64,000 nucleotides of DNA from Eremomyces bilateralis CBS 781.70 (taxonomy: Eukaryota), in the NCBI GenBank assembly GCA_010015585.1, contig ML975192.1; one strand, given 5' to 3'. Under the pieces are notes generated by a model, which saw only the letters and a list, made by a program, of their open reading frames with translations, searched no databases and had not been told where the DNA came from. Positions 1 through 64,000 of the stretch are shown here, in pieces. Both the position numbers and the translations under genes were made by a program. How positions within the stretch are numbered: position 1 is the first letter of the stretch; every line of letters starts with the position of its first letter.

Positions 1-106
1 ACTGCGATCTGCTATTTACATCTGTGGGCAAACGGTCTACCCATCCCTTCTGCCTTAGGCCGCAAGGCCACAACACACAGACTGGGCAAAGCCCAAGACT
101 GTCACA
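1..106. mobile_element. LTR family A, copy 1 (cut by the window edge)
   Basis: Direct repeat of 5697-5802 with two G/A differences; ends ...GACTGTCACA. Confidence 0.8.
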
Positions 107-483
107 CAACCTACTAGTACGGAGGATCTCGGTTTTTATATCGATTTACATCCTGAGTTCTGATATATAGATGATGGTAGTAAAATTGTACTTTTGGCCT
201 GGGTTGTGGTTTTGGTCTGGGAGCACCCACAACCTCCGGTTGTGGGGCGGTCATGGGGCACGGATATGCCTCTGTAGCATCACAGAAACTAGGGTCCGAA
301 ATAAAGAGTAGAAACTGGACATCGGTGCGATGTTCGATGGAATAACTAGAGTATAGCATAGCACAGTGTGGCTAGATTATCGCCCAAGTTCAAGTGAACT
401 ATAATAGATTCATATACAGGTCGCGTGAAGACACGATTTTGTGCTTGTATTTCTTATCATGACCGTCAAATGAGCCCCCGAAT

Positions 484-3400
484 TCAACCCTGCCATCTTC
501 GTCCTATCTTTTCATTCGTTGTCGTTTCATTCGAAGGTGTTGTCTGATTCAATGATAACGCCTCATCAAGCGCCTCCGTTTCATTCAGGAATCTCGATAC
601 CGTCGACATCGCTGGCTTACCACACCCTTGCCCAGCTACATTGAAGTGGTAGTCTCGGGAAACCATACATCCATTCCCGAAATGTTTTGTCCCGCAGGAC
701 TTGCAAGTCGAAAATCTCATGATGTCTTGATATGCTTGCCACATATCTTTACCAGAGATGGTACACGACTTGCCAGTTTCGTCCTTGCCTTGAACATATA
801 CTTTGCATCCCTGACCTATGAGGCTATCGAGGGAGCACATCCCACTCTTTGGAAGTGCTTGATTGGCTTCGTATATCGTGTCCGGTTCATTCAGAAGGAA
901 ACTGGCAGCCAAGTCGCAGTTCTTGACTGTATTCAGAGCGTGCCCGCAAAGGGGTGCACCCTGACAATCGTAAGCTCTTTGGCCGATGCAGTACGCGTTG
1001 TCGGTGCCCTTCTTCTCCGACATATCGCTTGGGCATGGAAGAAAAACGTTAGTAAACCGATTGTAGCCTTCCGTTTGAATGACGGCATAGGTTGGATCCA
1101 CTCCCTCATTCGATGTTCCCATCGGGATAACCCACTTGAAGTGAGTTTTGTCTCGAGTAATTTTGACATTGTTGCGCTCTCCAACTTCCTTCCATTTGAA
1201 TTCGCGATTGTCGTTGGCATCAGCTGTAGCGGGTCCATCATATTTGAATAATGTTGAGCCTTCAACCATATAATGAGCAGTAACAAAATTGGGGCCATAG
1301 GATATTGGCCATGCACCCCAATTGTGGTATCTGCTATCATCCGTGAAGTAAATGCGGATAAAACCATAAGGAAGGAGGACATTTGCTTCAATTGTCGTCT
1401 CTGTAGGCGAGGTTTTGATCTTGACGTCCCGCACAACACGACCATCAAGTCCCTTGGTTGCTCCACCGTGGGGGTTAGAAGCATCTCCCATCTTGCCATC
1501 AGCGCCAATAGCCTTGACAGTCACCACCATAGCCTTTGTCTCTATTAGGATATTCCCGATAGTGACCTTGCGCATGAAACCTGGTAAGCGGACTAGTTCT
1601 TCCTCGCCGGTATATACGGCGAATCCATAGGGGTTCCCCCCGGGGTGGCTCCATTCGACATGAAGAGAGGTGTAGTCCAGGCCAGTGACTTTTGTAACCG
1701 GCTTCCCTGGTGAGCTTCCACCGTTATAAGACGAAAGATGGTCCTGAATAAGAGGGCTGCCACCTGGAACGAAGTTGATGATTTTGTCCATGTATGTTTC
1801 GCTTGGAAGAGAGTTGTAAGGATTTGGCATGACTGCGGGAGTGATGTGAATAAGACCTGCTTTATTTTCGGCGGCCAACTTAGCTACCTCGACCGCTCTG
1901 TCCTCCGGAACTTGATAGATGATATGCCATATCTTTCGAGGGTCGCTTGGTTTCCAATTAATCTCGGTATAGTTCTTCATGATGTAGTTTTCGTAACTAC
2001 TCTCGAAAGTCATGAGCGTATCCGAGCTACGAGTCGTTAGCTGCGTGCGTACAAGACATAAATTGGAGCGAGAAAGCCATGTACGAACCTATTTTCGTAG
2101 CACTTTTCCACTCCGGTTCCAGGATTGAGCACGGTGTAAGCTCCAGGATATTTACGTTTGGTATTATCGCTGATGAATTGATAAACTTCGGCCCACCTAT
2201 TAGGATTGCTTGTATCACCGCATTGATTCCATCCTTCATCAAAGAAGATGCCTCCTATTTTATCTGCCCCATATAACCTAAATTAAGTTAATACTGGACG
2301 CTGAATTCTTGAGCTTTGTGTACTTACTTGTACCATAAATCTACGTCACGTTCGATTTGAGCGACCCAGTCTTCCACTGTTCGTGAGCCCAGCCGAGTTT
2401 CAAATGGTTCAAACTTTGGGTCATCGGAGGTAGCCAATCCAAGGTACCCTGTTCTCACATAGCCAATAACTTTCTTCTTCTTAGCCACTGCCTCTGTGAG
2501 AACGGCCATCCACTTTTTATTAACAGCCACGTCCGGGCCGTTCAGGACATTTGCAACCAGGACGCTGACTTTGTCATTGGGATAGGCGATCATTCTCCTC
2601 CATAGATCGTACCCTCCTCCTGGGTGGATGTAAGAAGCAAGAGCTACTTGTTCTGTGGTCAAGAATGTTAGTTAAATTACTTGAACCACGTTATGCGGCG
2701 GTTAAATGAAGGATCAAGTACTTACGGCCAGCGTCGCCGCCCGAGCCTCCTGGTGTCGATGGGTTAGGGCCTGTCTCATTGCCCGGTTGGGGGAGGGGAC
2801 CTTCTATTACGCCAGGCACTGCGTCGATCTGGGCAACGAGGGCCTCGAATTCTGCGCCGATGGCAGCGGCGCTGATGTCCCTCGCGACGCCGCCGACGTC
2901 GGGGCAGCCGGGGCGGAAGATATCGTTGCCGGAGTCGTATGGCGGGTCAGACACGGTGTCGTCCGGCTGCGCGGGCTCGGTCTCGAGGAGGGGCGGTCCG
3001 CCGTCCACGTCGCGTGGCTCCTGCAGCGGCGCCATCCTCCTGACATTGGGCCTGTCCGGGTAGACGAGAATCTGCTTCTGGACGTACTTGGCCATGGCGA
3101 ACCAGGCAAAGTTGTCGGCGTTGCGCTGTGGATAGTAACCCGACCACTGGGCAGTGTTATAGGGCGGTGGCTCGACATAGTTGGCCAGCACCTTGGCGAA
3201 CAGCGGCCCGTACATGGACTCCCACGAGCGCCTGCCGTTCCAGATGACATTGCTCTGTAGGTCGCGCACGTAGGGACTCGACGCGTTGGCGTTCATGAAA
3301 TAGTTGAGATGGGTGATCTCGTGGAAGAAGACACGGGCGTGGTTGTCCCAGTTCATGAGGTCCTTTTTCTCCGGCAGGGTCTTGCCGCTGTTCACGGCGG

Positions 3401-4115
3401 TAATCTCGCCCAGGGTCTTAAGGTTGAAGAACTCGGCGCAGAAAGTGATACGGTCGTACCATAGGGTGGGGTCCCTGCCGTAGCCCCGCGTGTTCTCGCT
3501 GAAGGCCTGTGACTTCATCTGGTGTGCCTGTCCGACTGGCGGCTGGCCAGTCCTGGAGCATTGTCCGTTGTTGGTCGCATCACCGCAGGCGTTCGTGGGA
3601 TCCGTGCTATCAGGGCCCGCCTTGCCGTCGCTGCAGCGTACCTCGATCCACAGGAAGCGGAACGACGAGGCTGGATTTCCGATGAGTCGGCTCCACGGGT
3701 ACTCCCAAATTTGGGCGGCTTGGTGATAGATCTGCTTGATTTCAGCCCTCGTATCGTCCGTAAGCGGCCACTGGTTGATCGGAGTGTTCTTGCCGCCCCA
3801 GAAATCCGTCGCGGCCTGAAGCTTCCACTGAATATCATTGAGCTCGCCCAGTGCAGCAATCTGCTGGAAGTCGCGAAAGGCTTGCTGGATGACATGAACG
3901 CGGTCGCCGATGCCGTTGCAACCCTTGAATCCGTACAGCCGCGTGCCTCGGAGGTTTTCTATCGCGATCGGGCTGCCGTCGTCGTTATTTAGTGGCGGAT
4001 ACGGCTGGATTGGATCGTTTGTAAAGTCGGGCGCGACGTCCCAGACGGTAAGAGCGGCCGCAACGTGCAGCAACACCAGCCCGCTCTGTAGCAGCTGAGC
4101 GAGGAAACGAGCCAT
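484..4115 (-). CDS. Secreted multidomain protein (~1148 aa): signal peptide, M35/aspzincin-like metalloprotease, Pro/Gly linker, spherulin-4 (GH135) domain, FN3, beta-rich domain, C-terminal KP4-like Cys-rich domain
   Basis: Three GT-AG introns (2653-2725, 2278-2327, 2027-2088) join the track ORFs in frame (3447 nt). Motifs: MARFLAQLLQSGLVLLHVAAA signal; FFHEITH and RNADNFAWFA; VIGYVRTGY, GGIFFDEG, VLNPG, LMTFE (spherulin-4); YDCQGAPLC...CTISG...CKSCG...(KP4 pattern). Confidence 0.8.
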
Positions 4116-4612
4116 CGCGTTTGTAAGCTGACTGTGACGTTCTCCTTGGGTATGTCTAGAGCGCTTTGAAGGCACGCAGCCCGCGTATATAAGCACCTTA
4201 GACTCTGGCGTGTAAACATTTTACTACCTGGCCGAAGCCCTGCTATCGTTGCGTCGAACGGGGCCATGTTGAATAAAATTTGATATTCCACTTCTAGAGT
4301 GCAGGAACAATGTTGCGAAGAGTTGGATGCCTTTCCTAGACACTTACCCTTGCGGGCAGATAGAAAACTGCCCATGCCCCGCTGTTTCTCTTTCAAGGGT
4401 CCGTTAACTCGGAAAAACCCTTACGCGCTTTGCTCCCTATCGAATCCTTTGATCCTTCGCCCGTTTTATTTTAGGTCCGCGGATTTCCAGACTGCGAGCA
4501 AGTAAGCAAGCACAGGCCGATACCAGACCAAACTGTCCGTACGGATCAAATACGGCATCGTCGCATCCCACCATAAGCAACACGCCTCCACCGCTTGCTT
4601 CAAGCTCCAACG

Positions 4613-5371
4613 ATGAAGACACCTGCAGACAGATGTGAGTACATACAGGGCCCCTCTGCCAACAATACGTCTAGGCTCGAGCTGACTGCAACTTGGGAAA
4701 AAGGGGCAGAGCCCAGGCCGAAGCCCAAACCGTCGCCGCCGGAACGCTCGCGTGTCGTGCTTCTGGACGACAGCGTTTCCGTCTGGGGGTGGCCGTCACG
4801 TGGCGGCCTGATCGTGCTCGAGCAGGCCACCGCCCTCGACTTCGAGATGCTGCAGCTCGACAGCGTCAATCTGGCCCTGGCCCGCGACGACGACCGCGCC
4901 CGCGAGGACGAGCACTGCCAGCGCCTGCTCTGGCTCGGTGCCAGGTGGTTCGACAGTCGCGAGAGGTACGGCTTCGTGTGGAACCTCTCGAGGCAACTGT
5001 CCCCTGCCATCTCGGCCGTCGAGCGAGGCGAGCAGCCTGCGCCGACGAGGCCGGAGCGCTGGTGGGTCCGCGTCGCATTCTCTAACGGCCAGGATCCGCA
5101 TGGCGGTTTCTGGGTGGGCGAATGGGACTCCCGTATATACGGTTCGCGAGGCGACAGGCAGGCGCCAGTACATCTCGACGCCGCTCAAATTGCCCTCGCG
5201 CGTAACATGGGCGAGAAGTGCAGGATCCTCGAGGCTCTGGGGGCCACGTACTTTGACAGTCTGGACAGCTACCGGGGAGAGGCGTGCGTGAATGCCTGGC
5301 ACCATAAGCACACTGGGGAGTTCGGGCCCTTAGTCATCCACGACCACCAAGGCGTCAACGGTGACGACTAG
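4613..5371 (+). CDS. Hypothetical protein (~252 aa), GC-rich, divergent from the multidomain gene
   Basis: Uninterrupted ORF from ATG 4613 with GC3-biased codons and globular composition; no family recognised. Confidence 0.55.
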   Translation: MKTPADRCEYIQGPSANNTSRLELTATWEKGAEPRPKPKPSPPERSRVVLLDDSVSVWGWPSRGGLIVLEQATALDFEMLQLDSVNLALARDDDRAREDEHCQRLLWLGARWFDSRERYGFVWNLSRQLSPAISAVERGEQPAPTRPERWWVRVAFSNGQDPHGGFWVGEWDSRIYGSRGDRQAPVHLDAAQIALARNMGEKCRILEALGATYFDSLDSYRGEACVNAWHHKHTGEFGPLVIHDHQGVNGDD

Positions 5372-5573
5372 TTAGAGGCCCAACTCTCCTTTCCCACTGT
5401 AATAGTATAGTCGTATATAGGGCCAACTGCCGAGATGGCGGGTTCTTGTTCAGGAACCCGACCTTCCGTACAGATACACGCTCGAGCTCCTGACCTGGTT
5501 AAGAATTGCACGAACATCGACGGATTAAAGAAATTCGAAGGATTAAAGGATCCCAATCCCTTTTCTGGGGCCG

Positions 5574-5802
5574 TGTCACGGATTGATACTGGATGATGTA
5601 AAATCAAGGTAGTATGTCATGGGCCCAAACCACGAAGGATTTAGTAAGCTGGTAACGCTATTGAATTGCTAAAGAGAGAAGGAAAAGATCTCTCTTACTG
5701 CGATCTGCTATTTACATCTGTAGGCAAACGGTCTACCCATCCCTTCTGCCTTAGACCGCAAGGCCACAACACACAGACTGGGCAAAGCCCAAGACTGTCA
5801 CA
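5574..5802. mobile_element. LTR family A, copy 2 (229 bp, TG...CA)
   Basis: TGTCACG...CTGTCACA ends; right part matches 1-106; no TSD found. Confidence 0.75.
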
Positions 5803-6612
5803 CATGACACCGATTCGCGATATCTTCTTATCGTTATTACGCGTGAGCCATTATAGTCGATACGAACTCGTGGTGCTATTTTAGTTTCCGGGCTATCTCT
5901 ACTCCTTTCTATTCCTTACTAGTTAATAGCGCGTTATCGTTAGGGTTCGGGTCTGGTAGCTAGAGATAGTCTCCTAAGTTCGGGTGATACCCATAGCTTA
6001 AGAAAAACGGGCTTATTGCTGTCGATGAGGCCGTTCGTGCGAGCACGGAGGCTTAAAGAGTTAGGAGGTGCTCGTCCTAATTATCTTAGAAGAAATCGTA
6101 GAAGTGTCGGAGGTACTCTTCTAAGACCTAATTTATCCTTTCTATACTTCTATCGGTTTCTGGGTAAAAAGTAGTTAATAATCGTTACTTAATGACACGG
6201 TCTGGATGCGCAAGGTCTGCGATTACCAAGTTCCATTAATCTAAACTGAAGAGAGAGAGAGAGAGAAGAAATCTCCCGGCACCTTTGTGCGCGAGATAGC
6301 GACTCTCCTCTCCAATGCCCTACTGCTGTGTTACCATGTTTGTTTGCTTCTCTGATATAATCCACCAGCCACGTCTTCAGCCACAACCAAGGGAACAGGC
6401 CACAGGCCTGGGACCATAACACTTAATTCCTAATATCTTATAGATTTATTTCTAGACTCCTTTAACGAAGTTATCTCCTCTGTCTGATATAATGGCTATT
6501 GGTAGCAAGTGGTATAGAATGTAGTGCTTAATCATCATAGCTGCTACTGTCTCTCCTTCCATATCTTTACAGGGGATAAAGATCGCGCCTTTGCCTAACC
6601 TGTCAACAATCC
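5803..6612 (-). pseudogene. RIP-degraded Ty3/Gypsy integrase fragment, interrupted by a solo LTR
   Basis: Translates to IVDRLGK...IISDRG...TTFYPETDRSIERIN*VLEEYLRHF...ISPFFLSYGYHP with TAA/TAG stops at expected Q/W codons. Confidence 0.85.
6193..6421. mobile_element. Solo LTR family B (229 bp) with 5-bp TSD CTTAA
   Basis: TGACACGG...CCATAACA flanked by CTTAA at 6188-6192 and 6422-6426; the integrase frame continues on both sides. Confidence 0.9.
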
Positions 6613-6743
6613 TCCGTGGGGGAAGAAATTGATGGCCCATACAAAGCGTCTTGGCACTACATCACCAGTTTTCCAGATCTTTACAACTAACAGATTACAA
6701 ACTCCAACCTACTACAACGCCACCGTCTTCTCTTCATGGAACG

Positions 6744-6883
6744 TGTAGAAGTATTGATACGTGATTGATTAATCTATCTAGGAGTATGGGAGGCCTCGGA
6801 GGAATAGGAGGTGACCACATGGTACTAGCCGTATTGGGATGTCACCTGACTCCCAACCTCTAGAGGATGGTTGATATCTAACA
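6744..6883 (-). mobile_element. LTR family C (140 bp), 3' LTR preceded by a polypurine tract
   Basis: Minus strand reads AAGGAGGAG|TGTTAGA...TTCTACA; an inverted partial copy lies at 8085-8205. Confidence 0.7.
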
Positions 6884-6996
6884 CTCCTCCTTAAACATCA
6901 TCTTCAGGGTAAGGCCGTCGTTAAGGTGGCTCACGCGGTGCTTCAGGGGCAGTTTGCCGTTCCGGGATGTCCGTGGGTGGTGTTGAAGGTGCTGGG

Positions 6997-7340
6997 TAAA
7001 GGGCTAGGTGGTTCTTGATCGGATTGAGGGCTTGAAATAGTGAGCCAGTAACGAGAGGTTATTCACCGTGTAAGCTGTGTCTCAGTAGTCCTTCCAGTTA
7101 AGGGCCTAGGTGGTTCTTGATCGGATTGAGGGCTTGAACAGTGAGCCAGTAATGAGGGGTTATTCACCGTGTAAGCTGTGTCTCAGTAGTCCTTCCAGTT
7201 AAGGGTCTAGGTGGTTCTTTGGTGATAAAGTCCTAAGATAGTTTCTTGGTCGGATTAAGGGCTTGAAAGCGGTAAGACAGTGACGTTGAGTTTATTTAAC
7301 GTGTGACGTGTGTATCAGTGGTCCTTTCCAGTTAAGGTGT
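6997..7340. repeat. ~102-bp tandem repeat, about 3 copies
   Basis: Unit CTAGGTGGTTCTTGATCGGATTGAGGGCTTGAA...CAGTAGTCCTTCCAGTTAAGGG repeated; third copy diverged. Confidence 0.9.
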
Positions 7341-7384
7341 GGTTCATGTTGTTGTCCTTCTTGTATATCGGTGGAGGGGTAGAA

Positions 7385-7790
7385 GGAGTCCCGCTCGATC
7401 AGCATATCTCTGGAGGGGAGCAGTGATCCCGCTCGATCAGTGTATCGCCGGAGGGGAGGAGTGATCCCGCTCGATCAGCGTATCGCCGGAGGGGAGGATG
7501 GTCTCTGTGGTACCGGAGGAGAGGATGGTCTCTGTGGTGCCGGAGGAGAGGATGGTCTCCGTGATGGGGTTGGTCGCCGTGGGAGAGGATGGTTCCCTCG
7601 GTGGCGAGGGATGACGGTAGAGAGGAGGTAGCTCCCCCGTAGCCATAGTATCGTGATGCTTATGGGTAGTATCAACGGGATTGATGGCTCCCCCGCAACC
7701 ATGGTATCACGATGCTTATGGGTGGTATATCGATCCATGCAGGCGGAGATTGATGGCTCCCCCGTAACCATGGCATCGTGATGCTTGTGG
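7385..7790. repeat. Cluster of minisatellites (~36-bp, 27-bp and ~60-70-bp units)
   Basis: TCCCGCTCGATCAG x3; GAGGATGGTCTC x3-4; CTCCCCCG(T/C)A(G/A)CCAT...GATGCTT x3. Confidence 0.85.
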
Positions 7791-8084
7791 TTGAAGTGTT
7801 CGCGTAGGTACGAGGTCTATGGCTCTCCGTGTCGTCGACGAGGTTAAAGAAGACCACGGTATGGATAGCTTCGGCAGAGGTGATAGGCTGTAAGGTCACG
7901 AGATGGTTGTGGGCATAGAGTGAGATGGTCACGAGTAATAGACGAGTAGTGGACGAGTCAAGCGGTATAGATTGATAATATCTGTGCCTCAATACTTAGA
8001 CTGATCCTTAAAGAAGGAGAAGGAGAAGGGTTCAATGAAGGGTCCTCAAATAGTGGCTCCATTGTGTTACACGTGACTTAGCAG

Positions 8085-8205
8085 TAGAGGTTAGGAGTCA
8101 GGTGACATCCCAATACGGCTAGTATCATTTGTGGTTACCTCCTATTCCTCCGAGGCCTCCCATACTCCTAGATAGATCAATCAATCACGTATCAATAATT
8201 CTACA
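8085..8205 (+). mobile_element. LTR family C, inverted partial copy
   Basis: Reverse complement of ~6744-6865 with few mismatches; ends TTCTACA. Confidence 0.8.
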
Positions 8206-9180
8206 AGAACTATTTAATAACTAACAGCGAACCTTAAGGACGGAAGAGAGTGAGTTCCTTCTGCCTATTGATTCGTATATGCTTGCTGAACTGATGTAGA
8301 ACTCTTGGACAGCCGATCTCTGAATATGTTTTCTAAAGGATCTTCTTCTTCGACTGTAGCAGAAGATGGCGCATCTGCTCCATCTTCATTGTTACCGCCT
8401 CCAACATCGAAGCAAGGACTCGCGATCGGGGGGCGCGGTAGTTTGTGTAGCAGAATGGTCGATAGCTAGGATCTATAGCTCCGAATTCCAAATTTTTGAG
8501 ATAGAATTGGTCTATATTGCGCGTAGAATCATTCCATGAAGCTAATGATGTTGACCTAAATGCTCACCAATTTGCATGCCACGAACGTCAACGTCACCAA
8601 AAAATTTCAAATTTGTCTCAGGCCCTTCGTGTGGGTAACCCATTTTGGGTTAGCGCCTTGGCGTCCCACTAAGGGCCTGAGAGTCTGAGGTAACATAAAC
8701 ATTCCCCACCTAGCCTCCATAGGAATCCACATCTTCTCTACTATCAGTCTTTGTAACACATACGAAACCATAACAGAATCCCTCTAGTATTTCAAGCCTG
8801 CGGCTACAATGCATCCAGGGCAAGAATAATAATGGCATTGGAAACTAAGATCAAAACGCATAGATTTCATGGGAAAGGCTTCTGGAGACACGGAGTTGAT
8901 GAACTCCGATTGGAGCCGATGTTCCTGATTTAACTTTCCTGTGCGGGCCGAACCCATCCCGTTCCGACAGCAAATCGTGGGGCTTCACATGTCTTCGCAT
9001 GGCAAAATCATAAATCTGGGGAACATAAATGTGTAGCCGGTCGTCATAAAGCGTACTCACAAATTTGATCAATGGATTTCGAAGCAAGACCTTCTGCTGC
9101 GCTCCGTGTGATCCCCTCACAACCACCATAAAACCTACTATTTGGACCCAGCCTATCATCATCAAATATATTGAACCAAC

Positions 9181-9540
9181 ATGAGGATCCATGCCGCTGT
9201 GATCTTCGCCATTGCTGGTACTCCTCTCGCGCAATCACCCACTATTACCTCATCCGGAGTGCCTCTTCCCAACGCAAGCGAATTCGCCTCCCAACTCGAC
9301 GCCCTCAATGCCTATGTTAGCACCATGGACCCCGCGGAACAGTCCAGTGTCTTAGCGGTCATGGAGTCTGGGTACGACATCGGGACTGCTGTGGCCAACA
9401 GCTTTCTTTCATCCATACAAGCCAACTCGCCTAGTGCCACGATTCAAGGAACAACAAGCGGAGGAGCTGCGCCAACCTTAGGAGTACATACAATGGCAGG
9501 GCTTGCCGGTGTTGGAATGGCGGCTCTTGGGATGTTGTAA
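9181..9540 (+). CDS. Small secreted Ser/Thr/Ala-rich protein, probably GPI-anchored (119 aa)
   Basis: N-terminal signal MRIHAAVIFAIAGTPLAQ; C-terminal SGGAAPT...AGLAGVGMAALGML, a typical omega-site plus hydrophobic tail. Confidence 0.7.
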   Translation: MRIHAAVIFAIAGTPLAQSPTITSSGVPLPNASEFASQLDALNAYVSTMDPAEQSSVLAVMESGYDIGTAVANSFLSSIQANSPSATIQGTTSGGAAPTLGVHTMAGLAGVGMAALGML

Positions 9541-10034
9541 TAGGCAGAGGAGAGGACTAGAAGAGACTTGCGGGCTCAATTTCAGGCTTGGGATAATAGG
9601 ACTAGCAGGTTCATGCGGAGCATGATGAATGTACAGTTAGCATTGTCTTGATAATACGAAAAGCGGCTGGCTCACTTGACATGGACTTATTTCAGTTGGG
9701 ACTCAGGCATCAAGATCCTTTGATGTTTGGATGACCACTTTCAAGATGGTCAATCTCTTTTACCAACCTTTCCTTTATACGAACATTCTTCTATAAAGAC
9801 AAAGGTAAGGAATTTGCTGCAAACGGATAGGCAGGAAGGCTATATAATGAGCGGTCCTATACTGTTATTTAGTAAATCACAACTCAACTATTCTATAGAT
9901 ATTGGACTGTCATTCTAAGAACAACAGCTACAGCTGGTATTGTTCTTCGGCTTATCTTTCTTCCTTTGAACTATATGGAGTTCCTTACCCACTGTGCCTG
10001 AGGTTGAGCCTCTGCAGACATTCCAATCTCAACA

Positions 10035-10293
10035 GGAGGGTAATCGCGTCGTGAAGGCATTCCGTTAAGACGAGTACGTAGAATACTTTCAGGAACGTTA
10101 TAGGTCGTTGCAGCAGTTAGGACACGTTTTATTTAGCCTTATTTAATAGCTAGTTTCGCTAATTTAACCCTGGCTTTGTTTAAAGGTAATTAAGGTTGTT
10201 ATTATTAAGACATTGCGAAAATAGGGGGGTGATCGCTATGGTGAGTGAAAATTCGCAGCTCGGTGGTTTCCGCAGCTCGGTGGTGGATTACGT
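10035..10293 (-). mobile_element. Truncated pogo/Fot1-like (Tc1/mariner) transposon 5' end, RIP-damaged
   Basis: TA|ACGTAATCCACC terminus with doubled CCACCGAGCTGCG; damaged HTH-psq start (ARVKLAKLAIK*G*IKRVLTAATTYNVPESILRTRLNG). Confidence 0.8.
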
Positions 10294-10311
10294 TAGATAG
10301 GACAAAGATAG

Positions 10312-10756
10312 TGTCGCACGTGATGTGCTAAAATGGTTGGGAGTGAGGTGCTGTTGTTCCAGCAGCGAAGTTGTTGTATTGTTGTGTGTTCTAGGTATCT
10401 GAAAGTTGCGTTCAAGTTGCGTGTTCTTATGTCAATGCCTGGTCCCCTGGCCCTCCAGATATATGAGATTCGTGGCAAGTTTATTAATGCAGTTTGTAGC
10501 CTCGAGCTGTCGCAATATGCCCCTGTTGGTTTCTACTGCCACCTAACATTCCTTTCACTGCCCCCTACCCCTGGGCTAGGCCTAATCAGGACTCTTCAGT
10601 GTTCTCCTATGTATTTAAGTTATCTTCATCTGGCTACTAGCTAGATCTCTTTTCCTAGACAATGGGAATCGTTAATACCAATTTGCGTTATGACTCTACA
10701 GTAACTGAGCCTAAGCAGCAATCGTGCTTAATCATCATCCCCGCATAAATGCGACA
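10312..10756 (-). mobile_element. LTR family D (445 bp)
   Basis: TGTCGCA...TGCGACA inverted termini; last 92 bp identical to 14403-14494; PPT-like TCTAAGGGAG just upstream on the minus strand; no TSD. Confidence 0.7.
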
Positions 10757-10785
10757 CGAGCTCCCTTAGATGAAACCTTGGTCTG

Positions 10786-10985
10786 CGACAAGTACCATCC
10801 TCTGTCGAGGATTGTTAGATGCCCTACCAGGCAACCTGATTAGGTAATGCCCTACCAGGCAAGGCTGTCTGCCTTCTCAGTTTTCCAAAAGGCTGTCTGC
10901 CATCCTAGCTACGCAACGTTTGGGGGGTTGCACCCCCTCTCGCTCCGCTCGACCCCCCGCCATCCGGATCCTATGCTAGGAGGGA
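10786..10985. repeat. Viral common region, downstream block, copy 1
   Basis: GCCCTACCAGGC repeats, GGGGGGTTGCACCCCC hairpin, CCATCCGGATCCTATGCTAGGG; homologous to 12352-12520 and 13953-14190. Confidence 0.9.
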
Positions 10986-11116
10986 TATTTGGTTCACTTA
11001 GTGAAACCAGTCTAAAGCGACAAGGCACTAAGGTAACGAGGTGTATAATATAATCGTTAACTACTAAGACAATAGTAAGCCACTGGCGTAATAGAATCAA
11101 CCAATGACCGTATTAA

Positions 11117-11821
11117 TCAGACACTAACCGTGTTTAAAACCGAATCCATCCGCTCCCGCAACCGTCCACCCACCGTTACCGTGTCACTAACATCCGTACC
11201 GTCCGCAACATCATCATCGTCTAACCGTAGATCCCAACTAACCAAGACCTCCATCTCCGACTTCCCCGTCACCGCGGGTCCAAACAATGACAGCGGGCTT
11301 AACTGTACGACGTCATCCCACCACGCGGGAACCAGCCCGCCCTCCGTCAATCTGTGAAAGCGGAACCCCTCCGCCATACACCAAGTCATGTACTGACTGT
11401 ATAACGGCACCTCATCGGTCGACCTTACCACGTCCGGCTCTCCTAAGTAGGCTGCAACTCTCTGCAGCATCGACTGAGATACTAACGGAAACAGTCCAGC
11501 CGTACCTCGCCACGGATTCTCACTCCACGGCTTCTCGGGAGTTAAACACGACGCGCACCAGGAATCCGGTGCCACGATAACCTTCCCAGTCTTCGTCTTC
11601 GACGACCTCGTCTCCTCGACCGAATAACCCGGACCTAGCACCACTACGTGGCGATCGCAACCACGTCGCGAACAGCATAGCACCGTCGCCGTTCCCAAGG
11701 GCGTCTCCATCTTTTGTACCTCTACGAGCCCTCGCCCCCTATAGAGCGGTACCGTATCCTCCACCACTACCGTGGCCACTGGCTCCATTACTACGTCGCC
11801 AACTATCTCGTTACCGGTCAT
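11117..11821 (-). CDS. Segment A protein, 234 aa, unknown function, putative Zn-binding (CCSRRGC...WCASC)
   Basis: Intact ORF between the shared promoter and downstream blocks; candidate leader intron 11859-11963. Confidence 0.7.
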   Translation of the reverse strand: MTGNEIVGDVVMEPVATVVVEDTVPLYRGRGLVEVQKMETPLGTATVLCCSRRGCDRHVVVLGPGYSVEETRSSKTKTGKVIVAPDSWCASCLTPEKPWSENPWRGTAGLFPLVSQSMLQRVAAYLGEPDVVRSTDEVPLYSQYMTWCMAEGFRFHRLTEGGLVPAWWDDVVQLSPLSLFGPAVTGKSEMEVLVSWDLRLDDDDVADGTDVSDTVTVGGRLRERMDSVLNTVSV

Positions 11822-12089
11822 CTCGAGACCTCGACGATAACAACCAAGAAGGTGATCCCTAACGGACAGCTTATCAGTATCCCTTCATTACCAGGACACT
11901 CCATTAATCGGCTACCGCCTTATACTGACTCCAAACGTTGACTCAACGAGAAAAGAACCTTACCTGTTTACCTGACCTACCGATCAAAGCTGGTCTACCC
12001 ACCTAAGTGACTAGTCAGTAGTTTCTATCAAACGACGCTCTACGAAGCGGAACCAAAACGAGTCAACGACGACGTCACAGTCAAACAAA

Positions 12090-12300
12090 GCGGGGATCCC
12101 CTCCATTAAGTACCTAAAGTGTTTACCAACACGTGATGTATGTATCACTCCATGCGGCCCTTTGAAAGGGCCTCTTGCACTCCCTTGGCAGTCCGTGCTT
12201 AGCCAGTGAACTTCATTGCATTACGTTCCTATGAGTGGCTTTCGCTACGCTCCAGCCCTAACGGTGAGACCTGAAGGTCTCCTACAAGAATCTACGGCCC
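12090..12300 (-). promoter_or_regulatory. Shared promoter/common-region block of segment A
   Basis: GGGGATCCCC, CACGTG, CATGCGGCCCTTTGAAAGGGCC; homologous to 13695-13900, 14495-14685 (inverted) and 15300-15400 (inverted, diverged). Confidence 0.75.
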
Positions 12301-12301
12301 A

Positions 12302-12351
12302 TGCGGCCCACCGACTATAAGCAAAGATAGACATAGTCGAGGTGGGCCGTA
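12302..12351. other. Stem-loop, putative rolling-circle origin, copy 1
   Basis: Arms TGCGGCCCACCGACTAT / ATAGTCGAGGTGGGCCGTA around loop AAGCAAAGATAGAC. Confidence 0.65.
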
Positions 12352-12520
12352 AATCCTGCGCCACTGGCCGTGGCGTCAAGTACCCTTTCCAAGGGTTTTT
12401 AGAAGCCCTAGCTCTACCAGGCAAGGCTCTCTGCCATCCTAGCTTCGCTAACGTTTGGGGGGTTGCACCCCCTCTCCGCTTCGCTCCGACCCCCCGCCAT
12501 CCGGATCCTATGCTAGGGAA
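12352..12520. repeat. Viral common region, downstream block, copy 2
   Basis: Homologous to 10786-10985 and 13953-14190. Confidence 0.9.
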
Positions 12521-12617
12521 GGACACTCTAGTCACTAGTAGATACAGTCATAAGCAATAAGTAAAGCAAGTACTAAGAGAAAAACCGTATACTAATTTCA
12601 ACTATGAAAATACGCAG

Positions 12618-13625
12618 TCACGAGTAATAAACATCAAGCATCAGGTTGGACAACCAACCATACTCCAACGGACCCATTCCGCGATTTCCATCCTTGGGCA
12701 GGATCGCACCTAACGCCCGGACGCCAAACATCAACTCTAGATTCGGCTCAAACACAGGAAGGTTCCCCTCCGACGTTGCAAACTCCATCTTCTTATCCAG
12801 CGCCCAATATACCTGGATATCCCGCGTATCATACTGAACATAGCCTCCCGGCGTATTCGGCGCCCAATTCTGCGTCCGCATTATACCGCTGACATGGTAC
12901 TCCTGCGCGAACGTCCTCCCACTCTTCCGCTTCTCATCCTCACCGACCTTCCACCTTGCCTCGCCTACCGGCTGCCCAGGCCCGTCCGCCAACCGGCAAT
13001 TAAATAGGCTATGATCCGTCGAATCAAACATTATCGACCCTTTCGGACCAGGGATAACCGAAAACGGTCCGTCTTTCGCTACCCGTAGAAAATTCGTCTC
13101 CTCTACCCTTAGTAGACGAACCCGCTTCGCTGTTTGATCTTCGAACCCAACTCTAAAAGTTGTCGGAATATCTCCACCCCCTCCGTCCGTCTCGACCAAC
13201 TTTTCCTGTACCCGCGCCGGATAACATACGCCCATTACCTGGACTGAGGTAGCAAACGTTAACTTCAGTCGGACGCCGACTCCCTTTATATGGACCTTAT
13301 CGGTACGCCTCCAACAACTGTCGGGACCACTATTCATCGACCGCTGAACCGGAATCACCTGCGTAATCGGAACCCGGAAGTACGACTCCGCCGCTTGGGG
13401 ACCTTCGCTACACAAGATAACCTTATCCGGATGACCCCTCAGAATCACCTTCTGAGGCGGACCTTTCGCAAGACGAGCAACCTCATCCTTTACCGCACGT
13501 TGGACTACGCGGGAAACTACCGCCTTTCCTATAGTCTTCTTTCCGCTTCGCTTCTTTAGCGGCATCCTCTTCTTATACGGCTTACGACCATAGCCCTTTC
13601 GGCTAGACGAGTATCGAGCGACCAT
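12618..13625 (-). CDS. Segment B: capsid-like protein of geminivirus/genomovirus (single jelly-roll) type, 335 aa
   Basis: Arg/Lys-rich N-arm (MVARYSSSRKGYGRKPYKKRMPLKKRSGKK), then IPVQ...WRRTDKVHIKGVGVRLKL, VYWALDKKMEF and a terminal strand LMLDVYYS, in the order expected for CRESS capsids. Confidence 0.75.
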   Translation of the reverse strand: MVARYSSSRKGYGRKPYKKRMPLKKRSGKKTIGKAVVSRVVQRAVKDEVARLAKGPPQKVILRGHPDKVILCSEGPQAAESYFRVPITQVIPVQRSMNSGPDSCWRRTDKVHIKGVGVRLKLTFATSVQVMGVCYPARVQEKLVETDGGGGDIPTTFRVGFEDQTAKRVRLLRVEETNFLRVAKDGPFSVIPGPKGSIMFDSTDHSLFNCRLADGPGQPVGEARWKVGEDEKRKSGRTFAQEYHVSGIMRTQNWAPNTPGGYVQYDTRDIQVYWALDKKMEFATSEGNLPVFEPNLELMFGVRALGAILPKDGNRGMGPLEYGWLSNLMLDVYYS

Positions 13626-13694
13626 AATGTTTACCAACCCAGTTTAGCAACTGAACGAAAACTAATCGTAGACGACGTTACAATAGCAGCGGAG

Positions 13695-13900
13695 GTGGGG
13701 ATCCCCTCCATTAAGTACCTACAGTGTTTACCAACACGTGATCCCGCTAGCATTCCATGCGGCCCTTTCAAAGGGCCTGATGCATTATCTTGGCAGCTAA
13801 TGCTTATTAATGAACTCCGTTGCACTTCGTTCCTATTGGTTGCATTCCTACGTCATGCCTAAAAGTGACTTCTGCGAAGTCCTAACAAAATCTACGGCCC
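13695..13900 (-). promoter_or_regulatory. Shared promoter/common-region block of segment B
   Basis: GGGGATCCCCTCCATTAAGTACCTA and GTGTTTACCAACACGTGAT shared with 12090-12140; CCAAT box on the minus strand. Confidence 0.75.
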
Positions 13901-13901
13901 A

Positions 13902-13952
13902 TGCGGCCCACCGACTATAAGCAAAGATAGACATAGTCGGTCGTGGGCCGTA
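13902..13952. other. Stem-loop, putative rolling-circle origin, copy 2
   Basis: Same left arm and identical 14-nt loop as 12302, different bulge in the right arm; starts exactly 1600 nt downstream. Confidence 0.65.
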
Positions 13953-14350
13953 ATCCACCAGCCACTGGCCGTGGCTGAATGTACCCTTTGCCAAGGGTTT
14001 TTAGATGCCCTACCAGGCACCCTGATTAGGTAACGCCCTACCAGGCAAGGTATCTCTGCCTCCTTAGTCCCTGAGTAAAACCTATTGGTTAAGGCTCTCT
14101 GCCTTCCTAGCTTCGCAATGTTTGGGGGGTTGTACCCCCTCTCCACTTCGCTCCGACCCCCCGCTATCCGGAAATCGTACTGGGAGGGAAGACTTGATCA
14201 GTTAGTAAAGACGTGATCTTCAGTGAAACCAGTCCAAAGTGAGACGGTTTGATCGCAGAAGTTACGAGAACCACTTTCATTTATTGCAAAGCTAAAGAAG
14301 AAGAGCTATCTACGACGCGTGCGCGATGTCCAAGACTTCGACAGTTGACT
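13953..14350 (-). repeat. Common region copy 3 plus the truncated 3' end of a further segment
   Basis: Downstream block 13953-14190, then AGTGAAACCAGTC (also at ~10999) and AATAAA on the minus strand near 14280; cut by an LTR fragment. Confidence 0.7.
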
Positions 14351-14402
14351 TAGTCACGTGACTATCATTCAGGAGACAGGCCACAGGCCTGGAACCATAA
14401 CA
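14350..14402. mobile_element. LTR end related to family B
   Basis: ACAGGCCACAGGCCTGGAACCATAACA matches the end of 6193-6421. Confidence 0.65.
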
Positions 14403-14494
14403 GGAATCGTTAATACCAATTTGCGTTATGACTCTACAGTAACTGAGCCTAAGCAGCAATCGTGCTTAATCATCATCCCCGCATAAATGCGACA
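14403..14494 (-). mobile_element. LTR family D terminal fragment (92 bp)
   Basis: Identical to 10665-10756. Confidence 0.85.
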
Positions 14495-14685
14495 CTTCGC
14501 AGAAGTCACTCGTAGACCGCAGCGTAGCGGAGGTAACCAATAGGAACGCAATGCAATGAAGTTCACTTGTTAAGCACGGACTGCCAAGTGAGTGCAAGAG
14601 ACCCTTTGAAAGGGCCGCATGGAGTGATGCACGGGTCACGTGGACCTCGTAGAGGTTTCCTATAAGGAAGGGGGTCCCCCACTAG
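14495..14685 (+). promoter_or_regulatory. Shared promoter block of segment C (inverted relative to A and B)
   Basis: Reverse complement of the A/B block; CCAATAGGAAC, CCCTTTGAAAGGGCCGCATGG, CACGTG, TATAAG, GGGGGTCCCCC. Confidence 0.8.
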
Positions 14686-14852
14686 ATTCGTAGAAGGCGG
14701 ATTTAATAGAAGAGCCATTCCACTACACTGCGCTACGCTTCGCTGCGCTCTCGTTTCGTTCCAGGCGCGCTATAGGTATCTAGGCCGCTAATCGATAGAT
14801 TCTAGACTGATCTAGACGACTCGGTAGAGGATTACTTAGTAAGTACTAATGA

Positions 14853-15239
14853 TTAATAGAAGAGAAAGAGGCGAAAGTCCTCGGTAGAGTATCTTGGTCC
14901 TTGATGACGATAAGGAGACTGATTACAAGTCCGGTAGGGCGGGTCCTCTTGGTAGAAGAAGTTGGCGGTTGCCTCGACGGCTTAGAGATGCCGTTACGGA
15001 GCGAAGCGGAGAGGGAGTCATTGGCGATAGCGCACCGGATCAGTGACCGGTAGCGTGGGTATCATATATGCGAGTGGAATGGAGCACGGAATTGTTGGTG
15101 TAGTCGAGAGAGTCGGTGGACGGAGTACCCGCATTCGCACTGGGACACGGGAAACGTGTGTCGAGAGCCGCGGTGTGAGGCTCATACGCAGCTGACGGAA
15201 TTGGAGGTAGCGCTGGGGACGGCAGGACAATGGTCGTGA
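14853..15239 (+). pseudogene. Segment C ORF, Cys/His-rich, one internal TAG
   Basis: 128-codon frame with a single stop at 15051 (CAG>TAG type): ...HRISDR*RGYHICEWNGARNCWCS...NVCREPRCEAH; candidate intron 14776-14859. Confidence 0.55.
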
Positions 15240-15299
15240 CGAGATGGGTCTCGGTCGTCGATGGGAGTGGGAGACGCGGAGGACGAGAGGGCCGGTAGG

Positions 15300-15685
15300 G
15301 ACGCCAAGGAAATGCACTCTGCCAAGAGGGCCGCATGATCGAAGTACACGGGTGAAGTGGGTCGATAGATAAATTGTTATATAAGAAGGGGATTCCTACT
15401 GGATCTCCTGTAGCGATGTCTTCGACGACTCGTCTTCGTTTCGCCTCGTTTCGTTGATAAACGGGTCGGATAGGATGGTTTACCGCGTAACTGCCTTGTT
15501 AGGATGGTTAACTAGTGGATCATAGATGGATTCGTATGGCTTACCTCGAGAGTCTTTGCTCGCGGAGTCGGATGGTCTCGTTAGTAGAGTCTGGTGATGT
15601 TGTTTCATCGCGGATCGTGTCGCGTCGTCTGGTTAAGCGTTGGTGCCTTGTAGCCTGACTGGCTTGTCAGTGTCTGTGTTATTGT
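15300..15685 (+). other. Segment D: diverged promoter block and truncated 5' part
   Basis: GCCAAGG..TGCA, GAGGGCCGCATG, CACGGGT, TATATAAG, GGGGATTCC in the same order as segment C; cut by the Mutator-like element. Confidence 0.55.
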
Positions 15686-15955
15686 GGGCTAGCAGTTCAC
15701 CACAGGTTCGGAAAAACCTCGTCGCAGGTACGATCTCGGCGCAGGTAGAATTAGCCCGTGGCGGTGCAATTCTCTACCTGCGGTCAACTTTTAGCTTGTA
15801 CTTTACATAAGCGCAAAAAAACATGCCACCGATCGAAAGTTACTGGTATTTCGGCAGTAGATGTACTGCATATGCTACACATAGCGCATAAAGAATTTCT
15901 GCCCACACCTCCCACCTATCTGTTACTTCTCTTTTCCCTGGAATTGACTTTAGAG

Positions 15956-18900
15956 ATGCCAGTATCTGATTCTATCACCGACAGGTATAAATATGTCTAA
16001 TGTCTTCCGCTAGGCCCCCAACTCCGGTCAATGCTCGTACAGCGCAATGGTTATCGATGCTAGTAAGGAATATGCAGACCACATGCGGGGCATATATTGA
16101 CCCAAATAGCACACCACACCCACGGCGGCCCGTCAGGGAATACTTGGTCTCTCATAGGACGATGAGGCACATGCTGAAGACATGCACGCGAATGAGATCC
16201 GTCCAATCATGTCGGAGGACGTCGCTGATATCGTCCGGATGGGATATACCAAGGCAAGTTTATGGACTGACGGTATCGAACATATACTAAGCATATACAG
16301 GAATTCCTGGAGGAGTATGGGCTGGTGATTGCGTCCAATGGTCCCTCTAAAGTAGTCGTTCGGGAGGTTTATGATCATATTACGCTACCAGGGTACCCAT
16401 TCACTAGTGTTAAGGGGATCCTTCACTGTATTCGCTCCGCACCGATCATTCCATATCGAAAAGCGTCAATTTCGGATGCCCGGGCCGCAATTAGCAAAGT
16501 GATGTCTGGGGTGTGTTGCGCATATACTTTGGATATACACTGCTTATGTACAGCAGATTCAGTTCAGTATCCGCGCGATTGGAAACCCTGAAAAGCACCA
16601 CTTTCGCTTCCTGGGCATGTCTGGGAAGAAGGGTGACGAAACGACACATGCGTGGCATATGCAATACCGTTGTTCTGGGATTCGCCACTGCGAACTGGCC
16701 CATCAGAGTATCCTGACCTTATGCAGAGCATATGATCGTGTCCGTGTTGAAACTATTACTAAGATTCGACAGTTCAGTAGTCGGGTGTCTACTAATATTA
16801 CCCAGGAGCTTAAACTAGAGACAGAAAGGTACCTATATGATGCATATGCCAAATATATACTGAACATATTCGTAGCTTCTACAATGCGTTCATGATGAAG
16901 TGGAATCAAGATAAATGCAAACCGCCTGACGTTGCCGATATCATATGCTCTGCAGATCCAGATATATATGAGCTCAATGGAGTTTGTATATGCCATGCAT
17001 ATGGCCAACACATGCTGATCATATACAGATCACTTTCATTGGCTGCCCTCTGGCGAGTGCGCAGGAAACATGGCACTTTACTATTCCTGTCACTGCTTCG
17101 TTCGCACGCATTGATCAGGACTATCTACGGGCACTATTCCAGTACGGAGTTAAACCACAGAGGTCTCATTGCGTTTTTATCGATCAGACTACGGGCCGGA
17201 GGCGACGCTGTGGTAGGTAAATAGTCAAATATGTTAGGCATATGCTAAGTATTAGTAGGATTTGATCACCCGGAGGGCTATGGCAAGGTAGTGCAGAGGG
17301 AATGCGAGGTCCGATTTGATATATATGTCCCCGTCAACATGGCACGATATAAGTTTTTTGTACTCTGTGCATGCGGTCCGCATTCGCACCATCCTCCCTT
17401 TCCGAATCGCGTGTCTGAAGATGTTAGGCAACTCATCAGAAATGCTCTCAAAGAGGAGGATGTGTTGACTCTTACTCCGCGTATGCAGCGCACTTGCAGA
17501 ACATATACCTAAGCTAACCAGTCATAGTCCGATTCATCCAGTCTCCCACATTCAAATCCCTGATGCAAGCATATGGCCAGGATATGTCAGAGGCTATTGC
17601 ACGTGCTGTTGCGGTACGAGACCGCATTTCGATGTTGATTCGGAAACAACGGCTATTAGAGCATCCGGACGGAACATCGCTAGCTGGTCAGTATGTGTTA
17701 TATATATGCACGGCATAGACTAATCATAAGCAGGCGTTGCGCGGGAGGCTGATATTGACCGCACCCGCCCAAACGAACAGCAGTGGATCAGGAAAATAGT
17801 ATTTATCGACGAAGCCGGGGAAGCCTCAACATGTGGTTCGCACTACATTGTCATATGCATGACATATGCAGGAGCTAAACAATTTCACAAATCAAATATG
17901 TTTGAAATGGATACAGCATTCAAGGGCGTCCATGGTGGCCATAACGTGTTTTCCATCGCAGGGTGGGATTCTGAGGTTCGACGTAAGTTGACCATATACA
18001 CGGCATATTTCGTAACTGACAATATCATGCTTGTTCGTCTATTGTTGGGTTTTTACCACCATAACAACGACCCCGCAATGGCGGACTCTTTTTTATCACC
18101 TGTTCGATACGTTCGATACTGTTGGGAGCGAAGTAATCCATTGGTGGCATACCCATCAAGGCTCTGGAATCCGGACATTTACCGTAGATATGGACAAGGC
18201 TTAGGCGTTCGGTGAGTTAAGGTATATGTACACCATATGAAGAGCATGGGCTAAGTTCATGCTTAGGTCTCGGCCAGTACTTGCATGAGTAAGACCCATC
18301 GTGGAGTGTTCTCGAGCATCTCTCGTATATCCTTATCTTCTGCCGAACGCATGTTCTGCGGAACCTCCGTAAATATAATCATGGCAAACTACGAGCACGC
18401 GATATCGAGTTCCTATGGTGCGCGAAATCCGAAGCGGAATTGGTATAAAAGGCTGCAGACGTATGCCAAGCATATCCTCAGCTTAAACCGTTCATTAACC
18501 ACAAGCTCGAGGACTGGTGTATCATTGGCCTTGCGCCGGAGCATACCCGTATGTATCCGGAGTGGTTTACCTATGCGAGGAAGCATTCAGGTATCGCCGA
18601 AAGCTCTCATTTTAAGGATAACAACTTCACTGGCCGTAATCTTAGTCTGCTTGGGGCAGTAATGAGGTACGTACTATATATATGCTTTGCATATGGAATG
18701 CTTATGCCTCTAGGCTTCGCGATCATGCCTTCAACATCTTGACCAGTCGAGAGATTGAGCTATCGCGAGGTATACGCGCTACATGGCGGCAATGTGGACG
18801 CATCGAAAGTTACAGGACCAAGTTCTCTTACCAAGGTCAGTTATCCTATAGCCTAAGGCTTTTATATATGCTTAGTAGATCTATGGGTAGTTCGGAGACA

Positions 18901-19639
18901 ACTCGAGGCTGCAGAGCGCCGCCAATTAGACCCTCGTCTCCCGTGGGATCCCACGAACCCGTTCATGGAACCGGCACAGCATGCGCCTGGCATATACGAC
19001 GCCGATGACTGGAGGATTCTGGATGTAGCCGACGAGGTCGAACACGGTAAGATAGGCTATGCCATATATATGCCTAGCTATACTAATATTAAATAAGATT
19101 CCCTGCCTGCAAACGATACCCTGCCTGCAAACGATACCCTGCCTGCAATCGATCCCTTGCTCTATCTAGACGCTTGTAGAACCGTCGCTGTCGAGCAAAT
19201 GCCTAACATAACCCCTACAGTTGTAATTCAGACGCCACCACGACAAATACAACCACCAGACCCTACATGCTCCGCATATGTACGGCACACGCGATCAGTC
19301 GACTCGCTTCTCCAGGCCGGACCGAGTTCAAGGCCAAATCGGCAAGCAAGTCCGCTTAGACCAAGCATAGGCTCTGCATATGCGCCAAAGCGGACTCACT
19401 CGCAGCGTCAGTCCACGGACGATACTGAGCATATGCACATACGTGATATCGAAAAGGATCGCGCAAATGGTATGACTCTCCGCAGTGCCACAAAAGCACA
19501 TGCTCAGCGTATGTCAGTCCGGCGCGAAAGACCAGCACGCGCTCAGCATATGCGGACCAGAAGCCAGGAGGAGTTTCACGCAAAGGCAGCGGAGCTTGAA
19601 GCTAGAATCGAGGCGATGCTGGAGACGGATTTACTATAA
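15956..19639 (+). pseudogene. Intron-rich MULE-type DDE transposase with nonsense mutations
   Basis: Spliced motifs GPHSHHPP, FEMDTAFK, FTVDMDKA*, LIFCRTH (CxxH), SGIAESSH...RNLSLLGAV; stops at 18202 (TAG) and 18290 (TAA); 18-bp tandem x3 at ~19100-19156. Confidence 0.75.
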
Positions 19640-19805
19640 ACATATGCACGCCACATCCTATTCATATGCGAAATTGAACATGTCTTTCTTAAGAATATTC
19701 ATGCTCCTTTATACTATCGACGTGTAGTGTACATGCTGCGCATATGAATTTGCCTTTTCAGGGATCAGTAGAAACTTCCCCATATGCTAAGCATATGGCC
19801 ACGAT

Positions 19806-21579
19806 TTAAGCCGTGGTTTTCCCTTTCTTTATAGGCTTGGTGACTACATCATATCAGCATATGCGACGGATATGCTAAAAATATACCTACCACGACTAGA
19901 TTTGCGAGCTGCAGCAACTTTGGACTTATCCGTGTCAGGTACTGCATCAAGTCAGCATATGCCGAGTATATTTAATGATAGACATTACTGCCTTTGCTTG
20001 AAACACGTGGGCGTTTTGAAGCGCTGCCATCAGGAGGACTAGGGGATTCTGTGGGATCAACATATGCTGTGCATGTGCGCGAATAGACAACATACTTGAC
20101 TTGTTGGATTTATCATTGTCGGAATTATAAGTAGCGGCAGACTTTATACGGTTAGTATATAATAAGCATATGCAATATATGACATACCTTGCGGCGTTTA
20201 CTGGGTGTCGACATCACCGGAACAGGCTGTACATCTCTTGTTAGCATATATAAAGCATGTGTATCTTCGTTCACCGATTAGCATTCGGGTACGGGCGGCC
20301 CTGAAGGATGGGAGGGAGGAATCAAGGCGGCAGGGCTGGACACATGCCTAGCATCAGCCTAAGAGGGCTGCTTTAGGGAGCCGTTCATCGCGTGCTCCGA
20401 AATCGTCGCAAGGGGTACATAGGTTAGATATATATTGCCCATATAGAGTGGACCTACAATCACTCGAGTCGTCTTCGAACTGGTAAGGATGCAAACTGGG
20501 TGCAGAGAGTACATATACCATGCATGTGCAATACTCACGTCCCGATGGAACTTAGTCCCATACTGTGCAGCAAACTCGGGGTTTGCCGCCCTAAAAAGTG
20601 TCAGCATAGTATATGCATGGTATATGGGAAGCGTACGCATATGCCTCTATTGTATCGCACATCTTATTCATCTTGTGAGAGCCGCGTCTATACATGATTA
20701 GCATATGCGTTGGATATGCATAGCAGATGCATACCCAGGTTCATGAACGTATCCAGCACGACGCCATCCTCCGGAGCGGATCCAGAGCTTCAAGGCGCTA
20801 TATATGCTCAGCAGATGCGATTTAAACGCATGCACAGGGAGTATGCTATACTTGTTTCCAGGGATAGACTCGCTATCATCGAGATTGGAGCGATCGTCGA
20901 CCGGGTCGACTAAATATTCTTAGTATATGCTCTAGAGATATTATATCAGCCATACTAGCTCCGGGATGCTTTTGTCGGATATGGCGACGTAGCTGTAGAT
21001 ATTTAGTACATGTGGAGGGTATGCTGGACATGTACTCACTGCAGGTTGCTGACCAAAGGTCTTTCCACACATATCATCACCGTCAACTACAACATCACAG
21101 CTATACATGCTCAGTGTATGTGTCACATATAATATTATGGCACTTACACGTAGGTGTTCAGCTTCGAGAGCTTTACTCGGGGGTTGTCTGGAATATCGGC
21201 TGCATATGCTAAGCATCACTACAGTATATGTCCAGGATATACGAACTCTCGTCTTGAAGCTCTGCAACTTTGACGGGTGTACCTAGCATTGTATTAGCAT
21301 ATGCCTCGAACATGCAAAGCATATAATTATTACTTACGTCCTTTCTTTCCTCCAACAGTTTCGCGCTGGGCTGTATATGGTTAGTACATATCATGCATGC
21401 CTTGCGAGTACACACAGTTTGGCATATAATCAGGATTGTTGTTGGGAATCGGTCCTGCATATGCTCAGTGTATGTTCACTGAGTTGGATATATGCGCTGC
21501 ATATACCATGAAAGTATCCCCATTGGTGGTGCGGGTTAGCTGCATTATCGATGCGTGCGCCTTCGTATGGTCGAGACAT
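19806..21579 (-). CDS. Transposon accessory gene: micro-exon C2H2 zinc-finger protein with basic C-terminus
   Basis: Manual splicing of the first 10 exons stays in frame: MSRPYEGARIDNAANPHHQWGYFHG...YVCDVVVDGDDMCGKTFGQQPALRRHIRQKHPG...LKLWIRSGGWRRAGY...; ends TKPIKKGKTTA*. Exons around 20250-20540 were not fully resolved. Confidence 0.7.
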
Positions 21580-22189
21580 CTATGCAGCATATGCTCAATA
21601 CATGCTCATATCATGTTTAGGGCGGGGAAGATGGCGCATATGCTTGTCACACGTGCCCAAGATGTTGAGTATGGGTTGGGTACATACCTTAAAGTGGTGA
21701 GATGTAAAAAAAGAAGAAGGATCTGGAAGGAAGAGCGACCATATGCACCAAATTCACATTGCGGTGTCCACTGTGGACGCGCAGCATATGTTGATATCAA
21801 AATTTTGAAAGATTTTATCAGGTGATTTGAGGCTTACGTAATTCACAGCAATCGAATTCAAAATTTACCAGTGAAATTACAGCGTATATAAATTACAAGC
21901 TAAAAGTTGAACGCAGGTAGAGAATTGCACCGCCACGGGCTATTTCTACCTGTGCTGAGATCGTACCTGTGACGAGGTTTTTCCGAACCTGCGCTGAACT
22001 GTAAGCCCAAATAGATAGCCGATCGCAGTGAGAGATATCTCTTCCTTTTCTCTTTAGCAATTCAACAGCGTTACCAGCTTACCAAATCCTTCGTGGTTTG
22101 GGCCCTCGACATCCTATACCGTTATTATCCGGTTACAATAGACTTTACATGGTTCGTATTCATTTATATAGATATACGACCTAAGACTA

Positions 22190-23809
22190 TTACATCCCTC
22201 GTCCCATTTTTCTCGCTCTTTGATCCCGTCTATTGTGGTTTGCCCTGTGCTGTCTTGCAGCCTGGGTATTTCTGTCACTAGAAGAGCCTCCTGTATTTCC
22301 ACGGCCATATCCTCTTCCGCGCCCTCTACCTCGAGCACTTGAAAACTCTTCACCATCATCTTCTTTATGGTACGCCGTTGAGGGCAATTGCTGCTGCTGC
22401 CCGCTGAATGCAAACTTCTGCTCCAGCTGTTGTCGCTTGCGATTGTCTCTCCCCAACATGATTGCCCAACCTTCGATCGCTTCATCAGTCCATCCCGTGT
22501 TGGTTTTGAGTGCCCGTCTTTCTCTACTTCTTCGTGTGTTTCCATCCCGCTGGAAGATGGCAGGGTTTGCTTGCCATGTCTTGAAGAGAGTTTCTTCATC
22601 TTTCTCCGACTCCATTCCTTCTGTGGTGTCCACTGTGCCACCAACATCTGCAACATCATAGGTATCATCTCGTTCATCTTCATCTGCATCAAATGTAGCA
22701 AGGGCTGAAAAGATGGCTTCTTTCTGCTCTGACCGGTCTTCATTGCTGGCAAGGAGATCATCGGCAGTTCGCTGTGAGCGTTCAAACTGTACTGCTGACG
22801 AGGATACAGCGAGGCGATCGAACTTGTCGTTGTCAAACACATTCCGTCGTATTGGAAGGTTTTTCGATTCGTCAGGGGGCTCCAACAAGGCCGCGGTGGC
22901 TCTCTCAACATCGCAATTATGTTCCTCCAGAATTATGGTCGCCACCGACTGGTCGAGGTCCGGAAACAAGTCTAGCAACTGTGCCAGTGAGTCGGTCGCA
23001 ACTCCCTTTCCTCTGCTTTCCGGCCGAATAATGAATTGATCTTGCAGCAGATCCCTTGCTCTTGATGCTTCGGGTATGTTGAGAAGGGGCTTCAACTCCT
23101 CGAGAAGTCGTGTTTGTGAGAATAGCTGGTTGAGCAATGGTTGATAACTGGCGATCGAACGAAAAATGTAGATTGTGTCGGCTAACAAGGAATACTTCGG
23201 CCTGTCAGGCTGGGCTAGGCTAAGGAATCCTTTGTAGAGCACAGTGATGACCTCCTGGTGGAAGACGGAAGCGAACATGGCATCCATGAAGTCGGTATCA
23301 GTTAGGACAAGTTCAGAAACCATTGGAATGAACATAAGCTGATTGAAACGCTTCAAATCGAACGTAGTCGCACTGATGACCTCGCTCTTTGCTCTCCGAA
23401 GGTTGGGTTCAAGGATATCTGACCGCTTTTGCAAGACCACGATCAACAAATCTTGCAGGTTTCGGCTCCTGGGAAAGACCAAAATGCTATTTGATAGGGA
23501 TGACCAGTCCAGTGCCCAGTCGGGGACTCCATGGGCGCTGAGAAGTCTATGAAGGAGCATGAACACTGCCTTATGCAGGGAGTCATCGTGAGGTAGCCGG
23601 ACATGTTGAAGGATCAGATCTCCGTTCTCCGACAAATATGTGGTCAGAAACTCCCGAAACCCGCCATGAGATGCAATGAATTCCTTCTCGGGAAGTTGGA
23701 GATATAAATCTACCAGAAGCTTCCATGTTTCGACAATGTTCGTCCATTCGGATGGGGCAAGTTCCTTTGGACCTCCAGAAAAATAGGGAGCGAGAGTGGG
23801 CAACCCCAT
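22190..23809 (-). CDS. CUE3: CUE-domain protein, Cue3/ASCC2 family
   Basis: CUE domain (QLLDLFPDL...DVERATAALLE), RRNVFDNDKFD, DEDERDDTYD, WTDEAIEGW, C-terminal NHNRRDQRARKM. Confidence 0.8.
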   Translation of the reverse strand: MGLPTLAPYFSGGPKELAPSEWTNIVETWKLLVDLYLQLPEKEFIASHGGFREFLTTYLSENGDLILQHVRLPHDDSLHKAVFMLLHRLLSAHGVPDWALDWSSLSNSILVFPRSRNLQDLLIVVLQKRSDILEPNLRRAKSEVISATTFDLKRFNQLMFIPMVSELVLTDTDFMDAMFASVFHQEVITVLYKGFLSLAQPDRPKYSLLADTIYIFRSIASYQPLLNQLFSQTRLLEELKPLLNIPEASRARDLLQDQFIIRPESRGKGVATDSLAQLLDLFPDLDQSVATIILEEHNCDVERATAALLEPPDESKNLPIRRNVFDNDKFDRLAVSSSAVQFERSQRTADDLLASNEDRSEQKEAIFSALATFDADEDERDDTYDVADVGGTVDTTEGMESEKDEETLFKTWQANPAIFQRDGNTRRSRERRALKTNTGWTDEAIEGWAIMLGRDNRKRQQLEQKFAFSGQQQQLPSTAYHKEDDGEEFSSARGRGRGRGYGRGNTGGSSSDRNTQAARQHRANHNRRDQRARKMGRGM

Positions 23810-24099
23810 GGATTCTTTAGAATCAGAGTTCAACTATCTTGAAATGACAAGTTAGAAAAATAGATCAATCTATCATTTCCATTTCAATCAATGTTTTGGA
23901 GAGATGTAAACTACAGGCGATGACTGTCGTTGTAACCCATCATGGGTTCTGACTCAGCCGGAATGCCAAGATTTCTAATCACGTGCAGCCCACAACTCTC
24001 CCATCTTCAAAATTCAACGCGCGAATTGACGGTATCAACAACAAGTCAACTACCTCCAATCATCACGTTACCTGACCGCGCGTCGTGATTGCTACCAGA

Positions 24100-24542
24100 A
24101 TGTCTTTCCAAAAGCCAGAGAAGGATTTCGGTGATGGACCGGTATGTTGATCGATGCGCAGCGGGTTTCGGAAACTGACTTGCAGCAGAAAATCCACAAG
24201 ATCCGCATCACTCTCACGAGCCGCAATGTCAAGGCCTTGGAGAAGGTCTGCACCGAGCTCATCGACCGCGCGAAGTCCAAGGATCTCCGTGTGAAGGGCC
24301 CGGTTCGCTTGCCCACCAAGATCTTGGCCGTCACCACCCGTAAGACTCCCAATGGTGAAGGTTCCAAGACCTGGGATCGTTTCGAGATGAGGATCCACAA
24401 GCGATTGATTGAGTAAGTCGGTCGATACTCTATCTAGGGTCATGCTGATTGTCCTAGTCTCAATGCGCCCACCGAAGTCGTCAAGCAGATCATCATCAAC
24501 ATCGAGGCTGGTGTCGAGGTCGAGGTCACGATTGCGGCTTAG
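24100..24542 (+). CDS. RPS20: 40S ribosomal protein S20 (uS10)
   Basis: [11 protein letters not shown]...KGPVRLPTK...[17 protein letters not shown]; introns 24142-24188 and 24413-24457. Confidence 0.97.
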
Positions 24543-25181
24543 AGGATGGCTGGACAATTGGAGTGGACAGAAGGTGGAACGCGGTAGCCAGACAAAGTTC
24601 AAATGCGAAGATGTGTTTGAAATCGCGACAGGCGTGATATGATGATGTCTTTGTGTAATCCGTATCCATATCTCGGCTCATACCCAGTAGACATGATCAG
24701 AGAGCAGTAAAATACTCGTATCCAAGCCTCGACTACCATGTTCGGCTACAATGTTTGATGATGTTCCACGTCCAGAAAGCTGCTTGAAGAGTAGTGATTG
24801 ACTTCGAGCAAATCCTGAAACATTTGGCGCTCGCGAGACAGGATTCGTAGCCCCAAATCATAGAATTCTCTCGGGAATATTACTGGTGGTGTCTTTGGCA
24901 TTTGTAGGCACACGAGCAGCATTCTCAAACAATGGTGATCGAATTTCTTGATTGTCATAAGCCAAATGTATCGTGTCTTTGGTTGTTCGGTGAGCATGGA
25001 CGACGTGGTTCTACATCACAAAATATTTTCACATCTACCATCCAAACTATTCAAAAATAACCGTATTGGGCCACTACTACGGGACCAACGAATCTTTGAT
25101 AAAATTTCGCTCCTATTAGTCTATGATGTCTGGTAACCCGACCTTTGTATAAATATCGGAACTCATCGATCAACATCCCCC

Positions 25182-27764
25182 ATGTCTCCCGAATCTATCC
25201 AGAATGGCGATTCCGCGTCCAAATCAATCGACCAACGCGGGATGAAGCGAAAAAGGTTGCAATCCCAAGAGCATGGATCTGGCGAGAGTTCTACAGTGAA
25301 CGGGGAATTGAGAAAAGAGCCATCAACAGAACCTTCACCAAGAGACGATCAGGATGATTATCCTGTCGGAAATTTTTCTCCCGATACCAAACTCCGATTG
25401 GGCAAATCGATATCAATACGAGACCTCGAGAATCGTCCACATGGAGGCGTACAAGCAAGCCAAGATACGAGTACGAATGGAAGGCTCCGGCAACTCCGAT
25501 CTCAAGCTACCATTCTACGAAAGTTTCGCCAACAACTACCGATATGGCCATCGTCATCCACGATTCGCTCTTTCCTACAATCGGATAGACCTCAAGTTTT
25601 GATATTGACAGGTGAAACGGGTTCCGGAAAGAGTACCCAAGTCCCTCAGTTCCTCCTCAGCGAACGATGGTGTCGAAATGGATGTATCGCGGTGACGGAG
25701 CCACGTCGAGTTGCTGCCATTGGATTGGCGAAAAGAGTCGGTTCCGAGATGGGTGTCCGGCTTGGTAAAGAGGCAAAAGGTCTTGGGAAAAGACAGGAAG
25801 ACTCTGTCGGATGGTCCGTTCGGCTCGACAATAATGTGAGCAGGGCAAGAGGTGTCCGAACTCGGATCAAGTATCTGACAGAAGGAATGTTGCTAAGAGA
25901 GTTACTGAGAGATCCATATCTCGAGTCCTATGCAGCGGTGATTGTCGATGAGGTCCATGAACGCAGCATTGGAGTTGATCTTCTGCTTGGATTTCTTCGA
26001 TTACTTCTATTTGGCGAAGGAGACGGGCCGAAACGAAAGAATCCTCTAAAGCTCGTGGTCATGAGCGCAACCACGAATGTCGAAAGCCTCAAAGAATTTT
26101 TTAGTGAGGGGTGCCCAGACAGGAAGGCCTTGGTGGAACAAATCTCCACTGAAGAAGCAGAAGGGGAGTGGGAGGGGTTCTCAGACGCTGAAAGTGAAGC
26201 TTTTGCGTCGAAGAAACCGGATGCTCCGAAAAAGGCCCATGTGGCACATCCTCAAGACAATAAACTGGCCAAGGCCCAGGTCGGGCCGGTATCATCCTAC
26301 CATGTGGAAGGTCGTCAGTATCCAGTGAAGATTGTATACTTGAATGAACCCACTCAAGATTTTGTCGAAAGTGCTCTGAGTCAAATCTTTGAGATTCATC
26401 GAAAAGAGCCACTTCCTGGCGATATTCTTGTGTTTCTGACAGGACAGGATACGATCGAGTCACTGGAGCGGTTGATCAATCAATGTGCACAAGAATTGGA
26501 CAGAAAGCTACCCAGGGTGCGTGAATCGGACTATATTCGACCGCTGCTAACTATCTCAGGTCCTTACTCTGCCACTGTTTGCCGCTCTACCTCAAGCGGC
26601 GCAACAACGAGTTTTTGAGAGGCCCCCTTCATTCACACGCAAAGTGATCCTTTCCACGAATCTTGCGGAAACGTCGATTACGGTACCCGGGGTACGATAT
26701 GTTGTGGATAGTGGCAAGGTGAAGGTCAAGCAATACCGAAGTCGATTGGGGCTGGATTCGTTATTGGTGAAGCCCATCTCACGATCCTCCTCCATTCAAC
26801 GACAAGGACGAGCTGGAAGAGAAGCTCCCGGTATCTGCTACCGGTTGTACACGGAACCGGACTTCCTCCAAATGGAGAACGAAACCATGCCGGAAATCCT
26901 GCGAAGTGATCTTAGTGGCTCCGTCCTGAGCATGAAAGCTTGTGGGATTTCCGATGTTGCCGAATTCCCTCTGCTCAGTCCCCCTCCTAGGGATGCACTA
27001 GAGAAAGCTTTGATTCATCTTTTGCAATTGGGGGCACTGAATGACTCTGGAGACATCACAGAGGTTGGCAAGCAAATGTCGAAAATGCCTCTGTCTCCCA
27101 ACCTTGCTCGAATCATCATCGAAGCCAGTCAACCTGAATTGGATTGCCTCGAAGATGTTATTGATATCATTGCTTGTCTTAGCGTTGAGAACATCTTCAT
27201 CAACGTCGTGTCCGATGAAAAGCGTGAGCAAGCGCATGAAGCAAGACAGAATCTATATCGACGAGAAGGAGATCACCTCACGATGCTCGCAACGGTTCAA
27301 GCGTATCTGTCTGAGCATTCAAACCGAAAAGCATGGGCGGAGAAATATTTCGTATCTCATCGGGCCATGCAAAGTGTCATGGTGAGTTGTTTACCGCACT
27401 CCCAAGGGTTTTCTAACGGTTCTAGGACATTCGGAAACAACTCCTCGCTCAATGCGTGCAAATGGGGTTGTCTTCAAACTCCTCCTTTCAAAATTCCGAG
27501 CCCGAAAAGCGGACGGTGACCATCCTACGATGTTTGTTGAAGGGATTCATGGGAAACATCGCCCGATTGATGCCTGATGGAAGTTATCGAACCATTCTAG
27601 GCAATCAGACCGTGGCCATACACCCATCAAGTGTCTTGTTCAGCAAAAAGGTGGAGGCCATCATGTTCAGCGAGTTCGTCTTCACCAACAAGAGTTACGC
27701 ACGAGGTGTGAGTTCCATACAAATGGACTGGATTGGAGAGTTACTTGCAGGTAGCGGAATCTAA
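25182..27764 (+). CDS. DHR2: DEAH-box RNA helicase, Dhr2/DHX33-like
   Basis: [27 protein letters not shown]2/OB regions; introns 26517-26559 and 27382-27425. Confidence 0.8.
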
Positions 27765-27769
27765 AGAGT

Positions 27770-29731
27770 TCATCTCCTTTTACCAATTCCTGTGCCTTTA
27801 TCCGCTAGACTGACAACTTCTCCAATGCCTGCTTCGGTTTGTTCATCCTCCAGGACACGGATCTCCTCACGACAATCCCACCATTTCTCTTCCGCTAGAC
27901 TGAAGGCGTCTTTTCTAACTTGCTTGACGGACTTGTTTTCAATTCCAGAACCATCTCCCGCCTCTTGGAGCAATACTCCTTGCCATTCCACCGAAGTCCG
28001 ATTATAGAAATCTCGAAGAGATTCAAATGGACGTGGATGAGGAAGAGTGTCGTTGAGAGAAGATTGCTGTTCATCAGTAGCCTCTTCATCCGCTTCCTCT
28101 TTGGCCGGTTCTGTTTCCACCTTAGACTCTTCAGCCGCAGCAGGACTCTCCGTATCATCTTCGTCCTCGCTCTCATCGTATTCATCCTCCTCTTCTTCAC
28201 TCTCTTCCGCATCGCTTCCTTCCCAATCTTCAAGCTCCCTCTTAAAGACCTGCTTCATTCCATCCAACTTCCCGAGATCCACAGCCCAAAGCTCATCAAA
28301 TGTATATTCACGATCGCCCTTCTCGTAAGTTCCACCAAAGATGTACAACACATCATCTTGCACGGCCAACTGAGCGTTGAATCGACCATGAGGCATTTCG
28401 TATATCACTGTATGCTCCACCTTCACCTCCTGCTCTGATTCATCGACCTTTGACTCGATTTGATCAGCTCTAGATATCTTGCCACTCGTTTCCAAGGCAG
28501 CGAGGTTCCGTAACAATTCGTCTTCATCTGCCTTTCCTCTCTGCCGTCTAGACCGATCTTGCGGTTTCTTTCCGGTAGATCTGGGACGGCGGAGTGCAAG
28601 CGGGAAATATCGATTCCGATCAATATTCCATGCAAATAGGGTATTGAAAAATTCACTGTCCATTCCCTCTTCGCTTTCCTCCACATCGAACACGCCACCA
28701 AACTGAACTCCTCTTCCTTTGTGGTATGCCATAGTAGCACCAGCTCTAGGTGGATTCGGTGCATTTGCTGGTCTCTTGCGTCGTTCCCATCTCACCCCTG
28801 GCGGTGTCTGGGCAGACTCGCTCCCTGGAGGAACAATACGAAGAAACCATGTGTCTTGATGAACCATTGGTTTCAAGATGACACGAGAAGAGTTCCCACC
28901 CTTGCCTTGTTTACCAGACACGGATGCCTTCACCCGGGAGTATCCTCCGTACAGCGCAGCGCCACCGTCATGGGGAAGAAGTGAGAAAGAGGATCGAGCA
29001 TCGGGTTTGCCAGAAGAAGGGGGCAGAGTTGGGGTGTACCATGTGAATGTCTGGCAATCATACACCCACAAATCTTGAAGATACTTTGTCGTTTGGGATG
29101 TATCTTGAAAGCCACCAAACAGCAAAATGTATTGCTTGAAGTAAGTCATTCGATGACCACTTCGTGCGGGAGGTCCTTTTCCCTTACTCTCCAACTTCGT
29201 CCACTCTCTTGTTGTGGGATCCAGGTGCCAGAAGTCGTTGTAATGGTAGAAAGTTCCTTGCTTGGGCGATGAAAACTCTCCACCAAACAGATAAATTCCG
29301 CCAGCATTGCCTCCCCGACACCAAGCATGGCCGCTACGAGGTAGCGGAGAATTGGGACTGGTCACAATACTCCATTTGTCCTGCTTGATGTTGTAGATGT
29401 AAAGGTCGTTGTAGAACTTGGCCAAAGCACCATTGAAGTACTCCCCTCCGTAGAGAAATAGTTCATTGGAGTTCGATGGTGACCCTATGATCGTAGCGGA
29501 AGATCTTGGTGGAGGGGGATCACAAACTGATTCCGTAATTTTGAGGAATTGTTCTTGCTGATTTGCATATTCGGCAAGGACAGCGTCGAGATCAACATCT
29601 TCTACATCGCTATCTTGATCCTTTCCCTTTGATTTTGCCTTCTTCTGCTTTTGAGAGGCCTTCTTTTCCTGCTTTTGCGCCACTCGAACTTTCTTCTCGG
29701 CTGTTTTGGACTTTTTGTCTTTTTTGCCCAT
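27770..29731 (-). CDS. KEL3: Kelch-repeat protein, Kel3/KLHDC4 family
   Basis: Lys-rich N-terminus, kelch repeats (PLPRSGH, LFGGEFSSPKQ), acidic tail and PHPRPFESLRDFY C-terminal domain. Confidence 0.85.
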   Translation of the reverse strand: MGKKDKKSKTAEKKVRVAQKQEKKASQKQKKAKSKGKDQDSDVEDVDLDAVLAEYANQQEQFLKITESVCDPPPPRSSATIIGSPSNSNELFLYGGEYFNGALAKFYNDLYIYNIKQDKWSIVTSPNSPLPRSGHAWCRGGNAGGIYLFGGEFSSPKQGTFYHYNDFWHLDPTTREWTKLESKGKGPPARSGHRMTYFKQYILLFGGFQDTSQTTKYLQDLWVYDCQTFTWYTPTLPPSSGKPDARSSFSLLPHDGGAALYGGYSRVKASVSGKQGKGGNSSRVILKPMVHQDTWFLRIVPPGSESAQTPPGVRWERRKRPANAPNPPRAGATMAYHKGRGVQFGGVFDVEESEEGMDSEFFNTLFAWNIDRNRYFPLALRRPRSTGKKPQDRSRRQRGKADEDELLRNLAALETSGKISRADQIESKVDESEQEVKVEHTVIYEMPHGRFNAQLAVQDDVLYIFGGTYEKGDREYTFDELWAVDLGKLDGMKQVFKRELEDWEGSDAEESEEEEDEYDESEDEDDTESPAAAEESKVETEPAKEEADEEATDEQQSSLNDTLPHPRPFESLRDFYNRTSVEWQGVLLQEAGDGSGIENKSVKQVRKDAFSLAEEKWWDCREEIRVLEDEQTEAGIGEVVSLADKGTGIGKRR

Positions 29732-30319
29732 TTTCAATTGGGCTTCGGCAGCGATGGGGACGTACCAGCGGTCGAATTGAATGCTAAACAGTCAGAGCGC
29801 CGGTATATAGAGTGCCTATCTGGTGCAAAAGCCGATAGCCTGACTTCGAAATGAGTTGGATATAATTTGTGTACGGGGGAATAGAGGGGGTTGATGATAG
29901 TTAACTACGTACCATGAAGCGATGATCTGTAGAGTACCATAGTGTGGACTTGCAAATGAATTCCCCACAGATCATGGGTCTAGCAGCACATGTGCCTCTA
30001 TCCATATGTAATACATAACATGAATCGTCGTCCTGGACGAGCAATTAACAGCTCCTAGCTTAGGACAATACCACAGCAGATTAGATAGTAGCTGCGGTCC
30101 GCTTACGTGCCGGAAGCTCTATGATTTGGGGTAAATTGGGGGCAGAATGATATTTGATGCCAGGATGGGTAGACTTCTAGACCCTCCATGACGTTGTTCC
30201 CACGCTTCGCATCATTCAAAAACTATCAAGCGACCACCGTGGCTGACTTCGAAGCTTTCTACCATTTACGTTTCCCCAAGAATACCTTCTAACACAAGCG
30301 GAACATTCATTCGCGACCG

Positions 30320-31405
30320 ATGAGCGAAATGGCCCCCCCGACGAGCAAGGAGCTAGTGTCCAGGGTGTACAAGATGATCCCGCCGATGCTGGGAACTTTT
30401 CACAAAGGTACGATTTCCCTCTGACGAGTCGATTGTTCGTCCTAATGCTATAACAGGTCAACTTGGGCGTGTTGCTGTCATTGGGGGCAGCGAAGACTAT
30501 ACTGGCGCTCCATATTTCTCCGCCATGGCTTCAGCAAGGCTTGGATGCGATATGGCACGTCATGAAAGACAGGCACCGAGATCATAGCATTAAAACTGAC
30601 GCCTTCATAGAGCCATGTTATTTGCGAGATTGGCGCCGGACAAGTCATTAAAACCTACTCACCAAACCTCATGGTGCACCCATACTTACGATCGACCAAG
30701 TCGGCGTCCTCGTCAGACACCGCATCATCCCTAGCCCAAAGCGTTATCGCAATGCTGTCAAGGCTCCACGTTCTGGTCATTGGACCTGGGTTAGGAAGAG
30801 ACAAGTTGATGCAAGATACGGTCGCTGAAGTTCTCAAGGAGGCTCGGAAACAGAATATCCCCGTCGTGTTGGATGCTGATGGGTTGATACTAGCACAAGA
30901 ACGACCGGAGTTGGTCAAAGGCTTCGAACTTTGCATTCTCACACCGAACGTAGTCGAATTTGGTCGTCTCGCAAAGAGCGTCAATCTGGATATGAATGAA
31001 GGTGAGCCTGCAACAAGATGTGCTCGGTTGGCCAAGGCGTTTGGCGGGGTCACGATTATCCAGAAAGGGCAATCCGACAATATTTCCAACGGAGACCACA
31101 CGGCGATATCGGATGGAGAGGGTGGATTGAAACGAAGTGGCGGACAGGGCGATACTCTGACCGGAACTCTTGGAACCCTCCTTGCCTATAGGAAAGCCTA
31201 CCATGATCGCATTTGGCAACATGAAAATGATCTGCCAGAAAAAGAAACACTGGCATTAGCGGCATGGGCCGGGAGTGCAATCACACGCGAATGCTCGAGA
31301 TTGGCATTCAAAGAGAAAGGACGAAGTCTACAGGCGGGAGACTTGACAGATAAGGTCACAGAAGCCTTCCAGAACATCATTGGAGAGAAAGGGTCACGAC
31401 TCTGA
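30320..31405 (+). CDS. ATP-dependent NAD(P)HX dehydratase (YjeF C-terminal family)
   Basis: [57 protein letters not shown]; introns 30408-30457 and 30555-30610. Confidence 0.92.
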
Positions 31406-31490
31406 CGAATGGAAAACCCTGGAACACGGCTGGACATGGAATATCAGTTTAACATTCAAGTGTGGTATACTTCGCGGATCAATCGAACCG

Positions 31491-33713
31491 TTAATGCGTC
31501 GACGAGCTCTCCCAAGGTGCAATTCCTTTGCACCCCGCTACTGAAACTACTCTATCACGGTCCTCGTTTGGGATCGTCTTCCAAATCCATTCCCTCAACT
31601 CCTTTCCAACCTTCTCAATCACATCCACAGCCCATAGAACATCCAGATGTTCATACCCTTCGATAACAGTGCTATGCACAAGATTGACACATGGCTCCCT
31701 ACCACGCTCAAATCGTCGAAGAAGCCGCTGTCCATCGACCAGGTTATCACTTCCGGCGACCCATAGTGCAAACGGAGGTGCCCGAGAGTCATACCAAGCA
31801 TATGCAGCCCGCTCCTCTTCCGATCCAGGTGCATGTACCGGTTGAGCACGATTCTCTTCTGGCGCTCTGTGGTCTTCGTCATCCTCCATTCTCACCTCCC
31901 TTTTGGTCGCCAAGATGCACTGTTGGCGAGCAAATCCCATGGAGCCTAGCCACCATGCCATAGACTCCGCAGAAATATAAACAGGACTCTGAAGAAAATA
32001 TCGGGGCACTAGGTCACGCTCCCAACGCTCATCCGTCCATTCAAACAAATATGTGAACACTTTGTACCCGAGCCTGCCATATATAGCTGAAGGTAACAAT
32101 TTTTGGAACGTCAACATGGCTGGAATAAAAGCATGGATACCAAACACCATCCGAAACACTTGCGGGGGTAGCATCTTGATGAAACGGAAATATACCCGTC
32201 GAAGTAACGGTCCTGCGTAGGCTGCAGGTGCCAATCCAGCAAAGAGGCTGATTCTTTCACCGATTACGGGCCTTTGTTTTTTCGCTAGGGCAACCATGGA
32301 TGCTGCTGTGCCTTGAGAGTGAGCGACTAATGCAACTTTGCTAAAACCCGTCTCTCGGACCACTCTTGAGATGAGAGCTGCTAAGTCAAACACCCCCATA
32401 GCTCGTAGATTCCATGACCAGAATCGCGGATCGTTTGAAGGCAAGGTCGTATGTCGCGGATTCAGTCCACAACGAGGCGCACCTAGCCAAATATCGTAGT
32501 GAGACTTTGCTAGAAAGAACGCAAGGGAGGATGGACCAGACACTAGATAAGAGCCGGGAGATTGAAGGAGACCAGGTATAAGAAGGACAGGGTATTTCCC
32601 TTTCGCTTTCGACTTGCCCACGCCCAGAGGAAATGAGGGTCCAGTGCCCGATGATATACTGAAGAGATTATCCGGCCCAAGAGGACCTCGATCTGCTTGC
32701 GGATTGGGAGAGTAATTATGTGGATTGTAGAGATGCCACATGGAAATGAGAAACCCATCCTCCGTTTCAAGAGTATACTCCTCCAAATCCAACCCTTCGC
32801 GAAGAGCATACTGTCGGAAATGTGGAGTCAAAGGATCAGGCCCACCCGCAGTTGGGACAAACGTCTCTTCTACGCCCAGGGACTCTGGCACCGGTATAGT
32901 TGGAGCGGCTGCATTTCGCTCTTCGTCTTTGACGGTTCGTCCTCCATGCTCTTGGAGCCACTCTTCTTGCTGGTAGCGCCTCTCGTCCGCCCTCCGTTTC
33001 TCCTCCTCGTAAAATGGCCGGGATTTCTTTGGATCCCCTTTCATCCTTGCGCGGAAGTATCCCGGAACCTTGCTGCTCCCGCTAAGGATCGATCCAAGGA
33101 CAATTACCATGAGGAAACACATGCTCAGAATCATAGAAGTTACCCGAAAGGTAAGACTTTGGAGACCTCGTAATAGACTCGGCGGGCCATACATAGGAAG
33201 CGGGGGAAATAAAGGATTCGTTGTCGGTTGGGATTGAGCTTCACAGAATGGTCCATCCACTCCTAGTCGATCTTCGATATTATCGGATCCATTTGACTCT
33301 TTTTCCCTGTCAAACACTCTTGAATCTGCCGGCTTATCTGAAGCTTCCTTGATCTTAACATTCATCTCCCCAATTCCATGAATTGTCCCATCTTTTGCTA
33401 TTCGCGTCGAAGGGTCACTCGGGAGACTTTGACCAGGAGGATGGGATTCCAATACATCTTTCAAGACGTTAAGTTTGGCGGCTTCGGGAATAGGAACGGC
33501 GGTGAGCCGCTCTGCGTCGGCAGTCTGAACCACAGGATCCTGAGGCGTCACGAACTTGGCCTTAATTGCCCGTGATGATGGGTGTCGAGTCGGCGCATGT
33601 TTAGCAAGTCTTGAGGCTTGAATCTCATACTCCGACTGTAGCTCTTGACGGGAAAGCTCCTGTCCAGTATTCACGCTTCCATTTCGGAATTGGGTCTCAG
33701 TTCTAGCGGACAT
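31491..33713 (-). CDS. Membrane-anchored alpha/beta-hydrolase lipase (sterol esterase Yeh1/Tgl1-like)
   Basis: TM segment, ETEDGFLI, AHSQG nucleophile, GSDNLVDG, YEHLDVLW. Confidence 0.85.
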   Translation of the reverse strand: MSARTETQFRNGSVNTGQELSRQELQSEYEIQASRLAKHAPTRHPSSRAIKAKFVTPQDPVVQTADAERLTAVPIPEAAKLNVLKDVLESHPPGQSLPSDPSTRIAKDGTIHGIGEMNVKIKEASDKPADSRVFDREKESNGSDNIEDRLGVDGPFCEAQSQPTTNPLFPPLPMYGPPSLLRGLQSLTFRVTSMILSMCFLMVIVLGSILSGSSKVPGYFRARMKGDPKKSRPFYEEEKRRADERRYQQEEWLQEHGGRTVKDEERNAAAPTIPVPESLGVEETFVPTAGGPDPLTPHFRQYALREGLDLEEYTLETEDGFLISMWHLYNPHNYSPNPQADRGPLGPDNLFSISSGTGPSFPLGVGKSKAKGKYPVLLIPGLLQSPGSYLVSGPSSLAFFLAKSHYDIWLGAPRCGLNPRHTTLPSNDPRFWSWNLRAMGVFDLAALISRVVRETGFSKVALVAHSQGTAASMVALAKKQRPVIGERISLFAGLAPAAYAGPLLRRVYFRFIKMLPPQVFRMVFGIHAFIPAMLTFQKLLPSAIYGRLGYKVFTYLFEWTDERWERDLVPRYFLQSPVYISAESMAWWLGSMGFARQQCILATKREVRMEDDEDHRAPEENRAQPVHAPGSEEERAAYAWYDSRAPPFALWVAGSDNLVDGQRLLRRFERGREPCVNLVHSTVIEGYEHLDVLWAVDVIEKVGKELREWIWKTIPNEDRDRVVSVAGCKGIAPWESSSTH

Positions 33714-34291
33714 GGTATTGGATGCGACCACATTGTACTGCGAACCAAAGACTTTTAGATCAACTCAAGGAGCAGGACTGTAACGGCAACTGTAATAGAG
33801 TGTATTAACTGGCGGTCGATGCAAGCTACGGCTAAACGGGTAACCCTAAGATGTCAAGGAACGGACTGTACGCTGGCATGTGAGAATTGCATCGCCATCT
33901 GAGAATAGATAATTTTGATGATTCAAGCAGGTTCCCGACGATCAAAGCGGACAAATGCATGATGATGCAAGTGGAGCAATTCAGTTGTAGATTGTAACTT
34001 TGTAAGATCAATAGAGGCACGGTGGCTGGTAAGTTGGATCCACTGTGTTTCCGTGCCCAGTCAGGTAATAGATAACTCATCATTCCTGTTGGCTTCATCT
34101 ACATAGTCTTAATATGACTACAGGTATTAGTTTCGTCTTGGCTGCCATGGAATGCTCAGTTTATTGCCCATCTACAGATCGTCAACTAGAGTTTTGATAG
34201 TGTATCATACATCGAATTCATCCCGATCGCTTTATCAAACGCCATATCTCAAATACTCGTATACAACGAAAAAGGACATTTCGCTTTTCAT

Positions 34292-35704
34292 CTATCCTTG
34301 ATGTAACTTCTTGACTTTCTGCTGCCCTTCGTATAGCCCTCGATCCACTGCCGCAGCAACGGTCAGTGTACCACCGATCACAGCACATACTCCGACCAGG
34401 AAACCCGAAAATGATTTGGCTCGTACTTCGCGGTTGATGACCTTCATAGGGGAGATATCCTGTACCAGATTAGTTGATAGAAGTCCAACCGGTGGAAGCG
34501 ACTCACGTAGGAAAAGAATACGCCGGGAATACCACCTCGAGCATGCAATCGTTCTTTATGCCCTTCATCTGCATCACTACCACCATCGAGGTTTCGTTTA
34601 TGGCTCGTCACGCTGTATTGATGTGTCTCCACACTTCCGGATGTCCCTTGACCGAAATTCCCCAATCCGACTGAGTCATGAGAATCTCCTAGGACATTCG
34701 TAATCTGATCGTTCCGTTTCTCCCATCCGAGAGGAAGATAGACAGTGCTGACTACTTTGACGAAGTACATGTAGTTGTACTTTTTGTCATCGGTATGCTG
34801 CTCGGTACCATCGAGAGGGTTGACATGATGATTCGTCCAGACGCCTCCTACAGCAGTCAATTGTCCACGAGACTTTTCGGGAAGTGGAGGCCCAAATCGG
34901 AGCATGTGGATAATATGGCTCGGGCTGTGGTTCGAATCGTCTTTGAAGTAGTTTTCAAGATCGTGAACATGCAAGTTTCCACTGCTGAAGGATTTCCCAG
35001 GAGAGAAATGGAAGTTTCCCACCACTTTGTTGACGCGGATTGCCCCCTCGATTCGGCATCCTTCATGCAGTTGCTCGTCCAAATGTTCGGCATAGTGTTC
35101 CCGTTCGCATTGCGCAACGCCTTCCCCTCGACCAAAGGACCATTGAACTCCGGCATATGCGTCTCGAACTTCGGCACATGTGTTGCAGCACCCGTTCTTC
35201 TTCGCAGAGTCTGGCGCGGGAGCACCATAGCATTCACCACAGTAGTCGGGATCCAAGTGAGTGGCGGTATCTTCGTGGCTACAGCAAGGTCAGTTTGTAT
35301 TGCGCACGGAAACAAAGTCTAGAAACTCACAGTTCCAGCGCGTTGCTCTCAATAACACTGCCACCTTCGTTCTCTGGACGGAGTCGAACTTTGTTCACTC
35401 CATGCAAAACACCCATCTGTACTTCACCGCTTACATCCATGACATCCAGCGTAAGCAATTCGCATGGAACCCTTGGGAAGGTAATGTTCATGTGTATCTC
35501 CATCTTCTCCCCTCGACCTTTATCAACGACCAGCTCGGCTTTTACGGCAACTCGTCGATAATCGCGCCATTCCCCCCAGACAAGCCAAAGCATGAGAATG
35601 AGCGAGACGATGGTCACGATCCCTCCGGAGGTCGTCCGTATCCGCGCATCTTCGACCGTTTTTGTGAAGGCATCGAGCCGTACGAAACGACTTTTCGGAG
35701 GCAT
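34292..35704 (-). CDS. ERV46: COPII vesicle protein Erv46/ERGIC3
   Basis: LDAFTKTVEDARIRTTSGG, CGECYGA...CCNTC, NKVVGNFHFSPG, GIPGVFFSY; two introns. Confidence 0.93.
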
Positions 35705-36597
35705 GGTGACCTGGGTTGGGAGTACGTTGCACAGGCCTATCGATTCGAGGTCGAAGTGCTAAATGGCACGGAGCAATGCCAAAGCGGTTGGAGTAAAGGA
35801 CTACCTGCAGACGGATCGCATCATCAAATCAGCCATTTCTTCTCGTCTTCCCAGAGTTCAACGACCTACAATTGCGATTCCGCCCAAACCAGGACTCGGG
35901 CAATGATTAATATGCGAAGAGAGCTCTTCATTGCACAAACCACAGGTCAGTCCAATGCTGAGCTGGAGCGTTGCATTAGGACGAGTTCAGGAATGAGGGG
36001 AATCCTTCGTGGTATGGAACGGTGGTGTCCAGATGTGGTGAGCACTGCTAGAGTTATGTGGATGGTCGAGACGCTGGTTGAATCGTGTCCTCCACGTTCT
36101 TGAAACGGTATGAGCAACCCAACCAATCAAAACGCGTTTCATTCGAGCCTCCACAATACTTCCGCTTTAAGCTGGTGGACATTCACCCATAGTTACCGGT
36201 ACTCTTATGATACAACTGATACAGGTCACAATGGGACCATCATATTCGTACCGGTATCATATATGAGCAAATGACCCGGAATATCACTGGGGTATACACT
36301 TGAGCATTTAAATTCCGTATATTTTCTCGGGCAAGGCAGTTGTGACTACCGACCGAGGTTCAATGCCTTTGCTTCAGCTAAATGTACTCCGTAACGAGCG
36401 CATGTCACTATCAAAGCCCGGGTACTGGTACTGAAACGAATGTCAATTGTATCATCACGATATCAATTGTTGGCACTTGAAGAACCTCCACCTAGCACTG
36501 ACAACGATACCAGTGCCACGCCGGTCATGAGTCGTTCCATTCATACATAACAGCATAGCAGTGCATAATCTATTCGTCAGACGGCATGAAACTAATC

Positions 36598-39401
36598 CTA
36601 CTTGGGTTGGCCGAATTGCCGCTCATTAACCGTTTCGAATCCTCGAAATACATCTCGAGAATGAAACTGAGCAAGGGACTCCTTTTCCATCTCCCCGGAC
36701 ATTGGGGGCTCGGGTCGGCTTTGAGATCCGGAATATCCCGGTGGTACGAATTGAGGGGCACCGGATCCCATGGATGGGTTGAACTGCTCCGTGCAGCCCC
36801 TACCAGAAGGTCCCTTCTGGTAGACATGCTGGTTGGGAATGCCAGTCTGCCGGTGAACCGACTCGGAATAAGTTCGTGGAGGATTCATGGAAGGTGCTTC
36901 GGCCATTTCAACGTCCGGAAAATCTCCATCTTCATCCGAATCACTCGCAAGATCGGTGACGGTTACTTCGGGGGCGGGAACTCCGGCGCGAGATATGGCG
37001 GTTTGAGCGAGCGATGGTTTTTCCGCAAGATTCGAGAGCACAGTACGAGATGCGTCGAGCATCCGGACTGCCCCTTCGAGGAACCCCTCACCATCTTCTG
37101 TCAAACCGTTGGGCAAACCACCGTAAATAGCACCTTCACTGCTACCGGTTGTATGGGATGCCCGCATTCGCACCTTTCCACGGGACACGCCTAATGTCCA
37201 GCGATACTCCGCGAGACGATGCTTGTAAAACTCGGCCTCTTCGCGAGCTGGAGCGGTGGCCCAGAGAAGCGAACCAAAAGTGCCAATCAAAGTGAAATTG
37301 ATTTTGGATGGAAAATACCAGAACGATTGTAGATGTTCGGGTTTGAGCCGGTTTACAAAGTCCATTGCAGAGATCAGTCTTGTTTTCGCTGCGGACCGGC
37401 AAATGTAAATCAAGTAAGGATCGATATGTGGGGATGGTCCGGGATTCATTGCCCCGGAGGATGGGGTGGTGGAGGATGGAACTGATGTCGGAGGCGTGGG
37501 CGAGGCGTTGAGGCTAGGGGACATGGAACGTGAAATCGAACTCGTTGCAGTTGGGTTGGACGTCGTGCTTATGGATGATGCGGAGGCAATCGTCGCCGGA
37601 AGGGGTAGTGTCGACAGTGACTGGACGATACGTCGATGCAGAGTGATTTCTGTGGCGAAATAAGCCAGGTGCAGAAAGCCTAGCAGAATCAGTGAGTGGC
37701 TCTGGGAATCAAGGGAGGTTGACAAACCTGTTCCGCTCAATACGCCCGGTTGATAGTTGTCCATCCGTGCTGCCGGGGGGAGTTTGGCAAACCAGTCCTT
37801 CAAGCGAATCTGGACGGGTTTCGCTCGTTCCAAGATCAATTGGGTACTTTGCAAACCAGCATCCTTGAAATCGCGTATCGCCGTCTGCGTATAGAAGGTG
37901 TCCATAATCTCACCCATGATTGCGGTCAAACCGATCATCTCGGCAAAAAGCACCTGTCCCTTTGCAGCCTCGTCGAGCTCCTCTTCTGTGATCCCCAGTT
38001 CTCCAACATCAACTGCAGTGCTGTTGCTCTCATCGAAGTCCTGGTTCGCGATAGGTTTGACGGCCCAATTGGCAGGAAATATATGACTCGGGCGGCCGTG
38101 AATCAGGCTACTCCATTTATCTTGCATATACAAGGCCCATGCAATCCGCTTTCGTAAACCCCTTTCCCAAGCCGGGACACTCCAACTGCTACAGTCGAGA
38201 TGTAAGCCCAAATCTTGGCCGATCGCCACCAGTTGGGTGGTGAGAGACCAGGAATCTGCCTCGGGCCTCTGAAGCAGGAGCAATCCGGCTTGGACGGTAT
38301 TTAGTTTCGGACGTGTCATTGCTGCCGCAAGGCTGCGCATCGCAATGGATTCCAGGGCAATTGTATTGGGACGAGGAAGTGATGCGAGTGTGGGATCATG
38401 AGACCACCAATTTAACGCCAAAAGATACATGCCCGCAAGAAGTGTGGGAGAGGAGGCCGGATCACCATTTAGAAGTCGCTCTAAAAAGATCCGCTTCTGA
38501 ATGATTGGGAAGCTCGGATGGACGATCTCGAAATAAAGAGAGATCAATTTGCTGCCATGTGGATGCACCAGTTGTTCGACGGCGGAAAGCGCCTCGGAAT
38601 CCTCGCCATATTCTTGTGAGCACTCGTCAGGTAACATAATGAAACATTCATGATCGTTCACTTTTCGTAATGTTCCCAAGTCGAATCGTGATTCATTATG
38701 GGTGTCGAATATACTCAGCGAAATGAGGGACGGGTCGAAGGGGGTGGTCTGGCCAATGTACCGACTGAACTTTCGTCGTTGCAAACCAAGGGTTTCACCA
38801 AGGAGTTTGTTGGCACCGTTTTCAAGATCGCGGTTGAGGTTTGGGGAGATGGCCACGTTTGACCCAGATTTAGAGAGATGATTGGAAAGGTATGAATGTG
38901 AGGATAGTACCTTTGGTGTGGGCGATGTATTCCTATTTTGCCGTTTACCTTCATCAGTGGATCTGATATCGAAGTTAGCATGGTCTGTAGAAGCGCCAGA
39001 CTAGATGGGTGCATCCCGTCTCACCTTTTCTTGGTCTCTTCCCCGTTACTCGCATTCCCATTGGGTAACTTCCGCTTTCGAGGTAGAGGACTCTGTACGA
39101 AAGTACACTCCTGGTGGTGGAACTCACACAGTACACAGAGGATTTTCCCTTCGTGGATAACGCACCGACTCTTCCGACGACGACAGGCGTCGCAAGGTCT
39201 TTCACGGCGACTACGAATGTTCGTCGCTCCGTTGATGGTCGCGGGTTTCAGCTGAACAGCATTCTCTTTCTCCCTTGACATATGCGACGGCCGGTTGGAT
39301 TGTGTCTGGGATGAGACCGGCGATGGTCGAATATGAGGGGATGAAATCGGTAGTACTGGACTGGGGCCAGAAATTGGGCGTTGCATGGCCACGACAGCCA
39401 T
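36598..39401 (-). CDS. tamA: Zn(II)2Cys6 transcription factor, TamA/Dal81-like
   Basis: RPCDACRRRKSRC...CVLCEFHHQECTF binuclear cluster plus a fungal TF middle-homology region; intron-containing. The orthology call is from recalled motifs only. Confidence 0.7.
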
Positions 39402-41192
39402 GATATCCCACTCGATCGGAATCGTTCTTCAGCGGAGACAGCGAAGCTCTTTTTCGCAGATCTCTAGGTGGTATCGATACTCAATTCTTGGACAACTTTG
39501 ATTAGTCCAAGATAAGGCTGTGTGCAGCAGCGAATCAGCTTCAGGCCGGAGCTGCCAAAGCTACTGGGTAGTCGATGATTGCCAGGTTAGTCCCTCCAAC
39601 GAAGTGGGAGAATCCCGCAGTATTGAGACTGCATAAGGCACAATACGTCAACACCGTTATTGGTTCCAATTGGGAAGAAGGAATTGAGGGGGGTGTAGAA
39701 ATCGTACATATTTGGAGTACAGGTACCGGTACTTTTGACTCTTCAAACCCGATGTGACTAGAGAACGAACGTATTGATGGCTTGGCCGCTTGACCGCTCT
39801 CGGTATGGCAACTGAGATGTACAGGCGAGAGGACCAAAAGACATGAACAACCCACTTGGGGTAACTCAAAAGCAACAGTCAAGCTCGACCATATAAACTT
39901 CCCCCCAGGGATTGGAGGAGAATGATGTAGAGAGTGGTTCGCTCTGTCATTGGAGCGATTCTCAAAACCAAGACTAGAGATGCAACCAGACAGCCCAAAC
40001 AGACTGCAAGATATATCCCGAGTAAGGTCCGTAATACAATCTGAGTGTTTGGCGAATTGATAACGTAGGTCGAGACGGTACGGGGGAATAACTCTAAGCG
40101 TCTAAACAGGTTGACAAGTGCTGAATCGGGAGAACCGGAAGAAGGCTGCAGAATGATAGAATGCAGGTTACAGCACGAACTAACAGATTCGAGAGCACCC
40201 GACTTGATCGGAGCAACGGACGAGGGCGAAAAGCAGGCCGGATTGCAGGATATTGGGAGTAAGGAAAAAGAAGTGAGATGATGTCGAAACGAGAATGCAG
40301 TTGAAATTATTAATACGTGATAGCTACCCGGAAGATTCCCATGAACACATGAAGCCGTTCCGTTTAAGGATGAGACGCGGTTGAATTAGGAGACGGAGGT
40401 TGAGGGCCGGGGGGAAGGAGCGTCTGTCCGATGCATGCTTAGTTCTTAGGTAATGAGAAATTGGCGATTTGGATCTGATTGGCCGTTTCCTAAAGGATTC
40501 CATGTCCCATCAACGCCAGAGACGCCCCAGACGCGATTGGGACTTGGGGGGCCAACGTCAATAGATAAATGATTCTTGTCTGATTGGTCGGATGACAGTA
40601 TCTCAATATCTTCCAGATAATGCATGATAATAGAAAGTACGGTACGGTAAGGAATCCTGCTGTCACAGGTGAGACAAGACGATAATAGGACAAATGAAGA
40701 CATTCTGCATATTGATGCTACTGCTAAGGTAGGGTGATTGAACCTCCTGAAAAAACCTATGTCGTCACTTGTCACTCTGTGTCATCACGGGCCTTGGTGC
40801 CAAAATGTGCTTCTCATTGTAACATTCAATAGCATCCTCCATAGTCCACAGATTTGCTAGACCCGCACGGTAGATTCTCGAATCTCGACAAACGACAGTG
40901 TACAACAAAATTGGAGAATTGTCAGGACCACAACTGATAAGCAACTGAAGCTATTCCGTACATAGTACGCTATCCATCATCCATGACCGGGTCCAGCGAG
41001 GTGCGAACAGTTCATGTTTCAACTTTCATCACCCGTACTGTCATTCTGCGCCTCTTGTATGATTGTATCAAGGCACTCGATTTAATGTGGTCGAAAATCA
41101 TCAATTCTATTTGAAATACCCAATCAATCATACAAGCTGTCCCATCGGTGCAACCACGTCAATCAAGAAGAAATCAAGAAATACTTCAGCTA

Positions 41193-43331
41193 TTAAAGCA
41201 GCGCTTTCCGAGTCTCCAGTGCCTCAAGATCTTTTTCCGTGAATGGCACATATGTCTTCTGGTTGATCGGCATCCAGTACAGCTTGTCTCCTGATACTGC
41301 CACTTTCTTCGGGTCGATGCCATCTGCCCTTAACGGTCCTTTCTGAAGTTTCATAGTCCCCGTGTAGGCAAGTTCTTCGGTGACTCGCAGGAAAATGGGG
41401 ACCGCATATTTTGGCAATTGACCAAGGACATGTGTCGCCAGACTTTGGAAATCGAACTGGGCTAGGCTCACCCCTTGAGCCAACACCACCGCTGCACATC
41501 CTGCTCTTCCATCCGTATGGGGGACGTTGACACCATAGACATTCGTTTCGGCGATCTGATCGAACTTTCCAACCACATCAGACACTTCATTGGTCGAGAC
41601 GTTCTCGGACTTCCAACGGAAGGTATCTCCAAGTCGGTCGACGAAGAAAACCCGGCCATCGGAATCGCGTCGCAGCAAATCCCCCGCTCGGAACCACCTA
41701 TTGCAGATCAGTAGAGTTCCAGACGTTCAGTTACGGGCACTTACAGGTCTCCTTTCTTAAACACGTTGTAAATCTTTCGCTTATCGCCCGCTCCCCGATT
41801 CTTATAGTATCCGTGGAAGGCCGCATCGGGGTTTTCGGGATCTAGGCGATGGAGTGCTTCACCTGGCTCTCCGGTTTTGCATGGAATGGCCCATCCATCC
41901 TTATTTCGCAGAATTTCTTGCGTATCAATATCGATCTTGACAAACACTTCGTTGCTCCCATTGTAATAGTCCCAGAGCAGACCACGCAGTCCAATGGCAT
42001 TCTGCGTTAACGGGCCATAATTTCGGTTGAAGGTGGATCCCAACCCATCTGTCGCGGCGTACAGCTCATTGATGCAAGGAATCCCGAATCGTTCCCGGAA
42101 AGGTCCCCAAACATCAGGTCTCATCCCATTGCCCCAAGCCATGTGGACGTTGTGAGCCTTGTCGAGAGGGCTCGGATCTCCGTTCAGCAAGTACCGACAG
42201 AGCTCTCCAACATATTGGATGACGTTGGCCTTACTCGCTCGGACATCGGGCCAGAAGGTCTTGTGGGAGAACTTGCGCCCTAAGACGATGGCACTGCCAG
42301 CATGGACCGAAGGGGTCACACAAAGGCCATGCGCTGCACCATGGTACAACGGCATGCAAGTGTACATTCGGTCTCCGGGCTTTAGCCTCAAATAGCCGGA
42401 AATACCGTGGCCGGTCAACAACTCTCGTCCCGTCATCATGAGAACAGCCTTAGGAAGCCCGGTCGTCCCTGACGTATAAATCAGAGAGCGGACGTCCGCA
42501 GGGTCCAAACACGTTCGTCGAGAAAGCGGCAATGGAGTCGTATTGGGCAATGTGAAAGGAAAATCCGGCCCATAGGTCAGGATTTGAACATTCAGATCTG
42601 ACAACTCCTTCGCACACGGCTCAACAAGGTTCATGACATCTCGGTCGCAGATGAGAAAGCGGGACTCGCACAACTAATTCTCATTAGCCGAAAGACCCTT
42701 TGCAAGCATGCCTGTTCGACTCACCTCAACGCAATGTACCAAGCTCTTACTCGTAAGATTGCAGTTGATGAAACTGGGAACGGCTCCGATACCATCCAAA
42801 GCGAACCAAAGCATCATATACTCGGGAGTATTGCCGCCATCAATAGCAACAATCTCCTTAGCCTTGACACCAAGATCATTCATCAGCCAATTGCCAAGTC
42901 GAGTGACTCCATCTAGGAATCCGCGCCATGTGTATTCACGGCCTTCGAAGATCAAGAATACTTCATCGGGCCGATTCACAGTGGCTTGCTCGTGGAAAAC
43001 ATCATATGTCGTCATTTTCTTCGCCGCAATCATGGACTCCATATACTTGAGAGCACTGTTAGGAGTATTCGCCAATGCATGCGAAGTTAGGTCGTGCCAC
43101 AAATGATATTTTGCATTCAGGTAAGCAGAGGCGGCGGCGCCGCCTGCGAGTGCGAGAGGTACTGATGTCCATTGTGTCAGTCATATTCAATGGAGAAGAT
43201 TTTCTTTCGGTGGTGGCATCGCTTGGGCTCGAAGACTCGGAAGACGCTGAAGTTGAAGTTGAGGATGGGAATAAGATGGGAATAAGAACTTATAACCGAG
43301 TGCGGGGTGCGGGGATCAACTTACACGCCAT
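41193..43331 (-). CDS. FAT1: Very-long-chain acyl-CoA synthetase / fatty acid transport protein
   Basis: YTSGTTGLPK and DRLGDTFRWKSENVST signatures; 7-nt first exon ATGGCGT then intron ~43163-43324; two further introns. Confidence 0.88.
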
Positions 43332-43716
43332 GACAATCACAGGTACTGATCCAAGAATTCGGGGATAGATAAATGGAGGGAAATCTTAGCAGTTCAATGA
43401 CAAAGTACTCACTGACAGTTGATAAAGGTATTCCATTTGAAAACTTGTACCAAATCTCAAAAGTCGTGAACGCTTACCCGCGGGGTTGCTATGGAGGTCG
43501 GTTGAGTTTGCGGGGATCCTCGGTGCACGCAGTTCTCTGGGAAAACGGCAATTCTTCGTCTCCACTCCCCACAAGCAGCCCGATCTCGAAGCCGATACGG
43601 CAGGTTGTATTCGGTACTTGTCGGTATCTTTATTCGCGCCCGTTATATTGAAGTTTAGACGTGCGGGTTCCCAGCCCTCCAAGTGTCTCACCAGACGAGG
43701 ATACTGATTCTCCTAG

Positions 43717-45136
43717 CTACATGTTTTCCAATAAATATTGAATTCCGGCATAGGACTCAATTGCTGTGGGACGAATTTGATTAGCTGGCAGAAGAAACCC
43801 ATAGTTACCAGTATCCCTCAACTCTGCCGTGAATGCGAATGTCGTATTAGCGACGGCGTCCATGTAGTCCACACTTCCCCCGGAAACCTGATAGATTTTT
43901 GGACAGATCCGGCCCCCGTCGTATTGTTGTCCGCCTGCGGTTTTAACAGCAGCGGTCGCACCTTCAATCAGTTGTTGGTAGCGAAAGTCGTTCTGGGGGA
44001 AGACATCGCAAGAATACCCAAAAGGAGTCATCCATAGTTGGGCATATGCATGCCAATCCATGTACATCTGGATGCCGGTGGTATCACGTAGCTGAGTTGC
44101 GAATGATACCAATGCCTTCGTCTCAGGTGCAGAGTTTGCAGCAGTACCTCTATAATCTTGAGCGCAAGGGTCCGTAGATGCTCCATTCTGAACGTTCCAC
44201 TGGAATGGCCAGTTTCGGTTGATATCGATTCCCTGACAAAAGGAGGACGAAACTGGCATACGGTTTTTCCTCCACATGCGCTCGTTGGTTTGACTGTACA
44301 CGAAACCTGTAACGTTAGTATCAAGCGCCAAAGTCAAACACTGTAGCTTACCGTCTGGGTTCGAGAATGGGAACACATAAAAGTCATATTTGTCAAGCCA
44401 GCTCTTGACCTTCGCATCCGAGGAGTACATGGTGAGGAGATCGTAGGCAATATACTCATTTACCTACCAAATTGTTAGATAATCGTTGAGACGAAGCCTT
44501 GGCGCATACCATGGTCGTCACCCATTCCCGTGCGTGAACCGTTGACTGCATGATGATAGCTGGTTTTCCTTTGGACTGACCCCAGAAATGGATAGCAGTG
44601 ATATCACGTCCCTCATACGTCTTCCCGGCAGAAAGAATCTCAGCCTTATCCGGGAACTGCGCAGCCAGGTCCGTCAAAAATGCAATATGATCGTTGTAGT
44701 TGTGATAGTTGTCGAAATAGGAATTCGACGAGACATCAGGAAGGGCATCGAGAGCGACCTTTGCTAAATGGGAATCAGTAGTTGACCGTTTACCGTGAGA
44801 GGTTGCAGCTTTACCATTGTAACGACCAGGCTGCTCTTCTTCTGCAATGGCATCAGCAACGTTGCCGACGAACACGGTCGTATCATATCCCAAGCTAAGG
44901 AACTCGTCCATCTGATCCGGAGCGACCATCACATCCACAAAAGGCTCTCCAATATTGTTAACATGCCACTCATCCAAGCCCATCTCGTGAAGTTTACTTT
45001 GCATTTCTGCAAAGTTTTCCCTGCTCTTCACGCGAAACACTTTGTGTTCATCATAGCTGACCTTGCCTGGCTTTGCCGCGAGAGGCGTCGCCACCGACGA
45101 CGCCAACAAGACCGAGAGCAAGAAAATCGATTTCAT
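43717..45136 (-). CDS. Secreted zinc carboxypeptidase (M14A) with propeptide
   Basis: Signal peptide, TVHAREW, NPDG, NRNW, DWHAY, ELRD; three introns. Confidence 0.93.
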
Positions 45137-46362
45137 GTTGAAGAATTGCAACCGCTCGAGAATCTTGAATGGCTAGTACGAAACCCGAGTCAATGGCCAA
45201 GTCCAAGGCTTGAGCAGCCAACAGGGTCTTGAAGTATCAGAATAATTGCATAGATGAATCAAAGCAAGAGCCTCATCAAATTAGATCGAACCTGTGCGGC
45301 GTTGAAGCAGACTTTAATATAAGATTGAGCAGACAGTAGAAGGTAGCGATTAGACAATCTTGATTATGATTTTCTTCCACATTATGACCAATTTGGCAGG
45401 TCTTGGGGTAGATGCAGGAAACGTAAATTTCCACCAGACAGTTGGTGCAAGGCAAACTCGACCTTCCAAAAGCGCTACGGCTCCGATGGGATCCCATGCC
45501 TTAACGGTTGGGGATCATCCAGCATAGGAAATCCTGTACTCGTTTGTGATGGAATAATTGGATTAGATCAAACGACTTGCAGAACAGACAAACAACCAGT
45601 GTCACTGCCTCAAGGTTACCATCTCTAGACCGTCAACGATACAAAATGGAAAACTGGGAACAATAATATGCCGAGACTTCGTCGAGATGCCGTGATACGG
45701 TTGAGAAAGATCATCCGGATGGCTGGACGCGTAGGAGTCAGTCACAGCGATCAAAACTGGGAATGGATGATAGTTCGCATTGCTGCGAGCGTCAAGTTGA
45801 TAATGCTACATGGCAAAGGCATCACTGGGTGGGATTTGATGGCACTAAATGTTAGATGACAGTGTTATTATTGAAGAGTGCCATATTGACTTGGGCCGTT
45901 GCTGGATTGTTTCTGTTTAAGTTCATGCTCAGCAGTGAGCATTGGAGATTGATGAATCTTGAGTGAAGGGGACATACAACTGGCGCACGTGACATTGAAC
46001 TCGTTATTCGAATTTTAGCCTTGATGCCTTACGGCCCACCTCTGCCTTGGCGCACTGCACGTGACTCACCCACACTTTCAAACTTCATCAAGTCCATCTT
46101 GAAATCATATGCGAATCACCAAAGCATGTTGCGCCTGTTGCGACAGCACACTGATACCCAATTCCATCTTCATCGAGCTGCAGAGAGCAGTCCACCTATT
46201 TCTGGTGCCTTTTTCCTTTTCATTCGCGTCTCTTTATTTCGAGTTTAGACGCGTTTCACGATTCGACGACCAAGAAACTGGGAGTGAATCCCAACCCACC
46301 ACCCGACTTCCTGCCTAATATCCGCGAAACGCCATAATCAGGTCGTCGATATATCATTCAAT

Positions 46363-49300
46363 ATGGCGGACCAAAAGAAAGACAACCCGTTGGCGCAGTT
46401 CAAGTATTCGGCCATGTCGAATCTTGTTCTGCAGGCCGATAAAAGATTTGTGACAAGGCGTGGCGATGAGAATACGGGAGACCCCGAGTCGCTTGCCGGA
46501 CGCCTCAATATCCGGGATATGGGCTCGAGAACCGCACGAGAAAGCGCACCGATGCTGAAAAAGCCACGAGGAGGTGTCGATGTGGAGCGGGGCAGCATTC
46601 GGGAAGGTCAAGACGTCCTAGAAAAGCAACAGAAGAAACGAAAGCGAGATGGACAACAGTCCAAAGGCGCGGGAATCTTGTCACAACATGATCTCCTTGT
46701 TGAAGACCTCAAATACCGACCTCGTACCACCGCAACTCAGGCCACTTACGACTTGATCACGACGATTGTAGGCAGGCATCTTGGTGATGTCCCGAGTCAC
46801 GTCACTCGTAGTGCCGCGGATGCTGTCCTGGAGTATTTGAAAGACGAGGCATTGAAGGATTTTGACAAAAAGAAGGAAATCGACGATATACTTGGCGTCA
46901 CTATGGGCTCGAAGGAGTTTAATGAGCTAGTCAATCTTGGGAAGAAAATCACCGACTACGATGCACAAGACGAAGACGAGGATATGGAGGATGCGGGTGA
47001 GGCCGAGGAAGGGGGAGATTTGGACGAACGGCAAGGCGTAGCCGTGGTCTTCGATGATGACGAGGAAACGGAAGAAACACAAGCCTTTGAAGTCCATGAC
47101 GGGGATGAATCTGAAGCCGAGGACGTCACTGGTGAGGTCCCTGAGGAGACAATTGGAGGTGCCGAAGCTCCGGAAGAGACTGGCGAGGGCGATGAGATGG
47201 AGATCGGGGAAACGGTCATCACAACCGGCGGACGAGGCCGCGACCGAACACATGACCGATCTATTCCAGTACACGAAATCGACGCATACTGGCTTCAACG
47301 GCAAATCGGTCAAGTCTACGAAGACGCCCACGTCCAGCAAGAGAAAACAGCAGAGGCATTCAACATCCTTGCCGGTCAATCGGATGATGGTGAGGAGAAG
47401 GCTGCGCGAGAAATCGAGAACGACTTGATGGAACTCTTCGACTATGAGCATCACGAGCTCGTAGCTAAACTTTTCATCAACCGTGATCGGATCGTATGGG
47501 TTACCAAGTGGCGACGAGCAGCGGACCGAGACGAGCAAACTGCAGTCGAACGGGAAATGATCGCATCTGGTCACCGAAAAATCCTATCTGAAATTCGAGC
47601 TCGAGAAGGCGACGCTTTAGTTGATGAGCCTAGCAAAATCAAGATGGATCTCATGGAAGTCGACGTTCCGGAGACCAAGGGCAAGACCGTAGCCCAGCCT
47701 ACGGAAGAGGGGTTGGTTGGTGGGTTGCAACCGAAACGACTCATCAACCTGGAGAATCTGGTTTTCGATCAAGGAAATCACCTCATGACCAATCCCTCAG
47801 TGAAGCTCCCCAAAGGAACCACCAAGCGCACATTCAAAGGCTACGAGGAGATCCATGTCCCTGCACCACTGCCCCGTAAAGACGCCAGCGACTTCCCTGA
47901 CATGCCCACGTCGGAAATGCCAGCTTGGGCTCGTCAAGGATTTGGGTCGGCTTCCAAACTCAATCGAATCCAAACCAAGTGCTTCCCCGTCGCATTTGAA
48001 GGGGATGAGAACATGCTGATCTGCGCCCCGACAGGTTCAGGGAAAACGAATGTCGCAATGCTTGCTATCCTTCGGGAAATCGGAAAACATTTGAACCCGA
48101 CCACCGGAGAGATCGATTACGACGCGTTCAAAATCATCTACATCGCTCCGCTCAAGGCTTTGGTGCAAGAACAAGTTGGCAACTTTGGCAAGCGGCTCGA
48201 ACCACTCGGGATTCGCGTTGCAGAGCTTACTGGAGATCGCCAGCTCACGAAGCAACAAATCGTGGACACACAAATCATTGTCACTACTCCTGAAAAATGG
48301 GATGTCATCACACGAAAGGCAACCGATACGAGCTACACGAATCTGGTTCGTCTCATCTGCATCGATGAGATCCATCTTCTTCACGATGATCGTGGACCCG
48401 TCCTTGAAAGCATCGTCAGCCGGACTATCCGCCGGTCTGAACAGACGGGTGACAATGTGCGCTTGGTCGGGTTGAGCGCCACATTACCCAACTTCCGTGA
48501 TGTTGCGGCATTTCTCCGAGTCGATCCTAAGCAAGGGATGTTCCATTTCGATGCGACCTACCGTCCGACCCCGTTGAAACAAGAGTACATTGGTGTCAGC
48601 GACAAGAAAGCGATTAAGCAGTTGAAAACCATGAACGATGTCTGCTACACCAAGGTGCTGGAACAAGTGGGAGCCCAACGCAACCAAATGCTCATTTTCG
48701 TCCACTCGCGAAAAGAGACGGCAAAGACGGCGAAATACATTCGAGATAAGGCCATGGAGCTGGACACTATCGGGCAGATTCTTCGCACGGATGCGGCGTC
48801 ACGAGAAATCCTTCGTGAAGAAGCCGAAGGCGTTGCAAATGCCGATCTAAAGGATCTGATGCCATATGGGTTTGGGATTCATCATGCGGGCATGAGCCGA
48901 GCCGATCGAACATCGGTGGAAGACCTTTTCGCGGACGGTTCCATCCAAGTTCTAGTCTGCACTGCCACGTTAGCATGGGGAGTCAATCTTCCGGCTCACA
49001 CCGTCATCATCAAGGGCACTCAGATCTATTCGCCGGAGAAAGGCAGCTGGGTTGAATTGAGCCCTCAAGATGTGCTGCAAATGCTTGGTCGAGCCGGTCG
49101 CCCTCAATACGACACCTTCGGGGAGGGTATCATCATCACCACCCAGACGGAGGTGCAGTACTACCTTTCTCTCCTGAATCAGCAATTGCCGATCGAATCC
49201 CAATTCATTAGCAAGCTGGCGGACAACCTCAACGCCGAAATTGTGCTTGGCACCATCCGGAATCGTGATGATGGTGTGGATTGGTTAGGTTACACGTATC

Positions 49301-52300
49301 TCTTTGTACGCATGCTTCGATCCCCGGGTCTCTACAGCGTCGGTGCCGACTATGAGGAGGATGAAGCCTTGGAACAAAAACGAGTGGATTTGATCCACTC
49401 TGCGGCGACGGTACTGGCGAATTCCCATCTCATTAAATACGACGCAAAGACGGGTCGGATCCAATCCACGGAGCTAGGCCGCATCGCTTCCCACTATTAC
49501 ATCTCGCATGCATCCATGGCCACCTACAATCAGCACCTTCAACCGTCGATTACATCTATCGAAATGTTCCGAGTGTTTTCTCTCAGCCAAGAGTTCAAGT
49601 ACATCCCGGTACGGCAAGACGAAAAGCTGGAGCTCGCGAAGCTGCTTGGACGTGTGCCAATTCCGGTCAAAGAGAGCATTGATGAACCCCACGCGAAAAT
49701 CAACGTTCTTCTCCAAGCTTACATTTCGCGCCTCAAGCTGGATGGATTGGCGCTCATGGCCGATCTGGTCTATGTGACACAATCAGCTGGCCGAATTCTT
49801 CGAGCGATATTCGAGATCGTGCTGAAGAAAGGGTGGGCGTCGGTTGCAAAAACTGCCCTGAGTCTCTGCAAAATGGCTGAAAAGCGAATGTGGCCGACGA
49901 TGACCCCCCTTCGGCAATTCCCGAGTTGTCCGAGGGATATAATCCAGAAATCGGAACGAATTGATGTCCCTTGGACGAATTACTTCGATTTAGATCCACC
50001 TCGAATGGGAGAATTGTTGGGGATGCCAAGAGCGGGCAGGACCGTGTGCTCTCTCGTTCAAAAGTTCCCACGCCTTGAAATTGAAGCCCAAGTTCAACCC
50101 ATGACAAGGACCGTCCTTCGCGTTCAATTGTCATTACGACCAAACTTTGAATGGGATGATGACGTCCATGGTCTCGCCGAGTTATTCTGGGTGCTCGTTG
50201 AGGACTGTGATGGAGAGGATATCCTCTTTCACGACCAGTTCCTCCTTCGAAAGGATTATGCCACGGCCGACACGAATGAGCACATCATGGAATTCACGGT
50301 CCCAATCGCCGAGCCGTTGCCGCCCAATTACTTCATCAGCGTCATCTCCGATAGATGGATGCATGCCGAAACACGTATTGTTGTATCTTTCCAACAGCTG
50401 CAACTTCCGGCCAAGTTCCCGTCTCATACCCAACTGCTTGACCTTCAACCGCTCCCCGTTGCGGCTCTAAAGCGTCCGGACTACCAGAAACTTTATGCTC
50501 ACTGGGGACGGTTCAACAAGATTCAAACGCAAGTCTTCAATGCGTTATTTTCGTCCGATGAGAATGTCCTCGTGGGCTCCGCTGCCGGAACTGGCAAGAC
50601 AGCATGCGCGGAGTTTGCTCTCCTACGGCACTGGATGAAGGCGGATGACAGCGCCACTCCAAAAGCGGTGTACGTTGCTCCGTTCCAGGAATTGATCGAC
50701 ATTCGACACAAAGACTGGCAGTCACGATTGGCATCGGTCCCCAACGAGAAAGAGATTGTGAAGCTCACTGGCGATGTGACGGCGGATTTGCGTCTTCTGG
50801 AGAAAGGTGACCTGATCCTTGCAACACCAGCGCAGTGGGATCTGATATCGAGATCGTGGCAGCGTCGAAAGAACGTTCAACGAGTCACACTCTTCATCGC
50901 GGACGATCTTCATATGATCGGTGGTCAGAACGGACATATATACGAGAGCGTGGTCTCCCGTATGCATGCGATGTCGCTGCAACTCGAGTCAGGGCTGCGA
51001 ATTGTGGGTTTGAGCGTATCTCTGGCTAACGCACGCGATGTGGGAGAGTGGATCGGAGCGAACAAGCACACGATCTTCAACTTCAGCCCTCAAGTTCGCG
51101 CTGTGCCTCTCGAACTTCACATTCAATCGTTCACGATCCCACACTTTCCATCCTTAATGCTGGCCATGGTGAAACCGACATACAACGCAATCCTACAATT
51201 GTCCACCGACAAGCCCACCATGGTCTTCGTCCCCAATCGGAGACAAGCACGAGCAACTGCAGCCGACTTGCTGAGCTGCTGTGTTGCCGAAGATGAGGAA
51301 GATCGGTTTTTGTACGCTCCTCAAGAGCAGCTGGCGCCAATCCTGGAAAAGATTAACGAAAGATACCTGGCTGAATCGTTGTCTCATGGCATCGGCTACT
51401 TCCATGAAGCCCTCACTGATTTTGATAAAAAGGCAGTGGAACATCTTTTCCGAGTTGGGGCCATACAGGTCATGCTCGTTTCCCGAGATTCGTGCTGGGA
51501 AATTAATTCTACCAGCCACCTTGTCATCGTCATGGGCACCCAATTCTACGATGGTCGAGAGCATCGATACGTGGACTATCCGCTCAGTGAAGTACTCCAG
51601 ATGTTTGGAAAAGCCGGACGGCCGGACATGGACAAGAGCTGTAAGGGTGTCCTCTTCGTCCCCCAAGTCAAACGAGAGTACTACAAGAAATTCTTGAACG
51701 ATGCGTTACCGGTCGAGAGTTATCTTCAAGGGGAGATGGCGGATACATTTATCGCTGAAATCAGCGCGCGTGTGATCTCATCCACTCAGGATGCCGTCGA
51801 TTGGACCACCTACACGTACTTCTACCGCCGTTTGCTCGCCAATCCAAGCTTCTACGGCCTCACCGACACATCTCATGAAGGCTTGAGTTCCCACCTCTCG
51901 GAACTAGTTGAGACAACGCTGAAAGAGTTGGAAGAAGCGAAAATGATCACCATCGAGGAGGATGAGGAAGGCGAAGATTCCATCGAACCGCTCAACCCCG
52001 CCATCATCGCTTCTTACTATAACATCTCCTTCGTCACCATGCAGACATTCTTGTTGTCGCTAAATGCGAAGACCAAACTAAAAGGCATCGTCGAGATCGT
52101 CACATCGGCTACAGAATTCGAGGACATTCAGATCCGACGACACGAGGACCACGTTCTTCGCCGGATCTACGATCGACTCCCGTACAAAATGGCGGAAGCC
52201 AGCTACGAATCGCCTCATTTCAAGGCCTTTGTTCTGGTCCAGGCACACCTGTCACGGATGGAGCTGCCGATCGATCTAGCGAAAGATCAAGAAGTCATCC

Positions 52301-53010
52301 TGTGCAAGATTCTCGGTCTCTTGAGTGCGTGTGTGGACGTTCTTTCCTCCGAAAGCCATATGAATTGTATCCAAGCAATGGAGCTCTCCCAAATGATCGT
52401 TCAAGCCACCTGGCACGACGGTCCTCTCAAGCAAATACCACACTTTGACGAGCGTGCGATCCAAGTCGCCAATGATGCAGGAGTCCACGATGTCATGCAG
52501 TTTATGGACTACATGGATCCAGATGAGAATCCGAACTATGAGGTCTTTGTGAAGAAACTCGGTTTCAACCGACAGCAGCTACAGGATGCTGCGAACTTCA
52601 CGAATACCTCGTATCCTAGCATCGATATTGCCATGAAGGTGGAAGATCCGGATTCCGTCGCTGCCGGTGAGCCATCAGTTTTGAGTGTCACATTGGAGCG
52701 CCAGATCGATGAAGACGAGGTTCCGAACACGAAGGTGCATGCGCCCTTCTATCCGGGAGAAAAGATTGAGAACTGGTGGCTTGTTGTAGCCAACGAGAAG
52801 ACGCAGAGTTCTTATGGCATCAAGCGGATCACGATAGAACGCAAGCTTCGCACCAAGCTTGAATTTACCGTGCCGGAACCGGGTCCAGTCGAGCTGACAC
52901 TGTATCTCATCTGCGACAGCTACATTGGCGTTGATCAGGCCCCAACCTTCAAGGTGAATGTCGGCGAAGCGATGGATGAAGATGAAGAGGAAGATAGTGA
53001 TGAGGAGTGA
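46363..53010 (+). CDS. BRR2: U5 snRNP 200-kDa helicase Brr2
   Basis: 2215-aa intronless ORF; YSAMSNLVLQAD N-terminus; two helicase-Sec63 cassettes (APTGSGKT, DEIH). Confidence 0.97.
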   Translation: MADQKKDNPLAQFKYSAMSNLVLQADKRFVTRRGDENTGDPESLAGRLNIRDMGSRTARESAPMLKKPRGGVDVERGSIREGQDVLEKQQKKRKRDGQQSKGAGILSQHDLLVEDLKYRPRTTATQATYDLITTIVGRHLGDVPSHVTRSAADAVLEYLKDEALKDFDKKKEIDDILGVTMGSKEFNELVNLGKKITDYDAQDEDEDMEDAGEAEEGGDLDERQGVAVVFDDDEETEETQAFEVHDGDESEAEDVTGEVPEETIGGAEAPEETGEGDEMEIGETVITTGGRGRDRTHDRSIPVHEIDAYWLQRQIGQVYEDAHVQQEKTAEAFNILAGQSDDGEEKAAREIENDLMELFDYEHHELVAKLFINRDRIVWVTKWRRAADRDEQTAVEREMIASGHRKILSEIRAREGDALVDEPSKIKMDLMEVDVPETKGKTVAQPTEEGLVGGLQPKRLINLENLVFDQGNHLMTNPSVKLPKGTTKRTFKGYEEIHVPAPLPRKDASDFPDMPTSEMPAWARQGFGSASKLNRIQTKCFPVAFEGDENMLICAPTGSGKTNVAMLAILREIGKHLNPTTGEIDYDAFKIIYIAPLKALVQEQVGNFGKRLEPLGIRVAELTGDRQLTKQQIVDTQIIVTTPEKWDVITRKATDTSYTNLVRLICIDEIHLLHDDRGPVLESIVSRTIRRSEQTGDNVRLVGLSATLPNFRDVAAFLRVDPKQGMFHFDATYRPTPLKQEYIGVSDKKAIKQLKTMNDVCYTKVLEQVGAQRNQMLIFVHSRKETAKTAKYIRDKAMELDTIGQILRTDAASREILREEAEGVANADLKDLMPYGFGIHHAGMSRADRTSVEDLFADGSIQVLVCTATLAWGVNLPAHTVIIKGTQIYSPEKGSWVELSPQDVLQMLGRAGRPQYDTFGEGIIITTQTEVQYYLSLLNQQLPIESQFISKLADNLNAEIVLGTIRNRDDGVDWLGYTYLFVRMLRSPGLYSVGADYEEDEALEQKRVDLIHSAATVLANSHLIKYDAKTGRIQSTELGRIASHYYISHASMATYNQHLQPSITSIEMFRVFSLSQEFKYIPVRQDEKLELAKLLGRVPIPVKESIDEPHAKINVLLQAYISRLKLDGLALMADLVYVTQSAGRILRAIFEIVLKKGWASVAKTALSLCKMAEKRMWPTMTPLRQFPSCPRDIIQKSERIDVPWTNYFDLDPPRMGELLGMPRAGRTVCSLVQKFPRLEIEAQVQPMTRTVLRVQLSLRPNFEWDDDVHGLAELFWVLVEDCDGEDILFHDQFLLRKDYATADTNEHIMEFTVPIAEPLPPNYFISVISDRWMHAETRIVVSFQQLQLPAKFPSHTQLLDLQPLPVAALKRPDYQKLYAHWGRFNKIQTQVFNALFSSDENVLVGSAAGTGKTACAEFALLRHWMKADDSATPKAVYVAPFQELIDIRHKDWQSRLASVPNEKEIVKLTGDVTADLRLLEKGDLILATPAQWDLISRSWQRRKNVQRVTLFIADDLHMIGGQNGHIYESVVSRMHAMSLQLESGLRIVGLSVSLANARDVGEWIGANKHTIFNFSPQVRAVPLELHIQSFTIPHFPSLMLAMVKPTYNAILQLSTDKPTMVFVPNRRQARATAADLLSCCVAEDEEDRFLYAPQEQLAPILEKINERYLAESLSHGIGYFHEALTDFDKKAVEHLFRVGAIQVMLVSRDSCWEINSTSHLVIVMGTQFYDGREHRYVDYPLSEVLQMFGKAGRPDMDKSCKGVLFVPQVKREYYKKFLNDALPVESYLQGEMADTFIAEISARVISSTQDAVDWTTYTYFYRRLLANPSFYGLTDTSHEGLSSHLSELVETTLKELEEAKMITIEEDEEGEDSIEPLNPAIIASYYNISFVTMQTFLLSLNAKTKLKGIVEIVTSATEFEDIQIRRHEDHVLRRIYDRLPYKMAEASYESPHFKAFVLVQAHLSRMELPIDLAKDQEVILCKILGLLSACVDVLSSESHMNCIQAMELSQMIVQATWHDGPLKQIPHFDERAIQVANDAGVHDVMQFMDYMDPDENPNYEVFVKKLGFNRQQLQDAANFTNTSYPSIDIAMKVEDPDSVAAGEPSVLSVTLERQIDEDEVPNTKVHAPFYPGEKIENWWLVVANEKTQSSYGIKRITIERKLRTKLEFTVPEPGPVELTLYLICDSYIGVDQAPTFKVNVGEAMDEDEEEDSDEE

Positions 53011-53615
53011 AGGAGTCAGAAGGACTGGCGCAGGGAAAAGTTAATGTACAAATACGTGCCAGGATAGACCGTCTGAATGATAAATCATGGATCAATTGCT
53101 CTGTTCCCGTACAATGTATGATATAACATTTTGGTCACATATTCAGATGGTAGTTTAAGTACGAATTCCATGCATGAGTCAGTAGGGCTTGTTAGCATCA
53201 TTGGCTGGTCAACGCAATTAATACCAATTATTATTTAATACCGGAACATACTACACATCAAGTGCGTCACCTCTGGTCTCGCCCTCATCAATCATGTATC
53301 AAGCTCATTATTCAACCACGAGCCATGTCATACATTGTCCCAACCCACAGCATGGTCCAGATCTTAACACCTACCCAAAGTTAACTCCTCTTTGTTTTAG
53401 AATCATCAAACTGATTTCTTGTTCCCTGTACCACGTCACACCAATCACCCATGGACGTGCGAACTCAGGTGTGTTCATGGTTTTCGAGGGCATAATCTCG
53501 TCCGTCAATTGACAAGACCGCTTTCCAGGGCTATCGACACGGTCAACGTCCTTTCGACTAGAGAAGTCATCCATTCTCTGTGCCAATCCATAGTACTCGA
53601 ACCAACGGCAGCACA

Positions 53616-54890
53616 ATGGTGGGACTGTGGCAGAGTCCTCATTCACGATCGCACCCGAAACCGTCCTCCCAGTCCTCTTCCTCTCCATCCACGCCGGGGA
53701 AGCGAAATCGTCTACATCACCGAATGTCGTTCCAAGAATTTCCAACAGTGCGCATGGTCAGTGATGGGCCGCCTTCGCCAGAGATAAAAACGCGACATAG
53801 AAATAGTCTCTCGGTCTCAGGACATTCTCATGAACGGAATGGTGGATCGATCGGCAATAGCGAAAAGCCAGCTTTCCCCTTACCGATACGTGAAGGCTTA
53901 CCCACGATACCGACCACATCACCTATCATCCTCAGAGACATAGCTGGCGGTTCTCCACCCAGGGATCCTGCGTCTACGAATACTTTTCTTTCGAGCGATC
54001 ACAACTCACTCTCATCCCCGAAATCCTCTTCATCAAGAGACTCCCCAATCATCAGTGATTCAACCCGACGTCTAAGCATCAAGAACACCCCCGAAGGTGC
54101 TCCATCTTCGCCAGTTCTTAGTAACGGAGTTAGTACTTCACGGACCTTCGGCGCCATAATATCACCACCCACTATAACGGAATCGACGCGGTCATCTCAC
54201 ATCATATCACGTTTGACATCGGAAGTTGAAGGACTTCGTCGCAACCTGAATTCTGTACAAGCGCGGCACGATGAATCACAGCGGAACTTATCCACCGCCC
54301 GCCAGGTCATCCAATCGCTGCGGGCTGAGAATGAGAATCTGGTACACATGAGAGAAACAGAGACAAAGATGCTGGGACGGAGAGATAGAAAGATCGGGGA
54401 GATGAAAGAGCAGCTGGAACATGAAATTGCACGACGCATCAAAGCTGAGGATGCCGTACAAGACCTAGGTACACAGCTCAACGAAACAAGGCAGAGTTCG
54501 CACAAGGAGGTCGCCGACGCCAAGGAAGCTCGCGCACATGCTGATGCACAGTATGCTGCAGTCACCAGTGGCTTCGATGGGTTGCGGCGTGAGGTAGAAC
54601 GGCTCCGTCAAAGACTGGAGGAGGCGCGGGCTGAGAATGCCAAGGATGCCGAGAAGTTGGACATGTTGGAGATGGTCCATGAGATGCAGGCGACAGCCAT
54701 CCAACGACATGAAGAGATTGCAAAGAGAATGGACATGGTGGTGAAGAACTACGGACAAGCATCCGACGTTTGTCAAGAGAAGATGGAGGGGCTTGAGCTC
54801 ATCCAGCAGGAAATGGAAGAAACTCGAGATCGAATGCGGTGGGTAATGCGCGTGCAGGGGAGTCGGAGCCCAGAGCAGTTGAGTGCATGA
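53616..54890 (+). CDS. Coiled-coil protein, She3-like
   Basis: Ser/Pro-rich N-half, long heptad region (IISRLTSEVEGLRR...RRDRKIGEMKEQL); start uncertain. Confidence 0.6.
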   Translation: MVGLWQSPHSRSHPKPSSQSSSSPSTPGKRNRLHHRMSFQEFPTVRMVSDGPPSPEIKTRHRNSLSVSGHSHERNGGSIGNSEKPAFPLPIREGLPTIPTTSPIILRDIAGGSPPRDPASTNTFLSSDHNSLSSPKSSSSRDSPIISDSTRRLSIKNTPEGAPSSPVLSNGVSTSRTFGAIISPPTITESTRSSHIISRLTSEVEGLRRNLNSVQARHDESQRNLSTARQVIQSLRAENENLVHMRETETKMLGRRDRKIGEMKEQLEHEIARRIKAEDAVQDLGTQLNETRQSSHKEVADAKEARAHADAQYAAVTSGFDGLRREVERLRQRLEEARAENAKDAEKLDMLEMVHEMQATAIQRHEEIAKRMDMVVKNYGQASDVCQEKMEGLELIQQEMEETRDRMRWVMRVQGSRSPEQLSA

Positions 54891-56228
54891 ACTGAGTCGA
54901 AAGCTTTTTCACAGCATGTGGAGAATCCGGATCGAATACCTGGTTCCGAAATATTATTGGGACGAGCAACGCGTCCTATGGTAATGACATGCATGGAGGC
55001 GTTGATAGGGAACTTGGGGGCATAGATACCAATACGGGCAGACTCAACGACTACAGGTAAATGCCAAACGAGCATTATGCCACGATTTCGGCAACTGCCA
55101 GCCTCATACAGAGCTAATGGCTTGTAGGCTTTCTTATGAAATCCGATAATTATATTCCAGTTAGCAATAGTTGGAAATGGTCCAAGTTAACGCTCCACTG
55201 AGTAGTTCTATTCCCAGTAGAAGATGCATCATGGACACCACCACTGAACTCAATCGTTTTCATCATCCCTTCCTTCAAGTTACATGGAGGCCCAACGAGT
55301 GAACATAAGGCGAATACAGTTCTCCTTTTCCGTAGGCTGGAGGACGTCAAAGCTGAAAGAAGACTGAGGGAGGCCGGGGCTAAGAGAGGACCGGGAACCA
55401 CGATGTGTATAGGCGGACCGCGGATGGGGTTTGCATGAGAGATTACCAAGGACGAGGCGCATACCAATCGTGCCTTCATTGAGCCTTTGACTTAATTGTG
55501 GTCTGTCGAATTGGTAGGTTGGATTGTTGAAGGGGCTTCCGTTGAAAGTTTCCAAAAGACTGAAAAGGGAGGGTATAGGAGGGAAGGTATGGAAGGGAAT
55601 GTGTAGGAGGGTATCATGTTCCGGGGTCTAATCTTCCAGTGTCCTGGATGAAATGTAGCGTTACCGTAACTACCTCTATGTTCGGGGACCAGCGCTTAAT
55701 CGGGCCGTCTTTTACTTCTGATTCGTATGCTCTAAGGAGGTAAGAGACAGGTCGTCCTAATGAATGTCCGTACACAGGGAGCGGTGAAGCCTGCATGTAC
55801 ATTTCTGCAATAAGAAATGAGCATGTCAGAATATTATTCTCGCGATCTGGTAGATTGTAGTCGAGATTATGTCTCCTGAATCGCGTTCGAATTCACAGAA
55901 CCTTCGACCAACTTGCGGTTAGAGTGAGATTTGCGGTGGCGTCTTGTGACAGGTTGCATGTCGGCATATGAAATCTGCTTAGCAAACTGGATACTGGATA
56001 GAAGTCTAAGACACCAGATCGATTCTTAAGGGAGCAAGTGAAGAAAAATATCCTGTGGCGTGAGGATCACACCTCCATCCAGATTATTCCCACAAGACCC
56101 TGGAAGATTCTTTTGACTCCAAATACACCCTATTGTTTCCCCCTCCATATTAAATATCCTGCAGCATTGCCAACTCCAGGCAATTGTATACATGTTCACG
56201 AGACAGATTGCCCATCCAATCTCAAAAA

Positions 56229-58178
56229 ATGAAGCGTGAGAGAGATTCCACCGACGCCGATCCAAATGCGACAATCAAAAAGCGCCAGACCTGTGCTACC
56301 CCGAAGCAGGACTTCCGGGATGACCTTTTCGACGCCCAGACATTGAAATCATATCAGGATAGCTACGCCAATTCCCAGCCGTATATTCCCCATTCTACTA
56401 CTTTTACAGCCATATACTGATTTGATCGTAGCTACAAGCATGGCGTCCTTTCCAACCTCGTGCAACCTACACTTCTCCGCCAAGTGCGAGACGAAATTCG
56501 CAATCAGATCTCGTTCACTCCCAAAGAAACCGACATTTACAAGATCCACCAATCTGGTGACCTGGCAAATTTGGACGGACTCGATGACGGTTCCTTGAAG
56601 GATCTCCCCGCCCTCTTGAAGCTTCGCGATGCGTTATACTCCCCGGACTTCCGCAATTTCATCTCGAGCATTTCTCAATCGGGGCCATTGAGTGGCGCAA
56701 AGACGGACATGGCAATCAACGTATATACTCCAGGATGTCATCTCCTATGTCATGACGATGTTATCGGCACGAGGCGAGTCAGCTATATCCTGTACCTGAC
56801 GGATCCAGACCAACCATGGAAGCCTGAATGGGGCGGCGCACTACGGTTATATCCCACCCATAAGGAGAAGCGTGAGGACGGAAGTCAAGTGAAGATACCC
56901 GACCCAGAGTTCGACGTGGTCATCCCTCCCGCCTTCAACCAGCTGTCCTTCTTTGCAGTTCAACCGGGTGAAAGCTTCCATGACGTGGAGGAAGTGTACT
57001 TTGCCGATTCCGAAACCTCGGAAGACGATGGCGGTCGAGTTCGGATGGCAATCAGTGGATGGTTCCATATCCCTCAGCCTGGAGAGGAAGGATTCGAAGA
57101 AGGGCTTGAACAACGTCTAGCGGAAAAGAGTTCTCTCGCTCAACTGCAGGGCAACGCCAGCGAATTCGACCTACCTCAACCTGCGTGGACAAGTTTGGAT
57201 GCGAAGGAAGAGACTCTTGTGGAAGAAGATGATGAGGAACTGAGCGAGGAAAATTGCGAATTCCTGGTGAAGTACCTCAAAGCCGATTACTTGGTTCCTG
57301 AAACGGTGGAGGAACTGAACTCCATGTTCGTGGATGAGTCTTCTCTTCGGGTCGGTCAATTCCTGTGCCCAGCTTTTGAGTCTCGTCTACGGACGTGGGT
57401 CGAAAAACGGGATGGATATAGCTCTGGCCAGCGAGCGGGTGATTTGAACCATTTCAACCTCTCTCGCCCGCCACATAAACATCGGTATCTCTATCGTCAA
57501 CCATCACAGAGCAGCGGGCAAGATACCGACGCGCCATTGGACGAGCTTGTCAATCATCTCTTCCCGTCTAGACACTTCCGCAAATGGTTAAGCCTTGTCA
57601 CTGGTTTCTCTACCACGGGTCTGGATTGCCTCATCCGCAGGTTCCGACGGGGATTGGATTACACCCTGGCAACCCAATACGAGGAGGACGACCCTCAGTT
57701 GGAACTATGCTTGTCTCTCTCTCCATGGAAGCAATGGGAAGAAGAGAACGACGATGAAGACGACATGGAAGTTGAGGCTGGGGAAGACAACAATGGTACA
57801 ACCCATAAGGTCAAGGATTCGGCCCAACAACCCAACGGCAAGGATAAGGATTCCAACAAACCCGAGAGTTATGGTGGGTATGAAATCTATCTGGCTGGTG
57901 ACGAAGAGGAAGAAGAGCAAGACGCGGGTGAGGTGCCAACGAGCATGACTGGTGCTGGAACGAGAAAGTCTCGGCAAGACCCTGCTATTTACCGAAGCAA
58001 CGATGCCGATGACGATGACGGGGTGTTATTCAGCATGCCCGCAACATGGAATCAATTAAGTATCGTTTTGAGGGATCAAGGCACCATGCGTTTCGTCAAG
58101 TATGTGAGTCAAGCTGCTGGTGGGGACCGATGGGATATCTGTGCGGATTACAAGGTGCAGGATGATGCAGATGATTAA
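56229..58178 (+). CDS. TPA1: uS12 prolyl hydroxylase Tpa1/Ofd1
   Basis: KETDIYKIHQSGDLANL, HLLCHDDVIG, SFHDVEEV, RMAISGWFH, FVKYVS; one intron from 56381. Confidence 0.93.
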
Positions 58179-58367
58179 AAAGATGTGAAAGGGCGACCTC
58201 AATGCATTAAATCTATAAACGGATCGGTGCCATTCTTGCGATGTCCCGCCAAACTCTGATCTTCGATGCCTTATATCACGACATGATCATAAGTATTTTG
58301 ATTTCGCGGCCGTGCCCATGCTGTGAGCCTCCACCGTTCCACCTCGCCATATTTCCAGGAATTTGTG

Positions 58368-59464
58368 TCAGAGCGTCGCACACCGCTCGAACTCAGCCAG
58401 GACACGCTCATACGTCCACATCGTCACTGCACTCGCGGGTGCCGCCTTGAGGAGTCCTACAGTTAACCCTCGATATAAGCCTCGTACGCCTTCAACTTTG
58501 AGGATATTCTGCAACGTTTTCGCGACGCCGCCTTCATATAATGGGATGTTCCTGTGCACGTATCTCATACGCTCCGGCCCCTGAACCTGTAGCCTTTTAC
58601 GGACAGTGTCAAGCGGGAAAACCACAGTTTTCGAGCAAACGGATGCAATCACACCGGCAACTGCATCGGGTGACCCAATGCTACTCAACGGAAGGGAGGA
58701 AGACACAAGATATGGCTGCGTGGAACCATATATTGCGAAGAAGAGGCCCATATAAGGCACCACTTGGCTGATCCCAGCCCCGATTCCCCGATAAAATCCC
58801 CCTACGCCTTCCGACGTATATATTTGATGGACGGAGCGAAGGATGGAAGGGTAAATCCGATCTTGTCCTTGGGCAGCGAATCGAGTCCGAAGAAGGTCGA
58901 GAGGGTAAGTCGCGGTGGTTGCACAGATTCCAGCGGACGCGCCTGAAACGAAAGATGTCGCGGATGAAGGCAGATCGAGCCCGGATACTAAAGCCGATGC
59001 CTGACGATAGGCGAGGAACTGGACCGCGCCATACATCAGGTAAAGGAACTCCGCAGGGACATTGCCCTTCCACAGAGCCTATCTATATCAGCAGCGGCAT
59101 CCATTGTCCAGATTGGAATCCTGACCGAAACACCCTCATCTCTTAGGATGTGTTTCAGGGTTCCAAAAGCGCCCTTATACGTCGGACCTATCACGCCCCG
59201 GTGGGACAAAGGGTCGGATAGCGAATGGCTCTGCAATTGAAGTCGGATCTTGATGACATCTAGGGGGGCGACGACAAATCTGACTCGTTGTTATTTGTGC
59301 CGCAGGCTAAGGATCTGCGAGGACAATCACCTCGACAAAAGACCGGATATGGCACCAGCAATGAGAACCTGATGTCGAGGAACCTATTGAATGTCAGGAC
59401 TGGATGATGTTGGTAGTAATTTCTCTTGACTTACCTCATGCTTCAGTCTCGTTGTATCCGACAT
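58368..59464 (-). CDS. TPC1: Mitochondrial thiamine pyrophosphate carrier
   Basis: Three PxDxxK/R carrier motifs; [13 protein letters not shown] and KGNVPAE...YGAVQF; three introns. Confidence 0.82.
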
Positions 59465-60491
59465 ACATCGAATACTGGCAGGGTTCTTTCACTAAGGTAT
59501 AGCTATGGCCAACAGTAAAACAATACGGGGAGTGAGGTCGTGTTTTCCTACATCATCCAGTCCCCAATTCAAGACATGATGGACAATTGGACATTCTGTT
59601 GATGGATATCAAATGTCGTCAGGGTTTGGTCCGAACTATTTGTTTTGTCCTTATTGCCTGGTTGCCTTGGTCCAGCACCTGCACCAGCACCTGCACCAGC
59701 ACCCAGATAAGACTCTGTCACGTGATGTCAGCACTGCTCTTTTGAATTTGTTTGATGTTAGAAATTCCACCTGCAGTCATATCTACAAGCCCTTACGAAC
59801 AGTCATATTGATCTTGTGATTACCAGCAGTCACTAGATTGGTTTCATTGTGACAAGTGACTTCCTTTACGGAGTATTATGCCCTTAAATGGTTCCCGTCT
59901 CCTATCCAACTCCGAATATCGGACCGCGTACCCATGTTGGCGGGACAGAACGACTACGATATAGAATCCAGCATGCACACTCAGCCAATTCGACCTCAAG
60001 GCCGCAGCATTTCTCGACCGGATTACGCCGGACTTCAGCAAATGATACCGATTTCTACATCCTCCAGCCCGAACTCTGGACGAGCAAAATCTCTGTGGAC
60101 CATGGTGATGTATGGCTGCATGCGTTTGCGGAGTTGAGTATCGAGCTTCTCGCTCCTACCCGACCATCGGAATTAAACAATAGCTCTCCCAGTATTATCA
60201 GACCATGAACTAATCCTGCCCCTGGAATCCCGTTCCCGAGCCTTGTTTCCCTTGTTGCATGCACTCTTTACCACGCCAATCCGTTTGGCCGAGAACTGGG
60301 AGCCGACTTTGACCGGCAGTTTTAGCGTGCATGCTTCTCAATCCTCAAACCTTTTCCGACATCCTTTCGCGGGACCCCGACGTCGGTTCACAGGGTAGAA
60401 GAAATGGAACCACCATCGCGTAAATTCCGTTTTTATGTGAACAAGCCATCGTTCTGGTTTAATCTTTCTCCAGGTAGTTCTCTCTGGCGCC

Positions 60492-61952
60492 ATGTCTTCT
60501 ATCTGGCGTCATCCATCCTCCACTCGATGCTGGCTCCTCAATTTCTCGGGCCGGTCCCTTTCCACGAGGACATATGCTTCTGTCCCCATCCCCACAAATC
60601 CACTCAGAAATGAAATCCATCGGAGTTCGAGGCAGTCTGTTCTGTCGAGTTGTCGTCGCTGGGTGCCCGTAGGCTTGTCTGGGGTGCAGCAGTCATCCTT
60701 CACGATCAGCCATGGCAAATGCTCCACCAGCATGCCAGCTTCTACTACACTTTCCGACTCCGAGTTAATTGGTATCGATGTGAATGGACACATGACTCCG
60801 TTTCATGCCATATTCTTAAGGGATTCCTGCTCTTGTGCGGCCTGTATCGACCCATCAACAAGGCAAAAGCTCTTTCAGACGGCAGATATTCCTCTAGAGC
60901 TTAGACCTCGGATCGAGCAATCTACGGACGAAACTGTTAGACTTAGCTGGGAGAATGATGTTGCAGGATTTTCGTCGGATCATGAAACAGTCATTTCGAA
61001 GGCCTTCCTGGCCGATGTACTCGCGTTGCAAACCAAGGTATTGCGAGAGAAAACCGAGGACCCTCAAACACAATTGTACTGGGATGCCGCCCAGATGGAG
61101 AAGGAGAATTCCTCCATCAGTTACCATGACTATCAATCAACCGCTGGTGGTGTCTTCGAGATAGTCGATCGGCTATGGAGATACGGACTCGCGTTCCTCA
61201 AGGATGTCCCGGATGAAGTGGACTCAATCGAGAAGATAGCCACTCGCATTGGGCCTCTCCGAAATTCGTTTTACGGGACTACTTGGGATGTACGATCCAT
61301 TCCTAATTCGAAGAACATTGCCTATACGGACAAGTTTCTGGGTCTCCATATGGACTTGCTGTATATGGTCAATCCTCCGCGAATCCAGATTCTACATTCA
61401 CTCCGGGCGAGGGCACCGGGGGGAGCCTCGATGTTTTCGGATTCCTTCCGTGCTGCGGAATTGCTTCAACGGTCCAACATTGCCGGTTTCCGTTCTCTGG
61501 CAACTTTCCCAGTGACGTATCATTACGACAACGACGGACAACACTACCGTTTCACAAGACCGACAGTTGAACTAGTTGGAATTACCGATGTGAATAGTCT
61601 GACGGATAGTGATCTTGCTGCCGCACGCATTGAGAGAATCAATTGGTCACCGCCTTTCCAAGGACCATTTTCCGCAGGCTTTGGCGTCCATGATTCTGCG
61701 GTGGCCTTGAAATCGTATCTGGCTGCAGCAAAGACATTCAATGAGTCGCTGAACTCGGAAGAGCACATGTACGAATATAGGCTGAAAGAGGGAGAGGCCG
61801 TGGTGTTCGACAATCGGCGCGTGTTGCATGCCAGACGGGCTTTTGATGCTCAGGGTGGTGAGAGGTGGCTTCGAGGGGGTTATGTTGATGAAGATGTGTG
61901 GAAGAGCCAAATCAGAGTTGCTGGCAAAAGAATTTCTGACAATCAAAGCTGA
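60492..61952 (+). CDS. Gamma-butyrobetaine dioxygenase-like TauD-family Fe/2OG enzyme, probably mitochondrial
   Basis: Presequence-like N-terminus, LRDSCSCAAC domain, LHMD, FDNRRVLHAR, RWLRGGY. Confidence 0.88.
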   Translation: MSSIWRHPSSTRCWLLNFSGRSLSTRTYASVPIPTNPLRNEIHRSSRQSVLSSCRRWVPVGLSGVQQSSFTISHGKCSTSMPASTTLSDSELIGIDVNGHMTPFHAIFLRDSCSCAACIDPSTRQKLFQTADIPLELRPRIEQSTDETVRLSWENDVAGFSSDHETVISKAFLADVLALQTKVLREKTEDPQTQLYWDAAQMEKENSSISYHDYQSTAGGVFEIVDRLWRYGLAFLKDVPDEVDSIEKIATRIGPLRNSFYGTTWDVRSIPNSKNIAYTDKFLGLHMDLLYMVNPPRIQILHSLRARAPGGASMFSDSFRAAELLQRSNIAGFRSLATFPVTYHYDNDGQHYRFTRPTVELVGITDVNSLTDSDLAAARIERINWSPPFQGPFSAGFGVHDSAVALKSYLAAAKTFNESLNSEEHMYEYRLKEGEAVVFDNRRVLHARRAFDAQGGERWLRGGYVDEDVWKSQIRVAGKRISDNQS

Positions 61953-62272
61953 TAAAGAGAATACGGTTTTTGAAAGGCCCGAATTATTTACTTTAGCTAT
62001 TTTATGAAATATGAAAATGTCAATCCCGTAAGGATCAATTATATGGAATCGGGAAACCCCTGATCTGATTGCCACTTGCTACGATTTCAACTCATGAAAA
62101 TATAAGATCCTATTAACGTCTTGGTCTCAGAAAAATTCAACTCCTTCATCACTCTTCCCACCTGCTTACGATATCATTCGCTGCAATAACACAAAGTGGA
62201 ACAATTCTTGGGATTTGATGCTACATGTCCCAGCCAGCAAAGTGAGGCGCTTACTCAGTCTTGACTGCCAGC

Positions 62273-63928
62273 ATGGCCAAGAATATCATCGTCCAGCCAT
62301 CTCCACTCGGGGGACGCGGAGTATTCGCCAGCAAATCCTTCAGCCCTGGTGAAGAGCTCTTTACGGTATCTCGACCTCTATTGTCATCGCTTGATGGCAT
62401 ACGACTTCACGATACGTGCGTGAATTGCCTAAAATGGGATGGCGATGCGACTATTGGCGTTCAAGAGACTCCTTTAGAGTCTACTCTGAAGGCTTGCAGC
62501 GGGTGCAAAATATTCAAGTATTGCCGCAAGGTATGTGCTTTTCGAACTGAAAATTTTGAGATGCAAATGTTTCATCGCTCGCCGACTGTGGTGGATAGAT
62601 AGTCAAACTGGTCCTGGAGATTACATTGTCCTTCCGTTTTGCATACGTTGATCTTCGGGTTCACGTAGAGGTGCTAACTCCGTTTCCCAGGAGTGTCAAA
62701 GAGAGCACTGGAGACTTATCCACAAGGTTCAATGTCCTTTCATCAGCAAACAAAAGAGATATCAAGATTATCCTGCCTCTGTGCGGGGCACGATGGACCT
62801 GCTCCTCATGATTCCCAATCTTCAACTCCCGCAGAAACAAGCAATCGGAGAGCTCCTCTCACATATTGAGGAGCGAAGCAAAGGGGGTGAATGGGAGACG
62901 ACCCAAGTCCTTGCCGTAGCGGCTTGCAAATTCGCTAAACGGCCAGACAACGACGCGGCCTTTGCTCTATCATTATACTGCAAGGTAGGTTAGAGAATGG
63001 ATAGGGGAGACACCACTGACAGAACCAGGTCATGACAAATGCCATCACCTTGGTTGGCAAAACTCTCGATCCACTGGGACTTTGCGTGGATCTTTTTGTA
63101 TCCTGTATCAACCATTCCTGCGATCCGAACGTATTCTTTGTCATGGATGGCCAGGCACTCTCCGCACGCTGCCTCAAGAAGATACAGGAAGGTGATGAAT
63201 TATCTATTTCATATGTGGAGCCCACCAATCCGACGATGATCAGACGTAAGGAGTTGAAAGAGAAATTCTTCTTCGACTGCAAGTGCCCAAAGTGTCTGAA
63301 CGAAGGAAATACTCCCGAGGATCGATTCCAAGGCGACAGCTCGACGGATGGGCCAGCGAAGAGGGTACAAGACGAGGCCTTCAACACCCTGTTTTCTGTG
63401 AGACGTGGAAAGGTTCTTCCGGAAAAGATCATTTCGGAACTGAAGAGGGCACTCGATCTCTGCCAACGAAGCGGTTTCTTCTCAATCGAGCGGCAGCCAA
63501 TACCTTCCATCTGCAGCGATCTCTACGTTGAACTCATGATGCAAGATCGTCACGACGAGTCATTTGAGCACGTATTCAAAATCTATACCGAAACCGATCC
63601 GAAATGGTATCCGAATTTTCATCCGGCACGTCTTGCCCATACCTATGTCCTAGCACGGTTGATGAAGTACTTCTGCTTCCAGCCTGGCCGCGAACCACAG
63701 GAACTAAGAGGCCATGACCTGCATCTGGTATATTACGGCCTCCTCCTTGAGATCGAGAGCAACCTCAACAAAAGCCACGGCCCGACTCATTCGTTCGCGA
63801 AAGGAGTGCGGGCGGAAATTAACATGCTTCGGGAAGAACTACAGCGCGATGCAATAGTCTCGATACATCGCGAGCTACCATCCATCATGACAGCGTTTCG
63901 TGGGCTGAAGAAGCAAATCACAAGGTGA
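62273..63928 (+). CDS. SET and MYND domain lysine methyltransferase (SMYD)
   Basis: GRGVFA, MYND CSGCK..KYC, INHSCDPN, ELSISY, FDCKCPKC; two introns. Confidence 0.9.
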
Positions 63929-64000
63929 CGAGACGCAACAACCATTTCTGAAGCTAGAGTCTTTCGCAGCCTAGGAAATGATGAGATGCATGATGGGTGA

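What the first reader, a model, noticed from the sequence alone, without database searches (positions are those of the whole stretch)
484..4115. One secreted polypeptide fusing a zincin protease, a GH135 hydrolase, FN3 and a KP4-like toxin
Seen: three separate track ORFs plus one unlisted exon splice into a single frame of ~1148 aa with intact HEITH, GIFFDE and TFE motifs and a Cys-rich end. Known: GH135/Sph3 enzymes cleave galactosaminogalactan; KP4 blocks fungal calcium uptake; KP4 domains are known as fusions to GH18 chitinases. Inference: an analogous antagonism module that breaches a rival's matrix with a protease and a GAG hydrolase instead of a chitinase. I do not know this architecture from described proteins.
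Basis: partly seen in the sequence, partly recalled or inferred. Interest (0 to 1): 0.75.

Follow-up and report, generated by a model that had tools for sequence, protein, structure and literature searches.

The report
Secreted five-module protease–GAG-hydrolase–KP4-fold fungal protein
A fungal gene really does encode one long secreted protein that strings together a zinc protease, a slime-sugar-cutting enzyme and a killer-toxin-shaped end piece, and it belongs to a wider, unstudied family in which the front enzyme is swapped from species to species.

Summary
Observation confirmed. On the minus strand, four exons (4115-2726, 2652-2328, 2277-2089, 2026-487) give one 1148-aa frame. One 3889-nt transcript contig of a public run, 100% identical, lacks exactly the three GT..AG introns, including 2653-2725. 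The deposited model (949 aa, Eremomyces bilateralis) uses the same splices but starts at Met200, losing the signal peptide and half of the protease fold.

Domains:
- An aspzincin (M35) fold with intact HEITH (Z 16.2 to deuterolysin). It matches no Pfam or PDB sequence.
- GH135/Sph3-like, with the catalytic Asp-Glu and Glu conserved.
- FN3, then a beta-sandwich.
- Pfam MU117. Its model's best match among 48,161 PDB chains is KP4 (Z 7.7), then Zt-KP4. It is not Pfam Kp4.

The architecture is not unique. GH135-FN3-sandwich-MU117 is a conserved fungal backbone with a swappable N-terminal slot: SGNH esterase mostly (Aspergillus), aspzincin, subtilisin, or aspzincin plus SGNH. Aspzincin fusions arose at least twice. 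Here the module boundary coincides with intron 1 and with a GC3 step (about 0.78 to 0.50).

Function is untested. The most likely role is an extracellular matrix-breaching or antagonism enzyme, comparable to Hce2-GH18 chitinases. I rate it a new variant of a known kind, of moderate interest.

The parts
4116..4312 (-). 5' leader covered by the transcript contig. It holds two upstream ATGs (4267, 4219) of one 92-codon uORF in another frame that overlaps the main ATG, and a TATA-like TATATA at about 4176-4184.
2726..4115 (-). Exon 1 (codons 1-463 plus 1 base): signal-like peptide, aspzincin-fold domain, Pro/Gly-rich linker. GC 0.61, GC3 0.68-0.88.
4050..4115 (-). Signal-peptide-like N-terminus MARFLAQLLQSGLVLLHVAAAL (residues 1-22). 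Inferred from the sequence and from the matching N-terminus of homologue P0031; no predictor was run.
3036..4034 (-). Aspzincin (M35)-fold metallopeptidase-like domain, residues about 28-360. HEITH is at 3323-3309. Conserved D285, Y302-G303, N332 and D334.
2653..2725 (-). Intron 1 (73 nt, phase 1), exactly at the module boundary and at the GC3 step.
1783..2652 (-). GH135 / Spherulin4 domain (residues about 465-716), interrupted by introns 2327-2278 and 2088-2027. D585-E586 (GIFFDE), N623-P-G, E643 (TFE).
1474..1692 (-). FN3 domain (residues about 747-819). It is below the Pfam cut-off here (14.4 bits); 11 of the 21 relatives scanned score 23.9-38.9 bits.
1069..1434 (-). Beta-sandwich domain (residues about 833-954). 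Ig/CBM-like, with no specific family.
637..972 (-). MU117 (PF15474) domain with a KP4-type alpha/beta-sandwich fold (residues about 987-1098; 10 Cys).
484..636 (-). C-terminal tail (residues 1099-1148) with three N-x-S/T sites. It is predicted as a low-confidence helix, with no hydrophobic end. Stop codon at 486-484.
239..483 (-). 3' UTR as far as the transcript contig reaches. The last about 61 nt are inferred from the contig length.

Best explanation
This is a real, transcribed gene for one 1148-aa secreted multi-enzyme protein. In order it has a signal peptide, an aspzincin-fold Zn peptidase (HExxH intact), a flexible linker, a GH135 Sph3-like endo-alpha-1,4-N-acetylgalactosaminidase (catalytic Asp/Glu and Glu intact), FN3, a beta-sandwich, a Cys-rich MU117 domain with the KP4 fold, and a glycosylatable tail.

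It is one variant of a fungal family built on a conserved GH135-FN3-sandwich-MU117 backbone. The N-terminal position of that backbone is a swappable slot for a second hydrolase.

The most likely mode of action is inferred, not shown. The protein is released outside the cell. The GH135 module cuts GalNAc-rich exopolysaccharide (fungal galactosaminogalactan, possibly bacterial Pel-type polymer), while the N-terminal peptidase cuts matrix or wall proteins. The C-terminal KP4-fold module then acts at the exposed cell surface, either as a binding module or as a growth-inhibiting module. That would make it an interference-competition, matrix-breaching enzyme, parallel to the Hce2-bearing GH18 chitinases.

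The Eremomyces variant probably arose when a GC-rich block carrying the peptidase exon and its promoter region was joined through an intron to the start of the backbone.
For: SHOWN
- Splicing and a single frame. The deposited model uses the same junctions.
- Aspzincin fold. Foldseek's top 8 PDB hits are all M35-fold proteins (deuterolysin 1eb6, GfMEP 1g12/1ge6, AsaP1, Pra1). VIA gives Z 16.2, rmsd 2.3 A, with 171 of 177 residues of 1eb6 aligned. H265, E266 and H269 are conserved in 59/60, 58/60 and 57/60 relatives.
- GH135. Spherulin4 scores 109.6 bits against a cut-off of 30.2. GIFFDE, NPG and TFE align to GIFFDE, NPG and VFE of Sph3 (5c5g). D585/E586 are conserved in 23/23 and E643 in 22/23 family members. 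Glu222 of Sph3 is named as catalytic in PMC12054363 (passages).
- KP4 fold. Of 48,161 PDB representatives, rank 1 is KP4 1kpt_B (Z 7.7, rmsd 3.0, 88 of 105 residues) and rank 2 is Zt-KP4 8acx (Z 6.9). With PF15474 excluded, the two best named ESM-Atlas clusters are Kp4 (0.82, 0.79). PMC12382754 (section 2.8 read) places a PF15474 representative in KP4 structural Group 3, and its title and abstract say KP4-type Zymoseptoria effectors inhibit fungal growth.
- Family and slot. All 30 longer relatives carry PF12138, and 26 of 30 carry PF15474. N-terminal typing of 32 proteins gave 25 SGNH-like, 4 aspzincin-like, 1 subtilisin and 2 unknown. Among 37 metagenome loci, 6 were aspzincin (one of them aspzincin plus SGNH), 11 SGNH-like, 2 subtilisin, 1 P0024-type and 17 untyped.
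- Repeated fusion. An AU test rejects the four aspzincin-bearing backbones as one clade (p 0.00018). The aspzincin-domain tree forces at least 2 origins.
- Composition. GC3 is 0.68-0.88 in exon 1 against 0.38-0.60 in exons 2-4. Other window ORFs of 200 aa or more lie at 0.44-0.64, apart from the neighbouring ORF (0.77) and one antisense ORF.
- Analogy. Hce2 domains occur on C-II GH18 chitinases, and deleting A. nidulans ChiC2-2 reduces killing of other fungi, as cited in preprint 10.1101/2024.10.25.620242 (passages).
- Context. None of the 15 large ORFs of the window scanned against Pfam is a GAG-synthesis gene.
Against: - No activity of any module has been tested.
- Z 7.7 for KP4 lies in the range that the tool says unrelated models also reach. 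The model of this part has a mean pLDDT of only 65, and 70-88 within the domain.
- There is no sequence-level link to KP4. Pfam Kp4 is absent at E<=10 and a profile search of PDB sequences found nothing relevant.
- The same fold search lists lectins and glycan binders just below KP4: Gnk2/DUF26 at Z 6.1-6.2, Y3 at 5.9 and LDL lectin at 5.0. One aspzincin relative carries a fungal lectin domain (P0114). The C-terminal module may therefore only bind sugar.
- The third zinc ligand is not identified, and the contiguous aspzincin motif is absent.
- Sph3 itself works in the producer's own GAG synthesis (PMC12054363, PMC11356417 passages), so self-remodelling is a serious alternative.
- The whole genome is not held, so I could not check whether the fungus has its own GAG cluster.
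- The transcript contig's leader holds a strong-context uATG, which leaves use of the start codon open.
- The trees contain long branches.
Confidence: 0.45

Rival explanations
1. Self-remodelling enzyme. The protein trims the producer's own galactosaminogalactan and wall proteins during development or sporulation, and the MU117 domain anchors it to the producer's own wall.
For: - Sph3 and GH135-1 act in the producer's own GAG pathway (PMC12054363, PMC11356417 passages).
- The family names (spherulation-specific, meiotically up-regulated) come from developmental expression, as stated in the Pfam descriptions.
- Lectin-type folds score close to KP4.
Against: - The gene is not in a GAG cluster in this 64-kb window.
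- It has a signal peptide rather than the membrane anchor described for Sph3 (PMC11356417 passage).
- The N-terminal enzyme is swapped repeatedly among relatives. That pattern is more usual for proteins facing foreign targets, though this is an inference.
Confidence: 0.3
2. The C-terminal domain is a KP4-type toxin that blocks calcium uptake in rival fungi, and the two enzymes serve only to deliver it.
For: - KP4 and Zt-KP4 are the two best structural matches.
- Kp4 clusters are the best named feature matches.
- The PDB title of 1kpt names calcium-channel inhibition.
- KP4-type Zymoseptoria effectors inhibit fungal growth (PMC12382754 title and abstract).
Against: - It is not a Pfam Kp4 member and shows no sequence match to KP4.
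- It falls in structural Group 3, separate from UmV-KP4's Group 1 (PMC12382754 section 2.8).
- There is no KR/RR processing site in the linker before the domain, only KK at residue 973.
- Residue-level comparison with KP4's functional residues could not be made.
Confidence: 0.2
3. Nutritional enzyme of a saprobe. It digests GalNAc-rich polymers and proteins of dead fungal or bacterial biomass, and the FN3, sandwich and MU117 modules act as substrate-binding modules.
For: - The layout of catalytic modules followed by FN3, a beta-sandwich and a small Cys-rich module is typical of secreted polysaccharide-degrading enzymes. The sandwich matches glucodextranase and CBM9-type domains at Z 5.0-6.3.
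Against: - It does not explain the recurrent swapping of the N-terminal hydrolase.
- It does not explain the use of a killer-toxin fold.
- No growth data exist.
Confidence: 0.15
4. Two products. Intron 1 is often retained, giving a stand-alone 479-aa peptidase that stops at 2693-2691, and the fusion is only a minor isoform.
For: - The unspliced frame stays open for 16 more codons and then stops.
- Stand-alone homologues of the peptidase are the majority.
- Contigs drop rare variants.
Against: - The only contig found is the spliced one.
- The GH135 part has no start codon or signal peptide of its own. Exon 2 begins at Pfam profile position 1 of the domain.
- Uninterrupted aspzincin-GH135 frames exist in L001, L002 and L010.
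Confidence: 0.05

Closest known systems
Sph3 of Aspergillus fumigatus / A. clavatus (CAZy GH135; PDB 5c5g, 5d6t)
   Same: - It belongs to the Pfam Spherulin4 family (109.6 bits).
- The GIFFDE, NPG and xFE motifs align, so the catalytic Asp/Glu and Glu are kept.
   Different: - Sph3 is a single-domain, membrane-anchored enzyme encoded in the GAG synthesis cluster (PMC11356417, PMC12054363 passages).
- Here the domain is the second of five modules of a signal-peptide protein, and it lies outside any such cluster in this window.
- Pairwise similarity to Sph3 is weak (phmmer E 0.16).
Aspzincins, MEROPS M35: deuterolysin (1eb6), Grifola peptidyl-Lys metalloendopeptidase (1g12), AsaP1 (2x3a-c); also Pra1 (9n47)
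   Same: - The fold matches (Z 13.3-16.2, with nearly the whole of the small enzymes aligned).
- The HExxH motif has its Glu present.
   Different: - There is no sequence-level match to Pfam or the PDB.
- The fold carries about 120 extra residues of insertions, including a Cys-containing loop and a beta-hairpin between conserved D285 and Y302-G303.
- The contiguous GTxDxxYG motif (recalled, not from a call) is not present as such.
- No separate propeptide was identified.
Killer toxin KP4 of Ustilago maydis virus P4 (1kpt), Zt-KP4 (8acx), and Hce2 domains on C-II GH18 chitinases (e.g. A. nidulans ChiC2-2)
   Same: - It has the same alpha/beta-sandwich fold.
- It is small and Cys-rich.
- Like Hce2 on chitinases, it sits on a wall- or matrix-degrading glycoside hydrolase (preprint 10.1101/2024.10.25.620242 passages).
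   Different: - The Pfam family is MU117, not Kp4 or Hce2.
- It falls in KP4 structural Group 3, not Group 1 or 2 (PMC12382754 section 2.8).
- The partner enzyme is GH135, not GH18.
- Toxicity is untested.
Uncharacterised 'fibronectin type III domain protein' / 'Spherulation-specific family 4-domain-containing protein' of Aspergillus (P0002-P0022), Tothia, Cadophora
   Same: - The GH135-FN3-sandwich-MU117 backbone is the same, at 33-45% identity.
- The junction ...G-QQ-[VI]-A-L-A-S-Y is the same.
   Different: - Their N-terminal module is an SGNH/GDSL-type hydrolase, not an aspzincin.
- I found no paper on them.

Membership tests
CAZy GH135 / Pfam Spherulin4 (PF12138) | Match to the family profile above the curated cut-off | tested here: met
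   P0001 (residues 200-1148 of the product) scores 109.6 bits against a cut-off of 30.2, covering profile positions 1-234 of 239.
CAZy GH135 / Pfam Spherulin4 (PF12138) | Catalytic acidic residues of Sph3 (Asp/Glu of GIFFDE; Glu222) | tested here: met
   The alignment to 5c5g/5d6t pairs GIFFDE with GIFFDE and TFE with VFE. D585/E586 are conserved in 23/23 and E643 in 22/23 family rows. Glu222 is named in PMC12054363. The numbering Asp166/Glu167 is recalled; that paper prints Asp196.
CAZy GH135 / Pfam Spherulin4 (PF12138) | Endo-alpha-1,4-N-acetylgalactosaminidase activity on GAG | not testable with these tools
   A biochemical assay is needed.
Aspzincin, MEROPS M35 | HExxH zinc-binding and catalytic motif | tested here: met
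   HEITH is at residues 265-269. H, E and H are conserved in 59/60, 58/60 and 57/60 rows.
Aspzincin, MEROPS M35 | Aspzincin fold | tested here: met
   Z 16.2, rmsd 2.3 A, 171 of 177 residues of 1eb6 aligned; 1g12 gives Z 14.9 and AsaP1 15.0-15.3. Model pLDDT is 76 and pTM 0.81.
Aspzincin, MEROPS M35 | Third ligand Asp and Tyr in a GTxDxxYG motif (motif recalled) | tested here: inconclusive
   There is no contiguous motif. D285 (57/58) and Y302-G303 (55/57, 57/57) are conserved but lie 17 residues apart, across a predicted hairpin. D334 is D in 49 and E in 6 of 56 rows. No coordinates were available to check the geometry.
Aspzincin, MEROPS M35 | Match to the Pfam M35 profiles (Aspzincin_M35) | tested here: not met
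   The window protein has no hit at E<=1. Of 8 relatives scanned, only P0034 hit, at E 0.59. A profile search of PDB sequences gave 0 hits.
Pfam Kp4 (PF09044), KP4 killer toxins | Match to the Kp4 profile or sequence similarity to KP4 | tested here: not met
   There is no PF09044 hit at E<=10. The profile of 6 MU117 domains did not hit 1kpt in PDB sequences.
Pfam Kp4 (PF09044), KP4 killer toxins | KP4 alpha/beta-sandwich fold | tested here: met
   Ranks 1 and 2 of 48,161 chains are 1kpt_B (Z 7.7, 88 of 105 residues) and 8acx_A (Z 6.9). The Z values are moderate. Support comes and PMC12382754 section 2.8.
Pfam Kp4 (PF09044), KP4 killer toxins | Growth inhibition by blocking Ca2+ uptake | not testable with these tools
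   A bioassay is needed.
Pfam MU117 (PF15474) | Match above the curated cut-off | tested here: met
   55.2-56 bits against a cut-off of 30.4, covering profile positions 1-102 of 105.
Pfam fn3 (PF00041) | Match above the curated cut-off | tested here: inconclusive
   The window protein scores 14.4 bits against a cut-off of 25. In the aligned region, 11 of 21 relatives scanned score 23.9-38.9 bits. This part was not modelled.

The most novel reading that the evidence does not exclude
These proteins are a fungal counterpart of bacterial polymorphic toxins. A conserved carrier (GH135-FN3-sandwich) ends in a KP4-fold warhead and carries an exchangeable N-terminal 'breaching' enzyme (esterase, metalloprotease, serine protease, or two of them). 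That enzyme is shuffled between lineages under competition. The Eremomyces allele would have been made recently by capture of a compositionally foreign, GC-rich block (peptidase exon plus divergent neighbour gene) that is spliced on through a new intron.
Probability: 0.2. Interest if true: 0.7.

Novelty: new variant of a known kind. Interest (0 to 1): 0.45.

Why it matters
GH135 is known almost only from Sph3, an enzyme of the producer's own galactosaminogalactan pathway. This finding shows a widespread secreted form in several classes of Ascomycota, including Aspergillus fumigatus. It is permanently coupled to a KP4-fold domain and to a second, interchangeable hydrolase.

If the family acts on foreign matrices, it would be a new class of fungal antagonism or anti-biofilm enzymes. 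It would also be a second case, after the Hce2-GH18 chitinases, of a killer-toxin fold riding on a wall-degrading enzyme.

Two further points come out of the work. The N-terminal domain defines an aspzincin-fold family of at least 271 representative sequences with no match in the Pfam copy used. The deposited gene model needs a 199-residue N-terminal extension.

Tried and rejected
- Sequence searches of the PDB with the N-terminal domain, alone and as a 60-row profile, gave 0 hits.
- The 271-aa C-terminal part alone gave only a chance chitinase row at E 0.24. The MU117 profile gave only GLD-1 rows at E 0.9-1.7.
- Foldseek of the sandwich+MU117 model against the PDB and BFVD listed only Ig-like or unrelated rows with E above 0.001. 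The sandwich filled the lists, so these searches say nothing about KP4.
- hhalign of the MU117 profile against P0114, which carries Fungal_lectin_2, gave probability 0.3, so no link was shown.
- The word-index search for short MU117 proteins gave 1 hit among only 8 candidates.
- No listed holder of the stretch is on record as RNA. The single holder X1 is labelled 'RNA?'; its spliced contig is what identifies it as RNA-derived.
- No whole genome is held for this window. Paralogues, a GAG cluster and the copy number of the flanking repeat therefore could not be examined.
- The first metagenome scan, with P0029, found no relative.
- The idea that the boundary intron is an ancient, shared shuffling point was rejected as a general rule. 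In L001, L002, L004, L010, L031 and L032 the N-terminal module and GH135 are contiguous in one frame.
- Pfam on the neighbour ORF 4613-5368, on two further ORFs, and on the unknown N-terminal modules of L012 and L037 gave nothing.
- Earlier-scan notes gave nothing near this place or like this sequence. The word search returned only unrelated GH135 notes from other genomes.
- Bamford et al. 2015 (PMC4645995) is not held.
Full report
OBSERVATION

The feature lies on the minus strand. Reading the sequence gives an ATG at 4115 and exon 1 down to 2726. A GTAAGT donor follows, then a CTAAC branch-like site and a CACAG acceptor (intron 2725-2653). After that come exon 2 (2652-2328), intron 2 (2327-2278), exon 3 (2277-2089), intron 3 (2088-2027) and exon 4 (2026-487), with the stop at 486-484. 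Joined in a script, these make 3444 coding bases, or 1148 residues, with no internal stop.

The only public run that holds the stretch is X1, labelled 'RNA?' and kept as contigs. It contains one 3889-nt contig that lies on window 4312 to 300, and about 61 nt further, with no differing letter. The contig has exactly three skips of 73, 50 and 62 nt, all with GT..AG ends on the minus strand. So a spliced transcript joins the HEITH exon to the GH135 exons.

The deposited protein of this organism is P0001 (949 aa, 'hypothetical protein P152DRAFT_425554 [Eremomyces bilateralis CBS 781.70]'). It is letter for letter residues 200-1148 of my product. The annotators therefore used the same three introns but started at an internal Met.

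The longer start is the better one, for three reasons:
- Residues 1-22 look like a signal peptide.
- Residues 13-200 align with homologues from their own signal peptides onward.
- The structural match to aspzincins needs residues 58-353.

Caveats remain. A contig gives no transcript ends, levels or rare isoforms. Its leader contains two upstream ATGs (4267, 4219) of a 92-codon uORF that overlaps the main ATG. A TATA-like element near 4180 suggests, without showing, that most transcripts start downstream of them.

WHAT THE MODULES ARE

N-terminal domain. It has no Pfam hit and no PDB sequence hit, but it belongs to a sizeable family. HMMER found 271 representative proteins at E<=0.001, of which 136 were at E<=1e-10. 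The word-index search found 16 named or unnamed fungal proteins, from Oidiodendron, Monosporascus, Byssothecium and several lichen fungi. Some of these UniRef calls 'Lysine-specific metallo-endopeptidase domain' proteins.

An AlphaFold2 model built on 60 sequences has pLDDT 76 and pTM 0.81. By Foldseek, its top eight PDB matches are all M35-fold proteins. VIA-align gave Z 16.2 with rmsd 2.3 A and 171 of 177 residues aligned to deuterolysin 1eb6. It gave Z 15.0-15.3 to AsaP1, 14.4-14.9 to the Grifola peptidase and 13.3 to Pra1; the next row drops to Z 4.3.

H265, E266 and H269 are conserved in 59/60, 58/60 and 57/60 rows. D285 (57/58), Y302 (55/57), G303 (57/57), N332 (54/57) and D334 (49 D plus 6 E of 56) are also conserved. 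Which Asp is the third zinc ligand I could not tell. D285 and Y302-G303 flank a predicted beta-hairpin and may be a split version of the aspzincin Asp/Tyr motif. That is an inference, and the motif itself is recalled.

GH135. Spherulin4 is split over exons 2-4 in register (profile positions 1-89, 96-149, 151-234) and scores 109.6 bits on the spliced product. The alignment to Sph3 (5c5g, 5d6t) pairs GIFFDE, NPG and TFE with GIFFDE, NPG and VFE. In 23 family members D585/E586 and NPG are invariant, and E643 is present in 22. PMC12054363 (passages) names an Asp and Glu222 of Sph3 as the verified catalytic pair. It describes GH135 as retaining alpha-N-acetylgalactosaminidases that prefer acetylated GAG.

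FN3. It is weak here (14.4 bits) but clear in relatives.

C-terminal 323 residues. The model (23 sequences, pLDDT 65) shows a beta-sandwich at model residues 8-129, a disordered Cys-containing linker, and an alpha/beta domain at 174-271 with pLDDT 70-88. Foldseek lists were filled by Ig-like hits. The search that does not depend on Foldseek, against 48,161 PDB representatives, ranked KP4 toxin 1kpt_B first (Z 7.7, rmsd 3.0 A, 88 of 105 residues, model 172-273) and Zt-KP4 8acx second (Z 6.9). Below them came DUF26/Gnk2 (6.1-6.2), the glycan-binding Y3 (5.9) and the LDL lectin (5.0). The sandwich matched glucodextranase, CBM9 and Ig-type domains at Z 5-6.3.

A Z of 7.7 is moderate by the tool's own note, but three further lines agree with it:
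- Pfam calls the domain MU117 (PF15474, 55-56 bits).
- With PF15474 clusters excluded, the two best named ESM-Atlas clusters are Kp4 (0.82, 0.79), with an Hce2-containing cluster at rank 5. These are leads only.
- PMC12382754 (section 2.8 read) places the PF15474-bearing representative kcl38-A in structural Group 3 of the KP4 superfamily. That group is separate from UmV-KP4 (Group 1) and from Ecp2/Hce2 (Group 2).

By sequence the domain is not a Kp4 member.

THE FAMILY AND ITS VARIABLE SLOT

The search for longer relatives of exon 4 returned 30 proteins. All carry PF12138, and 26 carry PF15474 in the precomputed column. They come from many Aspergillus species, including A. fumigatus, A. lentulus and A. 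tubingensis, and from Tothia, Cadophora, Lachnellula and Peltaster. Sources name them 'fibronectin type III domain protein' or 'Spherulation-specific family 4-domain-containing protein'. The junction ...G-Q-Q-[VI]-A-L-A-S-Y is conserved.

What differs is the N-terminus.
- 25 are SGNH/GDSL-like.
- 4 are aspzincin-like (window, P0046, P0061, and P0028 of Lachnellula).
- 1 is a subtilisin (P0029).
- 2 match neither (P0024, P0025).

A metagenome scan gave 37 further loci. Local tblastn typed their N-terminal modules:
- 6 are aspzincin (L001, L002, L007, L010, L011, L021).
- 11 are SGNH-like.
- 2 are subtilisin (L006, L017).
- 1 is P0024-type (L037).
- 17 are untyped, mostly for lack of upstream sequence.

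L007 has aspzincin, then SGNH, then the backbone. L007 and L010/L011 also show the MU117 part, so the complete five-module architecture exists in other fungi. HExxH is intact in L001, L002, L007 and L010. The aspzincin module also occurs with SGNH alone (P0073, P0070) and with an alpha-galactosyl-binding fungal lectin domain (P0114).

On a tree of the backbone, the window protein pairs with the SGNH-bearing Tothia protein (SH-aLRT 88, long branches). The tree had 23 rows; nine near-identical A. fumigatus rows were left out. An AU test rejects the four aspzincin-bearing backbones as one clade (p 0.00018, lnL difference 60). I had defined that group, before the tree was made. On a tree of the aspzincin domain (58 of 61 rows kept), starred branches force at least two origins of the fused state. 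The front enzyme has therefore been exchanged or added repeatedly.

HOW THIS ALLELE MAY HAVE ARISEN (INFERENCE)

Exon 1 ends exactly where the variable module ends, and composition changes there. GC is 0.61 against 0.42-0.49, and GC3 is 0.68-0.88 against 0.38-0.60. Among 29 ORFs of 200 aa or more in the window, the rest lie at GC3 0.44-0.64. The exceptions are exon 1 (0.75), the divergent neighbour ORF 4577-5368 (0.77) and one antisense ORF. A GC-rich block of about 2.7 kb, containing the peptidase exon, the shared upstream region and the neighbour ORF, thus abuts the backbone at intron 1.

The intron is not a conserved shuffling point. In L001, L002, L004, L010, L031 and L032 the two modules are contiguous in one frame. 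The two-gene unit is flanked by direct copies of a repeat (1-108 and 5697-5804, 98%). The meaning of this repeat could not be pursued, because no genome is held.

FUNCTION

Nothing has been tested, so what follows is reasoning. All catalytic signatures are intact, the protein has a signal-type N-terminus and many Cys, and it lies outside any GAG cluster in this window. That makes an extracellular enzyme acting on GalNAc-rich matrix likely.

I favour an antagonistic, matrix-breaching role (0.45) for three reasons:
- The N-terminal hydrolase is repeatedly exchanged.
- KP4-superfamily proteins that have been tested inhibit fungal growth (PMC12382754, title, abstract and section 2.8).
- A precedent exists. 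Hce2, a KP4-fold relative, sits on C-II GH18 chitinases, and loss of A. nidulans ChiC2-2 lowers killing of other fungi, as cited in preprint 10.1101/2024.10.25.620242 (passages).

Whether the MU117 domain is a warhead or a lectin-like anchor is open, since lectins of the same fold score nearly as well. The rivals are self-remodelling of the producer's own GAG during development (0.3), the strict Ca2+-channel-toxin reading (0.2, a sub-case of the antagonism role), nutrition on microbial necromass (0.15), and a mainly unfused peptidase made by intron retention (0.05).

I recall, without a call, that Sph3 also disrupts Pel biofilms of Pseudomonas. If so, bacteria would be possible targets too.

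NOVELTY

Each module belongs to a known kind, and the backbone family is present, unnamed, in public annotation. I found no paper on it. The searches were 'GH135 + fibronectin type III + Aspergillus' (0 papers), 'spherulin + KP4' (1 unrelated paper), 'PF12138 + PF00041' (0) and 'spherulin + fibronectin type III + fumigatus' (0). PF15474 occurs in 3 papers, none about this architecture. Subscription journals and supplements were not searched.

The aspzincin-headed form is a rare variant, seen in 4 of 32 proteins and 6 of 37 loci. I rate the finding a new variant of a known kind, solid in its anatomy, with moderate interest. Its value lies mainly in pointing to an unstudied family of modular secreted GH135 enzymes carrying a KP4-fold domain.

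Noticed in passing
window 3519-4115 (-): The deposited gene model (P0001, 949 aa) starts at Met200. It omits 199 residues, including the signal-like peptide and the first half of the aspzincin fold. Homology and the transcript contig support the ATG at 4115.
   Followed up: yes
window 1-108 and 5697-5804; also 22012-22116 (inverted): Direct repeats of at least 108 nt (98% identical, 5696 nt apart) flank the two-gene unit made of the fusion gene and the GC-rich neighbour. The first copy is cut by the window start. A related piece (89.5% over 105 nt, matching 5610-5714) lies inverted at 22012-22116. This is probably a dispersed element.
   Followed up: partly
window 4577-5368 (+): A divergently oriented ORF (252 aa from its first Met at 4613) has GC 0.64 and GC3 0.77, the same unusual composition as exon 1. 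It has no Pfam match and its identity is unknown.
   Followed up: partly
window 4219-4267 (-), uORF to 3989: The transcript contig's leader contains two upstream ATGs in one frame. The first is in the context CAACATGG. They open a 92-codon uORF that overlaps the main start codon. Depending on the true start site, this is either a translational control element or irrelevant.
   Followed up: no
window 6744-8205: Inverted repeats (76-nt arms 96% complementary, plus 47-nt arms 94%) enclose about 1.3 kb that is full of short tandem families with periods of 27-38, 56-69 and about 101 nt. GC skew is strong (0.26-0.34) across roughly 6750-8100. It looks like a repeat-rich element or a repetitive gene.
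   Followed up: no
L007:4331-8618: A metagenome contig encodes aspzincin-like, SGNH-like, GH135, FN3, sandwich and MU117 parts in one direction, that is three hydrolase modules on one backbone.
   Followed up: partly
P0114 (651 aa); P0073 (669 aa); P0070 (1196 aa): The aspzincin-like module also occurs fused to an alpha-galactosyl-binding fungal lectin domain (PF18647), to an SGNH hydrolase, and to SGNH plus FG-GAP repeats. It is a promiscuous module of secreted fungal proteins.
   Followed up: partly
L012:641-2100; P0024/P0025 residues 1-415; L037:3569-4919: At least two further N-terminal modules sit on the same GH135 backbone with no Pfam match and no similarity to the aspzincin, SGNH or subtilisin modules.
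   Followed up: partly
window 46288-53007 (+) and others: The rest of the window holds ordinary housekeeping genes: a Brr2-type spliceosomal helicase, a Kelch/DUF4110 protein, an Ofd1-type oxygenase, a TauD-family dioxygenase and a fungal transcription factor. There is no GAG-synthesis or secondary-metabolite cluster next to the finding.
   Followed up: partly

What the first reader, a model, noticed from the sequence alone, without database searches (positions are those of the whole stretch)
12302..13952. Non-canonical origin-like stem-loop repeated at exactly 1600 nt, making the capsid unit a potentially releasable circle
Seen: both hairpins keep the same left arm and an identical 14-nt loop (AAGCAAAGATAGAC; GTCTATCTTTGCTT on minus) but differ in a right-arm bulge. 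No NANTATTAC-type nonanucleotide is present. Known: partial tandem repeats bounded by two origins are released by CRESS Reps. Inference: this is a new nick-site type, and the 1600-nt hairpin-to-hairpin capsid segment could be mobilised by a Rep supplied in trans.
Basis: partly seen in the sequence, partly recalled or inferred. Interest (0 to 1): 0.75.

Follow-up and report, generated by a model that had tools for sequence, protein, structure and literature searches.

The report
Integrated fungal ssDNA virus segment array
The two hairpins are the replication-origin stem-loops of a multi-segment single-stranded DNA fungal virus that sits in the fungus's chromosome, and they bracket one complete capsid-gene segment that could in principle be cut out as a circle, although no sign of that was found.

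Summary
Two hairpins (12305-12348 and 13905-13949) share a 51-nt identical core and the same 14-nt loop, exactly 1600 nt apart.

They lie in two copies of a ~480-nt common region that flank an intact 335-aa jelly-roll capsid gene (13628..12618, minus strand). [quoted passage not shown]

Metagenome relatives carry the same hairpin every 1681-1716 nt. Their stems keep pairing through three compensatory changes. The loop core TATnnTTnCTT and a tandem TGGGCCG motif are also kept.

DNA read depth over the units equals the single-copy host level. The array is truncated and interrupted by high-copy host repeats. It is therefore an endogenous, rearranged array of different segments, not an episome.

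No Rep gene was found in the window or in the related loci. The nick site is unmapped, and non-canonical loops are already proposed in print for this lineage.

"Origin-like" is supported. "New nick-site type" and "releasable circle" remain architecture-based inferences.

The parts
10665..10757 (.). Last 93 nt of a high-copy host repeat. It is identical to 14403-14495 and marks the left break of the viral array.
   Evidence: (D3, 100 %); depth in bins 10255-10756 is 6565-6901 in X1 and about 36000-38000 in X2, against a single-copy level of about 160-190 and 215-257.
10758..10985 (-). Downstream part of the common region of unit A. It is truncated and has no hairpin on this side.
   Evidence: 10799-10985 vs 13985-14189 is 77 %, and 10889-10980 vs 12423-12517 is 94 %.
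11117..11821 (-). Intact 234-aa ORF of unit A, function unknown.
   Evidence: No Pfam hit. The only database match is the same contig's annotated hypothetical protein.
12050..12290 (-). Upstream part of the common region of unit A, between the hairpin and the ORF in virion sense. It contains the 11-mer GGGCCGCATGG at 12150.
12305..12348 (.). Origin-like stem-loop 1: 14 bp with a 2-nt bulge and a 14-nt loop at 12319-12332.
12295..12310 (-). Tandem TGGGCCG motif (two copies, 9 nt apart start to start). One copy forms part of the stem. Iteron-like.
   Evidence: The same arrangement is seen in L001, L002 and L003.
12360..12540 (-). Downstream part of the common region of the capsid unit.
12618..13628 (-). 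Capsid protein gene: 335 aa plus stop, intact, with a basic N-terminus and a jelly-roll fold.
13653..13890 (-). Upstream part of the common region of the capsid unit, with GGGCCGCATGG at 13755.
13905..13949 (.). Origin-like stem-loop 2: 14 bp with a 3-nt bulge, loop at 13919-13932, and the tandem TGGGCCG at 13895-13910.
13960..14240 (-). Downstream common region and the first ~50 nt of the body of a third, unit-A-like unit, cut off by a host repeat.
   Evidence: (D15: 11000-11025 vs 14222-14247, 85 %). (depth rises in bin 14020-14270; X4 piece 14240-14402).
14240..14495 (.). High-copy host repeats that interrupt the array: one element up to 14402, then the 93-nt end of the second. The left limit is approximate.
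   Evidence: bin 14271-14521 has depth 4409 in X1 and 24043 in X2, and many contigs diverge at 14402-14404.
14494..14642 (+). Inverted copy of the upstream common region, without a hairpin, from a fourth, defective unit.
   Evidence: (I1, 86 %), and (GGGCCGCATGG at 14612 on the + strand).
14997..15018 (+). Inverted 22-nt remnant of the downstream common region. This is the probable right limit of virus-derived DNA.
   Evidence: I5, 95 % complementary to 12467-12488.

Best explanation
The two hairpins are the origin-of-replication stem-loops of an endogenised multipartite ssDNA mycovirus. [quoted passage not shown] The 1600 nt between the hairpins is one complete capsid segment, the equivalent of BcssDV1 DNA-B.

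The segment lies in the fungal chromosome inside a head-to-tail array of different segments. In order these are unit A with a 234-aa ORF, the capsid unit, and a unit-A-like stub. Host repeats have since truncated and interrupted the array, and an inverted defective unit sits to its right.

Shown: the repeat, the fold, conservation of the hairpin with compensatory changes, the capsid fold and its homology, and single-copy chromosomal depth.

Inferred: in the free virus, a Rep supplied by another segment binds the tandem TGGGCCG motifs, nicks the loop on the capsid-sense strand and replicates each circle by rolling circle. In the chromosome, the capsid unit keeps two intact origins. A cognate Rep could therefore release a 1600-nt circle, and so could recombination across the 51-nt identical core. 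Nothing indicates that this happens in the sequenced strain.
For: 1. Repeat and fold. See the observation check.

2. Capsid.
- The AlphaFold2 model has pLDDT 68.4 and pTM 0.68.
- Foldseek against PDB finds satellite tobacco necrosis virus (E 2e-5) and geminivirus capsids: AYVV at E 2.4e-4 and MSV at E 1.5e-3.
- All 50 listed BFVD matches (E 6e-10 to 1.2e-7) are viral proteins. Every one that carries a name is a capsid, a CRESS, genomo- or circo-like virus protein, or an uncharacterised viral protein.
- The ESM Atlas nearest clusters score 0.95 and are Cressdnaviricota.

3. Link to a characterised virus.
- A profile of 9 family members finds 148 cluster representatives at E <= 1e-3.
- One of them, P0125, shares its 90 % cluster with P0175, which its source names 'coat protein [Botrytis cinerea ssDNA virus 1]'.
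- hhalign of A1 vs P0175 gives probability 97.9 %, E 6e-13, 265 columns.
- BLASTP of the window protein vs P0175 gives 27 % identity over 170 aa, E 2e-11.
- BcssDV1 has four ~1.7-kb circles, a 327-aa capsid protein, long and short common regions, and a stem-loop origin (PMC10731770).

4. Conservation of the hairpin.
- Motif spacing is 1716, 1702, 1710 and 1681 nt in L002, 1710, 1694 and 1693 nt in L003, and 1695 nt in L001.
- All relatives tested fold the same way. Four relatives' hairpins were folded, with z -2.48 to -3.81.
- Of the 14 stem pairs, 3 differ on both sides between the window and L001/L002 (A-T/G-C, C-G/T-A, G-C/C-G). The other 11 are unchanged (read by hand).
- In the MAFFT alignment of 8 hairpins, the loop columns T27 A28 T29, T32 T33 and C35 T36 T37 are invariant. 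So are both TGGGCC motifs.
- The 11-mer GGGCCGCATGG occurs 5 times in the 64-kb window, and all 5 are in the array.

5. Chromosomal state.
- X1 depth is 166-177 over the units against 156-193 in the flanks.
- X2 depth is 215-234 over the units, apart from a few bins of 258-322, against 228-257 in the flanks.
- Contigs from X1 and X2 (14465-15781 and 14465-15680) run without a difference from the inverted viral fragment into the flank.
- Fungal genes lie on both sides.

6. Origin of the divergence between the two common regions. The differences are 32 transitions and 43 transversions, which does not look like repeat-induced point mutation. The divergence is therefore that of two different segments.
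Against: - No Rep, HUH or helicase family was hit. I scanned 11 ORFs and 10 ORFs. I also scanned 83 stop-to-stop frames: 67 of the 68 window frames of 55 aa or more in 8000-18000, and only 16 of the 87 frames from the loci.
- The whole genome could not be searched.
- Without a Rep, assignment to Genomoviridae is untested, because (from my recall) that family is defined by Rep.
- The window's loop shares only the core with BcssDV1's proposed nonanucleotide, at best 4 of 9 positions by hand. The nick site in this lineage is itself disputed in print.
- Homology to the BcssDV1 coat protein is distant, at 22-27 % identity.
- Contigs cannot bridge the left host/virus junction, because a high-copy repeat lies there.
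- The unit is about 70-110 nt shorter than those of its relatives.
Confidence: 0.8

Rival explanations
1. The array is an episomal virus of the sequenced culture that the assembler wrongly joined into a fungal contig.
For: The units are flanked on the left and interrupted on the right by high-copy repeats that k=31 contigs cannot bridge. Related capsid genes mostly sit on contigs of 1.1-1.9 kb: 21 of the 30 representatives looked up.
Against: Depth over every unit equals the single-copy host level in two DNA runs of one sample. A free multi-copy virus would match that level only by coincidence. The locus holds truncated, inverted and repeat-interrupted units. X1 and X2 contigs run from the inverted viral fragment into the expressed flank without a difference.
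Confidence: 0.07
2. The hairpins are dead relics of an old insertion. They are conserved only because the two copies were duplicated together, and they have no present or past role as origins.
For: No Rep was found. Depth shows no amplification. Host repeats have invaded the array.
Against: The same hairpin, with compensatory stem changes and a conserved loop core, stands at every unit boundary in three unrelated metagenome contigs. That shows selection on the structure in the virus. The capsid ORF and the 234-aa ORF are both intact.
Confidence: 0.1
3. The units belong to a non-viral rolling-circle or hairpin-ended transposon, of the Helitron or IS200/IS605 type, that carries a capsid-like passenger gene.
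For: The units show hairpins at their boundaries, tandem unit arrays in a chromosome, and no Rep within them.
Against: No transposase, RepHel or TnpA family was hit. The main gene is a jelly-roll capsid homologous to the coat protein of a virus that has purified virions (PMC10731770). Only one array is seen in the window.
Confidence: 0.03

Closest known systems
[quoted passage not shown] PMC10731770: abstract, found passages, and sections 14 and 17 read.
   Same: - Fungal host.
- Units of ~1.6-1.7 kb, each with one main ORF.
- Capsid protein of similar size (327-342 aa vs 335 aa) and detectable homology.
- A long common region plus a short, perfectly conserved core holding a stem-loop with a non-canonical loop.
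- Capsid gene in virion sense.
   Different: - Only 22-27 % capsid identity.
- The window's loop does not carry TACTCTTCA.
- Here the DNA is chromosomal at single-copy depth, as an array of different units.
- No Rep segment was found.
- The metagenome relatives show at least 7 distinct unit types against 4 segments in BcssDV1 (my count).
Fusarium graminearum gemytripvirus 1, a tripartite genomovirus. PMC7138691: search listing only. Comparisons with it were read in PMC10731770.
   Same: A multipartite ssDNA mycovirus whose segments share common regions and a stem-loop origin.
   Different: Its segments are ~1.3 kb (recalled). Its capsid was not compared here.
Nanoviridae, and the origins of circoviruses and geminiviruses.
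   Same: One gene per small circle and a common region with the origin stem-loop. Short direct repeats lie next to or overlap one arm of the stem, as with circovirus hexamers and geminivirus iterons (recalled knowledge).
   Different: They have the loop motif NANTATTAC, which is absent here. They are plant or animal viruses, and there is no sequence similarity in the common region.
Endogenous ssDNA-virus sequences in eukaryote genomes. Liu et al. 2011, PMC3198968: passages read. Geminivirus-related DNA of Nicotiana: recalled.
   Same: Circular ssDNA virus DNA fixed in a nuclear genome.
   Different: That survey's table totals 302 Rep-like and 3 capsid-like sequences. The fungal entries appear to fall in the Rep column, as far as the flattened table can be read. 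The passages I saw describe no origin-bracketed whole segment. Here the retained parts are a capsid segment, accessory units and intact origins, without Rep.
Replicational release of geminivirus genomes from partial tandem repeats. Stenger et al. 1991 is recalled. The term is used in 52 library papers (listing only).
   Same: A unit bounded by two origins in direct orientation.
   Different: That process was demonstrated with a cognate Rep. Here no Rep is known and no circle has been seen.

Membership tests
CRESS-DNA virus origin of replication | Stem-loop in a non-coding or common region at the unit boundary | tested here: met
   folds; one hairpin per unit in the window, L001, L002 and L003.
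CRESS-DNA virus origin of replication | Conserved nonanucleotide of the NANTATTAC type in the loop | tested here: not met
   It is absent from both strands of both loops. The conserved loop core is TATnnTTnCTT on the capsid-sense strand.
CRESS-DNA virus origin of replication | Short direct repeats (iterons) beside the stem | tested here: met
   Tandem TGGGCCG x2 in every copy, and a third GGGCCGCATGG about 145 nt away in each upstream region. Binding was not tested.
CRESS-DNA virus origin of replication | A cognate HUH Rep that nicks the loop | tested here: inconclusive
   No Rep family hit in the window 8000-18000 or in L001-L003. The whole genome is not available. Nicking cannot be tested with these tools.
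BcssDV1-like multipartite mycoviruses | Capsid protein homologous to the BcssDV1 coat protein | tested here: met
   hhalign 97.9 %, E 6e-13. BLASTP E 2e-11.
BcssDV1-like multipartite mycoviruses | Units of ~1.7 kb sharing a long common region and a short identical core that holds the origin | tested here: met
   1600-nt unit, ~480-nt common region at 79 %, and a 51-nt identical core. Relatives have units of 1681-1716 nt.
BcssDV1-like multipartite mycoviruses | Proposed nonanucleotide TACTCTT^CA | tested here: not met
   L002 has TACTCTTCT, 8 of 9. The window's best register is 4 of 9 (hand count).
Genomoviridae | Genomovirus-type Rep. The family is delimited by Rep phylogeny (recalled). | not testable with these tools
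   No Rep was found to place in a tree.
Endogenous viral element | Host genes on both sides, and depth equal to single-copy host DNA | tested here: met
   (fungal genes flank the locus). (X1 166-177 vs 156-193; X2 215-234 in most bins vs 228-257).
Helitron or IS200/IS605-type rolling-circle transposon | Element-encoded RepHel or TnpA | tested here: not met
   No such family at E <= 1. Terminal signatures were not examined.

The most novel reading that the evidence does not exclude
Chromosomal head-to-tail arrays of different segments, each bracketed by intact origins, may be a normal inherited state of this virus lineage. Such an array would act as a provirus-like master copy from which a Rep releases the individual circles.

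All four contexts I could inspect have neighbouring units that differ. In the window, unit A is followed by the capsid unit and then by a unit-A-like stub. L002 has five different units and L003 has four. In L001, the common regions at the two ends agree for about 30 nt and then differ.

The exact repeats inside L002 and L003 are 112 nt or shorter, apart from the contig-end overlaps of 127 and 215 nt. If the assembler's largest word was 127, which is my inference from the 127-nt end overlap, reads rather than graph chaining joined the units.
Probability: 0.15. Interest if true: 0.8.

Novelty: new variant of a known kind. Interest (0 to 1): 0.58.

Why it matters
Multipartite ssDNA mycoviruses were described only recently, and their origin is unsettled. 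The papers I read give four different proposed nonanucleotides for one Botrytis virus.

This locus and its metagenome relatives give a comparative definition of the origin for the lineage:
- a stem kept by compensatory changes;
- a conserved loop core;
- a tandem heptamer overlapping one arm.

That definition makes the nick site directly testable.

The locus is also an endogenous element that retains a whole capsid segment between two intact origins, next to another intact unit. I did not find this arrangement described in print. My searches were made, with passages read from PMC3198968 and PMC10731770. No supplements were read.

Capsid relatives are annotated as hypothetical proteins on large contigs of several fungi. 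Endogenisation of this lineage, or its contamination of assemblies, may therefore be widespread and unrecognised.

Tried and rejected
- **Whole-genome search for more copies and for a Rep:** no genome is held.
- **IMG/VR with the capsid profile:** 23 pattern matches, none confirmed.
- **IMG/VR with TGGGCCGNNTGGGCCGTA:** 18 loci, none similar to any common region by blastn, so all are chance matches.
- **IMG/VR with the degenerate loop-plus-stem pattern:** 0 matches.
- **Rfam over 9500-15800 at E <= 0.1:** 0 matches.
- **Unit A ORF (234 aa):** no Pfam hit and no homologue except itself. It has no similarity to the 216- and 236-aa ORFs of L002. Its GxxxxGKS at residue 180 lies too near the C-terminus for a helicase, and I treat it as chance.
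- **Plus strand of unit A as a spliced Rep gene, as in BcssDV1 DNA-A:** all three frames are full of stops with or without the 48-nt intron.
- **Formal pair counting with the count of structure pairs:** not run, because MAFFT misaligns the left arms when the loops differ in length. Pairs were counted by hand.
- **RNA:** no listed holder is on record as RNA. Run X3 is labelled RNA only by a guess, although it holds spliced contigs. Its contig over the capsid gene (12488-13683, depth 7) stops at 13683 where the DNA contig goes on to 13918. That comes from one study, so it is only a weak hint of a transcript end.
- **Circle junction:** it would fall inside the 51-nt identical core, so k=31 contigs cannot show it or exclude it.
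- **Earlier notes of this scan:** nothing near the locus, nothing like the capsid, and nothing on the topic.
Full report
**1. What is in the sequence**

The loop AAGCAAAGATAGAC occurs twice in the window, at 12319 and 13919, exactly 1600 nt apart. The two loops lie in a 51-nt stretch that is identical between the copies, 12289-12339 = 13889-13939. That stretch lies in a longer repeat of 78.8 % identity over 368 columns, E 1.7e-76.

Each copy folds as single-stranded DNA into a 14-bp stem with a 14-nt loop. The copies differ only in a bulge on one arm: AG at 12340-12341 in copy 1 and TCG at 13941-13943 in copy 2. Energies are -15.7 to -18.5 kcal/mol, z is -3.8 to -4.6, and 0 of 200 shuffles fold as well. 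No NANTATTAC motif is present.

**2. The surroundings**

The window is fungal nuclear DNA. Its large ORFs carry Fungal_trans, BRR2/Sec63, kelch, MU117 and other eukaryotic domains. The protein database names the ORF at 11117-11821 as a hypothetical protein of Eremomyces bilateralis CBS 781.70 on an 85,779-nt contig.

Between about 10758 and 15018 lies an array of related units. The shared common region is about 480 nt. Its copies are:
- complete copies at 12050-12540 and 13653-14191;
- the downstream half alone at 10799-10985;
- the upstream half, inverted, at 14494-14642;
- a 22-nt inverted remnant at 14997-15018.

Between the two complete copies lies an intact ORF on the minus strand (13628..12618, 335 aa) with an arginine- and lysine-rich N-terminus. 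To the left lies another unit with an intact 234-aa minus-strand ORF of unknown function. To the right, a third unit begins like the left one but is cut off after about 50 nt of body.

The two common-region copies differ by 32 transitions and 43 transversions. That does not look like repeat-induced point mutation. It resembles the 72-84 % identity seen between the units of the relatives.

**3. The gene between the hairpins is a capsid gene**

Pfam gives nothing. The structural evidence is:
- An AlphaFold2 model built on 9 family members has pLDDT 68.4 and pTM 0.68 and is a beta-sandwich.
- Foldseek against PDB finds satellite tobacco necrosis virus (E 2e-5) and the geminivirus capsids AYVV (E 2.4e-4) and MSV (E 1.5e-3).
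- Against BFVD, all 50 listed matches (E 6e-10 to 1.2e-7) are viral proteins. Those that carry a name are capsid or CRESS, genomo- or circo-like virus proteins.
- The ESM Atlas's nearest clusters (0.95) are Cressdnaviricota.

**4. Relatives**

The word-based search found 8 relatives at 38-47 % identity, all on contigs of 1210-1872 nt. A profile search of 1.84 billion representatives found 148 at E <= 1e-3, 103 at <= 1e-10 and 33 at <= 1e-30.

I looked up 30 of the 148.
- 21 have a longest contig of 2 kb or less.
- 4 have a longest contig of 2.7-5.1 kb.
- 5 have a longest contig of more than 80 kb. These include proteins named by their sources as hypothetical proteins of Lentithecium fluviatile, Fusarium sp. 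LHS14.1 and Aspergillus fumigatus (a 33-member cluster).
- One representative, P0125, shares its cluster with P0175, named 'coat protein [Botrytis cinerea ssDNA virus 1]'.

hhalign of the family against P0175 gives 97.9 % probability, E 6e-13, 265 columns at 22 % identity. BLASTP of the window's protein gives 27 % over 170 residues, E 2e-11.

BcssDV1 has the following properties (PMC10731770: abstract, found passages, sections 14 and 17):
- four circles of 1669-1707 nt;
- a Rep in negative sense with a putative intron;
- a 327-aa capsid protein in positive sense;
- two proteins of unknown function;
- a ~260-nt long common region and a 38-nt short common region holding a stem-loop with the proposed nonanucleotide TACTCTT^CA or TACTCTT^AG.

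**5. The hairpin is conserved in the relatives**

Three metagenome contigs encode relatives: L001 (1737 nt), L002 (8583 nt) and L003 (6671 nt). L002 and L003 are chains of units, each with a different main ORF on the capsid strand. Every unit boundary carries the hairpin followed by a tandem TGGGCC(G) motif. Spacings are 1716, 1702, 1710 and 1681 nt in L002, 1710, 1694 and 1693 nt in L003, and 1695 nt in L001.

The hairpins fold alike. Four relatives' hairpins were folded, with z -2.5 to -3.8.

Read on the capsid-sense strand, the window's right arm differs from that of L001 and L002 at three positions, and the partner on the left arm changes with each. The pairs are A-T vs G-C, C-G vs T-A and G-C vs C-G. 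The other 11 of the 14 pairs are unchanged (hand count). These are three compensatory changes, but they separate only two clades, so they may represent few events.

In the loop, the eight positions of TATnnTTnCTT next to the right arm are invariant in all 8 aligned hairpins. The 5' part of the loop varies, even between units of one contig.

L002's loop begins TACTCTTCT, which is 8 of 9 positions of BcssDV1's proposal. The window's loop fits it at best 4 of 9 (hand count).

The 11-mer GGGCCGCATGG occurs five times in the window. Two copies are at the hairpins and three are in the upstream common regions, and none is anywhere else.

**6. Chromosomal, not episomal**

Two DNA runs of one sample and one run guessed to be RNA hold the locus. 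Laid on 9000-16500, the results are as follows.
- The units have the depth of single-copy host DNA. X1 gives 166-177 against 156-193 in the flanks. X2 gives 215-234, apart from a few bins of 258-322, against 228-257.
- The stretches 10255-10757 and about 14240-14495 have 25- to 150-fold higher depth. They are host repeats.
- The exact 93-nt repeat 10665-10757 = 14403-14495 is the end of one such repeat family. It marks where the array is broken.
- Contigs from X1 and X2 run without a difference from the inverted viral fragment into the expressed flank (14465-15781 and 14465-15680).
- The left junction cannot be bridged by such contigs.

I conclude that this is an integrated, later rearranged array. 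Depth gives no sign of extra circular copies. A circle junction would lie inside the 51-nt identical core, so these contigs could not show it.

**7. Rep**

None was found. I scanned 11 and 10 ORFs and 83 stop-to-stop frames of 55 aa or more. The 83 frames were 67 of the 68 in window 8000-18000 and 16 of the 87 in the loci, chosen as the longer ones. No hit to any Rep, HUH or helicase family appeared at E <= 1. The genome as a whole could not be searched.

**8. How it most likely works**

Shown:
- a conserved stem-loop with flanking direct repeats at each unit boundary;
- a capsid gene homologous to that of a multipartite ssDNA mycovirus;
- chromosomal single-copy state.

Inferred from what is established for geminiviruses, nanoviruses and circoviruses:
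- A Rep from another segment binds the repeats and nicks the loop of the capsid-sense strand. Each circle then replicates by rolling circle.
- The array arose from recombined or concatenated segments that were integrated.
- Because the capsid unit keeps an origin on each side, a cognate Rep could release a 1600-nt circle. This would be replicational release, a term used in 52 library papers (listing only; the original work is recalled).
- Recombination across the identical core could do the same.

Which loop position is nicked is open. The conserved part is the 3' half of the loop, whereas BcssDV1's printed proposal lies in the 5' half. Other papers on the same virus propose other motifs (passages of PMC8309985).

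**9. Comparison and novelty**

The closest known system is BcssDV1, and more loosely the tripartite Fusarium genomovirus and the nanovirus design of one gene per circle. Membership in the capsid family is met. Membership in Genomoviridae cannot be tested without a Rep. The canonical CRESS nonanucleotide is tested and not met.

New here:
- the endogenous state, with a whole capsid segment between two intact origins beside another intact unit;
- a comparative definition of the origin;
- evidence that capsid relatives sit unrecognised in several fungal assemblies.

Liu et al. 2011 (PMC3198968, passages) report fungal Rep-like insertions. Their table totals 302 Rep-like and 3 capsid-like sequences. 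I saw no origin-bracketed segment described there, nor in searches. Supplements were not read.

**10. The boldest reading not excluded**

In all four contexts, neighbouring units differ. The internal exact repeats of L002 and L003 (112 nt or shorter) are below the 127-nt overlap at L002's start. If 127 was the assembler's word length, which is my inference, the chains are physical molecules and not graph artefacts. Arrays of different, complete, origin-bracketed units might then be a regular inherited form of this lineage. I give this 0.15.

**11. Verdict**

The origin reading is supported. The new nick-site type and the mobilisable circle are not shown. Interest is 0.58, and I rate it a new variant of a known kind.

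Noticed in passing
window 10255-10757 and ~14240-14495: High-copy host repeat families, with 25- to 150-fold depth in the DNA runs. Many variant joints appear, for example 10502 joined to 10757-10771. Parts are also held by a run of another organism (X4). They flank and interrupt the viral array.
   Followed up: partly
window 11204-12296, intron 11447-11494: A contig of run X3 lacks 48 nt that begin GT, end AG and hold a CTAAC branch site on the plus strand. A spliced plus-strand transcript therefore runs antisense to the 234-aa ORF of unit A, up to the hairpin. The plus strand has no long ORF there.
   Followed up: partly
L002 7582-8073 (= L003 3915-4406): One unit of the metagenome relatives encodes a 163-aa protein with a WW-domain match (E 7.9e-5, 23.1 bits, below Pfam's cut-off of 26.9). 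By eye it also has a chromodomain-like N-terminal stretch. It is a candidate host-interaction protein.
   Followed up: no
L003 400-1047 and 5483-6076: Two units of one contig encode proteins of 215 and 197 aa that share short motifs by eye (…GFPY…, …TFGE…). They may be paralogous segments. No alignment was made.
   Followed up: no
proteins P0076, P0111 (33-member cluster), P0137, P0026, P0035: Distant capsid relatives are annotated as hypothetical proteins on large contigs of Lentithecium fluviatile, Aspergillus fumigatus and Fusarium sp. LHS14.1, and on two unnamed JGI contigs (83 and 232 kb). Their context could not be fetched.
   Followed up: partly
L002 1-127 = 1717-1843; L002 8369-8583 = 6676-6890: The contig's first 127 nt and last 215 nt are exact copies of internal common-region stretches. 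The 127-nt figure suggests the assembler's word length.
   Followed up: partly
window 6744-6862 / 8085-8205 and 15680-15812 / 21882-22013: Two pairs of inverted repeats (94 % and 90 %) lie in the gene-poor stretch around the array. They may be transposon ends.
   Followed up: no
window 14376-14402 vs 6395-6421: A 27-nt match (96 %) links the repeat left of the second 93-nt copy to a site 8 kb upstream.
   Followed up: no
window 15491-15544: RNA-run contigs skip 50-54 nt with CT..AC ends, which is an intron on the minus strand. A spliced minus-strand transcript (14720-15962) therefore overlaps the inverted viral fragment's right end.
   Followed up: no
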